DNA from: an uncultured Phycisphaerales bacterium
GTDB taxonomy: Bacteria; Planctomycetota; Phycisphaerae; Tepidisphaerales; Tepidisphaeraceae
Length of the DNA: 64,000 bases
NCBI GenBank assembly: GCA_963755915.1
Contig: CAVWLP010000002.1
Span: 1 to 64,000, forward strand
Direction of reading: 5' to 3'
The notes beneath the pieces were generated by a model. That model saw only the letters and a list, made by a program, of their open reading frames with translations, did not search any database and was not told the DNA's origin. The position numbers and the translations under genes were made by a program. This document shows positions 1-64,000 of this stretch, in pieces (the stretch's first letter is position 1; every line of letters starts with the position of its first letter).

Positions 1-592
1 CGCATCGCATTTGGGGATGAAGGCGTACGTCGTTGCGCCATCGCCTCGATTGCCGATCCGACCCCCGGCGTATCCACAAATTCCAGTCCGCGGCGGAGAA
101 ATGGCGACGGAACCTCCACATAAACCGCTCGCACCTGCTTCTTGTCGCCCGGATTGCCTTCTTCGGTCACGTAATCGTTCAGTGCGGACAGCGGTTCGTC
201 ACGCTCAAAATCGGAATGCTCCCATGTCACGACGAGCTGCTCTGCGCGGGCCGAAACGCAGAATTGTAATCGCGCTGGTAAGCGGCAAAACGCCCGTGGA
301 AGAAGTTCACGCCCAACCAGCGCATTCATCAACGAACTCTTGCCTCGTTTGAATTGCCCCACCACCGCAAGTGTGAATCGGTCCTCCGCCAGCTTAACCA
401 TCAACTCATGGCATTGCGCCGTGCGCTCTTTGCTCTGGCGACCGAGAAAGAAGTGTTCCAACAGGCGAACCTGGTGCGTCACCAGAAATTTGTCATTGAT
501 ATATCGCTCTAGCGTCGTTGAATCATCGGATTCAGCGATCTGATTGGTGGAACTGCGGGGATGGTCAGGTCGTCTTCCATGGGCTTGCTCAT
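1..592 (-). CDS. Dynamin-family GTPase, N-terminal part (runs off window; frameshifted)
   Basis: Manual minus-strand translation gives FTLAVVGQFKRGKSSLMNALVGRELL.TGVLPLTSAITILRFG (G1/G2) and VEVPSPFLRRGLEFVDTPGVGS (G3), typical of bacterial dynamin-like proteins. Not in the ORF track. Confidence 0.85.
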
Positions 593-678
593 TGGCCGAT
601 CACAAATGATTCCAAAGCGTCGTTGATGCTTTCTGTTCGCAATCCATCCCCACCTTCCATCCTCGCCATCGTCGTCGC

Positions 679-1061
679 TCACTTTGGCACTGAGGATTCA
701 TTTTGGATCGTCCTCGCCTCTTGGATCGTCCTCGTCTCAATGGCAGCACGTTCTTCTATCCACTTCTTCAGGTTACACGCGCCCTGGTGGTCTGGTTTTT
801 GTTTCAGAGCTTCATCCGCCCACTGGGCTGCCTCCACATATTGCTTGCGACGATAAAGGCATTCAGCCAGGTGAACCTTGAATTCTGGCTCGTATGGATC
901 AGCCAAACGGCGCGGTGAAACTGTGATTCAGCCAATTGCTCCGCGCCGCGGTCGTTGAAGTAAAGTCCCAGTTCATCGCGGTTATAGCCAAGGTATGGGC
1001 TGGGACGCATTATGTTTTCACGACGTTCTTCACGATCGATCTTTCGACGTTTCGCAGCCAT
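679..1061 (-). CDS. Small tetratricopeptide-repeat protein (frameshift near 900)
   Basis: ORFs 804..1070 and 679..906 join into ...LAESQFHRAVW/DPYEPEFKVHLAECLYRRKQYVEAAQWADEALKQKPDH, a TPR helix-pair pattern. Confidence 0.7.
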
Positions 1062-1570
1062 AGAGACCAACCTTCCATATCCATCAAAACGATGAGGCAG
1101 AAAATGCTCGCGGGTTGTCCGGCGTAGAAAGGTCCAGTTCGGTTATCGCGACATTTCCTTCGCATTGGCGGCAGCACGGAAAGACGAATTCCAAGCGGAT
1201 GGCGCGACCAATTCGCACCGCAGCGTCCACTGAAATTCATGTGGGAAATCGGAATCGCACGCACGAGTTCTGCACCGACTCCCACAAGCTACCGCTTGTA
1301 GGAGTTATCAGCACAGTCCCGCGATCTGAGAGGATCTGAAGGCTGGCGCTTTCGGCGAACTCCATCGCCTTTGAGCTGACCGAATTTTACCGTTACCCCG
1401 CTCACGCGGTCAATATGCGTATCCACCAAAGAGGACGTGGACGGCAGGTTCCGTACGGCGTTTCTCTCTGGAAATAACCGGCAACCCAGTTCATTCCCTC
1501 ACGGCCACCTTGCCAGCGTATAGCGCAGCCATGATGATTGGACCGAATAAACGACCTTCGGAGGCAGGCA

Positions 1571-1930
1571 ATGGCTCGACGCGCAACCAAAAAAATGCCG
1601 CCCAAGCGCCCTCGCGCGTCGGCCGATGATATATCGCGGACGACCGAGTATCGCGAGTTGCTGGCCAACATCACGCAACTCATCCGAACAGCCAAGCAAA
1701 CTCCCGCACGTCGCACCACTCAACCACGAGTGACCATGCGAGAATTAAATCTGGCGCGGGCGTTGCGCAGCGTCATGAAGCCCGAAGCCTTGGAGAAATG
1801 GCTGGTTAAGCCCAATGTGGCATTCGATGGCGAAAAGCCGATCGAACTCATCAAGCGCGGCGAAACCCGGCGATTGTGGCAGATGGTTTACGAGCTTCCG
1901 CGGGTAGAGGGACGTGGGTCAAAAACGTGA
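1571..1930 (+). CDS. Xre/MbcA/ParS-type antitoxin C-terminal domain protein (DUF2384-like)
   Basis: EKWLVKPNVAFDGEKPIELI fits the WL..PN..L.G..P.ELL signature; GGAGG lies upstream of ATG 1571. Confidence 0.75.
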   Translation: MARRATKKMPPKRPRASADDISRTTEYRELLANITQLIRTAKQTPARRTTQPRVTMRELNLARALRSVMKPEALEKWLVKPNVAFDGEKPIELIKRGETRRLWQMVYELPRVEGRGSKT

Positions 1931-2081
1931 GACTTTGAGACTGCCGCGCATAACTGTTTGTCTTTTCATCGATTCCAATTCCAATTTCAGTCTCAACGCG
2001 CTTGCGCCGTGAGATTTATGCAGGCTCAGGTTTGAACCTGTGCGCCTCTACATGCGGCCCGTTTTCCAGCGTAGCGCTTCC

Positions 2082-2456
2082 TTACCGCCCCAAGTAATGA
2101 TGTTGACGGATTCTCTCTGCTTCACTTGAGCTCAGTTTTGCCTGTGCAGCATATCCATTCCATCCGCCGATCGCTTCGCGGACCTGCTTGATGACCCGCG
2201 GCGCGGTACCAATGCCAAACCGCTCTGCAACCACGAGAAGATCATCCCTCGTAATACCGGTGAACTTGCCATTAACACCCGTCAGGTGCTGGTTCGTCCA
2301 TTCCCCCTTGGGATTGTACGCGTGCGTAATGTCATACGCAGGTGCCAGTTCCCAGGCCGATCCTTTGCGCAGAAGAAAGGATGTATTTTTTGTGTGATCG
2401 TCGCAGTTGGCCGCCATCACGTTAAATACCATCCGGCGAAAGGCCTCTTCCTTTGC
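2082..2456 (-). pseudogene. hipA: HipA kinase toxin, C-terminal fragment (IS21-interrupted)
   Basis: RRMVFNVMAANCDDHTKNTSFLL...WELAPAYDIT are HipA catalytic motifs. Confidence 0.9.
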
Positions 2457-2578
2457 TGTCACGGGGCGCGCCAAAACCAGCCAGGGCGGGGCGCTTCAAA
2501 ACCGGCCAATGTGCTGACGTATTCTATACCGCATCCGTTCTATCCGACGCAACTGTTCCTTGAGTTATTGGTCCCCGT

Positions 2579-3469
2579 TCACGCCGTCTGGCCGGCGGAT
2601 ACCCCCACATCAGAAGACAACGGCGGCTCTGTCACGGTGTCTTCCGGGGGGGAGCACCCTTCATCGCCGGCGGTACTCCGCCGTCCTTTTGGATTTGTCT
2701 TTTCCGGTGTCCCGGATTGGCCTGCCGTGAGCGAAGTCGAATGGCCCCCATGCCGAAGGCGGTAGCTCTTGCCGGTGATGTTGATGATCGTGGCGTGCTG
2801 CAGGAACCGATCCAGAATGGCCGTGGCCGCCGGCACGTCGCCGATCAGCTTGGCCCAGTCCTCCAGTGGACGGTTGCTGGTCATCATCGTCGAGCGGTTC
2901 TCGTGCCGGCGCATGACGATCTCCAGCAGGCATTCGCCGCTGCGCCGCGGAAGCTGCTTCATTCCCATGTCGTCGATGATAAGCAGATCAGGCTTGAGAT
3001 ACCGGGCCAGCGTCTTGTCCTGGGCTCCCAGATCCTCGTCGCCTAAAAAGTCGCGGGCCAGGTCGAAGATGGATCGGTACAGGACCACCAAGCCGCTCTT
3101 GATCGCCTGGTGTCCGATGGCCTGGGCCAAAAACGATTTGCCCACGCCGGGCGGACCCAGCAAGAGCACGTCACGTTTGTCACGAATGAACTGGCCGGCG
3201 GCCAGATCGTGAATCTGTTTGCGTTTGATGGAGGTGTTGAAGGAGAAGTCGAACTCGTCGAGGTTTTTGGTGTCGCGGAACATCGCCGCCTTGACGCGCC
3301 GGCCGATCTGCCGGCTGGATCGGACGTTCAGTTCATCCTGAAGGATCAGTTCCAAAAACTCACTGTGGTCGAGCCGATTGCCGGCCGCCTCGCTCAGGCG
3401 AACTTCAAGGCTGCTCGCCAGACCTGAAAGCCGAAGTTGCTTGAGCGTCTGCATCAACGAAGGTCTCAT
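2579..3469 (-). CDS. istB: IS21 helper ATPase IstB
   Basis: Walker A GPPGVGKS, Walker B LLIIDDMG, TSNRPLEDW and AILDRFL motifs. Confidence 0.95.
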   Translation of the reverse strand: MRPSLMQTLKQLRLSGLASSLEVRLSEAAGNRLDHSEFLELILQDELNVRSSRQIGRRVKAAMFRDTKNLDEFDFSFNTSIKRKQIHDLAAGQFIRDKRDVLLLGPPGVGKSFLAQAIGHQAIKSGLVVLYRSIFDLARDFLGDEDLGAQDKTLARYLKPDLLIIDDMGMKQLPRRSGECLLEIVMRRHENRSTMMTSNRPLEDWAKLIGDVPAATAILDRFLQHATIINITGKSYRLRHGGHSTSLTAGQSGTPEKTNPKGRRSTAGDEGCSPPEDTVTEPPLSSDVGVSAGQTA

Positions 3470-5125
3470 GGGGTGGACTCCCTTCGGCTCTGCTCAGGGC
3501 AGGCCTGTAAAGGTTGTGCGGCAGGCAAAGCCTCCGCTTGGGTGATTGCGTCGCGTACGAACTGTCCGTAATCGGCCAGTCCGCGGATGATTGGATGTTC
3601 CTGAACAAACTCGAAGTGTTGTTGAACCGGCGCGCCGTTTTGGTGTTCGATGAGCTGCCGCAGGGAGCGCAGGTGATACGCGCCATGCCCCAGAGCAATC
3701 TCGCAGGCTCGTTCCACGGCCGGTCGCGGCTGCTGATTGGCCAGCGACAGCAGCCCCATCAACACGCGCACGCCTTCGATGCCGCGATGCTGAAGCATTG
3801 ACTGCGCCCACTGCGTGGCGTGCGGCCCGATGCATTCGATCCGCTGGAGAAGCCAGGTCGTTCCACGCTCGATGCCGCTGATCTTCTCCGGCAGGATATG
3901 GGCGTCTTGCGTCGAGAACCTGCCCGGCGGACGCTGCGCGTGCAGAGCGATCGCACGCATCTTCTGATCGAACAGCCGGACCGTGCGCCGTCCCACCGCG
4001 CCCAGACCCGCTGGCCCAAAAACTCCGGCGGGACCGAATAGTACGCCCCCTTGATCTCCACGTGCCCGTCGCGGTGAACACTGCGCAACGCCTCGGTGAA
4101 AAGATCGAATCGCACCGGCGGCAGAGCCAACAGTGCCGGCTTCTCTACCTGCTCGAAGACTTCCTTCACCTGCCGCCGCGTCGTGCCGTGGATGCGCGTG
4201 TCGGCCACGCTCTTCTCCCACGTCAGCAGATGCGCGTTCTGATCCGAGAGCGAGGCGAATTGCCGGCCTTTGAGAGCATTGCTCTTCACATAGCCGATGC
4301 CCCGCTCGATCTTCCCCTTGTGCCGCGGCGTGTACGGCTTGGTGGGCAGAATGGCGATTCCATAATGTTCGGCGAACGACCGGACCTTGGGACACAACTC
4401 CGCCTCGAACCAGTCCGCCCGCGTCACCGCCGCGCGAAGATTGTCGATCACCAGCGCTGACGGCATCCCGCCGAAGTGCGTAAAGGCATTTTCCAGACAA
4501 CGCAGAAAATCATCGGTCGTCTGCCGCTCCACCGCCTCGGCGTACCCCTTGCGGCTGTGGCTCAGCACAATGCGGAAGACCCAGGTTGCTTTGCGTTTGC
4601 CGTCAGGACCGACCAGGGCGCACCCCGGCCGAAGTCCACCTGCGCCTCGGCTCCCGGCTCGCATTCCATCCGGCGCACGCTGTAATAGCTGCCGGCATAG
4701 CCGTGATCGCTGGAGATGTCTTGATAAATCCGCTGGGCCGTCAGCCCGGCTTCCAACTTCTGAACAATGACCTCACGCCAGGGCGATGCCGTACTGACCG
4801 ACCCGATGGGCGCGCCGGATAACCCGGTGGGCGCGCTCTCCGAGCCGCCTGCGGCGAGCACCGTCGAGCCGCCTGCGGCGAGCACCGTCGAGCCGCCTGC
4901 GGCGAGCACCGTCGAGCCGCCTGCGGCGAGCACCGTCGAGCCGAGGGCGCGCTGGCCGGTTTTGAATCCGATCCGGGCGCCGCAGGATCGCCGCCCGACA
5001 ACCGGATGTGGCGTCCAACGGTCTCCCGGTGAACGCCGAGTTGGCGGGCGATGTTCCGATTGGACCAGCCGCTGCGCAAGTGCCAAAATTGCTTGTACTT
5101 CCGCCATCTTGAGTTGATTGGCCAT
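3466..5125 (-). CDS. istA: IS21 transposase IstA (several frameshifts)
   Basis: PGAEAQVDFG, LVIDNLRAAV, PRHKGKIERG, RIHGTT and YYSVP motifs across overlapping ORFs. Confidence 0.9.
4842..4943. repeat. 24-bp perfect tandem repeat, 4.25 copies, inside istA
   Basis: Unit GAGCCGCCTGCGGCGAGCACCGTC starts at 4842, 4866, 4890 and 4914, with a partial copy at 4938. Confidence 0.95.
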
Positions 5126-5242
5126 CCCACCATTGGCTTGCGGCAACCGCCGAAAGCCAAGGTCGATAACCCAATCTCCTGTGCCTCAAAATGGCCGGTT
5201 TTGGCGCGCCCTCAATTGGCCGGTTTTGCGCGCCCCATGACA

Positions 5243-6157
5243 CTTTGCCGGATATCTTAGCCCCAGTTGTTCGATCGTCAGGAAAAGTTGACTGTAATCG
5301 TGCGTAGCCTTCTGTCGGTAGTCCAAGTGTGCCATCGCGCACAGAGTCTGCGTGTGGTGCTTGATGTTCCCATCCCGGTCAAACCGCTGTGTCATGAAAT
5401 GCGCACGACCATTCTCTTCCAGCAGCCTGCAAGTAGAAATCGTTATCCCAGCGTCCCGGGCCATCAGAAAATACGCGTATTCGATCCGTCCATAATCCTG
5501 CGTTCCGCCCAACTCCCGATCCGGCCCCATTCCGTCAAACTTCAGCAGCCAGTGCTCGTAACCCGGTTCGACGTCAAACTGTCCGGCGCGAATTTCATTG
5601 CTCTGCGCGTTCCACGCGATGGCCGCCTTGGCGCGGCGCCGCCGGCCGAGGTTCCCATCTGGATGATCTGGCTCAGTGCCGACTGCGCTAATTTGTCGGA
5701 ATCGATTTCACCGTGAACGGCCGCGCGCCGATTCCACCAGTTTCGACAGCTTGATGGCCGTCGTACTCGCAGCGTGGCTGCCGCGCGCCGGTTTAAACTC
5801 CAACGCTCCCATCCCGCGCTTGCCCATATAGGCCAGACGATCCAGCGGGGTGATCTCCTCCTTAGCGATGCCGTGGCGAGCCATCCACGCATCGATCAGG
5901 CTGTTACCGAAATCATCGGGCAGCGCGTCGGACAGCATTGCGGGCAGACGCTTAAAAGTCCGTTCTGCAAGGTCGGTGAACACAAACGGTTCACCGGCAC
6001 GGGAGAGGGGCATCTTCAATGGCGCAAGCTCGATGGCTGAGGCGGCGAACTTCGGATCATACTCAAAAGCGTAAAACTCCAGGTTCGGGTCCAACGCCAC
6101 AGCACCCACTTTGCGTCCCCAGACGCGCACCTCGATTGCTTTCACTGGTTTAAACAT
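5243..6157 (-). pseudogene. hipA: HipA toxin, N-terminal part (IS21-interrupted; also frameshifted)
   Basis: LSDALPDDFGN...LDRLAYMGKRGMGALEF, GTSAGGA, IEYAYFLMA and HFMTQRFDR motifs; frame rejoins the 2082-2456 fragment as LRYPAKEEAFRRM once the IS is removed. Confidence 0.9.
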
Positions 6158-6455
6158 GTTTCTTGCGTCTCGACGCCCGCTGTCGCGGGTGCTTTGTCTT
6201 CAATAATTGCAGGGGACTGATTGATACATTCGGCGCCAGCGATTGAAGCCACTCCACCCGGTCCAGTGCCCGAAGCACCTTAATCAGCGACGATAGTGTC
6301 GCTCCATTGCCCGTCTCCAGGTTCTTCACTGCATTCAGCGCAACTCCCGCCATTTCAGAGAGTTGCTTTTGATCGATTTCCTTTCGCAAGCGCAATTGGC
6401 GGAGCTGTGTTCCCACCTCGGCTGCCCATTCCTCTGTTGTCAGTGCAGTTGCCAT
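6150..6455 (-). CDS. hipB: HipB-like XRE HTH antitoxin
   Basis: 101-aa HTH (QKQLSEMAGVALNAVKNLETG) overlapping the hipA start. Confidence 0.85.
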   Translation of the reverse strand: MATALTTEEWAAEVGTQLRQLRLRKEIDQKQLSEMAGVALNAVKNLETGNGATLSSLIKVLRALDRVEWLQSLAPNVSISPLQLLKTKHPRQRASRRKKHV

Positions 6456-6926
6456 TAAAAGCCTTTATTAGGTACATTATCGGATAAATCCTATGCAATA
6501 GTCCTAAAAAAGTCCATTTATGTGAATTCCAAAAATTGGGTTAGTGGTTTCCATCCAATCGTCGCGGTTCCAGAATTCCAAGAGGATCGAATATGCGGAG
6601 GTCAAAGAAGGCGCACGACGCAAGTATTCCGGCTTACACCTCTGCGGCAGGATACGACTCAACGTACTCCTCCTGGCCCGATTCCCCAACGCCAAGAACG
6701 TGCCGAAACGTGGCCAGCTTGCTGGGTTGTTTGTAAAATCGGTTCGGACCTCCGGAGTATGTGCCCGACGAAGGCGCTCGTTTCCTGTACACAAAAACTG
6801 TACACAATTTGTTGGAAAACATGGCAAATAAGGGTATCATGGAGCCTCACGGCTCAGGGTTGTAACTCCCTGAGGATGTCAGGAGTTCCAGCATTCATCG
6901 GCACTTAGGGTTTTCGAGCGAATCAC

Positions 6927-6971
6927 GCTCATAACCCGGAGGTCGGAGGTTCGAATCCTCCCCCCGCTATG
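6927..6971 (+). pseudogene. 3' half of tRNA-Met(CAT), an att-site remnant
   Basis: GCTCATAACCCGGAGGTCGGAGGTTCGAATCCTCCCCCCGCTA contains the anticodon loop, T-arm and 3' acceptor strand; no D-arm or 5' acceptor strand upstream. Confidence 0.85.
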
Positions 6972-8548
6972 CCCGGTGCCCGCAAAGAATCATCCGATTC
7001 CTTGCGGGCATCGTCGTTTATGTTCCAGTCGTCGTTTTTCTGCACCACACGCCCATCTGGAAGAACCAGCATCGGCCCGGCCACTTCCTCAATGAATCGG
7101 TTGAGTTGCGGCGGAGTGAGAAGCCCGGCAAAATTCTGCCGCGCTTCAAGGAACTGCGCTGCGGACATCCGCCAGCAGGCCATCTGAATTTGCGATCCCT
7201 CGAACCGCAACTGCTTCTAATGCCTCGCGCAACTGCTCCCGCTTGCTTTCCGCCTCGGCCATCTGCCGCGCGATCGACTTCTTGGCCAACGGCTCGATGT
7301 CGGGGTCGATCAATATTCGGCTCAGCCCAACAAGCAACTTATCCTGCTCGGCGATTTTCGCTTTGAGCCGGTCGGAATCGTTGCGGTTCAAGTCAAGCGT
7401 TTCCTTTGCCATCGCCGCCGCCTCGGCCAAAACAGCGTCCATGTCCTCGAACATCGCCGTCATGGCGCGTGTAACGCGGTCCATCAACTTGTCCTCTCGG
7501 ACGAACACGGAATTGGGGCAGGCTTCCGGCCCCTGCATTTGTCGTTTACCGCAACCGTAATAGTGATACTCGCCCTTGGTGTTCTTGCTCGTTCGGCAGT
7601 GGCAGACGTTTCCGCACTCGGCGCAGAATAAATGGCGCGTGAAGGGCCGCAGTTCCCTTGGTCCTCGCGGCCTTCGCTTGCCGTTTGCGGCAAATCGTTC
7701 TTGAACCCGGCCAAACATCTCATCGTCGATAATCCGCAAGGATTCATCCCGCTGCGTCAACTGGCTCGATTCCTCGTTGAAATGGGGGAGCCGTCGCCCC
7801 GTATCCCGATTCAATCGGAAGCAGCGGCGCAAGTATCGAACCTCACCCACTACCATTCGATTCGTCAGGATGCCGCGCAACGTCGTGAATTGCCACGGCC
7901 TGCCTAAGCGGGTTGGAATGTTTTTCTGGCGCAGCCGTCGGGCAAGCTCTTTCATGCCGATGCTCTCAGATAGGTAATTTGTAAACAAGAATCGAACGAC
8001 TTCCGCCTCCTCCGGCTGAATCGCCAGCTTCTTCTTTCCATCTGGCGCGGCAATGACCTGGTATCCATAAGGCGCTGGGCCTCCGGTCCAGCATCCTTCT
8101 TTGTGCCGCTGGATCAGGCCCCGCGCGTCCGCTCGGCCAATACGCGGCTGTAGTCAGCGGCAACCACCAGTTGCACGCCTCGCGCCAGCGCGTTCGTGCC
8201 TTCGGTGACGCTGACCACCTCCACGCCACACCGTTCCAAATCCTCCACCAGCACATGGGTTTCGGCGGCGCGCCCAAGCCGGTCGAACTTGTAGACGTAT
8301 AGCTTGCCAATCCGTCCGGCCTCGGCTTCCTGAATCAGCCGAAGCAATTCAGTCCGTCCCCCAGTGGTTCGACCGGTCTTGGCTTGGTCGATGAAGTGAA
8401 CCAGCTTTCGGGCCGCCATCCGCTCGCACGATTCAATCTGCACCGCGATACTGGTTGAATCGTCCTGGGAATGACTGGAGTACCGGGCATAAAGGGCGTC
8501 GTGCTTACCGCTCTCCTGATGATTGTTGATTGTCGCCACCATGGTCAT
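6929..8548 (-). CDS. Large serine recombinase (resolvase + recombinase + Zn-ribbon + coiled coil), frameshifts near 8115 and 7205
   Basis: ALYARYSS (catalytic Ser), DRLGR, GPAPYGY, LFCAECG...YYGC Zn ribbon; C-terminus IAGGGFEPPTSGL is read antisense through the tRNA fragment. Confidence 0.9.
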
Positions 8549-8891
8549 TGCTCCGATTGCGCTGTCTATATAGTTGTACGGCGCGTGCCGCGATCATCTC
8601 GACCAGCCATCGCCGCGCCTTGGCCCGGTCGAGCGTGAACATTTTACCATCGGGAGCATCGGAGGACCGGCGCCAGGGGAATATTTCGGCAAGGATTTTG
8701 TGGTCTGCGATTCGACGGCTGACACGACCCGCCTCCAGCGCGTAAGCGAAAGCGCCGACCTGTGCCGGTCGCCCGCGTAATAGCCGTATGGTAGATGTTA
8801 GGTATAGTCAAAGTCAATGTTATATTCCAAGGCATACGGGATTCCCCAGCCCATCGCCGGGCCTCCGGCTGCGATCTTCCGCCGCGCATTC

Positions 8892-9047
8892 TTCCCCGCT
8901 CCCGGCCCATAGCGGAAGGGTTTTTCTGCCGGGTCGGGGGTTGTCAATGTGGATCGCCCAGCGGGAGGGGTCCCCGTGTACTCACGGGGAGGGACATTGA
9001 CAACCCCTGGCACGGCACACAATCGAGCTATGGGCCCGGAGCGGGAA
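8892..9047. repeat. ~155-bp nested inverted repeat (long hairpin)
   Basis: TTCCCCGCTCCCGGCCCATAGC/GCTATGGGCCCGGAGCGGGAA; GGGGTTGTCAATGT/ACATTGACAACCCC; TCCCCGTG-TACT-CACGGGGA. Confidence 0.85.
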
Positions 9048-9139
9048 TCCCCAAGCTGCCTGCGCAGCAGTCCCTATTCTTCTGGTGTCTTTTCTGGAAT
9101 GGTCGGTATAATCGGCATCAAACAGGAGAAGGATTCAAC

Positions 9140-9391
9140 ATGGCAAAAGGCAAAAGCGCCACTCGCCCGTCCAAGCCGGATGATAAGCCCAAGACCCTCC
9201 AGCGAACCTACCGCTTCAACACAAAACTATTTGAGGCATTTGAAGACGACTGCGCTACTCACCTGTCAAACCCCAAGCGGGTCATAGAGGCGTTGATCCT
9301 TCACTGGCTGGATGCCGACAAAGACGACCGCGCCGCGATGGCGCACAAACACCGCGAACGGATCGGGTCCGCCTCCCGCGACGACGAATAA
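9140..9391 (+). CDS. Small putative ribbon-helix-helix DNA-binding protein
   Basis: AGGAG upstream; QRTYRFNTKLFEAFEDDC...PKRVIEALILHWL fits a strand-helix-helix pattern. Confidence 0.6.
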   Translation: MAKGKSATRPSKPDDKPKTLQRTYRFNTKLFEAFEDDCATHLSNPKRVIEALILHWLDADKDDRAAMAHKHRERIGSASRDDE

Positions 9392-9474
9392 AAATCTGTC
9401 CGGCGGTGTGGCGCAACGCGTAGGCGCATTGCTGCGCCGCAATTCCTGATTATTTGCCAAACAGGCTGGTGGAA

Positions 9475-9963
9475 TTATCTGGCGGGGTCTCTTTGGGCTG
9501 TTGTTTCAGCGGGCATGGGCGATCTGGCTCGGGTCTTGGCAGTGATTTGGGCGCTTCCTGCCTGCGCCGGGTCCATCACCGATCGTCGGTTACGGCGATT
9601 GGTCGCCAACGCATCCAGAAACACCTCAAATCGGTTGGCGGCGCTGGCCCACGCTGCATCCTTGTGTTCCGGCCTGACCGCCGGCGTGTGGCGAAGGAAC
9701 GTGCGCACATACATCGCCAACATCTCCCGGACCAGCTCATGCTGTGTCTGTTGGTCCTCATGCAGCTTTACCAGCCGATTGAAACAGCGGTCAACGGCCT
9801 TGAGCATGATTTGCTCCTGCTTCTCGCGGTATTCGGGCATCAGCGCTTGGCGGGCGGCATCTACAACGACTGAGCCAAGGGACGATCTGGTTAGTGTCGC
9901 CTGCACCTTGATGATCTTGAGCAACTCGTCGTCCAGCCGGATTGTCAGGGGATACTTATCCAT
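9475..9963 (-). CDS. CopG/RHH-family relaxosome accessory protein
   Basis: LTIRLDDELL...SLGSVVVDAARQAL N-terminus; TGATG overlap with the relaxase stop; resembles the RHH gene of Tn4371-type elements. Confidence 0.7.
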   Translation of the reverse strand: MDKYPLTIRLDDELLKIIKVQATLTRSSLGSVVVDAARQALMPEYREKQEQIMLKAVDRCFNRLVKLHEDQQTQHELVREMLAMYVRTFLRHTPAVRPEHKDAAWASAANRFEVFLDALATNRRNRRSVMDPAQAGSAQITAKTRARSPMPAETTAQRDPAR

Positions 9964-11504
9964 CAAAGTTCCTGGCCCATGTCCAAATCGCGACCCTGTT
10001 CCGTCGTGACATTGTTCACGTCCGTCATGCCGGTGGCCGCATCCCGGTCTGCTTGCTTGCCGATGAACTTCTCGAAGTCGGCAACATCGACTTCATAATC
10101 GCCGCCCTCCGCATGGGTGATTCCCGTGCCGGGCCTCCTGGCCCACGATTCGACTAAGCGCTCTGCTTTGTCCACCCTGTCGCGCGCCTCGTCCGATGTC
10201 GTATCACTGTCCGCGCGGTCAAGAAGGTGGTCGAGATGCTTGGTTGGGGAATAGATCCCATCGTTGGCCTTGGCTTGCTCGACGATCTCCTGCGCAATCT
10301 CTCGGCGCTCCTGCGCCGCCCTGCCAAGCTCCGCCACGTCGCCAATGCTCAAGGATTGATACGCCTCGCCGTCCTGGACGCGCGCATAGCGCATCGTTCC
10401 TGATTCCTCCCGGATGACAACAAAGCGCCGGTCGGTGATCTCATCGACCCGGCCCACGGCAACCACTTCACCGGATATGGCATGGTCAATCGGCTCCCTC
10501 GACACATACATGGACTGGTTCCCCAAGCTGCCGTAAAGCTGCTTGATGATGTCATGGTGCGCGCCCAGTTCCATCAACTGCCGCTTGAAGTCGGGGTCAA
10601 GCTGCCACTTCGTCCCTTGTATCTTCTCGGCCAATTCCATGCTCTCAAGCCATTGCAGGCGCGCAATCACCAGCGGCCTATCCGACCTTCGCCAGCCAAT
10701 CTGCACGTCCGGCGACACGTCGATGACGTGCTTCTCGTCCATGTTGCGCTCGATGGTCCGGTCCAATGATGTGAACCGCTCCGCCTGCACTTCCTTCTCT
10801 CGGGCCTGCTCCATCTCCCTTTCCGTACGTTCGCCAAGCAGGTCCGTCGCCGCCTCGGATGCCCTCTGCCGGATGCCGTAACCAATGTATTCCCGGCGCA
10901 GGATCAGGTCTTGACCCTGCTCGTCCTTTCCCCGGAACAAGATGTGCGCATGCGGATTGTCGGTGTTGTGGTGCTCGATAGCGATCCAATCGAGTTTGGT
11001 GCCAACATCGCGCTCGACACGCTGCATCACATCCCGCACATACGCGCGCATGTCGGCGATGTCATACCCCTTCTCCGGCGACAGGATGAGCCGAAAGTGA
11101 TGCCGATCCTCCTCCCATTCGCGTGTCACGGATCGACCATCCACCTTGTCTTGCTGCGCATCGAAGAACGTCCCGCGCTCCCCATTCTTGCTGGCGCTGT
11201 CGCGGGCAAGGTAGCCGGTATGGCGCGCCAGTCCGCTGCCGCTGCGCCGGGAATGGAACCGAGAAAGCATCTTGACCGTCGCTCGTTGTGCGCGGATTGC
11301 TGCCGAAAGGCATGGTTCCGCGCCCCTGAACCCGCCACGGCACGCGCCATCTGCGCGCATCTTGGTGCGCCAGAACCCGCGCCCGAGCCGCTTAGCGATC
11401 TCCCCGTTGACGCTCCGCTCGCGCCCTCTGCGTCCACCAGTGCGCCCAATGCGATCCGAATCAACGCCGTCTCTTGAATTCGACCGATTTGCACGTTTCG
11501 CCAT
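9963..11504 (-). CDS. MOBP/VirD2-like relaxase (DUF3363-type)
   Basis: HTGYLARD (catalytic Tyr), HHFRLILSPEKG, and WIAIEHHNTDNPHAHILFRG (HUH motif). Confidence 0.9.
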   Translation of the reverse strand: MAKRANRSNSRDGVDSDRIGRTGGRRGRERSVNGEIAKRLGRGFWRTKMRADGACRGGFRGAEPCLSAAIRAQRATVKMLSRFHSRRSGSGLARHTGYLARDSASKNGERGTFFDAQQDKVDGRSVTREWEEDRHHFRLILSPEKGYDIADMRAYVRDVMQRVERDVGTKLDWIAIEHHNTDNPHAHILFRGKDEQGQDLILRREYIGYGIRQRASEAATDLLGERTEREMEQAREKEVQAERFTSLDRTIERNMDEKHVIDVSPDVQIGWRRSDRPLVIARLQWLESMELAEKIQGTKWQLDPDFKRQLMELGAHHDIIKQLYGSLGNQSMYVSREPIDHAISGEVVAVGRVDEITDRRFVVIREESGTMRYARVQDGEAYQSLSIGDVAELGRAAQERREIAQEIVEQAKANDGIYSPTKHLDHLLDRADSDTTSDEARDRVDKAERLVESWARRPGTGITHAEGGDYEVDVADFEKFIGKQADRDAATGMTDVNNVTTEQGRDLDMGQEL

Positions 11505-11631
11505 GACACCGCTCCTGAAGTTGAAGATCAGCAGTCACTTACGCATCCAACGCTTACGTTCCACCTTGCCAAAATACCCTGAATTCGCCGTAAGTGGTTG
11601 CATCTGCTACGGATACAAAACACCTGAATCA

Positions 11632-11645
11632 CCCCTTTATCTTGC
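11632..11645 (+). other. Candidate oriT nick site
   Basis: CCCCTTTATCTTGC contains the MOBP-type consensus YATCYTG^Y, ~130 bp upstream of the relaxase start. Confidence 0.55.
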
Positions 11646-12009
11646 ATTCCAATTTCATTATTTAACTCATACATCTCAAAACCATTGTCATAGCCACAGT
11701 CGATTATACCAAACAGATACCGAACTTCAAGTTTGCATCTTCCGCTTGGCATTCTCAACTGGGAAATGGTCTGAAAAGGCCAACTATTGGCTCGCCTGTC
11801 CGTCCGCAAAGATGTGCGCAATTGGCGCGGCGGTGACGTGCTGGTAAGCCAGTGCGAGCTTCGAGAAGGACGCGGAGAATATCAACAGGCGAGCCAACGG
11901 CATGCTAAATCCGATGCCTGGAATATACGAGCCAGGGGTCCTAATCAAAGCTGAGAAGCGTGGCGATAAGCATCTTTGAAGGCCCCACCGACCCAACCGC
12001 AGCGATTCT

Positions 12010-14461
12010 GTGACTCGCGACGCTGCAAAATTGCCTGCTCCCTCGCCTCCAAAGTGCTATAATTCTCCCGTGCGAAGATCCGGCGTCCATCGCTCAATAA
12101 TCTCTACAGCAATCCTCTTCCTCGCCTGTCGAGCCTGGAGCGAGCCTGTGACAGTTCAAATTATCGATACCGAGGGTAAGCCGATTCCCGCCGCAACGGT
12201 TGCAAAATTGAACGGCGTGGCGGTCGTCGAGTCCTGGATATTGGATACGCGCCCCGTTGCCCTCGGAGTCACGGACGCCCACGGCGAAATCCGACTCGGA
12301 TGCGATCCGTCCCGGCGTTCGGCATTTCTCGCCCAGGCGTCTGGCAAAGCTCCGAGGTTATTCGGATTCTGGGGATGTGTTCCGCCGGAATATCGGCTCA
12401 CGCTCCAGCAGTCCAGGGGGACGTTTAGCGGTCGAATCATGGATGCCGGAGGCAAGGCTCAGGCGAATGCTTGGTTGCGAATTCGGGTGGTCAGGTACGA
12501 ATTACTCCTGCCGGTGCGCCCTTTCGTCGCGGATTATCCGGCCATCAGCTATGACCTGAGCGCCCGCACCGACGCCGATGGGCGATTCAATCTGCCTGCT
12601 CCGCTGGAAGGATCGGTGGAGAGCGTCGACGTTAAGCAGAACGGCATCTGGCATTCGACAACCCAACCCGGCTTGGACGCAGCTTCCGAAGCACTCAAGG
12701 ATGGAAGTTTTGTGGGCCGCACGGACCCCGCCGCGATCGAGGCTTCGGTGCCACCCGTGGCCATGCCAACGACCATGCCGACGTTGGCGATTCACTTGCG
12801 CGTCTTTGATGCGTCCACGAATCGCCCGATAGAAAATATCCGCGTCATTCCGGGCGGCTGCAGTTTTCCCGATCAACTCTTCCACACGCTGTGGCCGTAT
12901 CGATTGGCGTCTCCATGGAAATGAGGTGACGTGGACCTTTTACGATAATGCCTGGGCCTATTTCTTGCGCGTTGAGGCGGATGGTTATGCCGCGGCGCCG
13001 ACCAGAATCGTCAAGGCGTCCGAAAAAGATGTTGATGTAGAACTGTGGCTCGTCAGGCCAAGCTTACATACCGTTGCCGTACGCACGCCATCGGGCCATC
13101 CGGCGGTCGGGGCCAAAGCATACCTTTCAACTCCGACGATCGTTCTGAATGTTCCGATGCTCGACCCGAAATGGGACGATGACCAGCCCATTGGAGTAGC
13201 AGCGGACGATGGGGTCATTCACTTTGTCCCACCGAATGAACCGTATAGACTGGCGATCGAGCACGTCGAAGGTTCGGCAGAGGTCTCCTGCACTGATTTG
13301 AGCGATAAGCCGGTGGTCCTCGATGCCTGGGCAAGCGCGAACATTCAACTTGGCTCGGTCAGGCGCCCTCTGGGTGCGCGGACATCGAGCCTCAGTCTTG
13401 TTACAGCAAATTACTGGGGTGCCCGATTGACTGGGCGGGCTCCTACTTTAGCGATGCCAATGGCTTCCTGAAAATTTTCACTTGGCGACCTGGTAGATTC
13501 TTTACTTCAATAGATCTTCCAGACGCCACGGCGGCAGTGGCCGGTTGGAAGCACCTGCAATTGTCGCGACTTTTGAAGTCGGGCGAGCACGTTGATTTGA
13601 AGGTGATGACTGGCGTGACGACGGTGCAGGCGTACCTGCCGGATTTGCCAGGATACAAATGGTCATGGCTGTCGATCGTCCCCGCCGGCCCCGCGGCGGA
13701 ACTGCCACCCGATGTCAACCGCCTGAGCGGCAAAGCCCAGGATGCCGCAGTCGATAAAGCCCAGGCACTGTGCCGGACCCGCAGGCGGAGGAAGATGCCA
13801 TCAATGAAATGCGTTTGCCGATACGCGGTAGTGGCTGCGTATCCGTCGCCGGGCTGGGGCCCGGAACATACGTTCTCGAAGGGTATGTACAAGCGTGTTC
13901 TGATCATCATCAGGCCGACTACAGATTGAATTGGTATTTCTCCGTGCCGGCATCGGCTCCTGCGGTGGTCGATCTTGGGACGGTCTCGCTCGTGCCCTCC
14001 GATCCCAGCGCGCTTAGAGTTGGACAATTGACTCCCGATCTTGTCGCGACGACTCTTGACGGCCAGCGATTCTCGCTGAAACGTCTGCGAGGAAAATGGG
14101 TCTTGCTCGATTTTGGGGGACCTGGTGCGGATTCTGCGTCGGGGAGGAGCCAACTTTGAAGGACGCCTACGAAGGTTGGTCGCGCGATGGCAGGCTGGCG
14201 ATGATCTCCGCATCGGTGGGCGACACCGCCGAGGAGGTCCGCCGCCACGTCGCTGAGAGCAAGCTGGCCTGGACGCAACTGGTCCTCGGTCCGCACGAGA
14301 AAACGAACATACCGGAGCTGTTTGCTGTAGACGGGTACCCATGCATCATGCTGATCTCGCCAAAGGGTGAGCTGATTGAAACGAGGTTACGTGGAGAATC
14401 AGTACGCGAGGCCTTGATGAAATACCTCGGTCCACCGTCGCCACCTGGGAATTTGCCGTGA
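12010..14461 (+). CDS. Exported multidomain protein with carboxypeptidase-regulatory-like repeats and a C-terminal TlpA/redoxin domain (several frameshifts)
   Basis: Signal-like N-terminus; D.eGKPIpgA.V and TDADGRF repeats; LRGKWVLLDF/WGTWCGFC (CxxC) and GYPCIMLISPKG. Confidence 0.75.
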
Positions 14462-14584
14462 GTGATGCACTTGCCGACCTCTCAACACCTCTACGAGAGG
14501 GATTTCGTTGCTGACAGTCTTCCGGCAACAGTCTCCCAAGTTGAATAGTCGGTGTCGTTGGGGCGTTGATTAGCAACGGCAGGA

Positions 14585-15641
14585 CTAAAAACCGACCGGA
14601 TCGGAAATCGGGCTGGAACTGTGAACTTGCCGAAGAACATCCTTGGTGGTCATCGCCTCGCCATGGCCATCCGCAAACACCACATTCCCACCGAATGTCG
14701 ATCGAGTATTGCCAAGAATAAAATCGCTTTGCACGCGGTGACGAACCGCGAGCAACTCCGCTGTCGAGTTTTGCGACAGATATTCGATGGGATTTGGATT
14801 GAATAATCCATTGTGAATCGTGGATTCGTCTTCGTCTAATAACAATTCCACCTGCGATGCTGGGCGAATAGAGGAAATCTTCCCATTGTAATTATACCCA
14901 AATCTCTCATTATTGCCAAACAACGGCACGGTATAGCCTGGAGGCATTGATACGCCAATCGGCAAATTGCTATTATTTTTGTATCTATTGTTGTTCCAAG
15001 GCGGCAAATTGCGTCGGCGGTAACTTTCTCCCCGTAGCTTCGTCGTAGGAAGATGCGTACACAAGCGTCACGTAAATGTTAATCGAGTAGCTATAACGAT
15101 AGGCACCCTTTCCGGTTGGGTCAGTTGCCGGTCGATCCCACAAATTGTCCGAAGGGCAACGAAGTACGCTTGCAAGCATATCCGATTGGCTACTCAGGAA
15201 TGGTGCAATTGCAGAATCACTCAACGATTGAGCATATACCTGCGTACTACTAAATGAAGGCAATGTTACGCTTGCCGGATCAACGACGTTCGGATTTAAC
15301 ATTCCGCTAATTGGATCATGTTGCGCGTGCCAAGCAATCCAATCGAACGACGATTTGGCGTAAGACCCATCAATTGCCTCATATTCATTCGATCCACCAG
15401 CAGGCAATTGTCCACCGTTGTTCTGAGCATATTGAAATATCCCAAGAACAATCTGCCGCATGTTGTTAAGACAGACAGCGGCATTCGCCGACTCCCTAGC
15501 CCTCGACAATGACGGCAACAGCACTGATAATAATATGCCAATGATCCCGATTGACACCAATAGCTCGACTAACGTAAATCCAACGCCTCGCGATTGCGTC
15601 GAACGGCCGTCACAGCGAAGTTCAGGCAATTCAAGATTCAT
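14585..15641 (-). CDS. Prepilin-type N-terminal cleavage / DUF1559-like pseudopilin with H-X9-DG-type C-terminus (frameshift near 15050)
   Basis: GFTLVELLVSIGIIGILLSVLLPSLSRARESA...CLNNMRQI, LRCPSD, YSYSIN, GNVVFADGH. Confidence 0.9.
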
Positions 15642-15839
15642 GCGATTACGCTGCCCCTTGTCGAATGCTAATAATACACCATCATTCAATAATACAATAG
15701 AAGCATCTAGCCAACTTAAACGACTCTGGCGAGGATAATGAGATATCCTCACACGCGCCACTTACAGTAAGCGAATCAGTGGCCTGTCTCGCACAAACAT
15801 GGTTAATCGTGACTCTGCACACCTCATCAGTAACGGGCC

Positions 15840-16633
15840 TCAACCGCCACGGCCTGCTTCATCCGCTTTATCCGGCTGTGTCGCATGCGCGACCGTGGGG
15901 TAAAATTCGCCGCCATACGACTTACTCTCAGCTGGCCGCTCGGCGGGCGCATCCAGCGCAGCCGCACCCAATTTCCGAATCTGATTGAGCGCGGCTGATA
16001 CTGATGCTCCATCGGCGCCGGTGCAGCATTGGTTGAAGTTTGACTATTACAATCATTTGATGTAGATGCATTTCCGATCTCCTGGGGTGGAGAGTTCTTT
16101 TTGAGCAACTCAATACGACCGTATCGCGAAGCCCGGATCACTCTTGCCATACCGGGCCAAGCACCCCCGATCGATACAATTCCAAGGGCTATGGCGATTC
16201 CGTAGGTCGCAATGGTACCGTCCCACCACGCATAGGAATATTTAACCAGCGGATGCTTTACGCTCAAACTATCCATAAATGACACTACACTTAGCTCGTA
16301 GCCTTTCGCCGACACCTTAAACATTATGGGTTGATAGATTCGGGGGACATCACATACAAACGGATCATAGCGTACATCCATAACTTTTATGCCTGGGACT
16401 GTCCTGCGCTTGCCGGTAATTTCATAACCACTAACCGTCGGCCGTATCGTAATGTCGCACAAAACAGGGTTTCCATCCAATGCGGTCGCAGTTACCCTAG
16501 ACTCGAATTCTTGCTCACTCATCTGCCGAGCCGGTTGATCACTCGACAGCAATTTAACATAGGCCAGCCAAACTCTCAGCGCCAAACCTAACATGGCCCA
16601 TTTCCAGCGACTCGCGGTTTCAAGATAAGCCAT
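15840..16633 (-). CDS. Hypothetical membrane protein (C-terminus probably frameshifted, ending KSYGGEFYPTVAH...)
   Basis: Two hydrophobic segments; co-oriented within the cluster. Confidence 0.6.
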
Positions 16634-16758
16634 ACTGTTCACCAGAAATCTTAGTCACTGCGTTCACTATCTTCCCTCAATGCCGCCCAATCATAGCTAC
16701 GATCGAAGTCGACCCTTTCGCAAATCTCCCACGTACTATTCCCACTTTGATATAAACC

Positions 16759-17710
16759 TCAATTCGCAACATCGATGGCACGCTCTTTCCATCTATCCTT
16801 TGAGTTAAGAGCCTCGGAAAGCCAGGAGTAAAAATGAGACCCCGACTTCTGAGCATCCCTCCACGTCGCGACCGCCTCTGTCACCTTCGTGATTTGTTCT
16901 GCACTTCCTTCATCACGGACGACTGAAAGCAGCATCCAACAATAGATGCTAAAATCATTTTGAAACTCTTCGGCGCCCGATGTTCCCCCATATAAGTCTC
17001 TCAAAGCACCGAGGGCATTGGTGACGTATTCATCCTGAACCGGCTTTCCATCCTTGACGAGCGTATCTAACCATTCGATGAAACTGGAAAAGGTTGGGGA
17101 ATAAAAACTTCCGATGTTTTTCCGCTCGCCAACGGAAATTGTCTGTAACTCGTTAATTTGTTGATCGCTCAAATCAGCGAGGGTTGCGAGTTGGCTATCT
17201 GCCACGATATCTTCTAGGGTCGAGATGCCATCGGGGCCGCCGTCCTCTGCCGCCAAGAGAATGGCACCCCTGGCATGGAGATGAGCCATGGAAACAGCGC
17301 CTGACTTGGCGAGCACTTTTGCGCAGAAAGAGCAAGCTTGATATTGACGCCACATCTCGCGTTGAATGCATGGGCCAACCTATATCAAGGGAGCTATCAG
17401 AAGTTACCCGCAATTTGGAGAGAATCCACTTTCGCAGGGATCCTGGCACAAATCCTTGATTTAGCCCTATGGCCAAATGTTGTAACGCACCTTCGTAATC
17501 CGAGTCACCGAAGGTTAAACTGCGGTAAACTGAAATCATATAAGGTCGCAAATCCGTAAACGAGCGGGGCACTTGAAGCACATTTTGGACTGTCTCGCCA
17601 CAACCAATTTTCTCTCTTGATGCGTCATCCGCCCCAGCAGGTTGATTTAGAGCAAGCGCAAACATCAACATCAGCGAGAGCACCGAAATTTGCGACAACC
17701 GCTTCTCCAT
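16759..17710 (-). CDS. Hypothetical exported protein (frameshift near 17350)
   Basis: Signal peptide MEKRLSQISVLSLMLMFALALNQPAGA; ORFs 17195..17767 and 16759..17355 overlap. Confidence 0.6.
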
Positions 17711-17821
17711 ATTGCCTTCATCTCGGTTCACCGGCGGCGAATTACGTTTTTGTCGCACCGTGCTCATGCCGACGATCAGTCGTTTGCTGACCCACCGATG
17801 ATGCTGCGCTGGTAGTGCACA

Positions 17822-18364
17822 TCAAGAGGATGCGCTTTCACGTTGTTTTAACGCTTTCCGGTTCTTTTCGACGTTGGAATGACCGTGAACGACTATGCTT
17901 ATAATCGCAATGGAGAGTAATATAATCGCGCGAACGAGGGTAAACCACCCGATGCTTTGCTTTCCGATTCCGAAGCAGCCACAGTAAATATCCAGGTGGC
18001 GCAAGATCGCGGACGTGATAGCAAAAACAAATGCAGTTGAAAGACAAGTAGCCAGCACACTTGCCCCAGCAACCAAGGCGTCCGCAAGAAAACAAATCGC
18101 TATTATCACTTCGAGCCAAGGCAGGATTATCGCGATCAGCAGTGACAATCGCGGACCGGTCAATTGAAATCGGTATATGTCCTCGAGAAATCCAAAAGGC
18201 TCGAGCAACTTTGAGATCCCGCTAAGCAAGAAAACTCCCCCTAAAAACATCCGCAGCACGAGATTGGCCGCCTCCCGCAAGCGATTCGCTTGGGATTGCC
18301 CAGCGGGCGAATCACTTCCCATTTCAGAGACTAATCCGTAGCCGGATGAATTAGTCAGATTCAT
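17822..18364 (-). CDS. MauE/DoxX-family membrane protein
   Basis: LRMFLGGVFLLSGISKL, LPWLEV and the CGCFG motif; four TM segments. Confidence 0.9.
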   Translation of the reverse strand: MNLTNSSGYGLVSEMGSDSPAGQSQANRLREAANLVLRMFLGGVFLLSGISKLLEPFGFLEDIYRFQLTGPRLSLLIAIILPWLEVIIAICFLADALVAGASVLATCLSTAFVFAITSAILRHLDIYCGCFGIGKQSIGWFTLVRAIILLSIAIISIVVHGHSNVEKNRKALKQRESASS

Positions 18365-19460
18365 TTTTATTGTCTCTCCATTCTTGCCATCCCCCCGCGT
18401 ATATTCTGACGTCCTTGAAGCCTGCAGTCACGAATGCGGACGCAACGGATTTGCTAAAAGGACAGGTTGAACTCTGACAATAGACAACTATAGTTGACGT
18501 CACACTGGCGCCCCCCCTTTTAATGGCATCTACTCGAGCGTCATCGGAATAGTCAACAGGAATATTGATGGCTCCCGTGATATGGCCTAACGCGAAATCA
18601 TCGCTATGTCTTGCGTCTACAAAGATACAGTTCCCTTCCCGAAGGAGTCTCCTCGCTCCACTCAAGTTCGGCTGTGCCAGATCGTCGACGAAAAACGCCT
18701 TCGCCACCTGATCCGCAATCGGCTTTGAAGCCAGGAGCCCACCTACATGAAGGCTATGATATGTAACCGCCACGACTATCGACGCACAAATGACACAAAA
18801 GGCCTGGAGTTGAATCGATGGGTTGATTTGCCATCTCGTTTCTCTAGTCGCGTACTTAATTAGGAGGATCATGCATAAAGCAAGACAAACGGCTCCCGCC
18901 ACAGTGACTTTCATGCGCAACAGCAATCCGTCCGCATTGATTGGAGTCGAGGAGATGACTATACCATTTCCATCCCAGTAAGGAATGAAGTCATTAAACT
19001 TAATCGTCCTGAACGTATGTGGCGGATCAAATAAATCAATTTGGTCATTTCTGGTGCGAAGACAAAGCACGTAATGATTAAAATCCATTTCGGCCGGCCG
19101 AGACGCCACGTGAAGGATGACTGGATATTTGCAGTTACGCAGGAATTCCGCAGTTAAGTTACTGGCGGTGAGGGCGTATAAGCCGTGGTCCGCAGCAGCT
19201 TCCTTAATATCTTCCATCGAAGCTCCGTGATCATCTGGAATATATTTAGGAGTGAGCAGGTCTGCAAAGGGAATTTCCACGCCTTCTCGCAATCCTGCCG
19301 CGTAAAGGCAAAATATACCGCAGTACGGGGCATAGTCACGCACGCGGAATAGCTCCGCATCATCTGATGCTACTGCTTGATTCCTACCGCCGAACAGAAT
19401 TGCAACAATGGCGGCAACTCGGCCCATAGCTCCCAATGCATGAATTCGATGATACCCCAT
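18351..19460 (-). CDS. Peptidase C39-like domain + two TM helices + rhodanese domain fusion
   Basis: PYCGIFCLY (catalytic Cys), GASMEDI, PVILH, HYVL...LFDPP, YWDG; then FVDAR...GHITGAINIP...VVYCQSSTCPFS...YAGGWQEW. Confidence 0.85.
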   Translation of the reverse strand: MGYHRIHALGAMGRVAAIVAILFGGRNQAVASDDAELFRVRDYAPYCGIFCLYAAGLREGVEIPFADLLTPKYIPDDHGASMEDIKEAAADHGLYALTASNLTAEFLRNCKYPVILHVASRPAEMDFNHYVLCLRTRNDQIDLFDPPHTFRTIKFNDFIPYWDGNGIVISSTPINADGLLLRMKVTVAGAVCLALCMILLIKYATRETRWQINPSIQLQAFCVICASIVVAVTYHSLHVGGLLASKPIADQVAKAFFVDDLAQPNLSGARRLLREGNCIFVDARHSDDFALGHITGAINIPVDYSDDARVDAIKRGGASVTSTIVVYCQSSTCPFSKSVASAFVTAGFKDVRIYAGGWQEWRDNKNESD

Positions 19461-19471
19461 GGGTTTTCCCT

Positions 19472-20773
19472 TCAAATTCGCGTCCCGTTTCGGCTCCGGA
19501 GCGACTTTGTAAAAAGAGCGATTGCGACCAAAAGCCCGCACCCAAGAAGGATGCAAATCATAGTGACGTAGGGATTTGTCGATCGGAAAACAGGGCTAAT
19601 CACTACTGGCTCTGCCAATGCGTGGCCATTCTGCTGCACCGTCGTAGCGATATTTGCGATTGAACTTGGAGAGGGCTCATGCGCGGTCGGCGGCGGCAAT
19701 TTCTCCGCCGAAGAATCTGATCCTATATCAGAATGGTAGATTTCAGCCTTTATTTGGTCCAGAACGGCGGGATCCATGTACGGAACGGCCTTGCCTTGCT
19801 TCCATATATAGTTAATAGTCCGCGTTTTGGCATCCTCCATAATGACTCTGCTGCCTTCCGCCGCGTCCGAAGGCGCGAATATATTCGGGTTGGCCGCGAA
19901 GTCAGGGTTCAGCTCTATCGAGTTTCGGTGCGCAACAATCTTCTGATCAAGCAAATAGTCGCCGTACTTGCTGTGACTCTCGTAACGACCTTGTAACATC
20001 ACCGCGTTGCTGCCGGTGGTCCCAAATGTCACACTGTCTAAAGTGAACCCCACATAACTATCTGGTGTGCGAGAGAAATCCGGTTCGAGCGTGCCCTTTG
20101 CTGGCAAATAGCCGTTCGATGGAGACAGCCAAAGCGACAGCTTACCCCAGGTTGTATTCGTGGTGACCAAACAGCATTGAACTCCATCTACCGTTTGAAA
20201 CTTTGGGTCAATTCGGGAGGATCCCCCCCGTATCATTTTGACTAGAGTTGTGCCGGTGCCATTCCCCAGATCAACGTATCCGTCAAGATAGGCGCCAGTG
20301 CGTGCCGCTAGCACCACCTCGTCTCGGAACTCGGCAAAATGTGCCTGGTCAGTGTGAATTTGAATCTCTTTGACCGCGCTATTAAAATAAAACCAATCGC
20401 TTCCCGAGAGAATCTTTTCTTCAGTATGTGGCGGCAACACAACCCCGTTTGCCGAATATTGGTGAAAATCGAATTTGAGGTGAAATCGGCCGTCGGCCGC
20501 CATGTACCGTTCAACAGTAGCTTCCGTCACATCCTTTACAGGCCTGGTCCCAGGATATGCAATATCAGACTGAACTTCTAGCTTTGAAGCCGAGTTAGCC
20601 ATGAGGGAAAATGACTGCTCCATCTGGTTGATTGCGGCATCGAGCGACGGAAACGTCTGCCCAAATGTATATTTGCAAAAGATCAAACACCCTGAGACAG
20701 CGACAGCTATCACTACATGCCTCGGAATAATTGGGCGCAAACCGAATCGTTTTGATCCGTTCTGCGTGGCCAT
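19472..20773 (-). CDS. Hypothetical exported, C-terminally membrane-anchored protein (LolA/sorting-like pattern)
   Basis: N-terminal hydrophobic segment, VDGVQCCLV...LWLSPSNGYLP, C-terminal TM helix with basic tail. Confidence 0.65.
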   Translation of the reverse strand: MATQNGSKRFGLRPIIPRHVVIAVAVSGCLIFCKYTFGQTFPSLDAAINQMEQSFSLMANSASKLEVQSDIAYPGTRPVKDVTEATVERYMAADGRFHLKFDFHQYSANGVVLPPHTEEKILSGSDWFYFNSAVKEIQIHTDQAHFAEFRDEVVLAARTGAYLDGYVDLGNGTGTTLVKMIRGGSSRIDPKFQTVDGVQCCLVTTNTTWGKLSLWLSPSNGYLPAKGTLEPDFSRTPDSYVGFTLDSVTFGTTGSNAVMLQGRYESHSKYGDYLLDQKIVAHRNSIELNPDFAANPNIFAPSDAAEGSRVIMEDAKTRTINYIWKQGKAVPYMDPAVLDQIKAEIYHSDIGSDSSAEKLPPPTAHEPSPSSIANIATTVQQNGHALAEPVVISPVFRSTNPYVTMICILLGCGLLVAIALFTKSLRSRNGTRI

Positions 20774-21320
20774 CCTAAAAATATCGCGTATGATCAAGTC
20801 TACTCCGATTGTTATGAAGTTAGCCGTCGACAAGAATTCTAAGGCCGTTGGAATTAGCCTCCTCTTCCATCAATCAAGACAACAAGTCGGCTACATTTCG
20901 GAGACAAGTGCCAGCGCATGGGCTAAAATCGCGAGGTCGTTCTTGTACTTTAAAACCATGCGCTGGCACATTTGCCGAAATACATGCCTGTCTCTGGTAT
21001 CAGCAATTTCTCCTCTGACTATCAACTGGAGCATCGCGAAGATCAATAGTCCCAATTCTGCTGCTGATACTGTGCATAGTTGCCAGCCAGAGATGGCTTC
21101 GCTCTGGCATCAATTTGAGGACTACCCCTGGCACGAATAGCCCTGTGCTTCAGTTTGACAGCCGGGGCAACTTTGACTGCCAGCTCCTTCGCTCTGACAG
21201 GTCTTGCCGTTTCCACTCTTGTCATTGCTGCACGCACCTACTGTCATGTTTTCGCAGCCTGTGCCACAATTTCCACTACTATTAGTACAGCCTGTATTAC
21301 CACCAGCACCGCCGCGAACA

Positions 21321-22710
21321 GAGCTATAACCGAAAGTCGTGGATGGTTGGCGGCTGAATAAAAGCGGCGTACCTTCGGTGGATCGTGACTCAACGGTTCA
21401 CCAGCGTCCCACGCGGGACAGAAAGGATACGCCTCATGGACAGTAACTCATTTCAGATGCACCTGGCAACGGTGCCGGTCATCGATGACATTCTTCGCGA
21501 CGGCGCCCGCCGGGCGTTGCAGTCGGCCATCGAGCGGGAAGTCGACGAATATATCCAGCGTAACCGCCAACAGGTCGACGATAGCCGGCCATCGCCTGGT
21601 CGTCCGCAACGGCCATCATCCAGCCCGGAAGATTCAGTCGGGCAACGGCGCCGATCGAGGTGCATCAGCCGCGGGTGAACGACAAGCGGGTCGATGAGCA
21701 GGGCAACCGCATCCGCTTTACTTCCAAGATTCTTCCGCCGTATCTGCGCAAGACCAAGGCCATCGAGGAATTGGTGCCGTGGCTCTATCTGAAAGGGATT
21801 TCCACCAGCGATTTTCCCGAAGCGCTGGGTTGCCTGGGCCACGACGGCTCGGGCCTGTCGCCCACCACCATCGTTCGGATGAAAGAAGTCTGGCAAGGTG
21901 AATACGAGAACTTCTGCCGGCGGTCGCTGGAAGGCAAGCGATACGTTTACCTGTGGGCCGACGGCATTTACTTCAACATCCGCCTGACCGATGACCGGCC
22001 CTGCGTGCTGGTTTTAATGGGCGCTTTGGAAGATGGGACCAAGGAACTGATCGCCATGATCGACGGCCAGCGCGAAAGCGAGCAGAGCTGGCTGGAACTG
22101 CTGCTGGACGCCAAGAGTCGCGGGCTGACGCGAATCTCCGAAGCTGGCCACCGGCGACGGGGCGCTGGGATTCTGGAAGGCCCTCAAGCAGGTCTATCCC
22201 AGGAACCCGCACGCAGCGCTGCTGGGTTCACAAGACGGTGAACGTGCTGGACAAACTGCCACGCGGCCAGCAGGTGTCGGCCAAGAAGATGCTGCACGAG
22301 ATCTGGATGGCGGCGACGAAGGAACAGGCCATCAAGGCGCTGGGGAAGTTCGCGGCCACGTACCAGGCCAAGTTCCCCAAGGCGGTGCGAATGCCTGCTG
22401 AAGGACCAGGAGGAACTGCTGGCGTTCTACGACTTCCCCGCCGAACACTGGCAGCATCTGCGCACCAGCAACCCGATCGAAAGCACGTTCGCCACGGTGC
22501 GGTTGCGAACCTACAAAACCAAAGGCGCCGGCTCGCGAACCGCCTGCCTGGCGATGGCCTTCAAACTCGTGGAGTCAGCTCAGAACCATTGGCGAAAACT
22601 CAACGGCAGCGCGTTGCTGCCGGAGGTCATTGCAGGAGTGATCTTCAAAGATGGAACGAAACTCGCCGCTTGAAGCTGTCGCGGCCATCCACTACTTTTG
22701 GGAATATCTC
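21321..22710 (+). mobile_element. IS256-family insertion sequence (1390 bp)
   Basis: IRs GAGCTATAACCGAAAGTCGTGGATGG / GAGATATTCCCAAAAGTAGTGGATGG; 9-bp TSD CCGCGAACA at 21312-21320 and 22711-22719. Confidence 0.95.
21436..22673 (+). CDS. IS256 transposase (frameshifted)
   Basis: VVRNGH, SKILPPYLRK, LYLKGIST, YLWADGIY, QRCWVHK and FPAEHW..LRTSNPIESTF motifs. Confidence 0.92.
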
Positions 22711-23202
22711 CCGCGAACATCCGCAGGTGCTGAACCGGACGTCATAGCGTAAAACGCTATGACTATGGCCACAATCATTGGAGAAACTACTTTTGCGACG
22801 CGATCCAAGGTAAAATTGCTCATAAGAGCTCCTAGGGTAAAATGTCTCTACGTAATTGGCTATTCTTCTGCGTGTTGCCGCCTTGACCGACGGTTGGAAT
22901 TTAATGTTGACGCCGCATCGGGATGCCATGCAAAAAGCGACGGCGATCAAATTTTAATGGAACAAAATGACGAACTTCAAAAAAAGAATCCCAAGATACC
23001 AACGTACGGCGGTCCAAACCCGTTAGTAAGGCCTGAGATTCATTCAGGAAACCTCCTTTCCAATTCGCATCATTGCCGTCAACTCAGCCTCGTAACCGAC
23101 TAAACCAAAGATGTGAGTTGAATCTATCTGTTCCGGAATCATCCATTTTTATACCATTCCTATTTCCTGCACCAGCAGACCTTAGCTGAAGCCTCCTAAA
23201 GA

Positions 23203-24294
23203 CTAGTTGGCAAGCGCTCGCTGGACTCGAAAAGCCGTACGAATACTTGCCTCAAAGGACGGGTGGACGTGACGGATATACTCCTTAAAAAACTTATTCG
23301 CCTCCGACCCTCGTCCAAGACAACATAGATCGTCGATAAGGAAACCCCAAACGCCACCTTCGTACATAAAATTGTCGTCCCCAACGCAAGTCATCAAAAG
23401 CGGAATCGCCTCGGTGTATCGAGCTTCCTGACTTAATTCCATGGCATAAATAAGAGCCCAAACCTTTGGTTTTTCTCCTGTCCTCTGCATTTGTGACGAC
23501 CGCAAGCTTTCTAGCAGGGCGTGCGAATCATCAGTGCGGCCCATAATGTATAAGAGCTCGCCCAGCCCCGGCTTGCAATCTCTGGCCGCCTTGACCACAT
23601 CGGGATCGTCCGGCGACGCCCATCGAATTAAATTGGTATATATGCTACAAAGTGAGACAGCATAGGGCGTACCCCCATGTTGTTGAATGCAATCCCATAC
23701 TACATCCTTGAGGTCTTGCTTGTCGTGCGCAATAGCGAGAAGGACCAAGCTGCGGCTGGCTGGCGTTGCGTTCGCGCTATTTAGCTCTTTATCCACACGG
23801 CTAGCGATTGCGTCGTAAAACAGAAGGCTAGTTACGTCGTCCTGCGACACAGAATGAAATGCGGGAGCAATTTTGATCAAAGAGAGGGACGAAAGACCAG
23901 AGTTCGAAAGAATTTCTGAGAGATCACCTTGCTCCTGCACGCTTACTGATCGGCCCATTGACCTATCACTTTTCCATCGTTCAAGCCAGCTCACCAGCTT
24001 CGGATCTGGACTATCGACTGCACGAGCGATTAAAACCGGATCCCGAAGATCAGCTTCGGATGCAGGTGGAATTTCCACCCGCTCAACTATTTGCGCCCTA
24101 TGCCGGAATACGAATTCGCTAACTAAGATCGCCACCGCAATAGACGAAAACCCTAGTACAATGAAAGCTGTACCAACCCTACTAGAGGTGAAAAAGCGTT
24201 TAAAAGGCGATTTTCCCATCGCTACCGCCATCGCAAGGATTTGAATCTCGCTGCTTATGTAGTGGCAGCATGTCATGCTTTGAGAATTTGTCAA
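23203..24294 (-). CDS. Hypothetical membrane-anchored helical (TPR-like) protein
   Basis: 363-aa ORF with an N-terminal TM helix and C-terminal TPR-like helices (LGELLYIMGRTDDS, RYTEAIPLL). Confidence 0.6.
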   Translation of the reverse strand: MTNSQSMTCCHYISSEIQILAMAVAMGKSPFKRFFTSSRVGTAFIVLGFSSIAVAILVSEFVFRHRAQIVERVEIPPASEADLRDPVLIARAVDSPDPKLVSWLERWKSDRSMGRSVSVQEQGDLSEILSNSGLSSLSLIKIAPAFHSVSQDDVTSLLFYDAIASRVDKELNSANATPASRSLVLLAIAHDKQDLKDVVWDCIQQHGGTPYAVSLCSIYTNLIRWASPDDPDVVKAARDCKPGLGELLYIMGRTDDSHALLESLRSSQMQRTGEKPKVWALIYAMELSQEARYTEAIPLLMTCVGDDNFMYEGGVWGFLIDDLCCLGRGSEANKFFKEYIRHVHPSFEASIRTAFRVQRALAN

Positions 24295-24865
24295 CTGTAA
24301 TCTGCTAACGCAGAGCCGATTGCGGTGCGAGCAGACCCCTGGATTCCAGACCCGAGCGTCGCCGCGGTTTTCTGTATCCCCGCGATTTTACCGCGTTATA
24401 AGGGTGGCGAAGAATCTTCGCGGATTCTTACCCCACGCCTGAACCGTCGCGGGTAGTGATTGCGATCCGTGGCTTTCAGCGAGAATCGCCCGCGTCACCT
24501 TTGGGGCGGGGCGGGTGCTTTGCGGAACGGATTGCGTTGTGCTCGGGCTCACCACAATTGTCACTTTATCATCGCGGTTTCTGAGCCAAAATCCAGGCGG
24601 CTCGCTCGGGCCACACACAACGACTGTCCCGGTCAACAACGCAACCGGCTCGATAACGCAGCTTCCCCCACCAAAACCGATTTTTCAGTTGCAGAATCGA
24701 GTTACCACGCGAATAAGCAATTGTTTGTGAATCCGTTGCCGCCGCTGCCGCCTCTTATGCGGCGACATGAAAATGCGCCAAAATACTGCTCGCGCCGACA
24801 AGATCGCGAATTGCCGGATGGACGGCACATTTTGTGGGTGGCGGGCGTAGCATGCCCCCGCTATG

Positions 24866-24901
24866 AAAATCGGCCTTGGCGTTAGCGCCAAGGCCGATTT
24901 T
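24866..24901 (+). terminator. Rho-independent terminator (probably the original tRNA-Met terminator)
   Basis: Perfect hairpin AAAATCGGCCTTGGCG-TTAG-CGCCAAGGCCGATTTT directly after the att repeat. Confidence 0.8.
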
Positions 24902-24929
24902 ATTGGACCGACTCGTTACGAACCTCCGA

Positions 24930-25095
24930 CTTTTGACCACACTGACACAGTTGCAGCAGCAGGAAGACCGCCTGCTCAACCTCCGTCTACTGGAGGAAAC
25001 CAGTACCGACACGTTTGCGAAGAAGAGCACCGAACTGCGTGACCGGATTGCCGACGTAGCGCTCAAAATGGATGCGACGAACCGCGACCGGTTGA
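24930..25095 (+). pseudogene. Fragment of a serine recombinase coiled-coil region
   Basis: QQEDRLLNLRLLEETSTDTFAKKSTELRDRIA resembles C-terminal regions of planctomycete recombinases (recognised from memory, not searched). Confidence 0.5.
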
Positions 25096-25257
25096 TTTGT
25101 ACTGGCGGATTCTCTCGGTAAAATGATGACTGCCATCCACGGCTAACTGCGCTGGCGGTGTCGCAGCCCAGTCGATATTTTTGATTTCCCATTCGGACTT
25201 TTGTCGGAGACCGTTTGGATCCCAAAAAGACTCTCCGATAGAGAAGGAAACAACACC

Positions 25258-26864
25258 ATGCGTAGAACATCTGATTTCATGATGGCAGCATTGCTCGCTG
25301 CGCTCATGCTGAACCAGCCCATTGCTCAAGCCCAGGATAAGCCCGCCGCGCCGCCACGCAATCCGTTCATGGCGCAGTCCAACAACTGCATTGCGCACGG
25401 CAACTCGGCGCAGACCGATTCGACCGTCGATCCCGGTCCGGTCGGGCCGACGCGCACGCTGGGCGCCGACGAGGTGCGTTACCACGATCTCGGGATGTTC
25501 AATCTGCCGTACCTGATCTCCGGCCCTTACCCGGACGGCAAGCGCGTCGTCTGGACCAACGGCACGCAGTTCCTGGCCAAGATGGACTATGACAGCTACG
25601 ACGTCATCGCCCAGCTGCGCCTGCCCGGCGACGATCACGCCGACACGCTCACGCACGAGAACTTCATCAAGGCGCTCGATGCCGACGTGCCTTTCAAAGA
25701 GAAGTTCGAGACGGCGAAGAAGTCCGGCGACCCTGCGCTCTACGGCATCTACACGCTGATCGACAAGGACAACCAGTACGTCGTCGCGGGCAAGGGATTC
25801 GTCCGCGTATATGGCGACGCTGTCGAGGGAGACCGCAACTCGGGCATCGTCGTCAAAGCGAATTGGGATCAGCCCAAAGAGATTGGCGGCACGTTCATCG
25901 GCATGAACATGACGTTCGACGGCCGAATCATTCTGGCGACGACCGACGGGCACATCATCGCGTTGTCGCGCGATTTCAAGGACGTGAAGACCGTGCGGCT
26001 GCCCAACGCCGAAGCGGAGTTGGCGGTGCAGCCCAAGGGCGTGGACTGGATCCGCAACAGCTTCTGCATCGACGAGAAGGGCGGCATCTACGTCCCGTCG
26101 CAGAATCACTTGCACAAGGTGATCTGGACGGGCGAGAAGCTCTCCGTCGACGAGAAGGACGGCGCGTGGACGGAGCCCTATCGCAACTCGCTGGGGCGCG
26201 GCTCCGGCGCCACGCCGACGCTGGTCGGGTTCGGCGACGAGCCGGACAAGCTCGTCGTTCTCACCGATGGCGACACGCTCATGAACGTGACCGCCTATTG
26301 GCGCGATGAGATTCCGGCCGGCTGGAAGCAACTCGACGGCGCGCCGTCGCGCCGGATCGCCGGTCTGCAACCCGCCACCTTCGGCGATCCAAACCGCAAG
26401 GCTGCGCAGTCCGAGCAGTCGATGGTCTGTTCCGGCTACGGCATGTTCGTGGTCAACAATGAGCCGCGCAACGTGCCGCAGGAAATCCTCGACGACCCGC
26501 GCGCAAGATCGTGTTCCTCGGCTATCTCAGTTACCTGAAAGACTACCAGCCGTTCGGCGGTGAGAAGTTCGAGTGGGATCCGAAGACCAAGACGCTCAAG
26601 TCGGCCTGGACCAACACCGAGATCAGCTCGCCGAACTGCGTCCCGTTCGTCTCGACCGGATCGAACATGGTGTACGTTTCGGGTGCTCGCGACAACCAGT
26701 GGACGCTGGAAGGGATCGACTGGACGACGGGCAAGAGTACGTTTCATTACATTCTGGGCGGGGCGCGATTCAACAGCTTCTATTCGCAGCCCGTGATCGA
26801 CATGGACGGGCGGGTCATGGTCAGCGGCCTCTACGGGGCGATGCGGATTCAGCCCAAGAAGTAA
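25258..26864 (+). CDS. Exported hypothetical protein, probable beta-propeller (frameshift near 26510)
   Basis: Signal peptide ending AQA; strong GC3 codon bias; ORFs 25201..26538 and 26511..26864 overlap. Confidence 0.8.
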
Positions 26865-27149
26865 GGCTCAGCCGGCCGGATTAGACCGAAGTATCGAGCC
26901 TGAAGTGCTGATCAAATAAATTTGAGCGTCATCTGCGCATCGGGTGAAGCCTCAGGACGTGTACGTCCCGAAAAGCGATTCGATGATGGCACGAAAGCCG
27001 CCCGGCCTTGAGTTGGGACCGAAAGTCTTCACTTCTCTCCTAAACAGTTCGCGGAATCGTTTTTGGAGTGCCCGCTATCTTGGAACTCTAAGGTGAAGTT
27101 CAAAATCCCGCCAACACTCGCCCAAATGGGCAAGATGGGCGGGATGCGA

Positions 27150-27171
27150 GTCGGGGCGACAGGATGTGAAC
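27150..27171 (-). pseudogene. tRNA-Pro-like 3' fragment (att remnant)
   Basis: Reverse complement GTTCACATCCTGTCGCCCCGAC resembles the tRNA-Pro T-loop and acceptor 3' strand. Confidence 0.55.
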
Positions 27172-27469
27172 TTCTCAATCAGGCCGCATGGCGAAAGGAA
27201 GCCCAAAACGCCACTTTTACGACACGACGAGTAACGTAACGGCCCCCCGCTACTTCCCTTACTCAGGCAGAGCCAACAACTTATGTGGCTCTGCCTGATT
27301 TTATTTTAGGGGCGATTTCAATCGCTTCCCCTAAACTTCCCCTGGCCGGACAGAAGGGAGCCGATCCGGCGGTGCCGATTGCCAACTCGCCGAAGGTAGC
27401 TAAGGTATATGGCCGTTGCGTGAAAGGGAAATTGGTGCCGTCGATCGAGTCAGAAATCTCCGCGCCGCC

Positions 27470-27670
27470 GGCTCACCTCGAGGTGGTCGGACCGAACGGC
27501 GAATCAACACGAGCATTGTCGGGTTCGCCGACGATCGTCGGGCGCGTGGCCGAGTGTGCCATCCAACTCGATCATCCCATGTTGTCGTGGTAGCACGCCC
27601 GCCTTGAACGAAGAGACGGCCACTGGCGAATCGTCGATCTCAACAGCCATAACGGAACGCGGTTACCCTT
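27470..27670 (+). pseudogene. FHA-domain fragment with internal stop
   Basis: TIVGRVAECAIQLDHPMLSW*HARLERRDGHWRIVDLNSHNGT shows the GR, S..HA and DL.S.NGT motifs. Confidence 0.75.
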
Positions 27671-28035
27671 ACCGCGTCGGCTTGGGTTACGGCCAGTGGT
27701 TCCATCGGCTCAAAATCGAATCTCTGCGGGTTGATGGGTAGGATGCGACCGGCGAAGCCACCAGTCTGGAACATCGCGCTGCGAACCTCTTCGTTGTACG
27801 GATCAACTTGACTAAAACCCAGCCAAGTGAAACAAGTGTCGCCCAATACCCGCGTCCCGCCGGTGGCCGTTTGCATCAGTATGTCATCTCTGTCCAAGAG
27901 GCGGCAGAGTATTTGCCGATTTCGCGTCGTCTGTTCTTTGGGTAGCAGCGTCAACAACATCGCCCGCAACTCATCCACCAAAACCAGATGGTCGCTGAAA
28001 TCCATCTGCTGTGCCGCCATCAGTTGGCGTGCCAT
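27640..28035 (-). CDS. Hypothetical protein
   Basis: Protein-like composition only. Confidence 0.35.
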   Translation of the reverse strand: MARQLMAAQQMDFSDHLVLVDELRAMLLTLLPKEQTTRNRQILCRLLDRDDILMQTATGGTRVLGDTCFTWLGFSQVDPYNEEVRSAMFQTGGFAGRILPINPQRFDFEPMEPLAVTQADAVRVTAFRYGC

Positions 28036-28249
28036 CACTTTGGTTTCTGCCGGTGTCCGTTTTTTATCTGGTGGGATGTGTGAGCAGAACTGGTCCAGAA
28101 AGCTAAAGCGGCTTGACCTGTCGATGGAAGCAATAATGCTGGAATCGGATTTTATGTCTCTTTTTACTGATGCCGAACGAGCAGCTGCCGAATGGCGTCT
28201 GAGAGAAGTCGGAGCAGCGTAATGTGTTGGCAACACCCATTTGCGGCCC

Positions 28250-28636
28250 TTATAAGGGCTCTTCAGCCTCAATCCGCTGAAGGGCATATTCGAGGGGCCA
28301 GATCGCGCAGGGGCGGCCACGGAGTTCCGGCTTGTCGAGTGTCACCGCGTCCGCGATACCGCGCACCATGCGCAGCCAATTGGCCATCATTCCGGCGTCC
28401 TTCACGGCGAAAATCACAAAATCCGTCATACCTCCTGATGCCTTCTTGAATCGGGCAGCCAGGTCCCCGTCGGTGAAAAGCGGGATCATCGACCCACCGG
28501 ATGTATCGTCGATGACGAGGAGCCTGATCGGCGCCGTGAGGCTGATTGGCTTTCCGGCCGCGTCGCGCACAATGGAGTCCTTTTGGACAAGAGCCCAACA
28601 GGGATATACCAACACAAAGGTTCCCAGTTCGTGCAT
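28250..28636 (-). CDS. Hypothetical protein
   Basis: GGAGG before ATG 28636; IPLFTD motif reminiscent of SseB-like domains. Confidence 0.5.
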   Translation of the reverse strand: MHELGTFVLVYPCWALVQKDSIVRDAAGKPISLTAPIRLLVIDDTSGGSMIPLFTDGDLAARFKKASGGMTDFVIFAVKDAGMMANWLRMVRGIADAVTLDKPELRGRPCAIWPLEYALQRIEAEEPL

Positions 28637-28923
28637 CGTCGTGCCTCCGGTCTGTTCGCCGATTATCGACCACAGCTCTATTCCACTCAAGCATTCCATA
28701 CCTCCCTCTGACTTAGGCTCTCGAGCGTGTAAGGAGCACTTTGACGCCGCCGACGGCGAATCCGAGAGGCCGGAAGCATCGCGTTTCTTGGTAAGAATTT
28801 GGTAAGAATATTGGCAATGTTGACCCAACGCCGATACAATACCAACTAGTGCGATTTTTGAAGAAATCGCTGGAAAAACAATGGTTTCCAACGCCACTGC
28901 AATGCGAAACCAATATCGGAAAT

Positions 28924-28950
28924 CCAGGTTCGAATCCTAGTTCCGCTCCA
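28924..28950 (+). pseudogene. tRNA 3' fragment (Gln-like; att remnant)
   Basis: CCAGGTTCGAATCCTAGTTCCGCTCCA is a T-arm plus 3' strand ending CCA, with no 5' half. Confidence 0.55.
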
Positions 28951-29872
28951 ACTTTCCACGCGCCATCGTCTAAAGGTTCCGAATCGGAGCCGGTATTCGT
29001 TCATCGCCGTCCAGGGCCCTCCAAAGCCGCGTATAGTGGGCCATCAAATTGGATCTGGCGGCAGTATAATCATGTTTGAGGCTTTCCCCACAAGCTCGTG
29101 TTTATTGAGTGCAATTACTAAATTCACATTGGAAATGCGTCATAATAAGCGAGCTGGAAAATCACTATTGACGGCGACATTTTCGCTGACAGTTGGCTAG
29201 CCTGGAAATTGCGTTACACTTGGCTTCATGCTGATCCAGCCCGAATAAAGGACAACCGCAGGTGCCGAATCCGCCGTGCGGGCGGACCTGGGCCCGGGCG
29301 GACGTTCGATATAAGGATAAGGCCTCCGTACGATTGATTGTATCTACTAAATATACACCGAAAACGTGTCATAATATTTGACCGCGGATATAGCCTTCAG
29401 CGGACGAGTCGTCCGACCATCCAAACCCCATTTTCTGTTCCCCACACAGTATCCGCGCGTTGATTTCACTTTACACCCGGCCCGATAGGGCGGGGAAGGA
29501 GACTTTATGTTGCTTTGTTCTGATTCCTGCACGCGCCAAGCCGGAGATGATCCCAGCAGTGTCGCCGGCTACGCCTATCGGTTCGAATCTCGGCCGGTCA
29601 ATCGCCTACTCGGTCGCGGTGGCCGAATGGCCGATACTCCTGATCCGTGCCGTTATGCGGCCTTGTTCCGTCGTCTAAGGAGCGAATACGGCGGCCAGTT
29701 GCGCTATGGCTTCATGCTGCCGATCAATCTTTTGCTCAGTGGAGTCGTCGCGCACCCGATCTATCACGAACGGCGCATGCCGCAGATGGCGCCATTGGCG
29801 CTGTTTGTCCGTCAAGGCCGGTTTTGGAGTGTTCGCGCAGTGATTTGGGTGATGTCCGCGGGCGATCCGGCG

Positions 29873-30500
29873 ATGGCGGATACAGGCAAATTCACACGGA
29901 CTCTGGTGGTTCTACTGATTGGATCGGGCTTGGGCTGGACCGGAGCCCTGGCATACCGACCGCCGATCCCAGCTGACGGCATTCATACCGGACCTTCTAT
30001 CGAACGCATGTCGGCGCTGTCGCAGCTGCTGACCCTTCGGATTGACGTCGCCGATGTACTGGTCAGCCGGATCGACGGAATGACGGGCGGTGTGCAATTG
30101 GCCATGCTGGTCAAGGGCGATGTGGCTTTGGGGATTGATCTGTCGCAGGCGCGATTCGACAAGATCGACAACGCCCATTGCACTGCACTCCTGATCCTAC
30201 CCCCGCCCCAGGCTTCCTGCGCGGGTCGACCACGACCGTTCCAGGTTGTTCGAACTGACATCTGACGGGCTCTGGGCGATCACGCCCGGATCACGCGATT
30301 ACCTCGCGGTCGTCGATAAGGCCATGGCCGAGGCGCAGGATCTGGTTGCATCGGCAGCTCGCAACAACGACGCCGATCAGCGCGCCCGACGGCATGCCGA
30401 GATATTGTTGAATACCTTCTTCCATTCGATCGGATGGGAAGTGAAGGTCCGCTGGGCCGATCGATCAGCAGGCGATCCGGTTGCAAAGACAACGGAATGA
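29873..30500 (+). CDS. DUF4230-like membrane-anchored protein (frameshift near 30225)
   Basis: TM helix, then VKGDVALGIDLSQA...LILPPP...ARRHAEILLNTFFHSIGWEVKV. Confidence 0.7.
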
Positions 30501-30596
30501 TTCCAGCAGCTTCGCCGTAAACTGGACCCATCGCCGGTGATCTTCATTCCTACCAATTTACAAATCGTACAGTTTTTCAATCGTGAGGAGATCATT

Positions 30597-30818
30597 ATGA
30601 CTAATTCCATCCCAGATTCTGATCGCTCTGGCCGAACGCCAAGGAAACGAGCGAGCGGTCGTTCGTCCGCTCCCTCCGCGCCGGAACCGCCGGAAATATT
30701 ACTCGCCAGAGAATTGGGCCGATTGATCGGAAAACACCTGGCTGAAAAATCGCAGGCCCCGTCATCTCATACACCCAATCAAACAGGTCAAGCCCAACCT
30801 CCGCAAGACAAAATTTGA
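30597..30818 (+). CDS. Small hypothetical protein
   Basis: GAGGAG upstream; amphipathic helix ILLARELGRLIGKHLA. Confidence 0.45.
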   Translation: MTNSIPDSDRSGRTPRKRASGRSSAPSAPEPPEILLARELGRLIGKHLAEKSQAPSSHTPNQTGQAQPPQDKI

Positions 30819-30989
30819 ATTCGTTGTTGCCCGGCGTCAACTCGATACCACCACCCTATCGGAGGCGGAATGAGGCGTTCTTCCCCTTAACGAAACCGCG
30901 TATGGGCAAGGGCAACGTCAAATCCGCCTATGTGTTACGCATGCCCGACCCTTGTCTTTGAGCGCATCGTCGTGTGGCACATATAATCA

Positions 30990-32153
30990 ATGGATCGCGT
31001 GCCGACCGGCGCTCACCAATTTTTGCCGGCGCGTATTCCGGTGATCTCGGGAGGGAATGCGCGTTTCGTCGACCAGAAAATGAAGAAGGCCCGTAAAAAA
31101 CCAGGCGATGTCGTGTCCTTCCACGAAGCGGTGGAGGCCGATCTCGCCGGCGCGAAGCCACAACCCAGGATTATATACGATCTAAAGGTGCTCGGCGACC
31201 GGGAGGGGGATCTTTGCCGACATTTTCGAATGGATTACACGGGTCTTTCCCTGTCGCAGTTCAATCCGTTGTATGCGATGCCACACGACCTTCTCAAGGA
31301 AATCGTCATCGGGTTGCCGGATTTGCTTTCGCCTGACGAATTGAAGTTCGAAAGAGCGCTGACGACGTTTGGAACGCGTCATCGTTGTCTTGGAATCGTG
31401 GATGACACGCTCATTCGCCATTCGATTCTGATGCCAACGCCGATGCCGAAGATCTCACGGGAGATGTTCGAAAAGCTCGGATGGAGTGCAGTGATGACGC
31501 TCGATCAGGCGAACTCGAGCCTGGATGTGGCCACTGAACGATTGGATCCGTTGCGTGAGCAGGCCCAAGGATATCTCGGCTGGCTCATGACCAACCCGCA
31601 ATTTCTAGCCGAGGTGAAAAGCCTTCGCATTCACCGGGATCGCCGCTGGGCAAGGCGTTCTTTTCAGCCGCAGCCTAGCGAGAAAAGAGAAGATAAAGTC
31701 CTCCGGAGTTTTCTCGATCGATGGAAACTGTCCGGTTTCAGTTCATGGGACCTGCCCATCCCGCAAGGTCCAAATTTTACCGGCATTCATCTTCCCGGAC
31801 ACGATGAACCGGGCGACGATTCCGTTCATCTTGATCTTCCGATCACGGCGCCATTGCATGCGCGTAATCCTGTCAGGCAAATCATCGAGGAGGCGCGCCA
31901 ACAAGCCACGCCCCCGCACCTGTCGCAATGGCTGAAAACGCTGCAGCGATCCGGCAACGGCAAGGGGCCGACCCACTACCAACGGACGCTGCAACTGCAT
32001 TTCTACCGCAATATCGTTTTCGGTTCGAGATACGCTGCCAGGTTGGCTCGCCGCGTAGAAAAAATGGATAAAGTCTTGGCGGAATTTATCGGTCTCGGCG
32101 TCGACGAAATCAAGAAGTTGCGACTTGCGATCGCCCACTGCCTTCGCGGGTGA
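30990..32153 (+). CDS. Hypothetical protein
   Basis: 387-aa uninterrupted ORF upstream of the integrase. Confidence 0.65.
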   Translation: MDRVPTGAHQFLPARIPVISGGNARFVDQKMKKARKKPGDVVSFHEAVEADLAGAKPQPRIIYDLKVLGDREGDLCRHFRMDYTGLSLSQFNPLYAMPHDLLKEIVIGLPDLLSPDELKFERALTTFGTRHRCLGIVDDTLIRHSILMPTPMPKISREMFEKLGWSAVMTLDQANSSLDVATERLDPLREQAQGYLGWLMTNPQFLAEVKSLRIHRDRRWARRSFQPQPSEKREDKVLRSFLDRWKLSGFSSWDLPIPQGPNFTGIHLPGHDEPGDDSVHLDLPITAPLHARNPVRQIIEEARQQATPPHLSQWLKTLQRSGNGKGPTHYQRTLQLHFYRNIVFGSRYAARLARRVEKMDKVLAEFIGLGVDEIKKLRLAIAHCLRG

Positions 32154-32289
32154 TTCTGATTCGGAGAGTCGGGGAAAGAAGGGGGCTTTCTGTTTACAAC
32201 ATTTCCCTATCGCGTCTTTCGCGCCCTGCTGAAAATTCGTTTCGACCGCGGGAATCTCCCGGAGCGGTCAAAGGATTGCAGGCGTCGAT

Positions 32290-33797
32290 ATGGACGGCGA
32301 AAAGATGACAACTATCGATTCGGCCGAGGCCGCCGGCGAAAGTCAATGTCTCCCATCGAGCGCACCTGACGAACGGCGACAACGACGTAGTTCAAGCCGG
32401 CGCATGGTCCGGTCGGAGCTGTTGGGTCATCATTCGCTAACGGCAAAGAATGGGGTTTCGGTCTCGATCTACCAGAGGGACGGCAGATATATTGTTCGTG
32501 GATTTTTAAACCGGCGTCGATTCGGCGAAACGCTCCCGAGCGATCCGCAAATGGCGGAAGCCCGATTAGTTGAGATCATTACCGAAATTGGCAACGGCAC
32601 CTATAGGCAACGATCAGAAGCGCGGAGGCTTCCGCTCAAGCGCGATGCGTCCGCACCGCGATCGTTTCGAGAGATTGCAAATGAATTTCTAGCGGAGAAG
32701 CGCCGGCTGCGTGGGAAGGTTACAGCCGATACCTATCGCGATCGCCTGGCCCGTCCCATCCAGTTTCTTGAGCTGCCGCACAACATTCGGCGCTGGCGCT
32801 GGCGCAGGAAATTGATCGAACGTGTGCAGTCGAAATGCGCGCATCGCTGCATCAGTGTCAGGTGTCACGCAACGGCCATCCGACTGCGGAACCTCGCCCG
32901 ATTTCAGGGCGGCAGGTCCATAACGATTTGTCCACTGTCGCTTCCGTTCTATCCTGGGCTTGCCGCATGGACGTCGCTCTGTTGCCGCCGGGATTTGCAA
33001 ATCCGTTCACCCGCGAAATTCTTGGCGACCGTGCTCGGCGAGATCCACTGGAACCGGTGAAGCTGCCGTTGGAGTTGCGGATTGAACTGGTTCGGGCGAT
33101 GGATCCATGGCAATTGTCGGTATTGTCATTCCCGCTGGTATTGCCCCAGCGGCCGGATGAATTTGAAGGTCTGCTGATAGACGATCTATTGATCGATCGC
33201 CGCGAACTGGTATTTGCGAGCCGATTCGGTGGAGCCGATTTCAACAAGGCCAGGCAGAGTTTCCGCGTGACATATCCGCCCGAATTTGATTCGCTGATCG
33301 CGCATTTGATTCGGGGTCGCGCTGCCGGTCCGGTCTTCTGCCAGCGCACGATTGCCGAAGGAAGGCGTCGCCCCAAGATGACGCCAGAATCAGCGCAGGA
33401 TCTCGTGAGATCCTTGGAACGGTCGGTAGCGAATTCTCCGGCGGGTGCAGTTGATGGGGAACAGGATCGTAAGCGCGTCTTTCGCCGATTGCTCAAGGAT
33501 TGCGGCGGTGTCGGAAAGGACGTTGTGGCGGCGGAATTCAGGAGGATACTGGCTGAGGTTCGTCCTGGCGTGCGGGCCCGCTTCTACGATCTCCGGAGTG
33601 CTACGATCACGGACATCAAGGACGCCAGCGTGGATTGGCTAATCCGCCGGTACGTCACCGGCAAGAGCCTGGGGCGAGATACTCTGGCAAATTACGAATG
33701 CCAAAACCTCGCGCACCATATGGCCAAATATTTTCAATCAATAAAACCGCTGCTGTCGTCGATCGAGGCGCGCGCGAAGGTACTGGGAATCCAATGA
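32290..33797 (+). CDS. Tyrosine recombinase/integrase-like protein (frameshift near 32800)
   Basis: SFREIANEFLAEK...TADTYRDRL core-binding region; QRPDEFEGL (Arg), FYDLRS, YVTGK and LANY (Tyr). Confidence 0.75.
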
Positions 33798-34427
33798 TCG
33801 GCGCCAACCATCATCGTCTGTTCCGCGGGACTGTCCCAGTCGCACCGCCCGGTTGGATATTACAATCGCTGCGGTCAAGGGAATCTCGGTTGAATTTGAC
33901 CGTTTCGGAATCAACCACGATACTCAGACCCCGCGAACAACGTTGGGTCAGGCTTGGAGTCGATGTTAGACAGCGACGCCGCCCATACCGACGATTGCAG
34001 TACGGCGCGTCGGGAAAATATCGGAGCGGAAAAATCTCTTGCCTTGAACAGGGGGATCGACATAGAGTTTATTCGATGTGGTCCACAGCGTCATCATTAT
34101 GCACCAGGGGCGGAACCCCAGAGAGGTGTTTCCGCAGTCGATGGAGGTGGTGCACGATTGGTGCACCGCTGGTGCACCACGCGAATGGACCGGCAAACGA
34201 ACGCGGGCGAGATCGAACCGATTGTATGGTTCGTAACCGTGATTCGTTTATTAGTTTACGCACTGGGCGGAGTCGGTCGGTTGGCGCGATGATGAGCTGA
34301 AGAGAGATCGGGGCCAGAGTCTCCCCCTCTCCGTTTTTCGCAAAGCGAAAAACAGAGCAGTGGAGCAGTAGATCAGTAGAAAAATAAGACATCCAAAGTC
34401 GCAAGCCCTCCACTGCGGTCTACTGCT

Positions 34428-34720
34428 CTACTGTTCTACTCTCTTCTTCTTCCCCAATTCGCATACCCGGTCCAGATATCCCAACAACTCCCCCGCCCGG
34501 ACCGCCCAGGTCTGCCGCTCGATATATTTCCGCCGCGCCGCAACGTCCACCGCGAACTCCCCGGCGAGAATCCTCCGAGCCAGCTTCACCGCCTCCCGTC
34601 CGTTTTCAGCGATATGAACATGCGGCAGATGCTCCCGCACTTCGCGGATTGCCGTGCTGATGATCGGCGCGGAGTCGTCAGATAATCATACAGCCGTAGC
34701 GGGCACCGGCGGTCAGCGTA
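34428..34720 (-). pseudogene. Glycosyltransferase (GT-B) C-terminal fragment
   Basis: CPLRLYDYL / PIISTAIREV...QTWAVRAGELL. Confidence 0.55.
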
Positions 34721-35160
34721 TCGAAACCACAATGCTACAGAGGATTCGCGAATCATTTGCCGTGATTGACGCTGACCTGACGGCGATCCGTGACGCGGTG
34801 GGCCCTGGCCCGCTTGCTTACAAAATAGGACCGATCTGAAGCGATGAGGATCGTGAAATCTCAGTTCGTGGCCGAGAGGATGAACGCTCCAGGTCAACGG
34901 ACCCGGACCGCCGAAAAAAAAAGGTCTTTCTATATAGTATCGCCGCCGATATGATATCGATCGTGACTAGCGGAGGAAAGTACAAAGGGTCTGGCTCAAT
35001 ATGAAAACTTTCAAGCTCAATCGATTGTTCAATGCAAAATCGAGACGATGTTTCGACGTACCTATGCTATTGCGAGTACGGCAGGCGACGGCGACCGCGT
35101 GCAGGTGAAGATTTGTGCGCGGCGAAACGCAGGGTTTCAACCAAGCGGATTTTTGTCGGT

Positions 35161-36416
35161 ATGCAATCGGATCGTCCCGAAGTTCTTATCATCGGCGGGG
35201 GGCTGGTGGGGGCGGCATCAGCATGGCAATTGTCTGCTCGGGCGCAAAAGTAACTGTCCTGGATAGAGGGGAAATCGGCCATGGGTGCTCTTACGGCAAT
35301 GCCGGGTGGGTAACACCCTGCTTCGCTATGCCTTTGCCCATGCCCGGTATGCTAATCAAGTGCATCAAGTGGATGCTCAATTCCCGCAGCCCGCTTTATA
35401 TCCAACCACGGGCGAGCCGATCCCTGGTGAGCTGGTTGTGGAAGTTTCTGAATGCAATGAACCGCAAACAGATGCTCGCTTCGGTCGATGCCCTCGTTGG
35501 GTTGTCGAAATTGAGCCTGGAGCTCTACCGTAAATTGGATGAACAGACGCCCGGCGCTTTTGGATTTAAGCAAACCGGCTTGCTGATGTTGGCGCAGGAC
35601 GACGCAAACATGGCTGCGGCTTTGGAAGAAATGGAACTGGTCTCGGCACGGGGCGTCAGGGGCCGCAGGCTCAGTGCAAATGAAGCGAGAGAGCTCGAGC
35701 CTTCTGTTCAGCAGGACTCGATTGTCGGCGGAGTTTTCTTTGCCGATGAAGCGCACGTCGAGCCTCTGGCAACGGTGAGGCATCTGATCGACCTGGCAAG
35801 CAAGGCCGGAGCGGCCATTCAGCCCAAAACCGAAGTGCTCGAATTCGTGCGGCACAATGGCAGCATTGAGTCTGTGGTCACCACGCGGGGGGAAATCAAG
35901 GTGGACAAAATTGTGTTGGCCGCAGGGGCGTGGTCGGGCCGGCTGGCGGCAAAGCTTAACCTGCCGATTCCAATCCTTTCGGGCAAGGGATATTCGGTCA
36001 TCCTTCCGCCCCTGAAAGTTTCTCCAAAGATTCCGATCTACATCCTCGATCGGAAGATCGCCATTACGCCGCGATCTGCTTCGCTGCGGATCGCGGGAAC
36101 ATTTGAGTTGGTGGATCTGAACGAATCAGTGACGATGTCGCGAGTGCAAACCATGTTGGACGGCGCAGGGACGATACTGGATATTCCTCGGCAAGTCTCG
36201 ATAAGCGAAATTTGGCGCGGTTTGCGGCCCTGCACGCCGGACGGTGTTCCCATCATTGATTGGGCACCGAATTGCTCCAACCTTTTCATCGCGGCGGGGC
36301 ATCAAATGCTGGGCTTGCAAACAGCCACTGGAACGGGCACTCTCGTTGCGGATCTGCTGAGCGGCGCCACGCCTTGCGTGAATCCCGAACCGTTTCGCAT
36401 CAGCCGATTTTGCTGA
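35161..36416 (+). CDS. D-amino acid dehydrogenase-family FAD oxidoreductase (frameshift near 35245)
   Basis: IIGGGLVG, SYGNAG, GKGYS, WRGLRPCTPDGVPII and AAGHQMLG. Confidence 0.88.
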
Positions 36417-36558
36417 TCCCCATTCCTGGTTTACAGACAGACTCCTCATCGAACAGAGCGATTCACGCAATGACTTCGCCCGGCGGAGTCGCCGTTGCGA
36501 TGGGCAGGGGCGTCTCACCTTCCTGTTTTGCCGGCACTGGCGTAGCTGTCTAGTTCAA

Positions 36559-37764
36559 CTATTCGCTGTAAACCGGAGAGCCAGCGCAAAAGGTGCGGGC
36601 GGGGGTGAGATCATCGTTCCAAACAACCAGGTCCGCGTCCGCGCCCTTGTGAATCGCGCCTTTTGTCGGCAAGCCCATAATCCTGGCGGGCGTGCCGCTC
36701 ACCATTCGCCATATCTGGTCTTCGGAAAAAGAGGATGATTTGAACCACTGAAGCAAGTTTCGGATTGCCTGATCCATGGTCAACGAACTACCGGCAAGGC
36801 ATTTGTAAAGAGGGTGCTTGGGGTCGTCGATGCGGGCCCCGTCACCTGGGCGGATGCGAACCGGGTATCCCCACGGTGTCGGGTACGTGCCTTCGGGCAT
36901 TCCGGCGCCGATGTTGGAGTCGGTAATTGCCGCGACACGGTCGACTCCTTTGTTGACCAGAGCCATCTCAACGGCGATGCGTGGAACGTGCGCTCCGTCG
37001 CAAATGAAATCGACTGACACGCGCGGATCGCAATAGATCGCTTCGAAGGCGCCGACTGGTCGCACCCCGGGTTCCTGCTCCGCCGGAAGCGGAAAGACGT
37101 TGTAGAAATGTGTCGCATGGCGCGCCCCCGCCTCGATAGCAGCTCGCGTCTGTTCCGCCGAGGCACGCGTATGAGTCATGAACACAGCAATATTGCGTTC
37201 CCGCAGATGCTCGATGACTGGCAGAATATTCGGTGTATCCGGGCTGATCGACACAATACCAACCCGGTCCTCCGCGGCGGCCAGCATTTCCTTGAGATAA
37301 CCCACGTCACCGTCTCGCGGAACGCAGGCAGCGCCAGGGAGCGCTACGAAAGGGCCTTCCAGATGCAATCCAGGAATATTGACCGAACCTGCAGCTTTCG
37401 GGATGGCGCTGGTTAATCGCTGCAGCAAGTCGAGAAACTCAGATGGCTGCGAAGGGATCAGCGTTGGGTATACACTTGTCACACCGTGCCGCGGAAGATT
37501 TCGCGCGATTGCCAAGAGATCCTCGGCACCATTGTTGTACATGTAGGCGTGTAATCCGTGGGTATGCATATCGATAAGGCCCGGTGTGACCAAACGACCA
37601 CCGGCGTCAATCTTCGTGCAGCCAATCGGGGGAAGCGAGGACCCCAAATCAATTCGAGTGATGCGGCCCCCTGAGATTAGCAACGATCCGAGTACGGCAG
37701 GCACGCCGGGGAGAAGCAGGCGAGCGTTTTCGATGTAGGTATCGGGTGCCGAGTTCATTACCAT
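36559..37764 (-). CDS. nagA: N-acetylglucosamine-6-phosphate deacetylase
   Basis: PGLIDMHTHG, GLHLEGPF, THFYN, DGAHV, ITD, LAGSSLTM and GADAD. Confidence 0.85.
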   Translation of the reverse strand: MVMNSAPDTYIENARLLLPGVPAVLGSLLISGGRITRIDLGSSLPPIGCTKIDAGGRLVTPGLIDMHTHGLHAYMYNNGAEDLLAIARNLPRHGVTSVYPTLIPSQPSEFLDLLQRLTSAIPKAAGSVNIPGLHLEGPFVALPGAACVPRDGDVGYLKEMLAAAEDRVGIVSISPDTPNILPVIEHLRERNIAVFMTHTRASAEQTRAAIEAGARHATHFYNVFPLPAEQEPGVRPVGAFEAIYCDPRVSVDFICDGAHVPRIAVEMALVNKGVDRVAAITDSNIGAGMPEGTYPTPWGYPVRIRPGDGARIDDPKHPLYKCLAGSSLTMDQAIRNLLQWFKSSSFSEDQIWRMVSGTPARIMGLPTKGAIHKGADADLVVWNDDLTPARTFCAGSPVYSE

Positions 37765-38034
37765 GGTTGGAATCCCACTCTTTACATTCAACGCGTCATC
37801 CATTACGAGCGAGCCGCAGAACATCTCGCAGCGCGCCAATTACTCAGAAGCCGTCGCGGCGTTGGCTTGTCCCGGTATAATCGGCAATATGCCAACCTTA
37901 GGCAAATCCTCCTCGTTTGACTTTATTCGGGAATTCTTCGCCCAGCGGCTGCCGAACGTAGCGAATCAGCGCGATCAGCCGATGCTCCGCCTGGTGATCT
38001 GCTCCCAAATCCTGATTATCTTCGAGCACTTCTT

Positions 38035-39123
38035 ATGCGTTTGATATTTGACTCTCATTTGGACTTATCGTGGAACGCGATGTCCTGGAATCGCGACCTG
38101 ACGCAATCGATCCAAACGGTCCGCCAGGTCGAATCCGAAATGACCGACGACGACTCGCGCGGCAACGCAACGGTCACGCTGCCCGAAATGCGCCGCGGGG
38201 GTGTGGCGCTATGCTGCGGTACCCTCCTTACCCGCGCAAAAAACGGCGTCAATTCCTGGAAAAAAATCGATCTCGATTTCCGGACGCAGGAAATCGCCTG
38301 CGCAACCGCACGGGGTCAATTGGCTTACTATCACCTCCTCGCCGAACGCGCAGAGATCGCCATGATCGCCAACCAGGACCAGTTGCGGTCGCATCTATCG
38401 CTCTGGCGTCGGGCTGGGGAACAAACACAATCACTGCCCATCGGGCTTATCCTCACAATGGAAGGAGCGGACCCAATTCTTTCCCCCAGTAAAGTCGGCA
38501 GTTGGTGGGACCTGGGAGTACGTGCGGTTGGCCTTGCACACTACGGCACGGGTCACTATGCCATCGGAACCGGCGAAAACGGCCCCCTGAGCCCCAGAGG
38601 TGTTGAATTGGTTAAAGAACTGAACCGCGTTGGAATGATTCTCGATGCGACGCACAGTTCCGACCTCAGCTTTTTCCAGGCGATGGATTTATTCCATGGC
38701 CACATCATGGCCAGCCATAACAATTGCCGCGCACTTGTACCCGGCGATCGACAGTATTCCGATGAACAGATAAAATTGCTGATCCAGCGCAATGCGGTCA
38801 TCGGCGTCGTGCTCGATGGGTGGATGCTGCAGCCCGGTTTCATACTCGGCAAATCACGCGGCGATGATATCCCGCTTTCAAGCGTTGCTGACCATATCGA
38901 TCACATCTGTCAGCTTGCTGGCAACGTTCGTCACGCCGCGTTGGGAAGCGACCTCGATGGGGGCTTTGGTGCAGAGGAAACGCCGGCTGGTGTGAACACC
39001 ATCGCTGACCTGCAAAAGCTCGACACAATTCTCGCTCAGCGAGGATACACACCCGCCGATATTGACAGTATTTTCCACGGCAACTGGTTACAGTTCTTTT
39101 TGCGTGCTCTGCCCAAAACGTGA
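38035..39123 (+). CDS. Membrane dipeptidase (peptidase M19)
   Basis: DSHLD, MEGAD, DATHSSD, ASHNNCRALV, HIDHI and GSDLDGG. Confidence 0.9.
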   Translation: MRLIFDSHLDLSWNAMSWNRDLTQSIQTVRQVESEMTDDDSRGNATVTLPEMRRGGVALCCGTLLTRAKNGVNSWKKIDLDFRTQEIACATARGQLAYYHLLAERAEIAMIANQDQLRSHLSLWRRAGEQTQSLPIGLILTMEGADPILSPSKVGSWWDLGVRAVGLAHYGTGHYAIGTGENGPLSPRGVELVKELNRVGMILDATHSSDLSFFQAMDLFHGHIMASHNNCRALVPGDRQYSDEQIKLLIQRNAVIGVVLDGWMLQPGFILGKSRGDDIPLSSVADHIDHICQLAGNVRHAALGSDLDGGFGAEETPAGVNTIADLQKLDTILAQRGYTPADIDSIFHGNWLQFFLRALPKT

Positions 39124-39267
39124 AAAATAATCAAGATTGAGGAGTGCTACATTCAGATCCAACAATTGGCCCACGAAGCTCCGCGGCTCAATCCAAACTG
39201 GGACCTCTGCCAGTACTCCGTTTCCAGATGCCATTCAAGCAACATTGTTTGTCGCTGTCTCGGGATT

Positions 39268-41453
39268 TCAGGGATTCGGCGCTGCGAGTTCGACGATTGT
39301 GTAGCGACCTATTCCCTGAAGTATCAACTGATCGGGATTGGCACGAGAAATCGGTCGCAAGCCGTCGAGTGTGTGGATGCTGAGGTGTCTGTTCCTCAAC
39401 AGAGGGCCAGTGAGCGTCACATCGAGAGGATCAACTGTATCGCTGACTTGGACCAGATGCAGCAGATCGGTCGAATCCGCCTGCCGATGGTGTTCGATGA
39501 TAACTTGAGATGGCGCATGTAAACGTACGGAGGACTCGCCATGTAACTGGTGAATGAACACGCCTAACGCCTGAGCTTGTTCTGGGGGGTGCCAATCATC
39601 GGGCTGGAAATAATTGTATGCCGCCGACTTGCTGCAGCGTGTTTGGATCAGCGGCCAGAAACCAACGCGGCCATTTCCGAGTTCGTTAATCGCCGGCTCG
39701 AGCGCGGCGAATGGGTCTTCATCTTCAAGCCAACTGTGCCAGATCTCTGCCGGATCAAGTTCACTCCATCGCCTCTGCCATGCGGGGATCCACGCAGCGA
39801 TGGGATTGGTTGCGCACGGCGAAAGTGCTCATTGTGGCTTGCTGTGCCTGACGTTACCAGCACATTTCCGCCGGCACGAACCCAGGATCCCAGCGTTGCA
39901 ATCTCTGCATCTGACAGACAAACGGCCTCCGGTACCAGCAGTGTTTTCACTTCTGCAATCGCCGCTGTGTCAAGCCGGTCGAACATCCGCCAGGGAATCT
40001 GCATCTGCACCAGCAGTTGCTCGCATGCCATCGCCGTCCACCAAGGTGAACGCGAATTCCACGCCAAACTGGGTTGATGACGAAGCAGTGCAATTTCGCC
40101 TGCTGGCCGAGTATTCTTGAACAGTTTCCAGTGATCCTTCACCCACAATGCGATCTTTTGCTTGATGGAAGCACCCACCGAATAGTGCGGCAGATGGCGG
40201 ATGGTGAAGCCCATGCACGCCAGATTGCCGCCATTTGCGGCAGCGCTAAGCGCCAGGCTTGCTTCGATTCGTCCGGGTTCACGCATCCAATGATAATTGC
40301 AGGTGGAGATTCCGTATTCGCGGGTGGTTTTGTAGGTGCCAACCCGAGAAATCAAACGGCCATGTTTGAAATCCAGGTCAAGCGGATCTTCGCTCCAGAC
40401 AGCATCCACCCACGGAAGCAATCGCTCCGCCCACTGGGTGAAAATTCGGTAGCTGTTGTAGGACGCACCCCACGCGGGATTGATGCTGACAGCGACATCA
40501 GGGCTAAGTTCATGGATGAACCTCCGCAAGTGCCTCACCAGGGCGAATTCACCATCCCAGCGGAAGCGGAACCAAGACTGAACGTCAGGTGAGCGGACCA
40601 GATCGCCAAGCGCTTGAAACGGGGCAAATCCTGGATCGCCAGCCTGCTGAAGCGGATCGAAACTCGGGAGTGCGATCGACTCAAAATTCACCGGGCCAAA
40701 AAGTTCCTTCTGCTGCTTTGCGTCGGGATAGGACTCCTGCAGCCACTGCCGGTATGCCTGTGTGCAACGGGGGCAGCGGCAAGTTACTGACGGGTAGAAT
40801 GAGAAGTGCATTCCGTCGATGTGAATGAGGTCCGCTCCCATCACGGTAACTGCGTGGCGAAACTCTGCCTCCAAATAACGCATCGCTGATGGATGCAGAT
40901 GGCAGATGCGCGACCGGAACGTCTGCTGCGACGAGTAATGACTGCGACGTCCCAGCTCGCCGACGGTGAGCCAGTCATCAACGTCGGGATACTCGCCGCG
41001 CAAAGTTTCAGGAATGGCGTTGTCGATCCGAAGATATAGCCCAACTCGAAGTCCGCGATCGTGGGCACGTCGAATGATGTCCGCAAATTTGTCGATTCCC
41101 TCCTGGATTGCGGCGCGTCCATACCCTTTGGTGTGAGGGAGAATCAAGTGGTTGCAGCCAAGGGCGGCAATTCGATTCAGGACGTCGTTGGAGAATTCTT
41201 GGTCGTAAGCCTCGGTTTCGTCCGCCCATGCCAGACCGGCCCGGCGGCGAAATGCGAGATCCTCCCATGCGCCAACAAAGATTGAGGGTTCCGCGGCAAA
41301 CCAGGCAGCACGCGGTGGTGGGCCACCCAAAGGATAGGCGTGCCGCCAGCAGTCGAATGCGTGCTTTGGCTGTGGAAGCGTCATCCCGATTCCAACTGGC
41401 TTGGGCACGGGAGGACCTTGATCATTGCCGATTTCTTTGAAAACATAGCGCAT
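39268..41453 (-). CDS. Glycoside-hydrolase-like TIM barrel with class-I GATase-like C-terminal domain (frameshift near 39750)
   Basis: AHDRGLRVGLY, GADLIHIDG and LLVPEAVCLSDAEIATLGSWVRAGG. Confidence 0.6.
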
Positions 41454-41558
41454 TGCACTCTATAACGGATATAATAACCCAAATAGGATATAGTTCAATA
41501 TTTCGTTGACAGGGATTCTCGATCGGGTAAATTATCCCAAGTAAGGCATAATATAGGC

Positions 41559-42641
41559 ATGAGTGATGTAGATCTGAAAATGTCCATCGACCATCGAAGC
41601 GCGGTTCCACTCTACGAGCAGATCTGTCAGCAGATCCGCGAGAAAATTGAGAGTCGCCAACTGATTCCTGGAGCGCCGCTGCCCACGACGCATCAGTTGC
41701 GGGAGCAATTACTGATAAATGCAAAGACCGCACAGCAGGCGATGACGACTTTGGCGCGCGAGGGGTATGTCATACGGCAGGCTCGGCGGGGCACGACTGT
41801 GAGGGGCATCCCGCGCCGCGGCGTGGTGGGAATCTACACCCACCTCGATTTATTGAGCCAGGACGGCATTCATGAGTACTACCGCCTGATCACGGGGTAT
41901 CTCGGCCAGCAGCTTGATGAAAAATCGCGCGTACATCGGCTCTATCTCGGCAGCTTGAAGCCCGGCGTGAATGCCGCATGTGAAGACCTGCTGCAGCATT
42001 TGTCTAGTGGATCGCTCTGTGGTGTCGTACTTGTGAACTCGCCGCCGCATTTGGATGAGCTGGTTCGCGTGGGAAAACAGATGCGCATTCCTGTGGTGGC
42101 GCTCTCGGGCTCGGGCGAAGTGGGTTATTCGGCTCGCGTTGATCACTTAGGTTACGTTCGCGTTGCAGCCAAGTTTCTGCTGCAGCGGGGGTGCCAAAGG
42201 ATAGGTGTGATCTACAACCGGTTCAGTCTTGCGTTTCAGGAGCCGGGTATTGCGCAAAGCATCCTCAATCAGGCCGGATATCTAACCAAGCCGGACTGGG
42301 TTCTGGGTTGGTCTGGAACGCAACAAGGCGGCTACGAAGCGGCGCAACGCATGCCGCTCGCCGAATTGGATGGGTTAATTGTCGAGGACGACGTTATGGC
42401 AATTGGTGTCGATCGCTTTTTGGCAGAATCAAAGATCCACGTGCCGCATGACTTGCGTGTGACCACATTCTGGAACCGGGGCAGCCGCCTTCGGCTGAAC
42501 CAGCCTTTTACACGCTTCGAGATAGATACGGCCAAGCAGGCCCGTCTGGGCTTGGAGCTCGTGCAGGACGTGATCAGGGGAAAGAGAATTGCCGAGCCTC
42601 ATATCAAGATTGCAGTGGAACATTCGGCGATGAATGACTAG
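41559..42641 (+). CDS. GntR-family regulator with LacI-type ligand-binding domain
   Basis: PLYEQI...PGAPLPT...L.REGYV...RRGTTV followed by a periplasmic-binding-like domain (DDVMAIG, VPHDL). Confidence 0.88.
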   Translation: MSDVDLKMSIDHRSAVPLYEQICQQIREKIESRQLIPGAPLPTTHQLREQLLINAKTAQQAMTTLAREGYVIRQARRGTTVRGIPRRGVVGIYTHLDLLSQDGIHEYYRLITGYLGQQLDEKSRVHRLYLGSLKPGVNAACEDLLQHLSSGSLCGVVLVNSPPHLDELVRVGKQMRIPVVALSGSGEVGYSARVDHLGYVRVAAKFLLQRGCQRIGVIYNRFSLAFQEPGIAQSILNQAGYLTKPDWVLGWSGTQQGGYEAAQRMPLAELDGLIVEDDVMAIGVDRFLAESKIHVPHDLRVTTFWNRGSRLRLNQPFTRFEIDTAKQARLGLELVQDVIRGKRIAEPHIKIAVEHSAMND

Positions 42642-42873
42642 CGCTTCCGGCCATAAAGCTTTGAAAGGATGGTGCAGAGTGAAAATGCGAATGTTATCAG
42701 CGTATTTGGGCGCGCCCGTTGTCCTGTGTGTGCCTGCATTCGGCGATTGTTTCACTACCAAAGCCACTATTCGGCTGGAAAAGAATTTCACGCTGGGGCC
42801 CAGCCATGGCGGCAAGCGAAATCGCGTGTGCGATCTTGCGCATCGCTAATTCTCTTGAACCCGGAAGGACAAC

Positions 42874-45214
42874 GTGAGCACTCGATTCTTTACGTCACGC
42901 TATTGTGCTTTGTTGTGCCTCTTGCTCATTCTGAGCTTCGTGTGTATTGGCACGCATGCTCAGGCCCAGTACAGCAACCTCCCCAAATCCACAATTGCTA
43001 GAACAATTGCAGACTTCAAGCAGGCGACACTCAACAAGATCGCAGTAGGCAAGGGCGTGACCATCAAGCGGATTGATGATAACACGCTCGAAGTGCGAAT
43101 AGCTCCCTTCAGCGAGCACCACAATCAGTGGCCGATGATTGCATTCGGGTCAAATTTCTTTGGGGAGCCAGTCAGTCTCGCTGAATTTTCACGTATCGGT
43201 TTCCGGTTAGAACAGCAATCTGAGGGAGTGCTTGCAGGGGAGGTCGGAATTACTACCTCGCCGGATGCAACCCGCGATGTTGATGAGCAGGAATTCATGG
43301 TCCCCGGCGACAGCACGACGACGATCAAACTGGGACTGAAGGCATTGAAGTTCAATGATTCCTCTGAAATCTCGGTAATTCAGATTGTCTTTCGCCCGCG
43401 CAAACGGAAACGGTGCTGCGACTTTCGGCTATCACCGGGGTGTATGATCCGGCCATCGGCTCGCCAGCGGATGATCTGCAAAACCGCGTGCAAGCTGCAA
43501 ACGCAATTTTTGCGAAGTTGAAAGAGACAAATGATTCGCCGCAACTAGCCGAGCTCGGCGAAAAGCTTGATGCGCTCAATGCGGAAGTGATGAGCGCACG
43601 TCAGACTCAGTTTCTCCGGTCGTTGCGAAGCCTGTCGAGGAAGACGGAAGAAGTTGAAGGACTGATTGGACGACTGAGGTTTGCATCCGGGCCGATCTGG
43701 GTTTGGCAGGCGGATCGGTACTCGCCGATCATCAGGAAAACCGGTCCGGGGCTTCAGGACGATGCGATGAAGCAGGTCTCGTTGTCGATGGCTGAAAATG
43801 AGTTCCGCGACATCGTGTTCTCCATAAGCGCACCGGAAAGTGATCTGTCGCTAACGCTGGCGGTAAATCCAACGGGCGAGAATAGCTTGCCCGGAAATGC
43901 CGTTGAAATTAGCGAAGTGGAATACCGCAATAACCGTCGGGGAGAACAAACCGGAGACGCGCTGCTGCTGGTGAATGGCCCGGTGGTAATTCCGCAGGGG
44001 GAAAGCAGGCAATTCTGGGTGCGCTTCAACACCCGCACGGCTGCCGTGGTGCCTGGCATATACGCGTTTGAACTGGAAATCAGCGATCCATCGCGTCAAT
44101 TGCGGATGGCTTATCCTGGTACTCTGGAGGTATGGAACTTCTCACTTCCCAGCTACGACGTGCTTCCGAATAACAGCTATGCTGAGTTTTCCTCATCCAG
44201 CAGTTTTTCCAGCGGCGAAGAATTCAAGCAGGCCGTTCAGGACATGAAGCTGTATGGTCTGAACCAGATCTTCGTGCATCCTGTCGAACTGCCCAGGCCA
44301 ACCGGGATCGACGAAAGGGGGAAAATCACCGGATATGACGATGCCGCGATCCGAACACGCATCACCGAGGCAATGGCGGCGTGGAAAGGTGCTCCCGGAG
44401 AAGAGACTCTTCACTTCATCTTTTCCTTATCCGGCTTCCAAGAACTCGGTCTTAAACGAGATGGATACGCATTTCCCAACGACCAATGGAAAGCAGTATT
44501 CGCACAATGGCTTGATCATCTCAAAGCGGTGATCTCGGAAGCGGGGCTTGGGTACGACCAGTGGATGCTGGTGCTTGGTGATGAAGCGGATGAGGCGGCT
44601 TTGATGCAGGTGGAAATCCCGCTGGCTGAAGTGATTAAGAGCCTTGATCCCTCGATCCGAATCACCTGCAACAGCAGCACGATATTAAACGATGAAAGGT
44701 GGACGAGGCGATACTTCGCTGCGTTTGACGTCTTTCAGCCATGCCTTTGGAGGGATGAGACACTTGCCTGGCTTCGAAAGAGCGGCAAGCCACTGTGGGT
44801 TTACCAGTGCGATTGCGATCTCGGTTTCTCAGGACGCGATCTCTATACCTATTACCGTGTCTATGGATGGGATCTTCTGGATAAGGGATTCACTGGAACT
44901 GGGCTTTGGACCTACTGGCGCAGGAGCCCTCCTCGTGGGACGAGCCCGGCCAAGGATGCCTGTTGATCTATCACCATCCGCAGCGAGGCTTGGTGCATTC
45001 ACCGCGGTATGAAATGTTTCGTGAAGGCGCAGATGACTTTCGGTATGTGCAGGCGCTGCGACTCGCTGCGGAAAAGAAGGGGCCCGACGCAGCCGCGCAT
45101 GCCGAGGCGTTGATTGCAGAAGCTGTAAAGGATGTGACAACCAACCGCCAGGACCGAAGCCGCTGCGAGACTTGGCGGATTCGCATCGCCAAGGAAATCC
45201 TCTCGATACAATAG
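42874..45214 (+). CDS. Exported glycoside-hydrolase-like protein with DUF4091-type C-terminus (frameshifts near 43410 and 44930)
   Basis: Signal peptide; GESRQFWV, LEVWNFSLP, GDE and SPRYEMFREGADDFRY. Confidence 0.7.
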
Positions 45215-45249
45215 ACAGCCTGAATACAGTCCATTTATTCGATCCATTT

Positions 45250-46908
45250 ATGAAACACAATGCGCGAGCCATCGTCTCCAAACTCACAAAGTCAGGCCGT
45301 ATTCCCCGCATCATTTACAACGACGACAGTGTCACGCTGCGTAACGCGCCGCCGCCACATACGCTCGAGTCGCTTGCGTGCGCGCTGGATTATCTGAAGG
45401 GAACGCAGGTGGACTGCTTTTGCTGGTGCGTGGGTACGCAGATAGCCTATTCCTGGCCATCCAAGGTGATGGAGAACGGCTACGAGATGCATGACAAGGG
45501 GATGGACCCTATGTCAGCCTGGGAGACCAAAGAGCGCGACGTCATGTACAGCCTTTATAAGAAAGGCATTGAATATCTGCCGCCGTTTATCGAGCGTGCG
45601 CACAGGCAGGGATTGATGTTTGTCCCCAGCTTTCGCATGAATGACACGCACGTGAAGTCTTATCCCAACAGTGTGCTGACGTCTGATTTCTGGAAGACAC
45701 ATCAGAATTACCGGATTTGGGACGCAACCGACGCCAAAGGCTATTACAACGCGGCGATGGATTATTCGTTTCCCGAGGTGCGGAATCGGTATCGCGATGC
45801 CATTCTGGAGGTCGCTGAGAATTACGATGTCGATGGCATCGAACTGGATTTTTCCCGCACGCCATACATCTTCCAGCCGTCAGAGGCATGGCAGAATCGA
45901 TCCATTCTTACTCGATTTGTTCGGGATGTCCGCGAAAGGCTTGAGCGTATTGGCACGCGTCGAAAGAAGCCGTTCGCTCTGGTTCTGCGAATTCCCAGCC
46001 GTGAGCGCGTGCTGAAAACGGCGGGAATCGATGCAGTTCAGTGGATCAAGGAGGGACTGCCGACGATCCTTGTAATCACCGAAATGCTGATCAATCTGAA
46101 CCAGCGTATTGAGCCGTGGCGCTCGTTATGTCGCGATGCAGGCGTCCTGCTATATCCATCAGTGGAAGGCGCCGTTTCGTACAATCGCGTGGAATTTTAC
46201 TCGACGCTTCTGCAAAGTCCGATTGCTCCCCGCCACGATGGTTGGGCTTTCGCGGGCACACGCGACGACGAGTTGCGCATGCAGCGTGCGGCAGCCCAAA
46301 ACTTTCTGGCACAGGATCCCGATGGCATCTACATGTTTAACTTTCCCTGCAGGCTCGCAGAGGGGAAAAACATCATGCACACGGATCCCGCTGAGTTTGC
46401 ACGTGTCACCGCAGTGTTGCGCGAGATGGGAAGCGAGAAGACCATCGCTCGCAAGCCGCGCTATTACACATTCTTCCAGGACCTTCCCATTTATGTCGAA
46501 GCGAACCGTCCGCGAAAGTTCCATCAGACCATTGAGTTTGACATTCGCGGGAAGGATCTTGCGCGCGCGAATGTGACATTGAGCTTTCGGCAGATCGCCG
46601 AGAAGAATCCTCATGCTGCCGAGAAGTTCCGACAGAATCCGATCGTCAAACCAGGCAGGTTGAAGTACTTCCTTAACGATCGTGAAATCTCTGAAGGCGA
46701 CTTCACGAGGAAGCGCGCGCCCGCGGGGCGAGTGCCATCGGGATTCACGCTTAAGGCGCACGAGAAACTTGAATTGCAATTCTCCGGCCGCCAGCTTCGA
46801 GATGGCATTAATACGCTTTCGTTCGAAATGCCGGGATATCCGCATGAACGCGATCCCTATGTTTTTATCTACGACCTTGAGGCCAAACTGACGTTTGACG
46901 ATCAGTGA
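45250..46908 (+). CDS. GHL10-like putative glycoside hydrolase
   Basis: IIYNDD, SFRMNDTH, DYSFPEVR, YDVDGIELDF and DGIYMFN. Confidence 0.75.
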   Translation: MKHNARAIVSKLTKSGRIPRIIYNDDSVTLRNAPPPHTLESLACALDYLKGTQVDCFCWCVGTQIAYSWPSKVMENGYEMHDKGMDPMSAWETKERDVMYSLYKKGIEYLPPFIERAHRQGLMFVPSFRMNDTHVKSYPNSVLTSDFWKTHQNYRIWDATDAKGYYNAAMDYSFPEVRNRYRDAILEVAENYDVDGIELDFSRTPYIFQPSEAWQNRSILTRFVRDVRERLERIGTRRKKPFALVLRIPSRERVLKTAGIDAVQWIKEGLPTILVITEMLINLNQRIEPWRSLCRDAGVLLYPSVEGAVSYNRVEFYSTLLQSPIAPRHDGWAFAGTRDDELRMQRAAAQNFLAQDPDGIYMFNFPCRLAEGKNIMHTDPAEFARVTAVLREMGSEKTIARKPRYYTFFQDLPIYVEANRPRKFHQTIEFDIRGKDLARANVTLSFRQIAEKNPHAAEKFRQNPIVKPGRLKYFLNDREISEGDFTRKRAPAGRVPSGFTLKAHEKLELQFSGRQLRDGINTLSFEMPGYPHERDPYVFIYDLEAKLTFDDQ

Positions 46909-46930
46909 AGACGCACAGGTGGTCAAGAAA

Positions 46931-48220
46931 ATGATTACCGCCCCCAATCGCCCAGCCGACGCAAACCTGGATGAGTCAAAGCCGCGCGCCCGCGTTCGTG
47001 CCCACAAACTCCGTGATATTCAACTGCACGGCTGGCATGAGAAGATCGTTGGGCGCTGGCACTATCGCGATCTGGCTGCCGACCCGGAGTGGTTCAACGG
47101 GTGGATTAGTTTTGACAGTCTCTGCTGGGACAATGAACGCACGACCCTTTTTTGCGGGCTCAATAGCCTCGATGGCGATTTGCTTTATCGCTTTGACCCT
47201 GGCACGGATCGATTTACAAGCTGCGGATCGCGGCGATGGGCTGACGCATTTGACAGCAAGATTCATCGCGGTCTGCTGAAGAATCCAAATGACGGCAAGC
47301 TGTACTTTGGCACAAGCCTTTTGCACGACGCCGATCAGCAGCACGAGGCGCCTGGCGGCAAGCTCGTTTCATATGACCCTGACAGTGAGTCGTTTGAAGT
47401 TCTTGGTATCCCCGAGCCTCACCTTTACATTCAGTCGATCGCTGCCGATTGGTCGCGCGGAATCCTTTACGCGTTCACATATCCTGCCGAGTTCGTGGTG
47501 CGGTTTGATCTCAGGACGCGAAAGGCTCGGCGGCTTGCCTACCTCGGCAATGCGATCAGTTTTGCCCAGCCGCACAACGCTGTGGTCGATCGCAACGGGA
47601 TGCTCTGGGGCACTTACGCCGAAACCCGCGCATGGGACGAAGTGCCGGGTCAACACCCGATCTGCCTCTTCAAATATGATCCAGACAGAGATCGCGTGAT
47701 TTGGTATCGGCATGGTCTTAGTCGCCGGTCCGACACTGCGCAGCTTGTTGCTGATCCAGTGCCGCGATTCATCGCGATACCAGACGCCAGCGTTACACGG
47801 CACAAGGAGGACTACGGTTTTTGCGACTCCATGGCATATGATGGCGGCCAGCACATCTATGCGGGAACCGTTGCCGGCGTGCTGTGCCGAATTGACATCG
47901 ATACTGCAACTGTTGATAAGGTTTCGCTGGTAAGCCCGTCTGGTCGCTTGCCAGCGCTGTCGATTCAAGACGGCGTACTTTACGCGGCTGGTGGCGTAAA
48001 GGGGCAGACGCAGGCGAGCCGGTGGAGGATCGGTTCAGCAACCGTCGAAGATCTCGGTGATTTAGTTGATTCGACTTCCGGTGATCGCCCCGCGCGAATC
48101 CACGACCTCGCGGTTGACGCAAACGGTTGTATCTATCTGGCCGAAAACGATCACCACGGCCGCTCCAGCTACCTCTGGTCGCTTGAACCGCTGCAACCGA
48201 AGACCAATAGCCATGAGTAA
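46931..48220 (+). CDS. Hypothetical beta-propeller protein
   Basis: Repeated DGKLYFGT / YDP / LWG blade motifs. Confidence 0.7.
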   Translation: MITAPNRPADANLDESKPRARVRAHKLRDIQLHGWHEKIVGRWHYRDLAADPEWFNGWISFDSLCWDNERTTLFCGLNSLDGDLLYRFDPGTDRFTSCGSRRWADAFDSKIHRGLLKNPNDGKLYFGTSLLHDADQQHEAPGGKLVSYDPDSESFEVLGIPEPHLYIQSIAADWSRGILYAFTYPAEFVVRFDLRTRKARRLAYLGNAISFAQPHNAVVDRNGMLWGTYAETRAWDEVPGQHPICLFKYDPDRDRVIWYRHGLSRRSDTAQLVADPVPRFIAIPDASVTRHKEDYGFCDSMAYDGGQHIYAGTVAGVLCRIDIDTATVDKVSLVSPSGRLPALSIQDGVLYAAGGVKGQTQASRWRIGSATVEDLGDLVDSTSGDRPARIHDLAVDANGCIYLAENDHHGRSSYLWSLEPLQPKTNSHE

Positions 48221-50093
48221 GTCTTTCAGTCCAGATCAAAGCGCAGCACTGTGGGCAGCGACGTTACAGCGGCAGACGCTGAATGGTGGTGCGGATGACA
48301 ATGTCCGCGCGTACTTACGCACAATGTTTTTGCCGTTTACGGCACCAGATGACGCGCGCGCATGGCAGGAGGAGATTCCGCGACTTCGCCAGCGGGCACT
48401 GGATGAGATTTATCTTCGAGGTTTTTCAGAAGAACTAATCAACGCGCCCCTACGCGTAGTCTGGGGAGAAACACTTCAGCCCGATTCAAGTTATCGCATT
48501 CGCAAGCTGCGATACGAGATCTATCCTAATTATTGGATCCCATCACTACTTTACGAACCGGCGAACCTGACTCGATCCGTGCCGGTGATGCTAAATCCCA
48601 ACGGACACCATTGGGGTGGCAAGGCCGTCACGTATAAGCAAGCTCGTTGCGTGAATCTCGCGCGACGCGATGTGATAGCACTCAACATGGAATTCATCGG
48701 AATGGGTGAGCTCCAAGCCGATGTCCATCACGACAACATTGCACATGTCAACTTGACCGGTCTTGCAGGTGTGGGCTTGTTCTACCTGGCACTGAAAAAA
48801 GCGATTGACTTGGCACTTAGTCATCCGTTTGTGGATCCAACCCGTGTCGGCATCACCGGACTATCAGGCGGAGGATGGCAGACGATTATCCTTGCGGCAC
48901 TGGATGAACGCATCACGCTTGCGGCTCCGGTTTCCGGCTATACGACTGTTTCATCACGGATTGATGTCATCAATGATATTGGTGACCTTGAACAAGCACC
49001 GCCGGATATGACCACTGTGCTCGACTACTCGCACCTGACAGCAATGTGTGCGCCGCGACCGTTTCTCAGCGTACTGAATGAGTACGACGACATATTCCGC
49101 ACTGACCGCACGCGTTTTGCGATTTATGATTCTATCAAGCCGACATATCAGGCGTTCCAAGCCGAAGCGCAGTTCGAGTTTTATAGTAGTCGTGATCCCG
49201 GCACGCATTGCTATGACGCGGATATCCGTCGCCGGCTTTACGAGTTTCTTGCCAAGCACTGGGATGTGAAGGGCTCCTTGCGGGATGTCCATCGCGAAGA
49301 TGAAATTCTGCCTGAATCATTGTTGAATGTCGGATTGCCGGCTGAGCAGACGAACTTGCTGGAGATTGCGCGGAGTCGCGCCAGGAAATTGGCAGTCAGG
49401 CGGGAATCTCCTCGGACAGCCGCAGATCGACAAGCGTTGCGCGAGCGTATTGCGCAAGCGATTCGGTTGCCTCAGTTTGATGTCGCTCAGTTGCTGCAGC
49501 ATCAGCACAAAGATTTTGTAGGAAGCGAAATCTTGCATATCGGGCCCTTCGAAGTGCCGTTTTCCTGGAAATGTGAATCTGCGGAAGCAGCGGCAACGCT
49601 GATTATCGACGACGCCGGGCGTGCCGGGCATCAGCCTGATGCAAAACCTTGTTTGACGTGTCTCGTTCCCTATCCAGCAAACGCATTTATTCCCGACATT
49701 CTCGGTTTCGGTGAGAATCGAGCCAATGATCGCTTGCTGATGGTTATTGAGACGGTTGGCCAGCGGCTGCTAGGTATACAGGTTGCACAGATTCATGCCT
49801 GTGCGGAACGAGCTCGACAGTTGACGGGAGCATTGCGAATACAGCTTGCGTCAGTTGGTCCCGCTTCCTCGTTGGCGTCCCTCATTGCCGCCGGACTCCG
49901 TCCTGACCTATTTGAGTCACTTAATGTCATGCTGGGACTGACGACTATCTCCCATCTGAGTGAGTGGGGTGAGCGATGGGAACGTTTTCCGTCGATGTTC
50001 TGCTTCGGGCTACTTGAAGTATGCGACGTGCCACAGTTGGCCTTACTGCTGGAAAATGTGCGGGATGTTCAGGCATTCAGGCACGTAAAATGA
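48213..50093 (+). CDS. Acetylxylan esterase-like alpha/beta hydrolase
   Basis: PNGH and VDPTRVGITGLSGGGWQT nucleophile elbow. Confidence 0.8.
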   Translation: MSKSFSPDQSAALWAATLQRQTLNGGADDNVRAYLRTMFLPFTAPDDARAWQEEIPRLRQRALDEIYLRGFSEELINAPLRVVWGETLQPDSSYRIRKLRYEIYPNYWIPSLLYEPANLTRSVPVMLNPNGHHWGGKAVTYKQARCVNLARRDVIALNMEFIGMGELQADVHHDNIAHVNLTGLAGVGLFYLALKKAIDLALSHPFVDPTRVGITGLSGGGWQTIILAALDERITLAAPVSGYTTVSSRIDVINDIGDLEQAPPDMTTVLDYSHLTAMCAPRPFLSVLNEYDDIFRTDRTRFAIYDSIKPTYQAFQAEAQFEFYSSRDPGTHCYDADIRRRLYEFLAKHWDVKGSLRDVHREDEILPESLLNVGLPAEQTNLLEIARSRARKLAVRRESPRTAADRQALRERIAQAIRLPQFDVAQLLQHQHKDFVGSEILHIGPFEVPFSWKCESAEAAATLIIDDAGRAGHQPDAKPCLTCLVPYPANAFIPDILGFGENRANDRLLMVIETVGQRLLGIQVAQIHACAERARQLTGALRIQLASVGPASSLASLIAAGLRPDLFESLNVMLGLTTISHLSEWGERWERFPSMFCFGLLEVCDVPQLALLLENVRDVQAFRHVK

Positions 50094-50433
50094 TCCTCGG
50101 AGCCAACATTCCTCCTTTCGAATATCAGGGTAAGACTGCCTGCCGGGTACTTGTCTGGACAAACGATGGTGGAAAGACTCAAGTTATATCCCATCTATCT
50201 CGGTATACACCCCTCGGTCGTCAGAGACTTCTCGAACAAAGGCGAAAGAACGCGACTCCAGATGGCGATGTTGTTACTGCTTTGAATGAGTCAGTAGCCA
50301 AGCGCTCCGGAGAACCCGATACCGCCTGGACTCGATCATCTGACCCAAGATTTCGGGCGGTCACTGCTGCACGTCGCAATTCGTCAGCGTGGACTTATTC
50401 AATAACCATTTACTCACCAGAGACAACTTCATC

Positions 50434-51738
50434 ATGAACAATAACGCCATTTATCAGCGGGCCAAGACCCTCATCCCCGGCGGAACGCACCTATTGGGCA
50501 AGCGTCCTGAAATGTACGCTCCCGACCAGTGGCCACCCTATTACAAGTCAGCAAGTGGCTGCCAAGTAATTGACCTGGATGATCGCCGCTACCTGGACTT
50601 TGCGACGGTTGGCATCGGCTCCTGTCTGTTGGGTTTTGCGCATCCGGCCGTTACCGCAGCGGTTGTCGAACGGGTCAAGACCGGATCAATGTCTTCGCTG
50701 AACTGCCCCGAAGAAGTCGAACTGGCGGAGATGCTGATCGCCATGCATCCCTGGGCCCAGCAGATGCGCATGCGCGCACCGGCGGTGAGGCCATGGCAGT
50801 GGCGGTTCGTATCCTGCGCAGCCACGAGGCGCGATGTAATCGCATTCTGCGGCTATCATGGCTGGTCCGATTGGTACCTCGCCGCGAACCTCAACGCTGA
50901 CAGCGCGTTGGACGGCCACCTCTTGCCAGGACTTAGCCCGGCCGGCGTACCCCGCGGCCTCCGTGATACCGCGCTGCCTTTCACCTACAACAAAATCGAA
51001 GAACTTCAACGCATCGTCGACGCGTACGGCGAGCGACTGGCCGCCGTCGTCATGGAACCGACGAGAATCCTATCGCCGCAACCGGGATTTCTTGAAGCGG
51101 TTAGCGATCTCTGTCGTCGCTGTGGCGCACGACTGGCCTTCGATGAAATAACGACCGGATTCCGGCTTCACCGGGGCGGGGTTCACATGAAGTACGGCAT
51201 CGAGCCTGACATGGCGATTTTTGCCAAGGCGCTGGGCAATGGACACCCGATCGCCGCGATCATCGGCAAAGAGCCAACCATGCGGGCCGTCCAAGATACA
51301 TTTATGACCAGTACCTACTGGACTGAGGGCGTCGGCCCCACGGCCGCCATCGCAACATTGCGGCAGATGAACCAGGTCGATCTGCCGTCACACCTTGCAC
51401 ACATCGGCAGTAGGTTCCGCGAAGGTTTGACCCGACTCGCAAGCAAATATGGCGTCGCGCTGAGTCTCACCGGGCACGCGGCTTTGACCTATCTCAACTT
51501 TGACCATCCGCAGTCCGATGCGCTCATGACGTTGTATACCGTGCGAATGCTGCACAAAGGTTTCCTCACCGGCGCACAGTTCTACCCGACGCTCGCGCAT
51601 CAATCGCATCACGTCGATGAATACCTTACGGCCGCCGATGCCGTCGTCTCCGAATTGGCCAATGCGGTTAAAAAGGACGATATAGCCGAACGTATCGGCG
51701 GGCCAATCAAACATCGCGGTTTCACACGTCTGGCGTGA
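50434..51738 (+). CDS. Class-III PLP aminotransferase (GSA-aminomutase-like)
   Basis: GYHGW, FDEITTGFR and FAKALGNG; a short locally frameshifted stretch near 50770-50815. Confidence 0.9.
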   Translation: MNNNAIYQRAKTLIPGGTHLLGKRPEMYAPDQWPPYYKSASGCQVIDLDDRRYLDFATVGIGSCLLGFAHPAVTAAVVERVKTGSMSSLNCPEEVELAEMLIAMHPWAQQMRMRAPAVRPWQWRFVSCAATRRDVIAFCGYHGWSDWYLAANLNADSALDGHLLPGLSPAGVPRGLRDTALPFTYNKIEELQRIVDAYGERLAAVVMEPTRILSPQPGFLEAVSDLCRRCGARLAFDEITTGFRLHRGGVHMKYGIEPDMAIFAKALGNGHPIAAIIGKEPTMRAVQDTFMTSTYWTEGVGPTAAIATLRQMNQVDLPSHLAHIGSRFREGLTRLASKYGVALSLTGHAALTYLNFDHPQSDALMTLYTVRMLHKGFLTGAQFYPTLAHQSHHVDEYLTAADAVVSELANAVKKDDIAERIGGPIKHRGFTRLA

Positions 51739-51786
51739 CGCGTTGCAAAAACACCTGCACGAATATCTCGAAAACAGGGAGCTTTC

Positions 51787-52836
51787 ATGGTTGCTAAAAA
51801 CCTCCGAGTGCTGCAAATCGGAGCAGGATCAATGGGCAAACGCCGGCTGCGCGATCTCAAGGATCGCCAAGATGTCGATCTGGCGCTGTTGGATACTCGC
51901 GCCGACCGCCGCCAACAAGCTCATTTGTTGAATTCGAAGCTCGCTATCTTTTCCGATCTTGATGAAGCGCTGCGCTGGGAACCGGACGCGATGATAATTT
52001 CCACGCCACCGCAGTCACATGCTGAATACGTGCAGTTGGCATTGCGGCGAGGGCTGCACCATTTCTGCGAAGCGAATATCTGGACAATCGATCCGGAACT
52101 GGTTCAACAGCAATCCGAACCCAAATCGCTAGTTAGCGCACCGTCATCTTCGCTCTGCTTTTTGCCTGCGGTTGAGGAATTAGCGCGACTGGTGAGGGAA
52201 GAATTGGGTCATTTGCACGGATACCAAATGGCGTTGAACACGTACATGCCGGAATGGCACCCGGGGGAAGGCCCGGAGTACTACGCGCGTCATCGTAACA
52301 CCGCCGCTGGGCGGGAAATGGTCCCGTTTGAATTACTATGGCTTAATCAGGTATTCGGCTTCCCGCAGGAGGTGACGGGGCTGGTCACGAGGGGCGGCAG
52401 ATTACCGGGTCTTGTGGAAGACACCTGGTCCTTAGAGATGCGACTCGAGAGCGGAGTTGCCGGACAACTTATGGTGCTTATGGATTGTCCCGGCTCGCTT
52501 CGGCAAGGTTGGTGCTTTGGCGATGCGGGACAGATAATTTTCGATTTGAATTCGGGAGAAATCCGCCGCGAATTTCGCAAGGGCGCGCGCGACAGCAGAA
52601 ACTTCGGCTCAATTAGCGATGTGCTGGAAGCCATGTACCGTCGTGAAATTAATACATTCATCGAAGCGATACATCACCGCATATCCTGGCCTCTGAGCTA
52701 TCATGCGTCGGCACAGGCCACCGCCACGCTGGCCGCCGCTGAAAGCAGCTCTGAATCAGGCAGCCGTGTGCGCGTGGACGTCGCAGTGCAGCCGAAGGTC
52801 CACTCCGACTCATATCAAAGTCCAACCCCCTCCTGA
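51787..52836 (+). CDS. Gfo/Idh/MocA-family oxidoreductase
   Basis: IGAGSMGKR, ISTPPQSH and YMPEWHP. Confidence 0.85.
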   Translation: MVAKNLRVLQIGAGSMGKRRLRDLKDRQDVDLALLDTRADRRQQAHLLNSKLAIFSDLDEALRWEPDAMIISTPPQSHAEYVQLALRRGLHHFCEANIWTIDPELVQQQSEPKSLVSAPSSSLCFLPAVEELARLVREELGHLHGYQMALNTYMPEWHPGEGPEYYARHRNTAAGREMVPFELLWLNQVFGFPQEVTGLVTRGGRLPGLVEDTWSLEMRLESGVAGQLMVLMDCPGSLRQGWCFGDAGQIIFDLNSGEIRREFRKGARDSRNFGSISDVLEAMYRREINTFIEAIHHRISWPLSYHASAQATATLAAAESSSESGSRVRVDVAVQPKVHSDSYQSPTPS

Positions 52837-52837
52837 A

Positions 52838-53445
52838 ATGCCATCCGCCCTTGTCGTTATTCTTCGACGGTTCTTGCTTGCAGGGATGGTCGTTGTTACC
52901 CCCTCTTGTGCGTCGTATTCTCGGCCAAGTGAACAGCCCATGCCGCGGGTGAACGTCATCTTCGGTGATTCGACGAGTGCGCAGCGCCCAAATGTGCGGG
53001 TATTTTCCTCAATCCTGCAGAATCGTTTGCGTTCGGCCAGGATTATCAATGCCGGCGCGTCCGGAAACACCACCCGAGATGCGTTGTGCGCTTGAATCGC
53101 GATGTAATCTCCCGGCACCCGGACATCGTAACGATCTTTTTCGGAATTAACGATTCATCAGTTGATGTCTGGATGGGCGCAACGAAGCCACGGGTGTCGC
53201 TAAGGGAATAGCAGCGAAACTTGCGCAGCATGATAGCCGTCGTCCGCGCGGCAGGCGCGATTCCGATTTTGCTCACGCCGAACCCGGTTGCGTGGACGCC
53301 CGAGCTTCGCAAGCTTTATGATCGCCCGCCGTATGAGCCTGAAGAACCCAATGGATGGAATGTCTTGCCAAGACGCTATTGCGACGCCGTTCGGCAAACC
53401 GCCGCTGACGCGTGCCCTGAAATGCCCCAGCCGCTGTCAGGCTAA
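52838..53445 (+). pseudogene. SGNH/GDSL hydrolase, disrupted and truncated
   Basis: FGDSTS, NAGASGNTT and FGIND blocks; frameshift near 53090, TAG at 53209, no DxxH. Confidence 0.75.
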
Positions 53446-53546
53446 CCGGCGGTAGCATGATTCTCGAATAACCATCACCAACGGTGTAGTTAGCGGTTGA
53501 GATAAGGTTTGCCCGACATGCAAAAATATGAGAGGAGATTTTGAGC

Positions 53547-55109
53547 ATGGCCGATAAGCCGGATTACGACGCGATCATTATCGGGGCCGGGCACAATGGG
53601 CTGGTCGCGTCCTTTTATCTCGCACGGGCCGGGCTGCGCGTGCTGGTAGTTGAATCGCGCAAGATCGTGGGTGGCTGCTGCGTCACCGAGGAACTGATAC
53701 CCGGATTTCGTTTTTCCACCTGTGCCAACGTCCTCTGGCGCTGCGGCCTAAGATCGTGCGCGACATGGCGCTGCACGAACGGGGGTTTATCGTGGACGAG
53801 CGGCAGTTTCTCCGCCTGTTCCCGGGTGGCCGCTATATGTTCACCGAGCGGATCACGCCGGGAGAGAGCATGGCGGCGGTGCAAAAGGAGATTGCAAAAA
53901 TCTCAGCGGCCGACGCGGCGGCATATACCCGCTGGGCGGAGTTTCAGTCCCGTTTGATTCGGATCCTGGGTCCCTATCTGTTGCAGCCTCCGCCCCGGTT
54001 GGAGGAGATTTTGGCCCGCTGCGAAGACCCGGAGGACAAGCAAGCGCTATCCGCCGCGATCAACACATCGATTGCCGGCCTGACGGACAGTTTCTTCGAA
54101 TCGGAGGCCATGCGCGATGTCAGCGTCGGGGCTGATATTCCTGACTGCCAGGACGTCGGGACCGGCCTACTTTTCGCGCTAATTGCCGCAATGGGCTCGT
54201 ACACTGAGACCGGCGCCAAAGTGCTGAATGGATTCGTCCGGGGCGGGATGGGACGGCTGACCGAACTGATGGGCGAGGCGGCAAGAGAGGCGGGCGCGAC
54301 TATCCTAACGGAGAACCCAGTCGCACGGGTCCTAACGTCGGCGGGAAAGGCGATCGGGGTGGCGTTGCGGTCGGGAGAGGCGATTCGGGCCCGGATTGTA
54401 GTTTCGAACCTCGACCCTAAGCGCACCTTTTTGTCGCTATTGGCCGATGCCGACCTGAATTCAAATTTTGTCGCGAGGGTCCGCGGATTGCAAACCAGCG
54501 CGGCCGCTGGACTGAAATTCCATGGCGCATTGTCGGAAATACCCGATTACCGCGTTGACGGCCATTTGACCACGGAGCAGCGCCGGGAGGCCACTCTTAT
54601 CCTCGCGCCAGCCGGGACTATCGGAGAGCGGCCTGGCGGGCCGCCGAACGCGGAGACCTGCCGGAAGAACCGGTTCTCGGCGGCATGCTGCCAAGCGTCT
54701 ACGATCCCACTCTGGCCCCCCCTGGAAAGTACACCTGGTCGGCTTATTTGACCTGGGCTCCGATCCGGCCCCGGCACGGCACTTGGTCGGAATTGAAAAA
54801 GGAGATGGGAGAGCGGGTGATCCGCCTGATGGAACAATATACCACCAATTTTCGCCGCTCATTGATCGATTATGTGGTGCTGACTCCCGAGGATATGGAG
54901 GAACGCTACGGTTTGACCGACGGCAATATTCACCATGTGGATGCGAGCGCCTCACAAATGTTTTGGCGGCGGCCCCTGGAAGAACTGGCGCATTACCGAA
55001 CGCCGGTTCAAAATTTGTATCTTTCCGGTGCGGGAACCCATCCGTGGGGCGAAGTGTGCGGGTGCCGGGCCACAACGCGGCACATGTGATCCTATCGGAT
55101 CTGGGTTAA
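53547..55109 (+). CDS. Phytoene-dehydrogenase-like FAD oxidoreductase (frameshifted)
   Basis: IIGAGHNGLV, VRGGMG, DPTLAPPG, GNIHH and YRTPVQNLYLSGAGTHP. Confidence 0.85.
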
Positions 55110-55258
55110 TGCTCTGCACGGTGGCGGGCCACATACGTAACGGACACGTCTTTGATTCCGCGATCGCGACAATAGGCTGCCACGGTCAGTCCGCCGGGCC
55201 GTTGTTCGTCAATGATGTGTCGCCAAGCTTCGGCACCCGGAAGTTGCAATTTGTTCAT
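55106..55258 (-). pseudogene. IS66 TnpA-like remnant
   Basis: Manual translation MNKLQLPGAEAWRHIIDEQRPGGLTVAAYCRDRGI resembles the W..I....SGL....FCR..GI pattern. Confidence 0.55.
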
Positions 55259-55389
55259 GCCGCGTCAGTGTGCCGACAGCCAGCCCAACAAAAAAAAGCA
55301 GTTGGGTGTCAGTCATCACTTCAAATGCCACCACCGATCATCGGATCAAATGCCACCACGTCCGATATATCGCAATCGACCGTCCCATT

Positions 55390-56301
55390 TCAAATTGACG
55401 CCGAGTTGTTGACTACCGGCGAGGCCGCTTCGGCAGGCTGAACCCCCACGCCAGAAGACAATGGCTTTCTGGCATCGGTGTCTTCCGGAGGGGAAAGCCC
55501 TTCATCGCCGCCGGTACTCCGGCGTCCTCGCGGTTTGGTGGATTCGATGCTTTCAGCGGTAGGCTTCGCCTCCGCGGCACGGTCTCGCAACCGATAGCTT
55601 CTGCCGGTGATCGCGATCACCTCGGCGTTGTGCAGGAAGCGATCGAGGATTGCCGTGGCGGCCGGTACGTCGCCGATCAATTTGCCCCAGTCTTCGAGCG
55701 GCCGGTTGCTGGTCATCATGGTGGAGCGAACCTGGTAACGCCGCATGATGATCTCGAAGAGATATTCGCCGGAGCGTTTGGGCAATTGCTTCATGCCCAT
55801 ATCGTCGATGATGAGCAGATCGGGCCGGAGATACCGCTCCATGATTTTGTCCTGCTGGTTGAGGGCCTCATCGTGCAGGAAGTCGCGCACCACGTCGAAG
55901 ATCGAGCGGTAAAGCACGACCGATCCGTTCTTGATGGCTTGGTATCCCAGTGCCTGGGCGATGTGACTTTTTCCCAGACCCGGCGGCCCGATCAGCAAGA
56001 CATCCCGCGCCTCGCGGATGAACCGGCCGGTTGCCAGCTCGAAGATCTGCTTGCGTTTGACCGACGAGTTGAAGGAAAAGTCGAACTCGTCGAGGGTCTT
56101 GAGTTCCCGAAAGCCCGCGATCTTGACGCGCCGGGCGATCAGGCGTTCATTGCGAATGAGCAATTCATCCTGAAGCACCAGTTCCAAAAACTCGCCGTGG
56201 GAAAGCTGATGGCCGGCGGCTTCCTGCAAGCGCACGTCCAAGGTGGAGGCCAAGCCCGAAAGCCGAAGGCGGGTCAGGGCGGTTCGTAACGATTCGTTCA
56301 T
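55390..56301 (-). CDS. istB: IS21 helper ATPase IstB
   Basis: GPPGLGKS, LLIIDDMG and TSNRPLEDW. Confidence 0.95.
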   Translation of the reverse strand: MNESLRTALTRLRLSGLASTLDVRLQEAAGHQLSHGEFLELVLQDELLIRNERLIARRVKIAGFRELKTLDEFDFSFNSSVKRKQIFELATGRFIREARDVLLIGPPGLGKSHIAQALGYQAIKNGSVVLYRSIFDVVRDFLHDEALNQQDKIMERYLRPDLLIIDDMGMKQLPKRSGEYLFEIIMRRYQVRSTMMTSNRPLEDWGKLIGDVPAATAILDRFLHNAEVIAITGRSYRLRDRAAEAKPTAESIESTKPRGRRSTGGDEGLSPPEDTDARKPLSSGVGVQPAEAASPVVNNSASI

Positions 56302-56311
56302 AAATCTCCTT

Positions 56312-57963
56312 TCAAAAAAGTGGAGGCTTTGCCTCCACGGGGGTGTTATCGAAAGCGTCATGGACCAGTTGGGAGTAATCCGAAAGCGACCGGATCAGGG
56401 GATGCTCGGCGACGAACTCGAACTGTTGCTGTTGCGCGGCGGATTCCGATCGTTTCAGCAGATTGCGGATGTCGCGCAGCCGATGGGTGCCGTGCCCTTG
56501 AGCCACCTGACAGGCCTGTTCGATCATTTTGGCGGGATGGCGATGCGTGAGACTGACCAGCCCCATCACCACGCGCAAGGCGTGAATCCCCCGGCAATTC
56601 AGGACATTTTCAGCCCATTGGCCGGCGTGGGGACCGATGGCGCTGGCCTTGTTCATCCACCAGGCCGCGCCGCGTTCGATCCCGCCGCGCTTCTCGGGAA
56701 CGATGTGACGATCATCGGTGGCGAAGCGTCCCGGCTCGTGCTGAACGTGGATGGCAACCTGCCGAAGCTGAGAATCAAAGAGCCGGACGACGTGCCCGTC
56801 CCAGCGCGCCCAGATGGTCCGGCCGAGGAACTCCGGCGGCGCCGAGTAATACGCCTTGGCCACCTCCACGTGGCCATCACGGTTGACGATCCGCTGGGCT
56901 TCCTGAAAACAGGGGAACCGTCCCGGCGGAAGAGGCAATAGCGCCGGCTTCTCCACTTCCGCGAACATCCTCGCCACCTGCTTGCGCGTGGTGCCATGAA
57001 TGCGCGTGTCGGCGATGGTCGATTCCCATTCGGCCAGGAATTGGTTCTGCTCGGAAAGGCTCTTGAAGGTTCGGGCCTTGAGAGCATTCCCCTGGGCGTA
57101 TCCGACGCCGCGTTCGATCTTTCCCTTGTGCCGTGGCGTCCTTGGGCGCGTCGGCAAAATGACGGTGCCGTAGTGACGCGCGAACTCCTGAATCTTGGGA
57201 TTCAGATCGGGATCGTACCAGTCGGCATGGGTGACGGCCGCTTTGAGATTGTCGATCACCAGAGTTCTGGGAACACCGCCGAAGTGAATGAAGGCGTTTT
57301 CGATGCAGCGGATGAACTGCTCGGTGGTCTGCCGGGGCGTCACTTCGCTGTAGGCTTTGCGCGAGCAGCTCAGCACGATGCGGAACAGGTGGGGACGGGT
57401 TCGTTTGCCGTCGGGTGTGACGAGGGGCGCGCCCTTGCCGAAGTCCACCTGGGCCTCGGCGCCGGGGCGCATTCCATTCGCCGATAGGGCAATCCGTTGG
57501 TTCCGGCACGGTTGAGCCGCTGGACAAATCGCTGGACCGGTTGGTAAGGACCGTCGAAGCCATGATCGGCAGCCAAGTCCTGCCAGATACGCTTGGCCGT
57601 CAGGCCTTGCTCAAGACCCTGAAGGATGACGGTGCGCCATGGCTCGCACTGGCTGTGACGGCCGGAAAACCCGGTAATCGAAATGGCGGCATTTGAACCG
57701 ACAGATTCCGCCTCGCCGTGCATTGACCCGGTCATCGGAATGGTGGCATTTGCCTCCGATCTGACCTCGGACCCGGCAATCAGAATAGCGGCATCTGGAT
57801 CCGGCGGACCTGCACCGGGTGGTTCGATCACCGCGGATTTAATGTGACGAGAGACCGTCTCCCGGTCGATGCCCAGTTCCGCGGCGATCCGGCGATACGA
57901 CCAGTTCAGTCGCGCAAGTCCCAAGATTGTCTGATGTTCCGCCATTGTGAGCCGATTCGACAT
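56312..57963 (-). CDS. istA: IS21 transposase IstA (frameshift near 57470)
   Basis: HTH WSYRRIAAELGIDRETV; AQVDFG, VIDNLK, KGKIERG and RIHGTT. Confidence 0.93.
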
Positions 57964-58123
57964 CCGCAAGCTCCCACCGGCGAGCAGCCGGGAAGCTTAC
58001 GGACCGAATCTGCGCCTCTCCAAAATGGCGGCATTTGAAGTGATGTTACGTGGCGTGATTTAAGTGATGCGCTGACACAGTTGGTTTATCGCACACGGAA
58101 AAACCGTAACCGCCGCTGCAAGC

Positions 58124-58152
58124 TTGACCATACTGGCCCATTTACATATTAT
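58124..58152 (+). promoter_or_regulatory. Candidate sigma70 promoter
   Basis: TTGACC-17 nt-TATTAT in an AT-rich gap upstream of the 58.4-63.5 kb operon. Confidence 0.35.
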
Positions 58153-58368
58153 GCGACTATATAGGTATAATATCCTTTTTCGCTTTGATATTAGCCGGTG
58201 AAACGTAACAATGAGGACGGCCATCGCCTCATTTCGTGCCTCTAGAACGAACAAGTTCCAGGTTTATCATGATGGTCCTTTGCCCGGATTTGTCTCGCCT
58301 GTATTGTTTGCGGATTTCTAGTTAACCCCAATCCGCGACAAAAAGGCGACAGGATGGGGACGCCAAAC

Positions 58369-59855
58369 ATGGCTATTAATAAAAAGCCGGGCAGTCTGCG
58401 GGCCGGCGTGGGCAAAAGCGATATCACGACCGAGTCGCCTGACGCCGTAATACTTGACCGGCTATTCGCCAAAGCTCTGGTTCTGGACGACGGCGTGACA
58501 AAGCTTGCCATTGTCACGATGGACGTGACGGCGATTGGCGGACGGCGGATTTCGCAGGGCATGTTGCCAGATGTTTCCGAAGAGTTTCTGCCAACGCTTC
58601 GGGAGCGGATACAAAATGAATTGGGCGTCCCAGCCAAGCACGTGATGGTTAATGCTTCCCACACCCACCCTCCGGGGCGAATGCTTTGCGACGACGCGGC
58701 ACAATTGGATCGAACGTTTGATGCCGTCCGCCAAGCGATGGACGGCCTCACGGAAGTGACGGTCGGCGCAGGGTCCGGCACAGAAGACAGAATTACGATC
58801 AACCGCAATCTCAAGCTCAAGGATGGCCGCCACTGGACTATCCGCCACGCCAACCCGTGTCCGCCGAGCGGTGAGGTCGTTGGCGTCGGCCCGCATGACC
58901 CCCAGATCGGGATTCTACGCATCGATCGACTGGACGGCCGCCCGCTTGCCGTAGCATACAACTTCGCGTCGCACCTGCTGTTCGGCGATCCGGAAGGCAA
59001 GATCACCGCCAATTTCTGCGGCGTCGCATCCAATTTCATTGAAGAATCGATCGGCCATGGCGCGATGGCGCTCTTCTTACAGGGCGCTGCCGGGGATGTG
59101 GTGGATATTTTCTTCAAGGACTTCAATCGGCCTCGCGACATCAAGCTGCTTGGTATCATGCTGGGACAAAGCACGGTGGCGGCGCTGCGCGACATCACCA
59201 CCGATCGGCGCGACTAGGCGTCATTTCGAAGATCATCGACCTTCCTCGCGGAACGGACATCCCCGCCCGTATCGCGGCGTTGCAAAAGGAGCAGCAAGAA
59301 CTGCTCGAATCGCTTCGCTACACGGCTCTGAATTTCGAGAGTTTTTTGCCGCTGTATCTCAAACATATTTTCAGCGCAAAACATCCCGCGGACTGTTCCT
59401 ACCGGTATCTTCAAGCGGAAAAGATCGGCAATTATGAATTGGCCGCGATGGATAGATTTGTCGAGCGACTTCTTGAGAAGTATCTCCAGAATATCCGCAC
59501 GATGGAAAGGCTGGGACGGATTCGCGAGAATATCGCGACACTGCACAAGCATCTCGTGCTCAATGAGGATTCCGGCGAAACGACCATCCGCGCTGAGATC
59601 CAAGGCATCCGCATCGGCGACTTTGTGTTGATAGCCGCGCCGATTGAGGTGCTGACGGAAGTGGCCCTAAACGTCAAGAAGGGGTCGCCGCACAAGCACA
59701 CGTTTATCGCGGGTTTTTCGAACGGGTACATGCACTACGGCCCGCCCGCGGCTGACTATGGCAAGGGCGGTTACGAAGTGAACGAGTGCCTGCTCGCACC
59801 CGAATGGCAAGCGATCTTTGAGCGGACGGCGCGAGACATTCTCTCCAAGCTGTAG
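58369..59855 (+). CDS. Neutral-ceramidase-like amidohydrolase (frameshift near 59215)
   Basis: AGVGKSDIT, NASHTH, NFASH, FLQGAAGD and GFSNGYMHY...GGYE. Confidence 0.7.
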
Positions 59856-59876
59856 CACGCCAACCTGGATTGGGTC

Positions 59877-62294
59877 ATGCATTGGATAGACTGGATCATT
59901 GCCTTATCTCCGCTGATCGTGGTGGCCGCGCTGATCGTCTGGGGGCGCGGGCATGTGCACAGCGTTGCGGATTTTCTGACGGGCGGTCGCGTCGCCGGAC
60001 GGTACCTGCTGGCAGTATCGGGGATGGGGGCTAGTCAAGGGATCTTCGGTTTGTTGGCGATGTATGAGGCCTATTACCAATCGGGGTTTGCGTATGGATT
60101 CTGGAACGCCCTCTATACGGTCACGGCAGTCGTGATGTCCCTGACCGGATACTGCACTTATCGCTATCGGGAAACGTGCGCCATGACGATGGGCCAGTTC
60201 CTGGAGATGCGATACAGCCGCCGATTCAGAATCTTCGCCGGATGTTTGCAGTCATTGTCCGGCGTGCTCAACTATGGACTCTTTCCTGCCGTCTCCGGAC
60301 AATTCTTCGTATTTTTCTGCGGCCTGCCGACCGAGTTCGAGCTTTTTGGTTTTGCCGTCCGCACGTGGATTCTGATCATGGCGATCTATCTGGCCATCGC
60401 CGTGCTGCTGGCGACATCGGGTGGGCAGCTCAGCATTATGGTGGCGGACTGCATCGTCGGGGTGCTGAGCTATCCGATGTATCTATGTGTCGTGGCCTAT
60501 ATACTGTGGAAGTTTTCTTGGTTTCACGATTTCGCACCGCCACTGTTGGATCGTCCGCGCGGACTTAGCCTGATTAATCCATTCGACATCGTACAGCTGC
60601 GGGAATTCAACATATTCTATGTGGTCGTGGGGATCTTCGGTGGGATCATCAACCAATTGGCCTGGTCAGGCAACCAGGGATTCAGTGCGGCCGGCAGGAA
60701 CGCGCACGAACAGAAGATGGCCGGCATTCTGCAAACGTGGCGGACCGGATTTTCGATGATCATGTACATTTTGGTGCCGGTGCTGGCGATCTCGTTTTTC
60801 AACAGTTTGAAGTTTCAGGACGGTCCGCGCGGGTCGGACGCTTGCCGAATAGAACTGGCGTCGAAGGTCGCCAGCGAAGTTTTGCCTGGTCAGCCGCTCG
60901 CCGCGCCTCGACGTGAAGTGGTCGCGTTTCTGAGAGTAGGCAAAATCACACCAGCGTTACAGAGTCTGCTCGACAAGAGCGCTCCCTTCAAAGGCCCACC
61001 GGATGCCGAAACTGCTGCGGCAGCGAAAGCTTCCTCGACCGATGTGCCGATGGCCCCAAGCGCCCGTGTCCAAGTAGCCCGGGATGCCATCCGTGCCGTT
61101 GATCCCGCCGCGTCGCAGAGATTTGCGACGATCTTCCGCCAAATGAGCGTACCGATGGCGGTGCGATATATCATGCCCGTCGGCATTATTGGTATCTTCT
61201 GCGCGATTTGCATCGGCCTGCTGATGTCGACGGACGCGTCGTACCAGCACTCGTGGGGTTCGATCATCGTTCAGGACATAATTCTTCCGCTTCGCAAGAC
61301 GCCGCTCTCTCCTCGTCGTCACCTCCTGGTATTGAGATGTCTGATCGCGTTCGTGGCAACATTTGCGTTTTTCTTTAGCTGTTTTTTTGGCCAAATCGAC
61401 TACATCTTAATGTTCCAGGCGATCACCGGCGCGATTTGGCTTGGTGGCAGCGGCCCATGCATTGTAGGAGGCCTCTACTGGAAGCGCGGCACGACGGTGG
61501 CCGCCTGGTGCACCCTGCTTGCAGGTTCCGGCCTGGCTTTGTTGTCGATCGCTGTTCAGAGATACTGGGTTGGACTGATTTATCCCTGGCTTGTTCAGCA
61601 CGAAATGGTTGACACGGTTGCTCGATGGCTGCAAACGGCGTCCAGGCCGTTTGAGCCGATCATCAAGTGGCGAATGAGCGCAGACGAGTTTCCCATCAAC
61701 TCGCAGGAGCTGTTTGCGATCAACATGCTGGTATCGGTTGGAACTTATGTCATTGTGTCATTAATGACGTTGCGCGAGCCGTTCAACATGGATCGCCTGC
61801 TGCATCGCGGGAAATATCGCCGGGCAGATGAGCCGGTTTTAGCGAAAGAGCGCCTGACCCTGCATAATGCCTTTTCGAAGCTGATCGGCATCGATTCACA
61901 ATACACGCGCGGCGACAAAATCTTGGCGTGGTCCGTGTTCATCTGGTCTTTCGGCTGGGGGTTCGGCGTCTGTTTCGGAATTATTACGATCTGGAATCTA
62001 TTCAGTCCGTGGAGCGACTATGCATGGTCCAAATGGTTCTACATTAACAACGTCGTCCTTGCCGGAGTGATCGGCGTGGTCTCGACAGTCTGGTTCACGA
62101 TCGGCGGATCCATAGACCTGCGCAGGCTCTTTCGAGATTTGAAAACCAAGCGCGAGAATATTCTCGACGACGGCCACGTGATCGGTCACGTATCCGCAGA
62201 TGAAGTGGCGCAGGTTGAGAAAGTAGAACATGTCACAACCGGGAAAGAAGGAAGTCATGGAGGAACCGAAGCGGTGATGAAGCGAAGCACTTAG
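59877..62294 (+). CDS. Sodium:solute symporter (SSS family)
   Basis: ADFLTGGRVAGRYL, TMGQFLEMRYSRRFR and GGLYWKRGT; many TM helices. Confidence 0.92.
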   Translation: MHWIDWIIALSPLIVVAALIVWGRGHVHSVADFLTGGRVAGRYLLAVSGMGASQGIFGLLAMYEAYYQSGFAYGFWNALYTVTAVVMSLTGYCTYRYRETCAMTMGQFLEMRYSRRFRIFAGCLQSLSGVLNYGLFPAVSGQFFVFFCGLPTEFELFGFAVRTWILIMAIYLAIAVLLATSGGQLSIMVADCIVGVLSYPMYLCVVAYILWKFSWFHDFAPPLLDRPRGLSLINPFDIVQLREFNIFYVVVGIFGGIINQLAWSGNQGFSAAGRNAHEQKMAGILQTWRTGFSMIMYILVPVLAISFFNSLKFQDGPRGSDACRIELASKVASEVLPGQPLAAPRREVVAFLRVGKITPALQSLLDKSAPFKGPPDAETAAAAKASSTDVPMAPSARVQVARDAIRAVDPAASQRFATIFRQMSVPMAVRYIMPVGIIGIFCAICIGLLMSTDASYQHSWGSIIVQDIILPLRKTPLSPRRHLLVLRCLIAFVATFAFFFSCFFGQIDYILMFQAITGAIWLGGSGPCIVGGLYWKRGTTVAAWCTLLAGSGLALLSIAVQRYWVGLIYPWLVQHEMVDTVARWLQTASRPFEPIIKWRMSADEFPINSQELFAINMLVSVGTYVIVSLMTLREPFNMDRLLHRGKYRRADEPVLAKERLTLHNAFSKLIGIDSQYTRGDKILAWSVFIWSFGWGFGVCFGIITIWNLFSPWSDYAWSKWFYINNVVLAGVIGVVSTVWFTIGGSIDLRRLFRDLKTKRENILDDGHVIGHVSADEVAQVEKVEHVTTGKEGSHGGTEAVMKRST

Positions 62295-62336
62295 AATGAA
62301 CAATGCTATGATTGCGGGCAATCACTCGCGCCGCCC

Positions 62337-63497
62337 ATGAATGAAACAAAGATTAATTTTGACGTGATCGTCGTCGGTGTCGGAAGCATGGGCTCGGCCG
62401 CATGTTTCCAATTGGCCCGCCGCGGCGTTCGCGTTTTGGGCTTGGAGCGATTCGATATTCCGCACGGAATGGGCTCAGCGCACGGCTTTTCGCGCATGAT
62501 CCGCCTCGCCTATTTCGAGCATCCCGATTACGTTCCTCTGCTTCGCCGGTCGTATGAGTTGTGGGAAGAACTCGCCGCGGAACTTCGCCGCGACGTGATT
62601 CACATCACCGGAGGGTTGACGCTCGGCCCGCCCGGGGCCGAGGTCCTGGAAGGAAGCCTCCACTCGGTGAGAAGGTACGACCTTCCCCACGAATTGCTCG
62701 ATGCCGACGAGGCCATGAAGTGCTTCCCCCAATTCAAATTGCCGCAGGACTATCGCGTTCTTCACGATCATAAAGCTGGACTGGTCCTACCCGAGCGCGC
62801 CGTCGCCGGTTACGCGGAATTGGCCATGCGCAGCGGCGCCGAACTCCACGGCCAGGAGCCGGTCGAATCATGGGAAGCGTCGAGCAAAGATGTCGTTGTT
62901 CGGACTACAAAGGCAACCTACAGCGCTTCCACCGTATTATTCTGCGGCGGCGCCTGGACCGACAAACTGGTGCGCGACCTCGGTGTTCCGCTCACGGTCA
63001 CGCGTCAGCCCCTGGCCTGGGTCTGGCCCAAATCGCCCGAACTGTTCTCGCTCGGTAAATTCCCGGTCTGGATGCTAGAGCACCGCGACGGCTCCATTCA
63101 CTACGGCTTTCCCATGCTCCCCGACAATCCCGGTTTCAAACTGGCCTCGCATAAACGATCCGAGCCGACCGATGCCGAGATGCTCGACCGCTCCGTTCAC
63201 CCATCCGACGAACTGGCGATTCGCGGGGTGCTACGCGATTTCATTCCCGCCGCCGACGGTCCGCTGCTCTCCTTGCGCGTCTGTATGTACACCAACAGCC
63301 CCGACCACCAGTTCATCATCGATCGCCATCCAAACCATTCCAACGTCATAGTCGCCTGCGGCTTCAGCGGGCACGGATTTAAGTGTGCCAGCGGCATCGG
63401 CCAGGTCCTGGCGGAATTGGCGCTGGACGGGCGTTCGTCCTTGCCCGTGGAATTTCTGAGTCTGAAACGCTTCGGAGTTTCCGCGTCAATACTTTAG
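62337..63497 (+). CDS. solA: Monomeric sarcosine oxidase / N-methyltryptophan oxidase family
   Basis: VVGVGSMGS, GSAHGFSRMIR, CMYTNSPD (flavinylation Cys) and GFSGHGFK. Confidence 0.88.
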   Translation: MNETKINFDVIVVGVGSMGSAACFQLARRGVRVLGLERFDIPHGMGSAHGFSRMIRLAYFEHPDYVPLLRRSYELWEELAAELRRDVIHITGGLTLGPPGAEVLEGSLHSVRRYDLPHELLDADEAMKCFPQFKLPQDYRVLHDHKAGLVLPERAVAGYAELAMRSGAELHGQEPVESWEASSKDVVVRTTKATYSASTVLFCGGAWTDKLVRDLGVPLTVTRQPLAWVWPKSPELFSLGKFPVWMLEHRDGSIHYGFPMLPDNPGFKLASHKRSEPTDAEMLDRSVHPSDELAIRGVLRDFIPAADGPLLSLRVCMYTNSPDHQFIIDRHPNHSNVIVACGFSGHGFKCASGIGQVLAELALDGRSSLPVEFLSLKRFGVSASIL

Positions 63498-63520
63498 GAA
63501 TTGATCTGATTCGCTTGAAG

Positions 63521-64000
63521 CTAGGGTGCGCGCATGGCGGTAACGCTGGTGTCGGCAACGAATTTCCGCGCCGGCAGCGAGAACGGTGTCACAGTGCCGT
63601 TGATGCGGTCTTTGCACCAATGAATGATTGCTAATTTCTCACCGGCGGCAGTGGGATCGTCGGCACCACTGAACACAGCCTGGCCTACAGCGGATTTTCG
63701 GTTACCCACCGCCTTGATGGCTTCAATCTTCACGTTCAGAGCCTCAAGCGGGTCTTCAAGCAGACTTGGTAATTGTCCGAAAACGCTCGCCTCATCCGTA
63801 GTTCCCACTACCCCAATCGCCCAGATCGCCGCGGAACGCAGATTGGACGGGTAAATTGACCTCTGGAAGATGTATGCTTTGACCTTGGCGCCAATCGGCA
63901 CATATCCGAGTTGCGCCGCGGACACGACGGCGTTTATGGCCGCTATGGTGGCGGCCTCCGAATTTCCCGGCCCCGCCCTCGTGATCGCAGACATGGCGCG
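63521..64000 (-). CDS. HEAT-repeat-like protein, C-terminal part
   Basis: LRSAAIWAIG and VKIEAIKAVG helices; runs off window. Confidence 0.55.
   Translation of the reverse strand, partial: RAMSAITRAGPGNSEAATIAAINAVVSAAQLGYVPIGAKVKAYIFQRSIYPSNLRSAAIWAIGVVGTTDEASVFGQLPSLLEDPLEALNVKIEAIKAVGNRKSAVGQAVFSGADDPTAAGEKLAIIHWCKDRINGTVTPFSLPARKFVADTSVTAMRAP

Follow-up and report, generated by a model that had tools for sequence, protein, structure and literature searches.

Genes and cargo of the locus

The window analysed here is a 64,000-nucleotide stretch from an uncultured Phycisphaerales bacterium (GCA_963755915.1, CAVWLP010000002.1:1-64000), and it contains a discrete 17,894-bp element with base-precise ends, running from 6961/6972 to 24854/24865. 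The left end of the element is occupied by a large serine recombinase (LSR) gene on the minus strand (6932-8548), equivalent to 539 aa and spread over three frames. On these pieces, Pfam identified an N-terminal Resolvase domain (PF00239, E=2.4e-20), followed by a Recombinase domain (PF07508, E=2.1e-13) and the zinc ribbon Zn_ribbon_recom (PF13408, E=4.6e-10), in agreement with the serine recombinase placed within the element by a preliminary description of this DNA. The three pieces are 92-97% identical to an intact 539-aa orthologue in a related element of another genome, G012. The YARYSS..Q block, in which we place the catalytic serine by assumption, is invariant in three LSR orthologues. 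The C-terminus is conserved, and the last 13 codons of the gene are the antisense of the 3' half of a tRNA. The NCBIfam CcrB model gave 89 bits with the G012 orthologue, against a cut-off of 900, and neither Pfam nor NCBIfam detected a second serine recombinase in the element. Phage relatives of the LSR were also considered and set aside, with identities of at most 30% among the best 15 of 365 matches listed.

Relative to the G012 orthologue, the LSR frame is broken twice by 1 nt each, through a base missing near 8121 and an extra base near 7154. With its recombinase in three frames, the element may be incapable of moving by itself. However, the breaks may be assembly errors and are weak evidence of immobility, because rpoB and rpoC are equally broken in the same assembly, where no open frame longer than 655 aa was found over their approximately 8 kb. 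The LSR frames are unbroken in most contigs of four metagenomes, and at 8121 the extra G is lacking from part of the depth in both X2 and X4.

The LSR gene is followed by a compact backbone. An 83-aa protein (9140-9391, plus strand) is 96% identical to its G012 counterpart and has five paralogues elsewhere in the genome (51-76% identity), three of which lie in an island on C3 or no more than 3 kb from a VirB4-like match. It matched nothing in Pfam, NCBIfam or PDB and is RHH-like by eye only. For the small backbone ORFs, membership of the RHH or any other family was discarded after searches of Pfam (E up to 1), NCBIfam and PDB sequences gave no match; the RHH genes of the preliminary description are thus not detected by Pfam or NCBIfam. 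The second conserved backbone protein (9515-10009, plus strand) has no family match and shares 79% identity with the C-terminal portion of a protein in G012. An intact MobP/VirD2-type relaxase of 513 aa is encoded on the minus strand at 9963-11504, confirming the relaxase described previously. It carries an HHNTDNPHAH motif and matched Pfam Relaxase (PF03432) with 26.5 bits (cut-off 24.6) and DUF3363 with 84 bits. As the 290 bits obtained with NCBIfam RlxS (NF041267) are below the cut-off of 850, the protein is a member of the superfamily and not an RlxS equivalog. The non-coding stretch upstream of the relaxase gene (11505-11724), 88% identical to G012 up to position 11724, is a candidate oriT region. 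Translations of its ORFs do not look protein-like, and for the same reason we rejected as genes an ORF at 11528-11821 and the corresponding one in G012. A search for inverted repeats of the oriT kind upstream of the relaxase gene returned nothing convincing, the one 9-nt pair lying outside the conserved stretch.

No coupling protein (T4CP), VirB4 or other T4SS Pfam family was found among 32 ORFs of at least 60 aa in 6929-26538, as had been claimed for coupling and mating-pair genes, and the same families are missing from the 10 ORFs scanned in the G012 element. The genome itself has T4CP matches at four places and VirB4-like matches at three. Paralogues of the relaxase (36-48% identity) adjoin three of these T4CPs, in ICE-like regions. 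The earlier proposal that the element needs a helper T4SS can be extended by possible helpers, namely these regions elsewhere in the genome.

The remainder of the element, from 11725 to 24770, has no homology to the G012 element. Pfam and NCBIfam searches identified four genes on the minus strand, encoding a DUF1559/prepilin-type protein (14985-15761), a MauE/DoxX protein (17822-18364), a C39 peptidase-rhodanese (18351-19556) and a Planctomycetota hypothetical protein (19472-20833), as well as at least three fragments of an IS256-family transposase on the plus strand (21385-22747). Neither the element nor its IS was found a second time in the genome. The GC content is 49-50% in 14401-21300 and 22901-24400, compared to 59% in the backbone. 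Except for the IS, the cargo is not covered by contigs of the four metagenomes that hold the backbone, the gaps at 12276-20907 and 22900-24227 representing missing coverage and not proof of absence. On comparison with G012 and these contigs, the cargo is variable. The preliminary description had recognized a peptide cluster here. The region encodes the MauE/DoxX, C39-rhodanese and Planctomycetota hypothetical proteins; no paralogous small peptides and no precursor peptide family were detectable in the cargo.

Ends of the element

The window contains exactly two copies of the 11-mer CCCCCGCTATG, at 6961-6971 (attL core) and 24855-24865 (attR core), both on the plus strand, with 0.07 copies expected by chance. 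The crossover is predicted to take place in a CC dinucleotide at 6961-6962 and 24855-24856. Directly 3' of the second copy is a perfect hairpin (24866-24901), so that both the repeat and the terminator reported previously were recovered. The hairpin and the following approximately 35 nt (24866-24935, plus strand) have homologues directly after an intact tRNA-fMet in two relatives (G003, G013) and after remnant junctions in G002, in G015 and at C3:88553 of the same genome. G003 and G013 thus represent empty sites of the kind that the preliminary description had expected, in which the intact tRNA is followed directly by the hairpin. We looked both for empty sites with different breakpoints and for a hairpin that never follows tRNA-Met, and found neither.

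The G012 element is 90% identical to the present one over 6896-9391, 88% over 9546-11724 and 79% over the last 95 nt (24771-24864), which include the right-end arm (24771-24854, plus strand). It harbors other cargo, and it has another left flank with a different type of P arm (see below) and another right flank, where ilvD is the first gene called past the end; on both sides the homology ends at the core. In addition, one soil-metagenome contig (X1) joins 6970 to 24871 with five other letters between, the shorter side of the contig comprising 30 letters. The empty sites, the shared core on both sides in G012 and this contig bear out the boundaries proposed for the element. A repeat that arose by coincidence, with no discrete element between its copies, would have the shortness of the repeat and nothing else in its favor. 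We regard this possibility as negligible, given that none of 100 shuffles yielded two or more copies of the 11-mer and that G012, the empty sites and the metagenome contig contradict it independently.

Joining the two ends would create a predicted attP. Its arms, 24831-24851 (inside the right-end arm) and 6966-6986, are imperfectly inverted copies of each other, with the first two C of the core at the centre. Of the 25 positions of this dyad, 17 are complementary in the present element and 18 in G012, with an unchanged centre; other centres gave at most 11, one hairpin excepted. In silico, the predicted site thus has the imperfect dyad around a central dinucleotide that is expected of a serine-integrase attP of approximately 50 bp, at which recombination with attB would take place. 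We also considered 24876-25121 as a by-eye candidate for a recombinase C-terminus and rejected it, since it resembles no recombinase of this genome or of the loci compared.

Both the state of the LSR and the metagenome data bear on the possibility that the 17.9 kb are a fixed and decayed remnant, such as a dead IME or a stripped ICE, with the LSR as a pseudogene and with carriage by moving neighbour islands as the only means of spread. The two frame breaks, the fragmented IS256-family transposase within the cargo and the paralogues of the relaxase and the 83-aa protein in resident ICE-like regions, from which the backbone may stem, are all compatible with such decay, and no circular junction or excision product was present among the metagenome contigs. 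These contigs cannot show circular junctions, coverage or whether the frame breaks are genuine, and come from other samples, none being the source, with each run containing at most 0.33 of the sampled words. However, the frame breaks are uninformative in an assembly with broken rpoB and rpoC, the ends of the element are well preserved, and G012 has the same compact backbone without T4SS genes together with an intact LSR. The backbone is also widespread in contigs of soil and peat metagenomes. We consider decay improbable.

The target site and its tandem array

The preliminary description had placed a tRNA-Met gene at the left end of the element. ARAGORN called no tRNA gene in the window, and at 6927-6969 Rfam matched a T-arm alone, scoring 15 bits where the gathering score is 29; a complete gene was thus supported neither by a cloverleaf call nor by the gathering score. 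What is present is a 43-nt remnant on the plus strand, the 3' half of an initiator tRNA-Met, which starts in the anticodon loop and extends to the discriminator base. It is 100% identical to the 3' halves of ARAGORN-called tRNA-Met genes in relatives. In place of the tRNA 5' half stands a conserved non-tRNA arm ("P arm", 6780-6926, plus strand) of an upstream island of the tyrosine-integrase type. This arm of approximately 150 nt aligns with five further copies elsewhere in this genome and with others in relatives, none of which was called as a tRNA. The 5' half and any intact copy of tRNA-fMet are absent from the whole assembly, and several tRNA remnants are present. Consequently, the idea of an insertion between tRNA and terminator holds in that a tRNA 3' end and its own terminator flank the element, and is to be corrected in that the left flank is a remnant and not a tRNA gene.

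A tyrosine integrase directly follows the copy at C3:30815 and the intact tRNA-fMet in G001, G006, G007 and G014. We identify 6927-6969 as the right junction of the upstream tyrosine-integrase island. Since the tRNA 3' remnant on the left thus belongs to another island, the element sits within a tandem array at a tRNA-fMet hotspot. The repeated tRNA-like unit had also been considered as a tmRNA, a Y-RNA-like RNA or an intron-containing tRNA, and comparison with relatives identified junction remnants instead. The tmRNA gene of this genome is different and located elsewhere (C2:2332880), YrlA scored 23 bits against a gathering score of 69, and no Rfam family matched four paralogous loci.

In order to compare target choice, we used 32 Planctomycetota-type loci with an LSR identity of at least 36%. 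The antisense of a tRNA-fMet 3' end lies within 400 nt of the LSR end in 24 of them, whereas eight have no tRNA motif. Overlap between the 3' end of the LSR gene and an intact tRNA-Met was seen in 16 of the 32. All 24 junctions are located directly 3' of CCCCGCTA. Among more distant LSRs, none of the 12 examined (out of 37 available) has a tRNA at the LSR end. These junctions show the 3' end of tRNA-fMet to be a family-wide target choice, and genomes from across the class searched have the same 43 nt in their attB. The relaxase backbone was found, within the 3 kb examined, in only three of the 32 loci (G012, L066 and partly L076), indicating that the LSR clade serves several element types.

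With 11 bp, the common core is rather long for the product of a serine recombinase, which counts against boundaries made by the LSR. The boundaries might instead have been made by the tyrosine integrase of neighbour islands or by homologous recombination between tRNA remnants, with the LSR as a passenger, and both the use of this site as a hotspot by tyrosine-integrase islands (C3:30815; G001, G006, G007, G014) and the several remnants in the genome would fit such an origin. However, the tRNA-matching junction remnants of the neighbour islands have 43 nt in common, from the anticodon loop on, whereas the right end of the element has only 11. The LSR gene moreover overlaps the junction in 24 of 32 loci, including distant relatives, and the predicted attP shows the dyad symmetry that a serine recombinase would require. 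An origin without the LSR is therefore very unlikely.

Nature of the element and relation to known systems

With its own integrase and att sites, a relaxase and no coupling protein or mating-pair apparatus, the 17,894-bp element is probably an IME (integrative and mobilizable element), inserted by its LSR at the 3' end of tRNA-fMet within a tandem array and dependent on a helper; it may be active at present. The LSR encoded at the left end would have inserted the element at the last bases of the initiator tRNA-Met sequence, the target copy being the tRNA 3' half at the right junction of the upstream island and not the tRNA gene itself. [quoted passage not shown] The LSR ORF would span the junction, with its last 13 residues supplied by the tRNA antisense in the integrated state. 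Carrying a relaxase without coupling protein or mating-pair genes, the element would borrow the type IV apparatus of the resident ICE-like regions, in which related relaxases lie beside coupling proteins.

By analogy with two precedents, the Dehalococcoides ssrA islands and phage phiPam-6, the element type is already known from other bacteria. The ssrA-specific genomic islands of Dehalococcoides encode DsiB, a serine recombinase of the CcrB family (McMurdie et al. 2011, PMC3146451). As described there, these islands resemble the present element in having a recombinase of approximately 540 aa on the reverse strand adjoining attL. The insertion is likewise at the 3' end of a tRNA-like gene, a short part of which is directly repeated (20 bp in those islands, 11 bp in ours). 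Tandem arrays on the downstream side of that gene, variable low-GC cargo and a proposed nature that is mobilizable and not conjugative are further common features. They differ in their target, which is tmRNA and not tRNA-fMet (PMC3146451), and the element described here has a relaxase and a host in Planctomycetota. The likeness is one of description. The Dehalococcoides module pairs DsiB with a second, small serine recombinase, DsiA, at ssrA (PMC3146451); only one serine recombinase was detected here.

The second precedent, phiPam-6 of Paracoccus aminophilus, is an inducible serine-recombinase element at tRNA-Met (Dziewit et al. 2014, PMC3925955). It shares with our element the tRNA-Met site and a short flanking direct repeat, which is 17 bp in phiPam-6 and given as the attachment site; unlike our element, it is reported as a tailed phage without the character of a relaxase-bearing island, and its host is an alphaproteobacterium (PMC3925955). 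It was not among the best 15 of 365 phage matches to the LSR family. The serine-integrase ICEs of streptococci target the protein gene rumA, which is altered, whereas a tRNA 3' end is rebuilt here, and they are self-transmissible, unlike the present element (Ambroset et al. 2016, PMC4701971).

Compared to the IMEs reviewed by Guedon et al. (2017, PMC5704250), the element has the same combination of integrase and relaxase without a mating apparatus, and tandem accretion with ICEs or decayed elements is described as frequent. The serine-recombinase IMEs in that review likewise have short direct repeats; they insert within dispensable genes, tRNA 3' ends being given as targets of tyrosine integrases (PMC5704250). 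The element described here departs from this pattern by combining a serine recombinase with a tRNA 3' end. A literature search, with the supplementary tables of TIGER/Islander and Integrase-On-Demand outside its scope, identified no report of serine-recombinase elements at tRNA-fMet in Planctomycetota.

More tentatively, these features might be joined in one scheme, which as a whole we consider possible and rather doubtful. An LSR clade found across Planctomycetota-type MAGs would use the initiator tRNA gene as its attachment site, with the last 9 bases rebuilt and a new terminator hairpin provided from inside the LSR coding region. Exchange of the C-terminal tail, from the 13 tRNA-antisense residues of the integrated state to another tail after excision, would serve as a directionality switch, and in this genus a reduced descendant of the resident ICEs would have exchanged its tyrosine integrase for the LSR. 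If true, a small IME could share both the hotspot and the transfer machinery of its relatives.

For a poorly studied phylum, the present locus provides a mobile element with ends known to the base, and it shows that several unrelated islands stack at the initiator-tRNA locus in these bacteria of Phycisphaerae type. The element adds a relaxase-bearing member from Planctomycetota to the small published set of serine-recombinase elements targeting tRNA-like genes. Finally, as 43 nt of the attB are unchanged across the class searched, intact orthologues of the LSR could be candidate integration tools for Planctomycetota.

Boundaries of the 17.9-kb element

The 11-bp repeat CCCCCGCTATG is present in the whole window only at 6961-6971 and 24855-24865, where 0.07 matches are expected and none of 100 shuffles contained two. 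A perfect hairpin (24866-24901), the terminator of the preliminary description, directly follows the second copy. The boundaries of the 17,894-bp element between these copies are supported by three independent lines, namely a relative in genome G012, empty sites, and a contig from a soil metagenome (X1). G012, which belongs to the same genus, carries a 24.1-kb relative homologous to window positions 6896-9391 (90%), 9546-11724 (88%) and, over the final 95 nt, 24771-24864 (79%), with no homology between 11724 and 24771. Homology ends at the core (the 11-bp repeat), left and right alike. On the left side in G012, the core is preceded by an island arm unlike that of the window; on the right, CCCCCCACTAT is followed by unrelated DNA, and ilvD is the first gene called past the end.

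An empty site had been suggested as a check, and two relatives have one: G003, of the same genus, and G013, of a different genus, carry an intact tRNA-fMet with a hairpin starting within 4-6 nt of its end. The sequence after the tRNA, comprising the hairpin and about 35 nt, is homologous to window 24866-24935, and sequence of this type also follows remnant junctions in two other relatives (G002 and G015) and at C3:88553 of the window's own genome (G000). In one X1 contig, 6970 and 24871 are separated by just five other letters; this is weak taken alone because it is a single contig whose shorter side has only 30 letters. The G012 ends, the empty sites and X1 agree on the boundaries first proposed, so that neither other breakpoints in empty-site genomes nor a hairpin that never follows tRNA-Met was encountered, and the element is real.

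A third core, CCCCCGCTA, is located at 27244-27252. Upstream of it is a different conserved arm found in many relatives, and downstream are some 92 nt from the left end, with its hairpin, of the tyrosine-integrase island, without the integrase. The stretch 27179-27345 resembles a remnant junction and lies 2.3 kb past the native hairpin; G013 shows a similar spacing (2.2 kb).

The tRNA sequence at the left end

The first repeat copy had been taken as the end of a tRNA-Met gene, a reading that must be replaced. ARAGORN called no tRNA or tmRNA in the whole 64 kb, and the only Rfam family over its gathering threshold in the window was a fluoride riboswitch at 1292-1378 on the minus strand (40.5 bits, gathering score 34), with no tRNA. 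A permissive Rfam scan of 6500-7300 gave a T-arm match only, scoring 15 bits where the gathering score is 29. The assembly consists of three contigs (6.6 Mb), the window being the first 64 kb of C2, and 6927-6969 is repeated at five further genome sites, each time after related sequence of non-tRNA type, up to some 250 nt long. Many relatives spread over the class carry these 43 nt at 100% identity. A 216-nt query matched in 38 of 41 genomes (own and 40 relatives); ARAGORN called tRNA-Met in 18 of 30 fetched loci, and the 12 loci without a called tRNA are those also matching the non-tRNA upstream part. The intact gene in relatives, as read in sequence, has a C1/U72 mismatch and a GGG/CCC anticodon stem, which are hallmarks of initiator tRNA. 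Because the tRNA-less loci share the non-tRNA upstream part and relatives have an intact tRNA-fMet, we read 6780-6969, composed of an island arm and a duplicated 3' half of the tRNA, as the right junction of an island that had inserted into tRNA-fMet, in the segment running from the anticodon loop to the 3' end. The "tRNA" at the left end of the element is a remnant in a tandem array.

At C3:30815, a remnant junction is followed by a hairpin and then a tyrosine integrase 90-94% identical to integrases directly after intact tRNA-fMet in four relatives (G001, G006, G007 and G014; G014 is an unpublished genome, on which the main conclusions do not depend). No intact initiator-type tRNA-fMet was found in the G000 assembly, which holds six 3' halves and nowhere the 5' half. 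An assembly gap beside one of these arrays of islands probably contains the intact gene; the gap could be immediately left of the window.

Further features were observed in the window and genome. A hipBA toxin-antitoxin module at 2082-6455 (minus strand) has its hipA split by an IS21-type element (HipA C-terminus, 2082-2474; IstB, 2579-3469; HipA N-terminus, 5708-6157; HTH antitoxin, 6150-6455), and another tRNA-remnant junction, at C2:571855-574818, is interrupted by an IS21 of 68-72% similarity. At G000:C2:3699152-3702079 there are 26 tRNA genes within 3 kb, one tRNA-Met among them. A second array is present at tRNA-fMet remnants at G000:C3:25528, 30815 and 88552 (loci L001 and L002), with a group II intron domain at L002:2235-2313. 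Its island C3:30816-88552 (~58 kb) carries a tyrosine integrase, a RES/Xre pair, a relaxase (C3:38529-39878) and a coupling protein (C3:36357-37652), and terminates at a remnant followed by a native-type hairpin.

The recombinase and its attachment site

The large serine recombinase has Resolvase, Recombinase and zinc-ribbon domains and matches the intact 539-aa G012 orthologue in three frames (97%, 93% and 92% identity), with one base missing near 8121 and one extra near 7154. These breaks do not show a pseudogene, because rpoB and rpoC are equally split in the same assembly (G000:C2:4866905-4875000, ~8 kb; many frames for both genes, longest open frame 655 aa), which evidently carries many indel errors. 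Recombinase frames are mostly unbroken in related elements from metagenome contigs. Frame breaks in the IS256 fragments, a DUF4230 gene (window 29507-30500) and a T4CP gene (C3:487296-488590) are, like those in the recombinase, to be read with indel errors in mind.

The recombinase reading frame crosses the core. Antisense sequence of the tRNA 3' half encodes its 13 C-terminal residues, IAGGGFEPPTSGL, and the stop codon lies antisense to the anticodon loop; this tail is kept in orthologues of only 45% identity. When the element ends are joined in silico, the arms 24831-24851 and 6966-6986 form an imperfect inverted repeat. The centre of the dyad falls between the core's first two C, with 17 of 25 positions complementary here and 18 of 25 at the same centre in G012, compared with scores of at most 11 at other centres, one hairpin excepted. 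We infer that crossover would occur at the CC of the core; the remaining nine repeat bases would then be element-borne and would rebuild the tRNA 3' end.

A close homologue of the recombinase is present in 6 of the 41 genomes. A wider scan, with one genome per species, returned 69 loci, of which 32 had at least 36% identity, almost all of them MAGs with the label Planctomycetota, Phycisphaerae or Planctomycetia and a few with other labels. An antisense tRNA 3' end lies at most 400 nt from the recombinase end in 24 of these 32, and an intact tRNA-Met overlaps that end in 16; all 24 junctions directly follow CCCCGCTA and precede a hairpin. The eight motif-less loci have matches shorter at the C-terminus. 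In about six of the eight (L076 and L090 left out) a similar short core follows non-tRNA DNA, which would fit an attP-like or a tandem junction of the sort in the relative G027, and L094 has no such core. The antisense tRNA motif was absent from all 12 loci taken in from the 37 more distant ones.

Cargo, transfer functions and relation to known elements

The region 11725-24770 is not common to the G012 element, and contigs from four soil, bog and peat metagenomes cover 6300-12275 and not the cargo at 90% likeness or more, the IS at 20908-22899 excepted. The stretches 14401-21300 and 22901-24400 have a GC content of 49-50%, lower than the 59% of the backbone and of the genome. Pfam and NCBIfam place in 11725-24770 a DUF1559/prepilin-type protein, a MauE/DoxX membrane protein, a C39-peptidase-rhodanese fusion and IS256-family transposase fragments; a neighbouring 453-aa product resembles Planctomycetota hypothetical proteins only. 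The cargo had been described as a peptide cluster, which stays a label because no precursor-peptide family was found in it. The cargo of the G012 relative (L043 and L044, G012:C18:130000-169999, local 15255-26090) includes a 3611-aa ORF with Ig-like and carboxypeptidase-regulatory-like repeats and a PAS-GGDEF-HD protein.

The 513-aa relaxase (9963-11504) has a MobA/VirD2 nuclease domain just over the Pfam cut-off, DUF3363 and an HHNTDNPHAH motif, and scores 290 bits with NCBIfam RlxS, far under the model cut-off of 850. Among the 32 recombinase loci with 3-kb flanks, G012 and L066, and partly L076, are the only ones that also have the relaxase backbone. No oriT was found in the element. As originally proposed, it lacks coupling-protein and mating-pair genes: the 32 ORFs scanned in its region and the 10 scanned in the G012 element gave no match to a coupling protein, to VirB4 or to any other T4SS family. 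Elsewhere in G000, coupling proteins match at four places, three of them adjoined by relaxase paralogues (48%, 47% and 36% identity), and VirB4-like proteins at three; the 83-aa backbone protein has five paralogues (51-76% identity). One relaxase, coupling protein and 83-aa-paralogue set lies inside the island C3:30816-88552, at another tRNA-fMet remnant. Since coupling proteins, VirB4-like matches and relaxase paralogues are resident in G000, the element could plausibly have its helper within the same cell, and its backbone appears to be a reduced relative of the ICE-like regions of this genome.

The Islander authors remark that serine-family integrases are not known to target tRNA genes (PMC4383910), and a passage in a review of integrative mobilizable elements (IMEs) places serine-recombinase IMEs inside dispensable genes (PMC5704250). 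Two published precedents for a serine-recombinase element at a tRNA or tmRNA gene are the Dehalococcoides ssrA islands, described with a CcrB-family serine recombinase adjoining attL, a 20-bp tmRNA 3'-end repeat, tandem arrays and a proposed mobilizable status (PMC3146451), and phiPam-6, an inducible phage reported to be integrated at tRNA-Met, with a serine recombinase and a repeat of 17 bp (PMC3925955). For rumA-targeting ICEs, an att site within the integrase gene is described, by which the integrase C-terminus is exchanged (PMC4701971). The element is an IME of an already described kind and may still be mobile. What is new is the host phylum and the combination of this recombinase clade with a MobP relaxase.

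Follow-up and report, generated by a model that had tools for sequence, protein, structure and literature searches.

An insertion sequence appears to split the gene for an exported Cys-rich peptide in a planctomycete C39 peptidase-rhodanese-MauE cassette

The processing of double-glycine leaders is a cytoplasmic step coupled to ABC export, and the leaders themselves carry a hydrophobic residue at position -4, with further periodic hydrophobic residues in a short amphipathic leader. The peptidases of these systems (the PCATs ComA, PCAT1, and LahT; class II bacteriocins and microcins) share a C39 Cys-His(-Asp) center, by profile, with the peptidase described here, and in both settings a G-[G/A] junction, in the cassettes mostly with a hydrophobic residue at -3 or -4, stands directly before the core and the precursor gene lies beside the peptidase gene. 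PCAT systems have an ABC transporter, whereas the cassettes considered below have none, and their peptidase carries its own predicted Sec signal and is joined to two transmembrane helices (2TM) and a rhodanese domain. PCAT leaders also differ from the cassette precursors in having no Sec-type hydrophobic segment, and while cleavage is coupled to export in PCAT systems, export in the cassette would precede cleavage. Another parallel is FapD of the Pseudomonas Fap amyloid system, a Sec-exported, periplasmic, and active C39 peptidase which, like the C39 domain in our locus, stands outside an ABC transporter, according to the available portion of the article, which also quotes an 'lv-x-GG' leader consensus (PMC5557850). 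In that portion, FapD is a soluble protein with neither a rhodanese fusion nor a MauE partner, the system it belongs to makes amyloid, and its substrate is given as unknown, whereas the cassette has an adjacent candidate substrate with a conserved junction. The fusion protein in our locus scores 19.2 bits against the FapD model of NCBIfam (NF058616), for which the cut-off is 330.

Methylamine dehydrogenase has a Cys-rich small subunit whose maturation involves MauE and MauD. As in that system, MauE in the cassette sits beside a small Cys-rich candidate substrate that would be exported; the MauD/thioredoxin-fold partner, however, is missing, and a predicted periplasmic rhodanese with a C-x4-C loop is found in that place. 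In E. coli, MauE has been shown to replace DsbB via a CXC site (consensus CGC-F-G) located in the helix 3-helix 4 loop, as a recent preprint describes; the words rhodanese, C39, and Planctomyc* are missing from its main text (bioRxiv 10.64898/2026.03.05.709764). Candidate MauE-containing RiPP clusters have also been put forward in Streptomyces by decRiPPter, as prediction only, in which mauE homologues are found outside any mau operon, next to a predicted precursor having eight or more Cys residues (PMC7794033). Those clusters are Actinomycete, and the part of that article at hand is silent on C39-rhodanese fusions, LolA-fold proteins, and GG junctions. The literature searched yielded no account of a cassette combining C39, MauE, and rhodanese, nor of such peptides in Planctomycetes; the cassette is undescribed in that literature, and its precursors are unnamed in databases.

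The cassette in the window, by which we mean the whole 64,000-nucleotide stretch of DNA analyzed, has the order precursor, predicted LolA-fold membrane protein X, C39 peptidase-2TM-rhodanese fusion, and MauE. Its first gene is a minus-strand ORF into which an IS256-family element has inserted, and the two resulting pieces were translated separately in silico. The 5' part (22711-22823, minus strand) runs for 37 codons from an ATG at 22823 down to 22713, includes a hydrophobic segment, and ends in A-D-V-R; the GG dinucleotide that follows opens the next Gly codon. The 3' part (P0001; 21122-21320, minus strand) reads from 21319, begins with V-R-G-G, continues into a 61-residue Cys-rich core, and has its stop at 21122-21124. 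In silico removal of 21321-22719 leaves a single open frame of 100 codons with the terminal stop as its only one, and an RBS-like AGGAG (22829-22833, minus strand) stands 5 nt upstream of the ATG. The in-frame ORF of 100 aa with an RBS that the preliminary description had proposed is thereby recovered, as is its leader, with a hydrophobic stretch reaching V-R-G-G, and its 61-aa core with eight Cys residues. In the restored protein the hydrophobic N-terminus precedes V-R-G-G, R-G-G occupies residues 37-39, and the core (G14, C8, S8, N6, T6) has the anticipated Cys spacing of 6, 3, 7, 10, 9, 2, and 8. Upstream of the gene, one promoter-like site (22980-22951, minus strand) carries no weight; the promoter and terminator scan returned counts at the shuffled expectation (8 vs 6.7 and 7 vs 8.2).

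Members of the IS256 family have terminal inverted repeats and produce an 8-9 bp target duplication. The element in the window (21321-22710, 1,390 bp, transposase on the plus strand), assigned from its target duplication, inverted repeats, and Pfam content, is bounded by a left repeat of 26 nt (21321-21346) that is 81% complementary to the right repeat with which it pairs (22685-22710). The 9-bp target duplication that had been claimed is a perfect one, with CCGCGAACA at 21312-21320 on the left and again at 22711-22719 on the right. A Mutator-type domain (Transposase_mut, PF00872, Mutator/IS256-type, E 1.4e-21), a length of 1.39 kb, the imperfect 26-nt repeats, and the 9-bp duplication are all in keeping with the family; the broken transposase frame is not. 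A tblastn search with an annotated Streptomyces IS256 transposase covers reference residues 16-406, and relative to that intact protein the frame is interrupted at at least four places (tblastn frames 2, 3, 1, 3, 1), so that the element has no uninterrupted ORF of ∼400 aa. Single bases at 21581/2, 21653, 22132, and 22388 are missing from related metagenome copies; the breaks may reflect decay of the element or, since other genes in the assembly are also split, sequencing or assembly error. The best eight listed nucleotide matches, on Streptomyces/Kitasatospora plasmids, are 65-67% identical over 72-74% of the length, and six of the eight are annotated as IS256 family transposase. There is one copy of the element in this assembly, and its G+C content is 0.61-0.63 vs 0.47-0.53 in the flanks. 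In four soil/peat metagenome runs, the matching contigs (90-99% alike) extend over 21321-22710 only and leave the flanks at zero depth, and their unrelated loose ends start exactly at 21321 and 22710, which independently supports the element boundaries.

One reading of the split frame is that the element landed in noncoding DNA and that the restored ORF arose by chance. Its low-complexity composition would suit this, as would the database results for P0001, which found no candidate homologue in an index of 5.8 billion proteins (35-114 aa range) and no paralogue in the same genome, where the only other match had an E value of 0.66. The exactness with which a 100-codon frame with RBS and ATG is restored argues otherwise, and so does comparison with 20 other loci having a C39-rhodanese gene. 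In 14 of these, an intact small ORF with the common plan of a signal-like segment, a G-[GA] junction, and then 6-10 Cys residues lies upstream, in the same position and on the cassette strand. In another (G006), the precursor is frameshifted. A clear precursor is missing from the remaining five, namely, three G488 loci, which have at most a Cys-rich ORF with no recognizable signal or GG; G450, where the sole candidate has four Cys residues and is near a contig end; and G028, where none was found and the C39 domain lacks the catalytic Cys and His. Among the 1,188 ORFs (60-170 aa) that 265,811 bases contain, a strict architecture rule picks 13: 12 of these precursors and a second, tandem precursor in G023. 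No such ORF is picked elsewhere in those bases. All eight Cys residues are invariant between the precursors of G010 and G470, which are 44% identical and whose junction changes from GA to GG. These observations make a chance ORF extremely improbable. The preliminary description had let its case hang in part on orthologous clusters containing a similar small GG/Cys-rich ORF, and the position- and strand-matched ORFs in relatives decide that test in its favor. It had also held that gene callers would miss the precursor, which applies to the split copy in the window but not to three intact relatives present in the protein database as hypothetical proteins. A profile built from the 14 precursors recovered only those three of its own members.

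Gly is the commonest residue in the core of the window precursor (14/61), so a GG pair in one sequence means little and the case for a cleavage junction rests on comparison. An unguided MAFFT alignment of the 14 intact precursors places one invariant Gly in all of them, with G next in 11 and A in three; over the set of 15, Gly is at -2 in every precursor, and -1 is G in 12 and A in three. A G-[GA] pair at most eight residues before the first core Cys occurs in 14/15 precursors vs 2.0 expected from shuffles, and the same pair with a hydrophobic residue at -3/-4 occurs in 13/15 vs 0.5 expected. V, I, or L is at -4 in 10/15, and the farther leader positions have no clear periodic pattern. Each of the 15 has a hydrophobic 13-mer (mean hydropathy 1.7-2.9), and the linker from the hydrophobic segment to the junction is kept at 10-20 residues. 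Related pairs in these counts (G010/G470 and G015/G471) are not independent; the precursors are otherwise 13-30% identical and barely alignable. An AlphaFold2 model of the G010 precursor (14 rows, pLDDT 49.8) has only the hydrophobic helix modeled and carries no information on how the Cys residues pair. A lipoprotein precursor was considered and rejected: a lipobox Cys directly follows the hydrophobic segment, whereas the first core Cys comes at least 15 residues past that segment in the window copy and, over the whole set, 0-6 residues beyond the Gly pair.

The same sequences bear on whether the product is an ordinary Sec-secreted Cys-rich protein, cut by signal peptidase I, with the Gly pair merely beginning the mature chain; the C39 domain would then have a different target, be it X, its own chain, or an unlinked protein, or would serve only as a binding module. 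The N-terminus of the window precursor resembles a classical signal peptide, and its A-P-A, five residues ahead of the GG, is followed by D-V-R-G-G. This A-x-A element resembles a signal peptidase I site and could be one, in which case cleavage there would leave only a five-residue stub for C39. Small residues also come soon after the hydrophobic segment in several relatives, the core is Gly-rich, the FapD substrate is still unknown in the portion of PMC5557850 available, and noncatalytic C39-like domains exist, the G028 copy without Cys and His being a case in point. A plain signal peptide, however, would not need the conserved 10-20-residue linker. Precursors that are otherwise 13-30% identical share the G-[GA] junction and its hydrophobic residue at -3/-4, an arrangement confined to the cassette position in the bases scanned, and the 15 fusions beside such precursors keep the catalytic Cys and His without exception. 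We consider signal peptidase cleavage unlikely as the whole account, and favor GG cleavage of the precursor, as suggested by the conserved junction. The Sec-type hydrophobic core does count against our explanation in one respect, since it makes the leader other than a canonical double-glycine leader.

The fusion gene (18351-19556, minus strand) likely starts at M33 (19460). Its C39 domain matches PF03412 with 37.5 bits (cut-off 22) over residues 79-204, and its rhodanese domain matches PF00581 with 64.2 bits (E 1.6e-17). The window protein keeps the catalytic Cys (in Y-C-G), His, and Asp, and its rhodanese loop reads C-Q-S-x-x-C. In an alignment of 15 fusions, C36, G37, and H118 are invariant and D134 is conserved in at least 90%; the rhodanese Y-C-(Q)-S-x-x-C shows no or almost no variation, with C318 invariant and a second invariant Cys five residues on. 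A profile of the fusion finds the solved double-glycine peptidase domains of ComA (E 4e-8), PCAT1 (5e-7), and LahT (3e-4), and its Cys-Gly aligns with Ala-Gly in chain 7n87_A. As judged by eye and with a hydropathy script, the window fusion and its homologues have a Sec-like N-terminus and a basic loop joining the two helices, and the signal-like N-terminus includes an A-V-A element. The Sec-type signal and the positive interhelix loop would place the C39 and rhodanese domains both outside the cytoplasm, and both soluble domains are thus predicted to face the periplasm. Between the precursor and MauE, the cassettes examined have no ABC gene. The order of events proposed previously, with export first and cleavage afterward, is in keeping with the Sec-type signal, the predicted periplasmic C39 domain, and the lack of an ABC exporter.

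MauE (17822-18364, minus strand), a MauE/DoxX-family membrane protein, matches PF07291 with 85.2 bits (E 6e-24) and has C-G-C-F-G at residues 128-132, between hydrophobic segments that end at 122 and start at 136. MauE adjoins the fusion in 6/6 of the first loci, in 2/2 phylum matches, and in 9/12 further loci, and the CGCFG motif is found in the window protein and in 14 of 17 cassette MauE matches; in the remaining three, the alignment stopped short of the motif or none was given. A four-disulfide core had been suggested for the window peptide. The adjacent MauE strengthens that idea, the disulfides themselves being predicted, but 8 of 15 cores have an odd number of Cys residues and so not every member can have all of its Cys residues in disulfides.

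This odd count, which pure disulfide pairing does not explain, would fit a cassette that handles sulfur or metal rather than maturing a peptide. Here the rhodanese would exchange persulfide sulfur with a Cys-rich carrier or metal-binding peptide, MauE would serve to balance redox state, with the peptide retained in the envelope in a cofactor-like role. Rhodaneses are classically sulfurtransferases, and the best solved matches for this rhodanese domain are thiosulfate sulfurtransferases; its NCBIfam equivalogs all score far below cut-off, the best being redox-type rhodanese (seleno)proteins. That rhodanese domains are normally sulfur carriers and not disulfide carriers also counts against the explanation we favor. 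The active-site loop of a sulfurtransferase is, however, usually closed by a basic or hydroxyl residue, which the C-Q-S-x-x-C loop does not have, and the residues of an active protease are retained. Cassette occurrence is patchy and copies are struck by IS elements, which, together with the variable cores, fits an accessory, fast-evolving secreted product better. We regard sulfur or metal handling as decidedly improbable, and the cassette probably trims and disulfide-bonds Cys-rich peptides outside the cytoplasm, as far as its gene content indicates.

Gene X (19472-20833, minus strand; likely start 20770, 432 aa) is kept between the precursor and the C39 gene in relatives. The protein has an N-terminal signal-like segment and a C-terminal membrane helix with a basic tail. 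Sequence searches against solved structures gave nothing meaningful (best E 0.16), and only 3 of 61 members of the X family match DUF2092. In the structure, which is predicted with confidence (pLDDT 84.1), the top Foldseek matches are LolA, LolB, and RseB, including LolA3 (9tp6, E 9.9e-9, target TM 0.46) and E. coli LolA (1ua8, TM 0.56), with RseB and MucB also among the matches. The model agrees with the open beta-barrel fold of the LolA/LolB/RseB superfamily, to which we assign X on this predicted structure. On the other side of the precursor, a gene listed at 363 aa (23203-24294, minus strand) has one N-terminal membrane helix and no Pfam family match; its homologues precede the precursor in four relatives (G010, G006, G508, and G532).

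Taken together, these data make it fairly probable that the window holds an IS-inactivated gene for an exported Cys-rich peptide and that this gene heads a conserved cassette. In the mechanism we propose, the hydrophobic N-terminus of the precursor would direct Sec passage and hold the peptide in the cytoplasmic membrane. The membrane-tethered, periplasm-facing C39 domain would then cut after hydrophobic-x-G-[G/A], 10-20 residues past the hydrophobic segment, and so release a core of ∼60 residues. MauE, a DsbB-like quinone-linked oxidase with a CGC site, would drive the formation of disulfides in the core, four of them in the window copy, with the periplasmic rhodanese and its invariant C-x4-C loop as a possible redox intermediary. 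X, with its predicted lipid- or peptide-binding LolA-type cavity, may deal with the product or with the anchor left behind, perhaps as a carrier or in self-protection. Our leading guess for the product is an antagonistic, bacteriocin-like peptide. The interpretation given in the preliminary description is supported at the level of sequence. That Sec export of signal-anchored precursors, release by a membrane-tethered, double-glycine-type C39 peptidase in the periplasm, oxidation by a dedicated MauE with a rhodanese rather than a thioredoxin-fold partner, and escort or self-protection by a LolA-fold protein make up a previously undescribed route to disulfide-rich ribosomal peptides is a tentative proposal, whose chance of being correct we put slightly short of half.

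In this genome, the precursor gene itself is, in our judgment, rather probably a genuine gene that encoded a small, exported Cys-rich peptide and has been inactivated. The insertion probably also blocks transcription into the downstream cassette genes; with the precursor split and downstream transcription likely blocked, there is reasonable ground for regarding the cassette as off. A congeneric genome likewise has an inactivated copy, and the IS-split copy here along with that broken cassette indicates dispensable accessory equipment. The precursors evolve too fast for sequence searches to link them and can be found only by context and architecture; the architecture rule (signal, G-[GA], and Cys framework) recovers them with no false matches in 266 kb.

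The cassette makes the question of what periplasmic C39 enzymes cut directly testable, through an adjacent candidate substrate with a cut-site motif. FapD, the one studied periplasmic C39 peptidase, has no known substrate in the available portion of its report (PMC5557850); if our reading is true, the fusion would give the periplasmic C39 peptidases their first member for which a substrate and a cleavage motif can be identified. MauE, recently reported to be a general DsbB-like oxidase, would be tied to a dedicated small substrate, and the cassette suggests that it may have a partner outside the thioredoxin family, a rhodanese with a C-x4-C loop. If true, the cassettes would also constitute a new source of hypervariable knotted mini-proteins in Planctomycetota.

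On the minus strand of 21122–22823, a small gene lies in two halves with an insertion sequence in between. The 5′ half begins with the ATG at 22823, encodes a hydrophobic stretch, and in translation ends in A-D-V-R; the 3′ half (P0001, stop at 21122–21124) starts with V-R-G-G and continues into a Gly/Ser/Asn/Thr-rich sequence with eight Cys residues. Both copies of the 9-base target duplication, CCGCGAACA, are perfect (21312–21320 and 22711–22719). Scripted excision of 21321–22719 in silico gives one open frame of 100 codons, comprising 39 residues through the Gly pair and, after it, a core of 61 residues with Cys spacings of 6, 3, 7, 10, 9, 2, and 8; an AGGAG is located 5 bases ahead of the ATG. 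The preliminary description had proposed exactly this duplication, frame, ribosome-binding site, leader, and eight-Cys core, and since excision and translation reproduce each one, all of its details are correct. The precursor gene in the window is dead, split by an IS256-family element. The split gene is confirmed as an observation, and its reading as a precursor is supported by the comparison with relatives.

The element (21321–22710, 1,390 bp) is bounded by 26-nt inverted repeats with 81% complementarity and has a G+C content of 0.61–0.63 versus 0.47–0.53 in the flanks; it encodes a Mutator/IS256-type transposase (PF00872, E 1.4e-21). Its DNA is 65–67% identical to the eight best places listed, on Streptomyces and Kitasatospora plasmids, six of which are annotated as IS256 family transposase. 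Metagenome contigs from four soil and peat runs, 90–99% alike, span 21321–22710 alone, with a depth of zero on either flank, and their unrelated continuations begin precisely at 21321 and 22710, so that the ends are independently supported. These close relatives sit in other sequence contexts in the soil and peat contigs; this means that in habitats of this kind the family is widespread or active, though the element is single copy in the 6.6-Mb, three-contig assembly. Relative to an intact IS256 transposase, the coding sequence is spread over frames 2, 3, 1, 3, and 1, and single bases are absent from related metagenome copies at 21581/2, 21653, 22132, and 22388. The element looks like a decayed copy, a reading on which we do not rely. 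Assembly indel errors are possible because completeness by marker genes is 81%, despite the three contigs, and other genes in the window are split between frames. One ORF pair (17195–17767 and 16759–17355, ∼190 codons each) overlaps out of frame, and a DUF1559/prepilin-type gene is split into 14985–15761 and 14585–15064, with the H-X9-DG C-terminal piece in the other frame; pilin-like genes with DUF1559 and H-X9-DG are associated with Planctomycetota. Either real pseudogenes or assembly indel errors would account for these pairs, which bear on how the transposase frameshifts are interpreted. The insertion event itself, with its perfect target duplication, is not in doubt.

Downstream of the precursor, on the same minus strand, are the genes for protein X (19472–20833), a C39 peptidase–rhodanese fusion (18351–19556), and MauE (17822–18364; PF07291, E 6e-24). 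The fusion, which most likely starts at Met33, matches Peptidase_C39 over residues 79–204 (37.5 bits against a cut-off of 22) and Rhodanese over residues 302–395 (E 1.6e-17). It opens with a Sec-type signal, made up of a basic start, a hydrophobic core of short length, and A-V-A; the C39 domain, two hydrophobic helices, and the rhodanese domain follow, a layout also seen in the aligned fusion homologues. The loop joining the two helices abounds in Lys and Arg, and from the positive-inside rule, applied by eye and with a hydropathy script, both soluble domains are predicted to face the periplasm. The C39 Cys-Gly and His do not vary across 15 aligned fusions, conservation of the Asp is 90% or higher, and the rhodanese loop Y-C-(Q)-S-x-x-C shows little or no variation. 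The fusion profile matches solved double-glycine peptidase domains (ComA, E 4e-8; PCAT1, 5e-7; LahT, 3e-4). In the window MauE, C-G-C-F-G lies between the third and fourth hydrophobic segments. MauE adjoins the fusion at 6/6, 2/2, and 9/12 loci in three locus sets, and in relative G507 it is located upstream of the precursor.

Protein X belongs to no Pfam family and has a signal-like N-terminus, a C-terminal membrane helix, and a basic tail. An X-like gene occupies the gap between precursor and fusion in the listed relative loci, mostly with the same helix and tail; the window X as a tblastn query detects it in 8 of 20 loci. The family has 243 representatives at E ≤ 0.001 in a library of 1.84 billion proteins, and its Pfam signal is near nil, with DUF2092 matched in 3 of 61 members. 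The fold predicted from a 61-row alignment (pLDDT 84.1, pTM 0.73) matches structures of LolA, LolB, RseB, and MucB (best E 9.9e-9, target TM 0.46–0.56). On the strength of this confident model and these matches, X is predicted to be a periplasmic protein, anchored in the membrane, whose open barrel is of the LolA type, the kind of fold that accommodates acyl chains or exposed peptide segments. Any role assigned to X in the cassette would be a guess. The gene upstream of the precursor (23203–24294) encodes one membrane helix and belongs to no family; homologues lie upstream of the precursor in G010, G006, G508, and G532, and the matching G010 ORF gives weak TPR hits.

Few genomes carry the full-length fusion: it turned up in 6 of 40 relatives and in 16 of 140 other genomes of the order, every one from a single family and 2 of them among the 12 others in the window's own genus. 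A phylum-wide sample of 400 genomes yielded 2, the remaining matches there being to rhodanese only or to membrane helices plus rhodanese. For the precursor comparison we used 20 loci with wider DNA, excluding the fragmentary G507:C132, G022:C294, G507:C567, and G531:C101. An intact upstream ORF of ∼96–127 codons on the same strand is present in 14 of them (G010, G470, G023, G022, G015, G471, G261, G108, G507, G508, G532, G502, G519, and G489). Each encodes a hydrophobic N-terminal segment, often directly followed by Pro, a linker of ∼10–20 residues ending in G-G or G-A, and a core of 56–80 residues with 6–10 Cys. In the congener G006 the same gene is present with signal and core in different frames. 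No clear precursor was found at the other five of the 20 loci. The best that three G488 loci offer is a Cys-rich ORF lacking a recognizable signal or junction, and at one of them the contig ends just 2 kb upstream; G450 has only a four-Cys candidate, with A-L-R-G-G, close to the contig start. The G028 locus (L023, G028:C16, 6364–9373) yielded no small Cys-rich ORF; the catalytic Cys and His are missing from its C39-like domain, and the rhodanese domain and adjacent MauE are kept. By eye, a 581-codon ABC-type-transporter-like ORF lies upstream there. Most of the orthologous clusters compared do carry a similar small GG/Cys-rich ORF, as the preliminary description anticipated, and the comparison supports its interpretation of the split gene.

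Since the cores are rich in Gly, chance controls were run on the junction. Unguided MAFFT alignment of the 14 intact precursors gives a Gly column without exceptions, the next residue being G in 11 and A in 3, although the sequences, one close pair excepted, are 13–30% identical to the first aligned sequence. When each of 15 sequences was randomized past its hydrophobic segment, G-[GA] within 8 residues before the first Cys was expected in 2.0 and observed in 14; when −3 or −4 also had to be hydrophobic, the expected count fell to 0.5 against 13 observed, numbers that are somewhat generous owing to related pairs. A strict rule requiring signal, junction, and Cys framework selected 13 of 1,188 ORFs (60–170 codons, both strands, 20 loci plus the window, 265,811 bases): 12 precursors and a second small ORF just upstream of the G023 precursor, with no other ORF passing in this set. 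That 70-codon ORF (L018, G023:C95, 9412–9624, minus) encodes a signal-like segment followed by I-G-G and a tail rich in Cys, and looks like a tandem second precursor. Between the G010 and G470 precursors (44% identity), all eight Cys and the post-junction residues are retained, with I-R-G-A at the junction of one and V-T-G-G in the other.

Gene order, domain content, catalytic and redox residues, and the conserved junction are direct observations; the route they suggest is that Sec would export the precursor, whose hydrophobic segment would anchor it in the membrane, that the neighboring periplasmic C39 domain would cut after the Gly pair, and that the core Cys would be oxidized through MauE, possibly by way of the rhodanese C-x4-C loop. 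According to a 2026 preprint (bioRxiv 10.64898/2026.03.05.709764), two MauE proteins substitute for DsbB in E. coli, activity needs a periplasmic CXC motif with the consensus C-G-C-F-G, and MauE is expected to act via an intermediary, usually of the thioredoxin family; the words rhodanese, C39, and Planctomyc* are absent from that main text. FapD was shown to be a Sec-exported, periplasmic, catalytically active C39 peptidase, of a class that its authors call yet to be characterized, with its target unclear (Rouse et al. 2017, PMC5557850). Precedent for pairing mauE with a Cys-rich precursor comes from decRiPPter, which predicted three cluster families in Streptomyces that combine mauE homologues with precursors containing eight or more Cys (PMC7794033).

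Three points weigh against this route and feed the two main rivals, a plain Sec-secreted protein cut by signal peptidase I and a sulfur- or metal-handling cassette. In the window precursor, A-P-A lies five residues N-terminal to the Gly pair and could plausibly be cut by signal peptidase I; the Cys count is odd in 8 of 15 cores; and the usual cargo of rhodanese domains is sulfur rather than disulfides. The conserved junction and the invariant C39 Cys and His speak against the signal-peptidase rival.

Patchiness, fast change on a fixed framework, tandem precursors, a mobile setting, and repeated inactivation are typical of antagonistic secreted peptides. In the same-order survey the cassette is patchy, and the 14-precursor alignment shows very fast change around the fixed Cys and junction framework. 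That the product is a bacteriocin-like or other antagonistic secreted peptide is possible, if somewhat improbable. Mobile genes surround the cassette at 2579–4500, 7146–7988, 9963–11504, and 55390–57472, namely two IS21-type pairs (IstB 2579–3469 and 55390–56361; rve 56312–57472), a serine recombinase, and a relaxase of the MobA/VirD2 type that carries DUF3363; an integrated mobile island may include the window's first 30 kb. Long ORFs without a Pfam match lie on both strands of 25000–26600 (G+C 0.57–0.66), at 25063–26370 (minus) and 25201–26538 (plus); this stretch may be of foreign origin or represent a further element. In G006, an IS3-family element (L021, G006:C5, 8060–9405; HTH_Tnp_1 ORF 8060–8326, rve ORF 8332–9405) lies between the X and C39–rhodanese genes, in place of the N-terminal third of the C39 domain. 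Together with the frameshifted precursor, this means that the cassette was broken independently in a second congeneric genome; G010 alone looks intact among the three cassette-bearing genomes of the genus.

No curated family covers the precursors. The intact ones are labeled "hypothetical protein", and the fusion is automatically labeled "rhodanese-related sulfurtransferase". A search of full-text literature, largely outside subscription journals, returned nothing on the MauE/C39/rhodanese combination, on Cys-rich C39 peptides of Planctomycetes, or on periplasmic double-glycine C39 cleavage with disulfides. Every part of the cassette comes from a known family; what the literature searched does not describe is how these parts are arranged, or the order of events this implies, with Sec export first, cleavage at the Gly pair outside, and a dedicated MauE. 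The local gene is dead; what makes it notable is the family of cassettes to which it leads.
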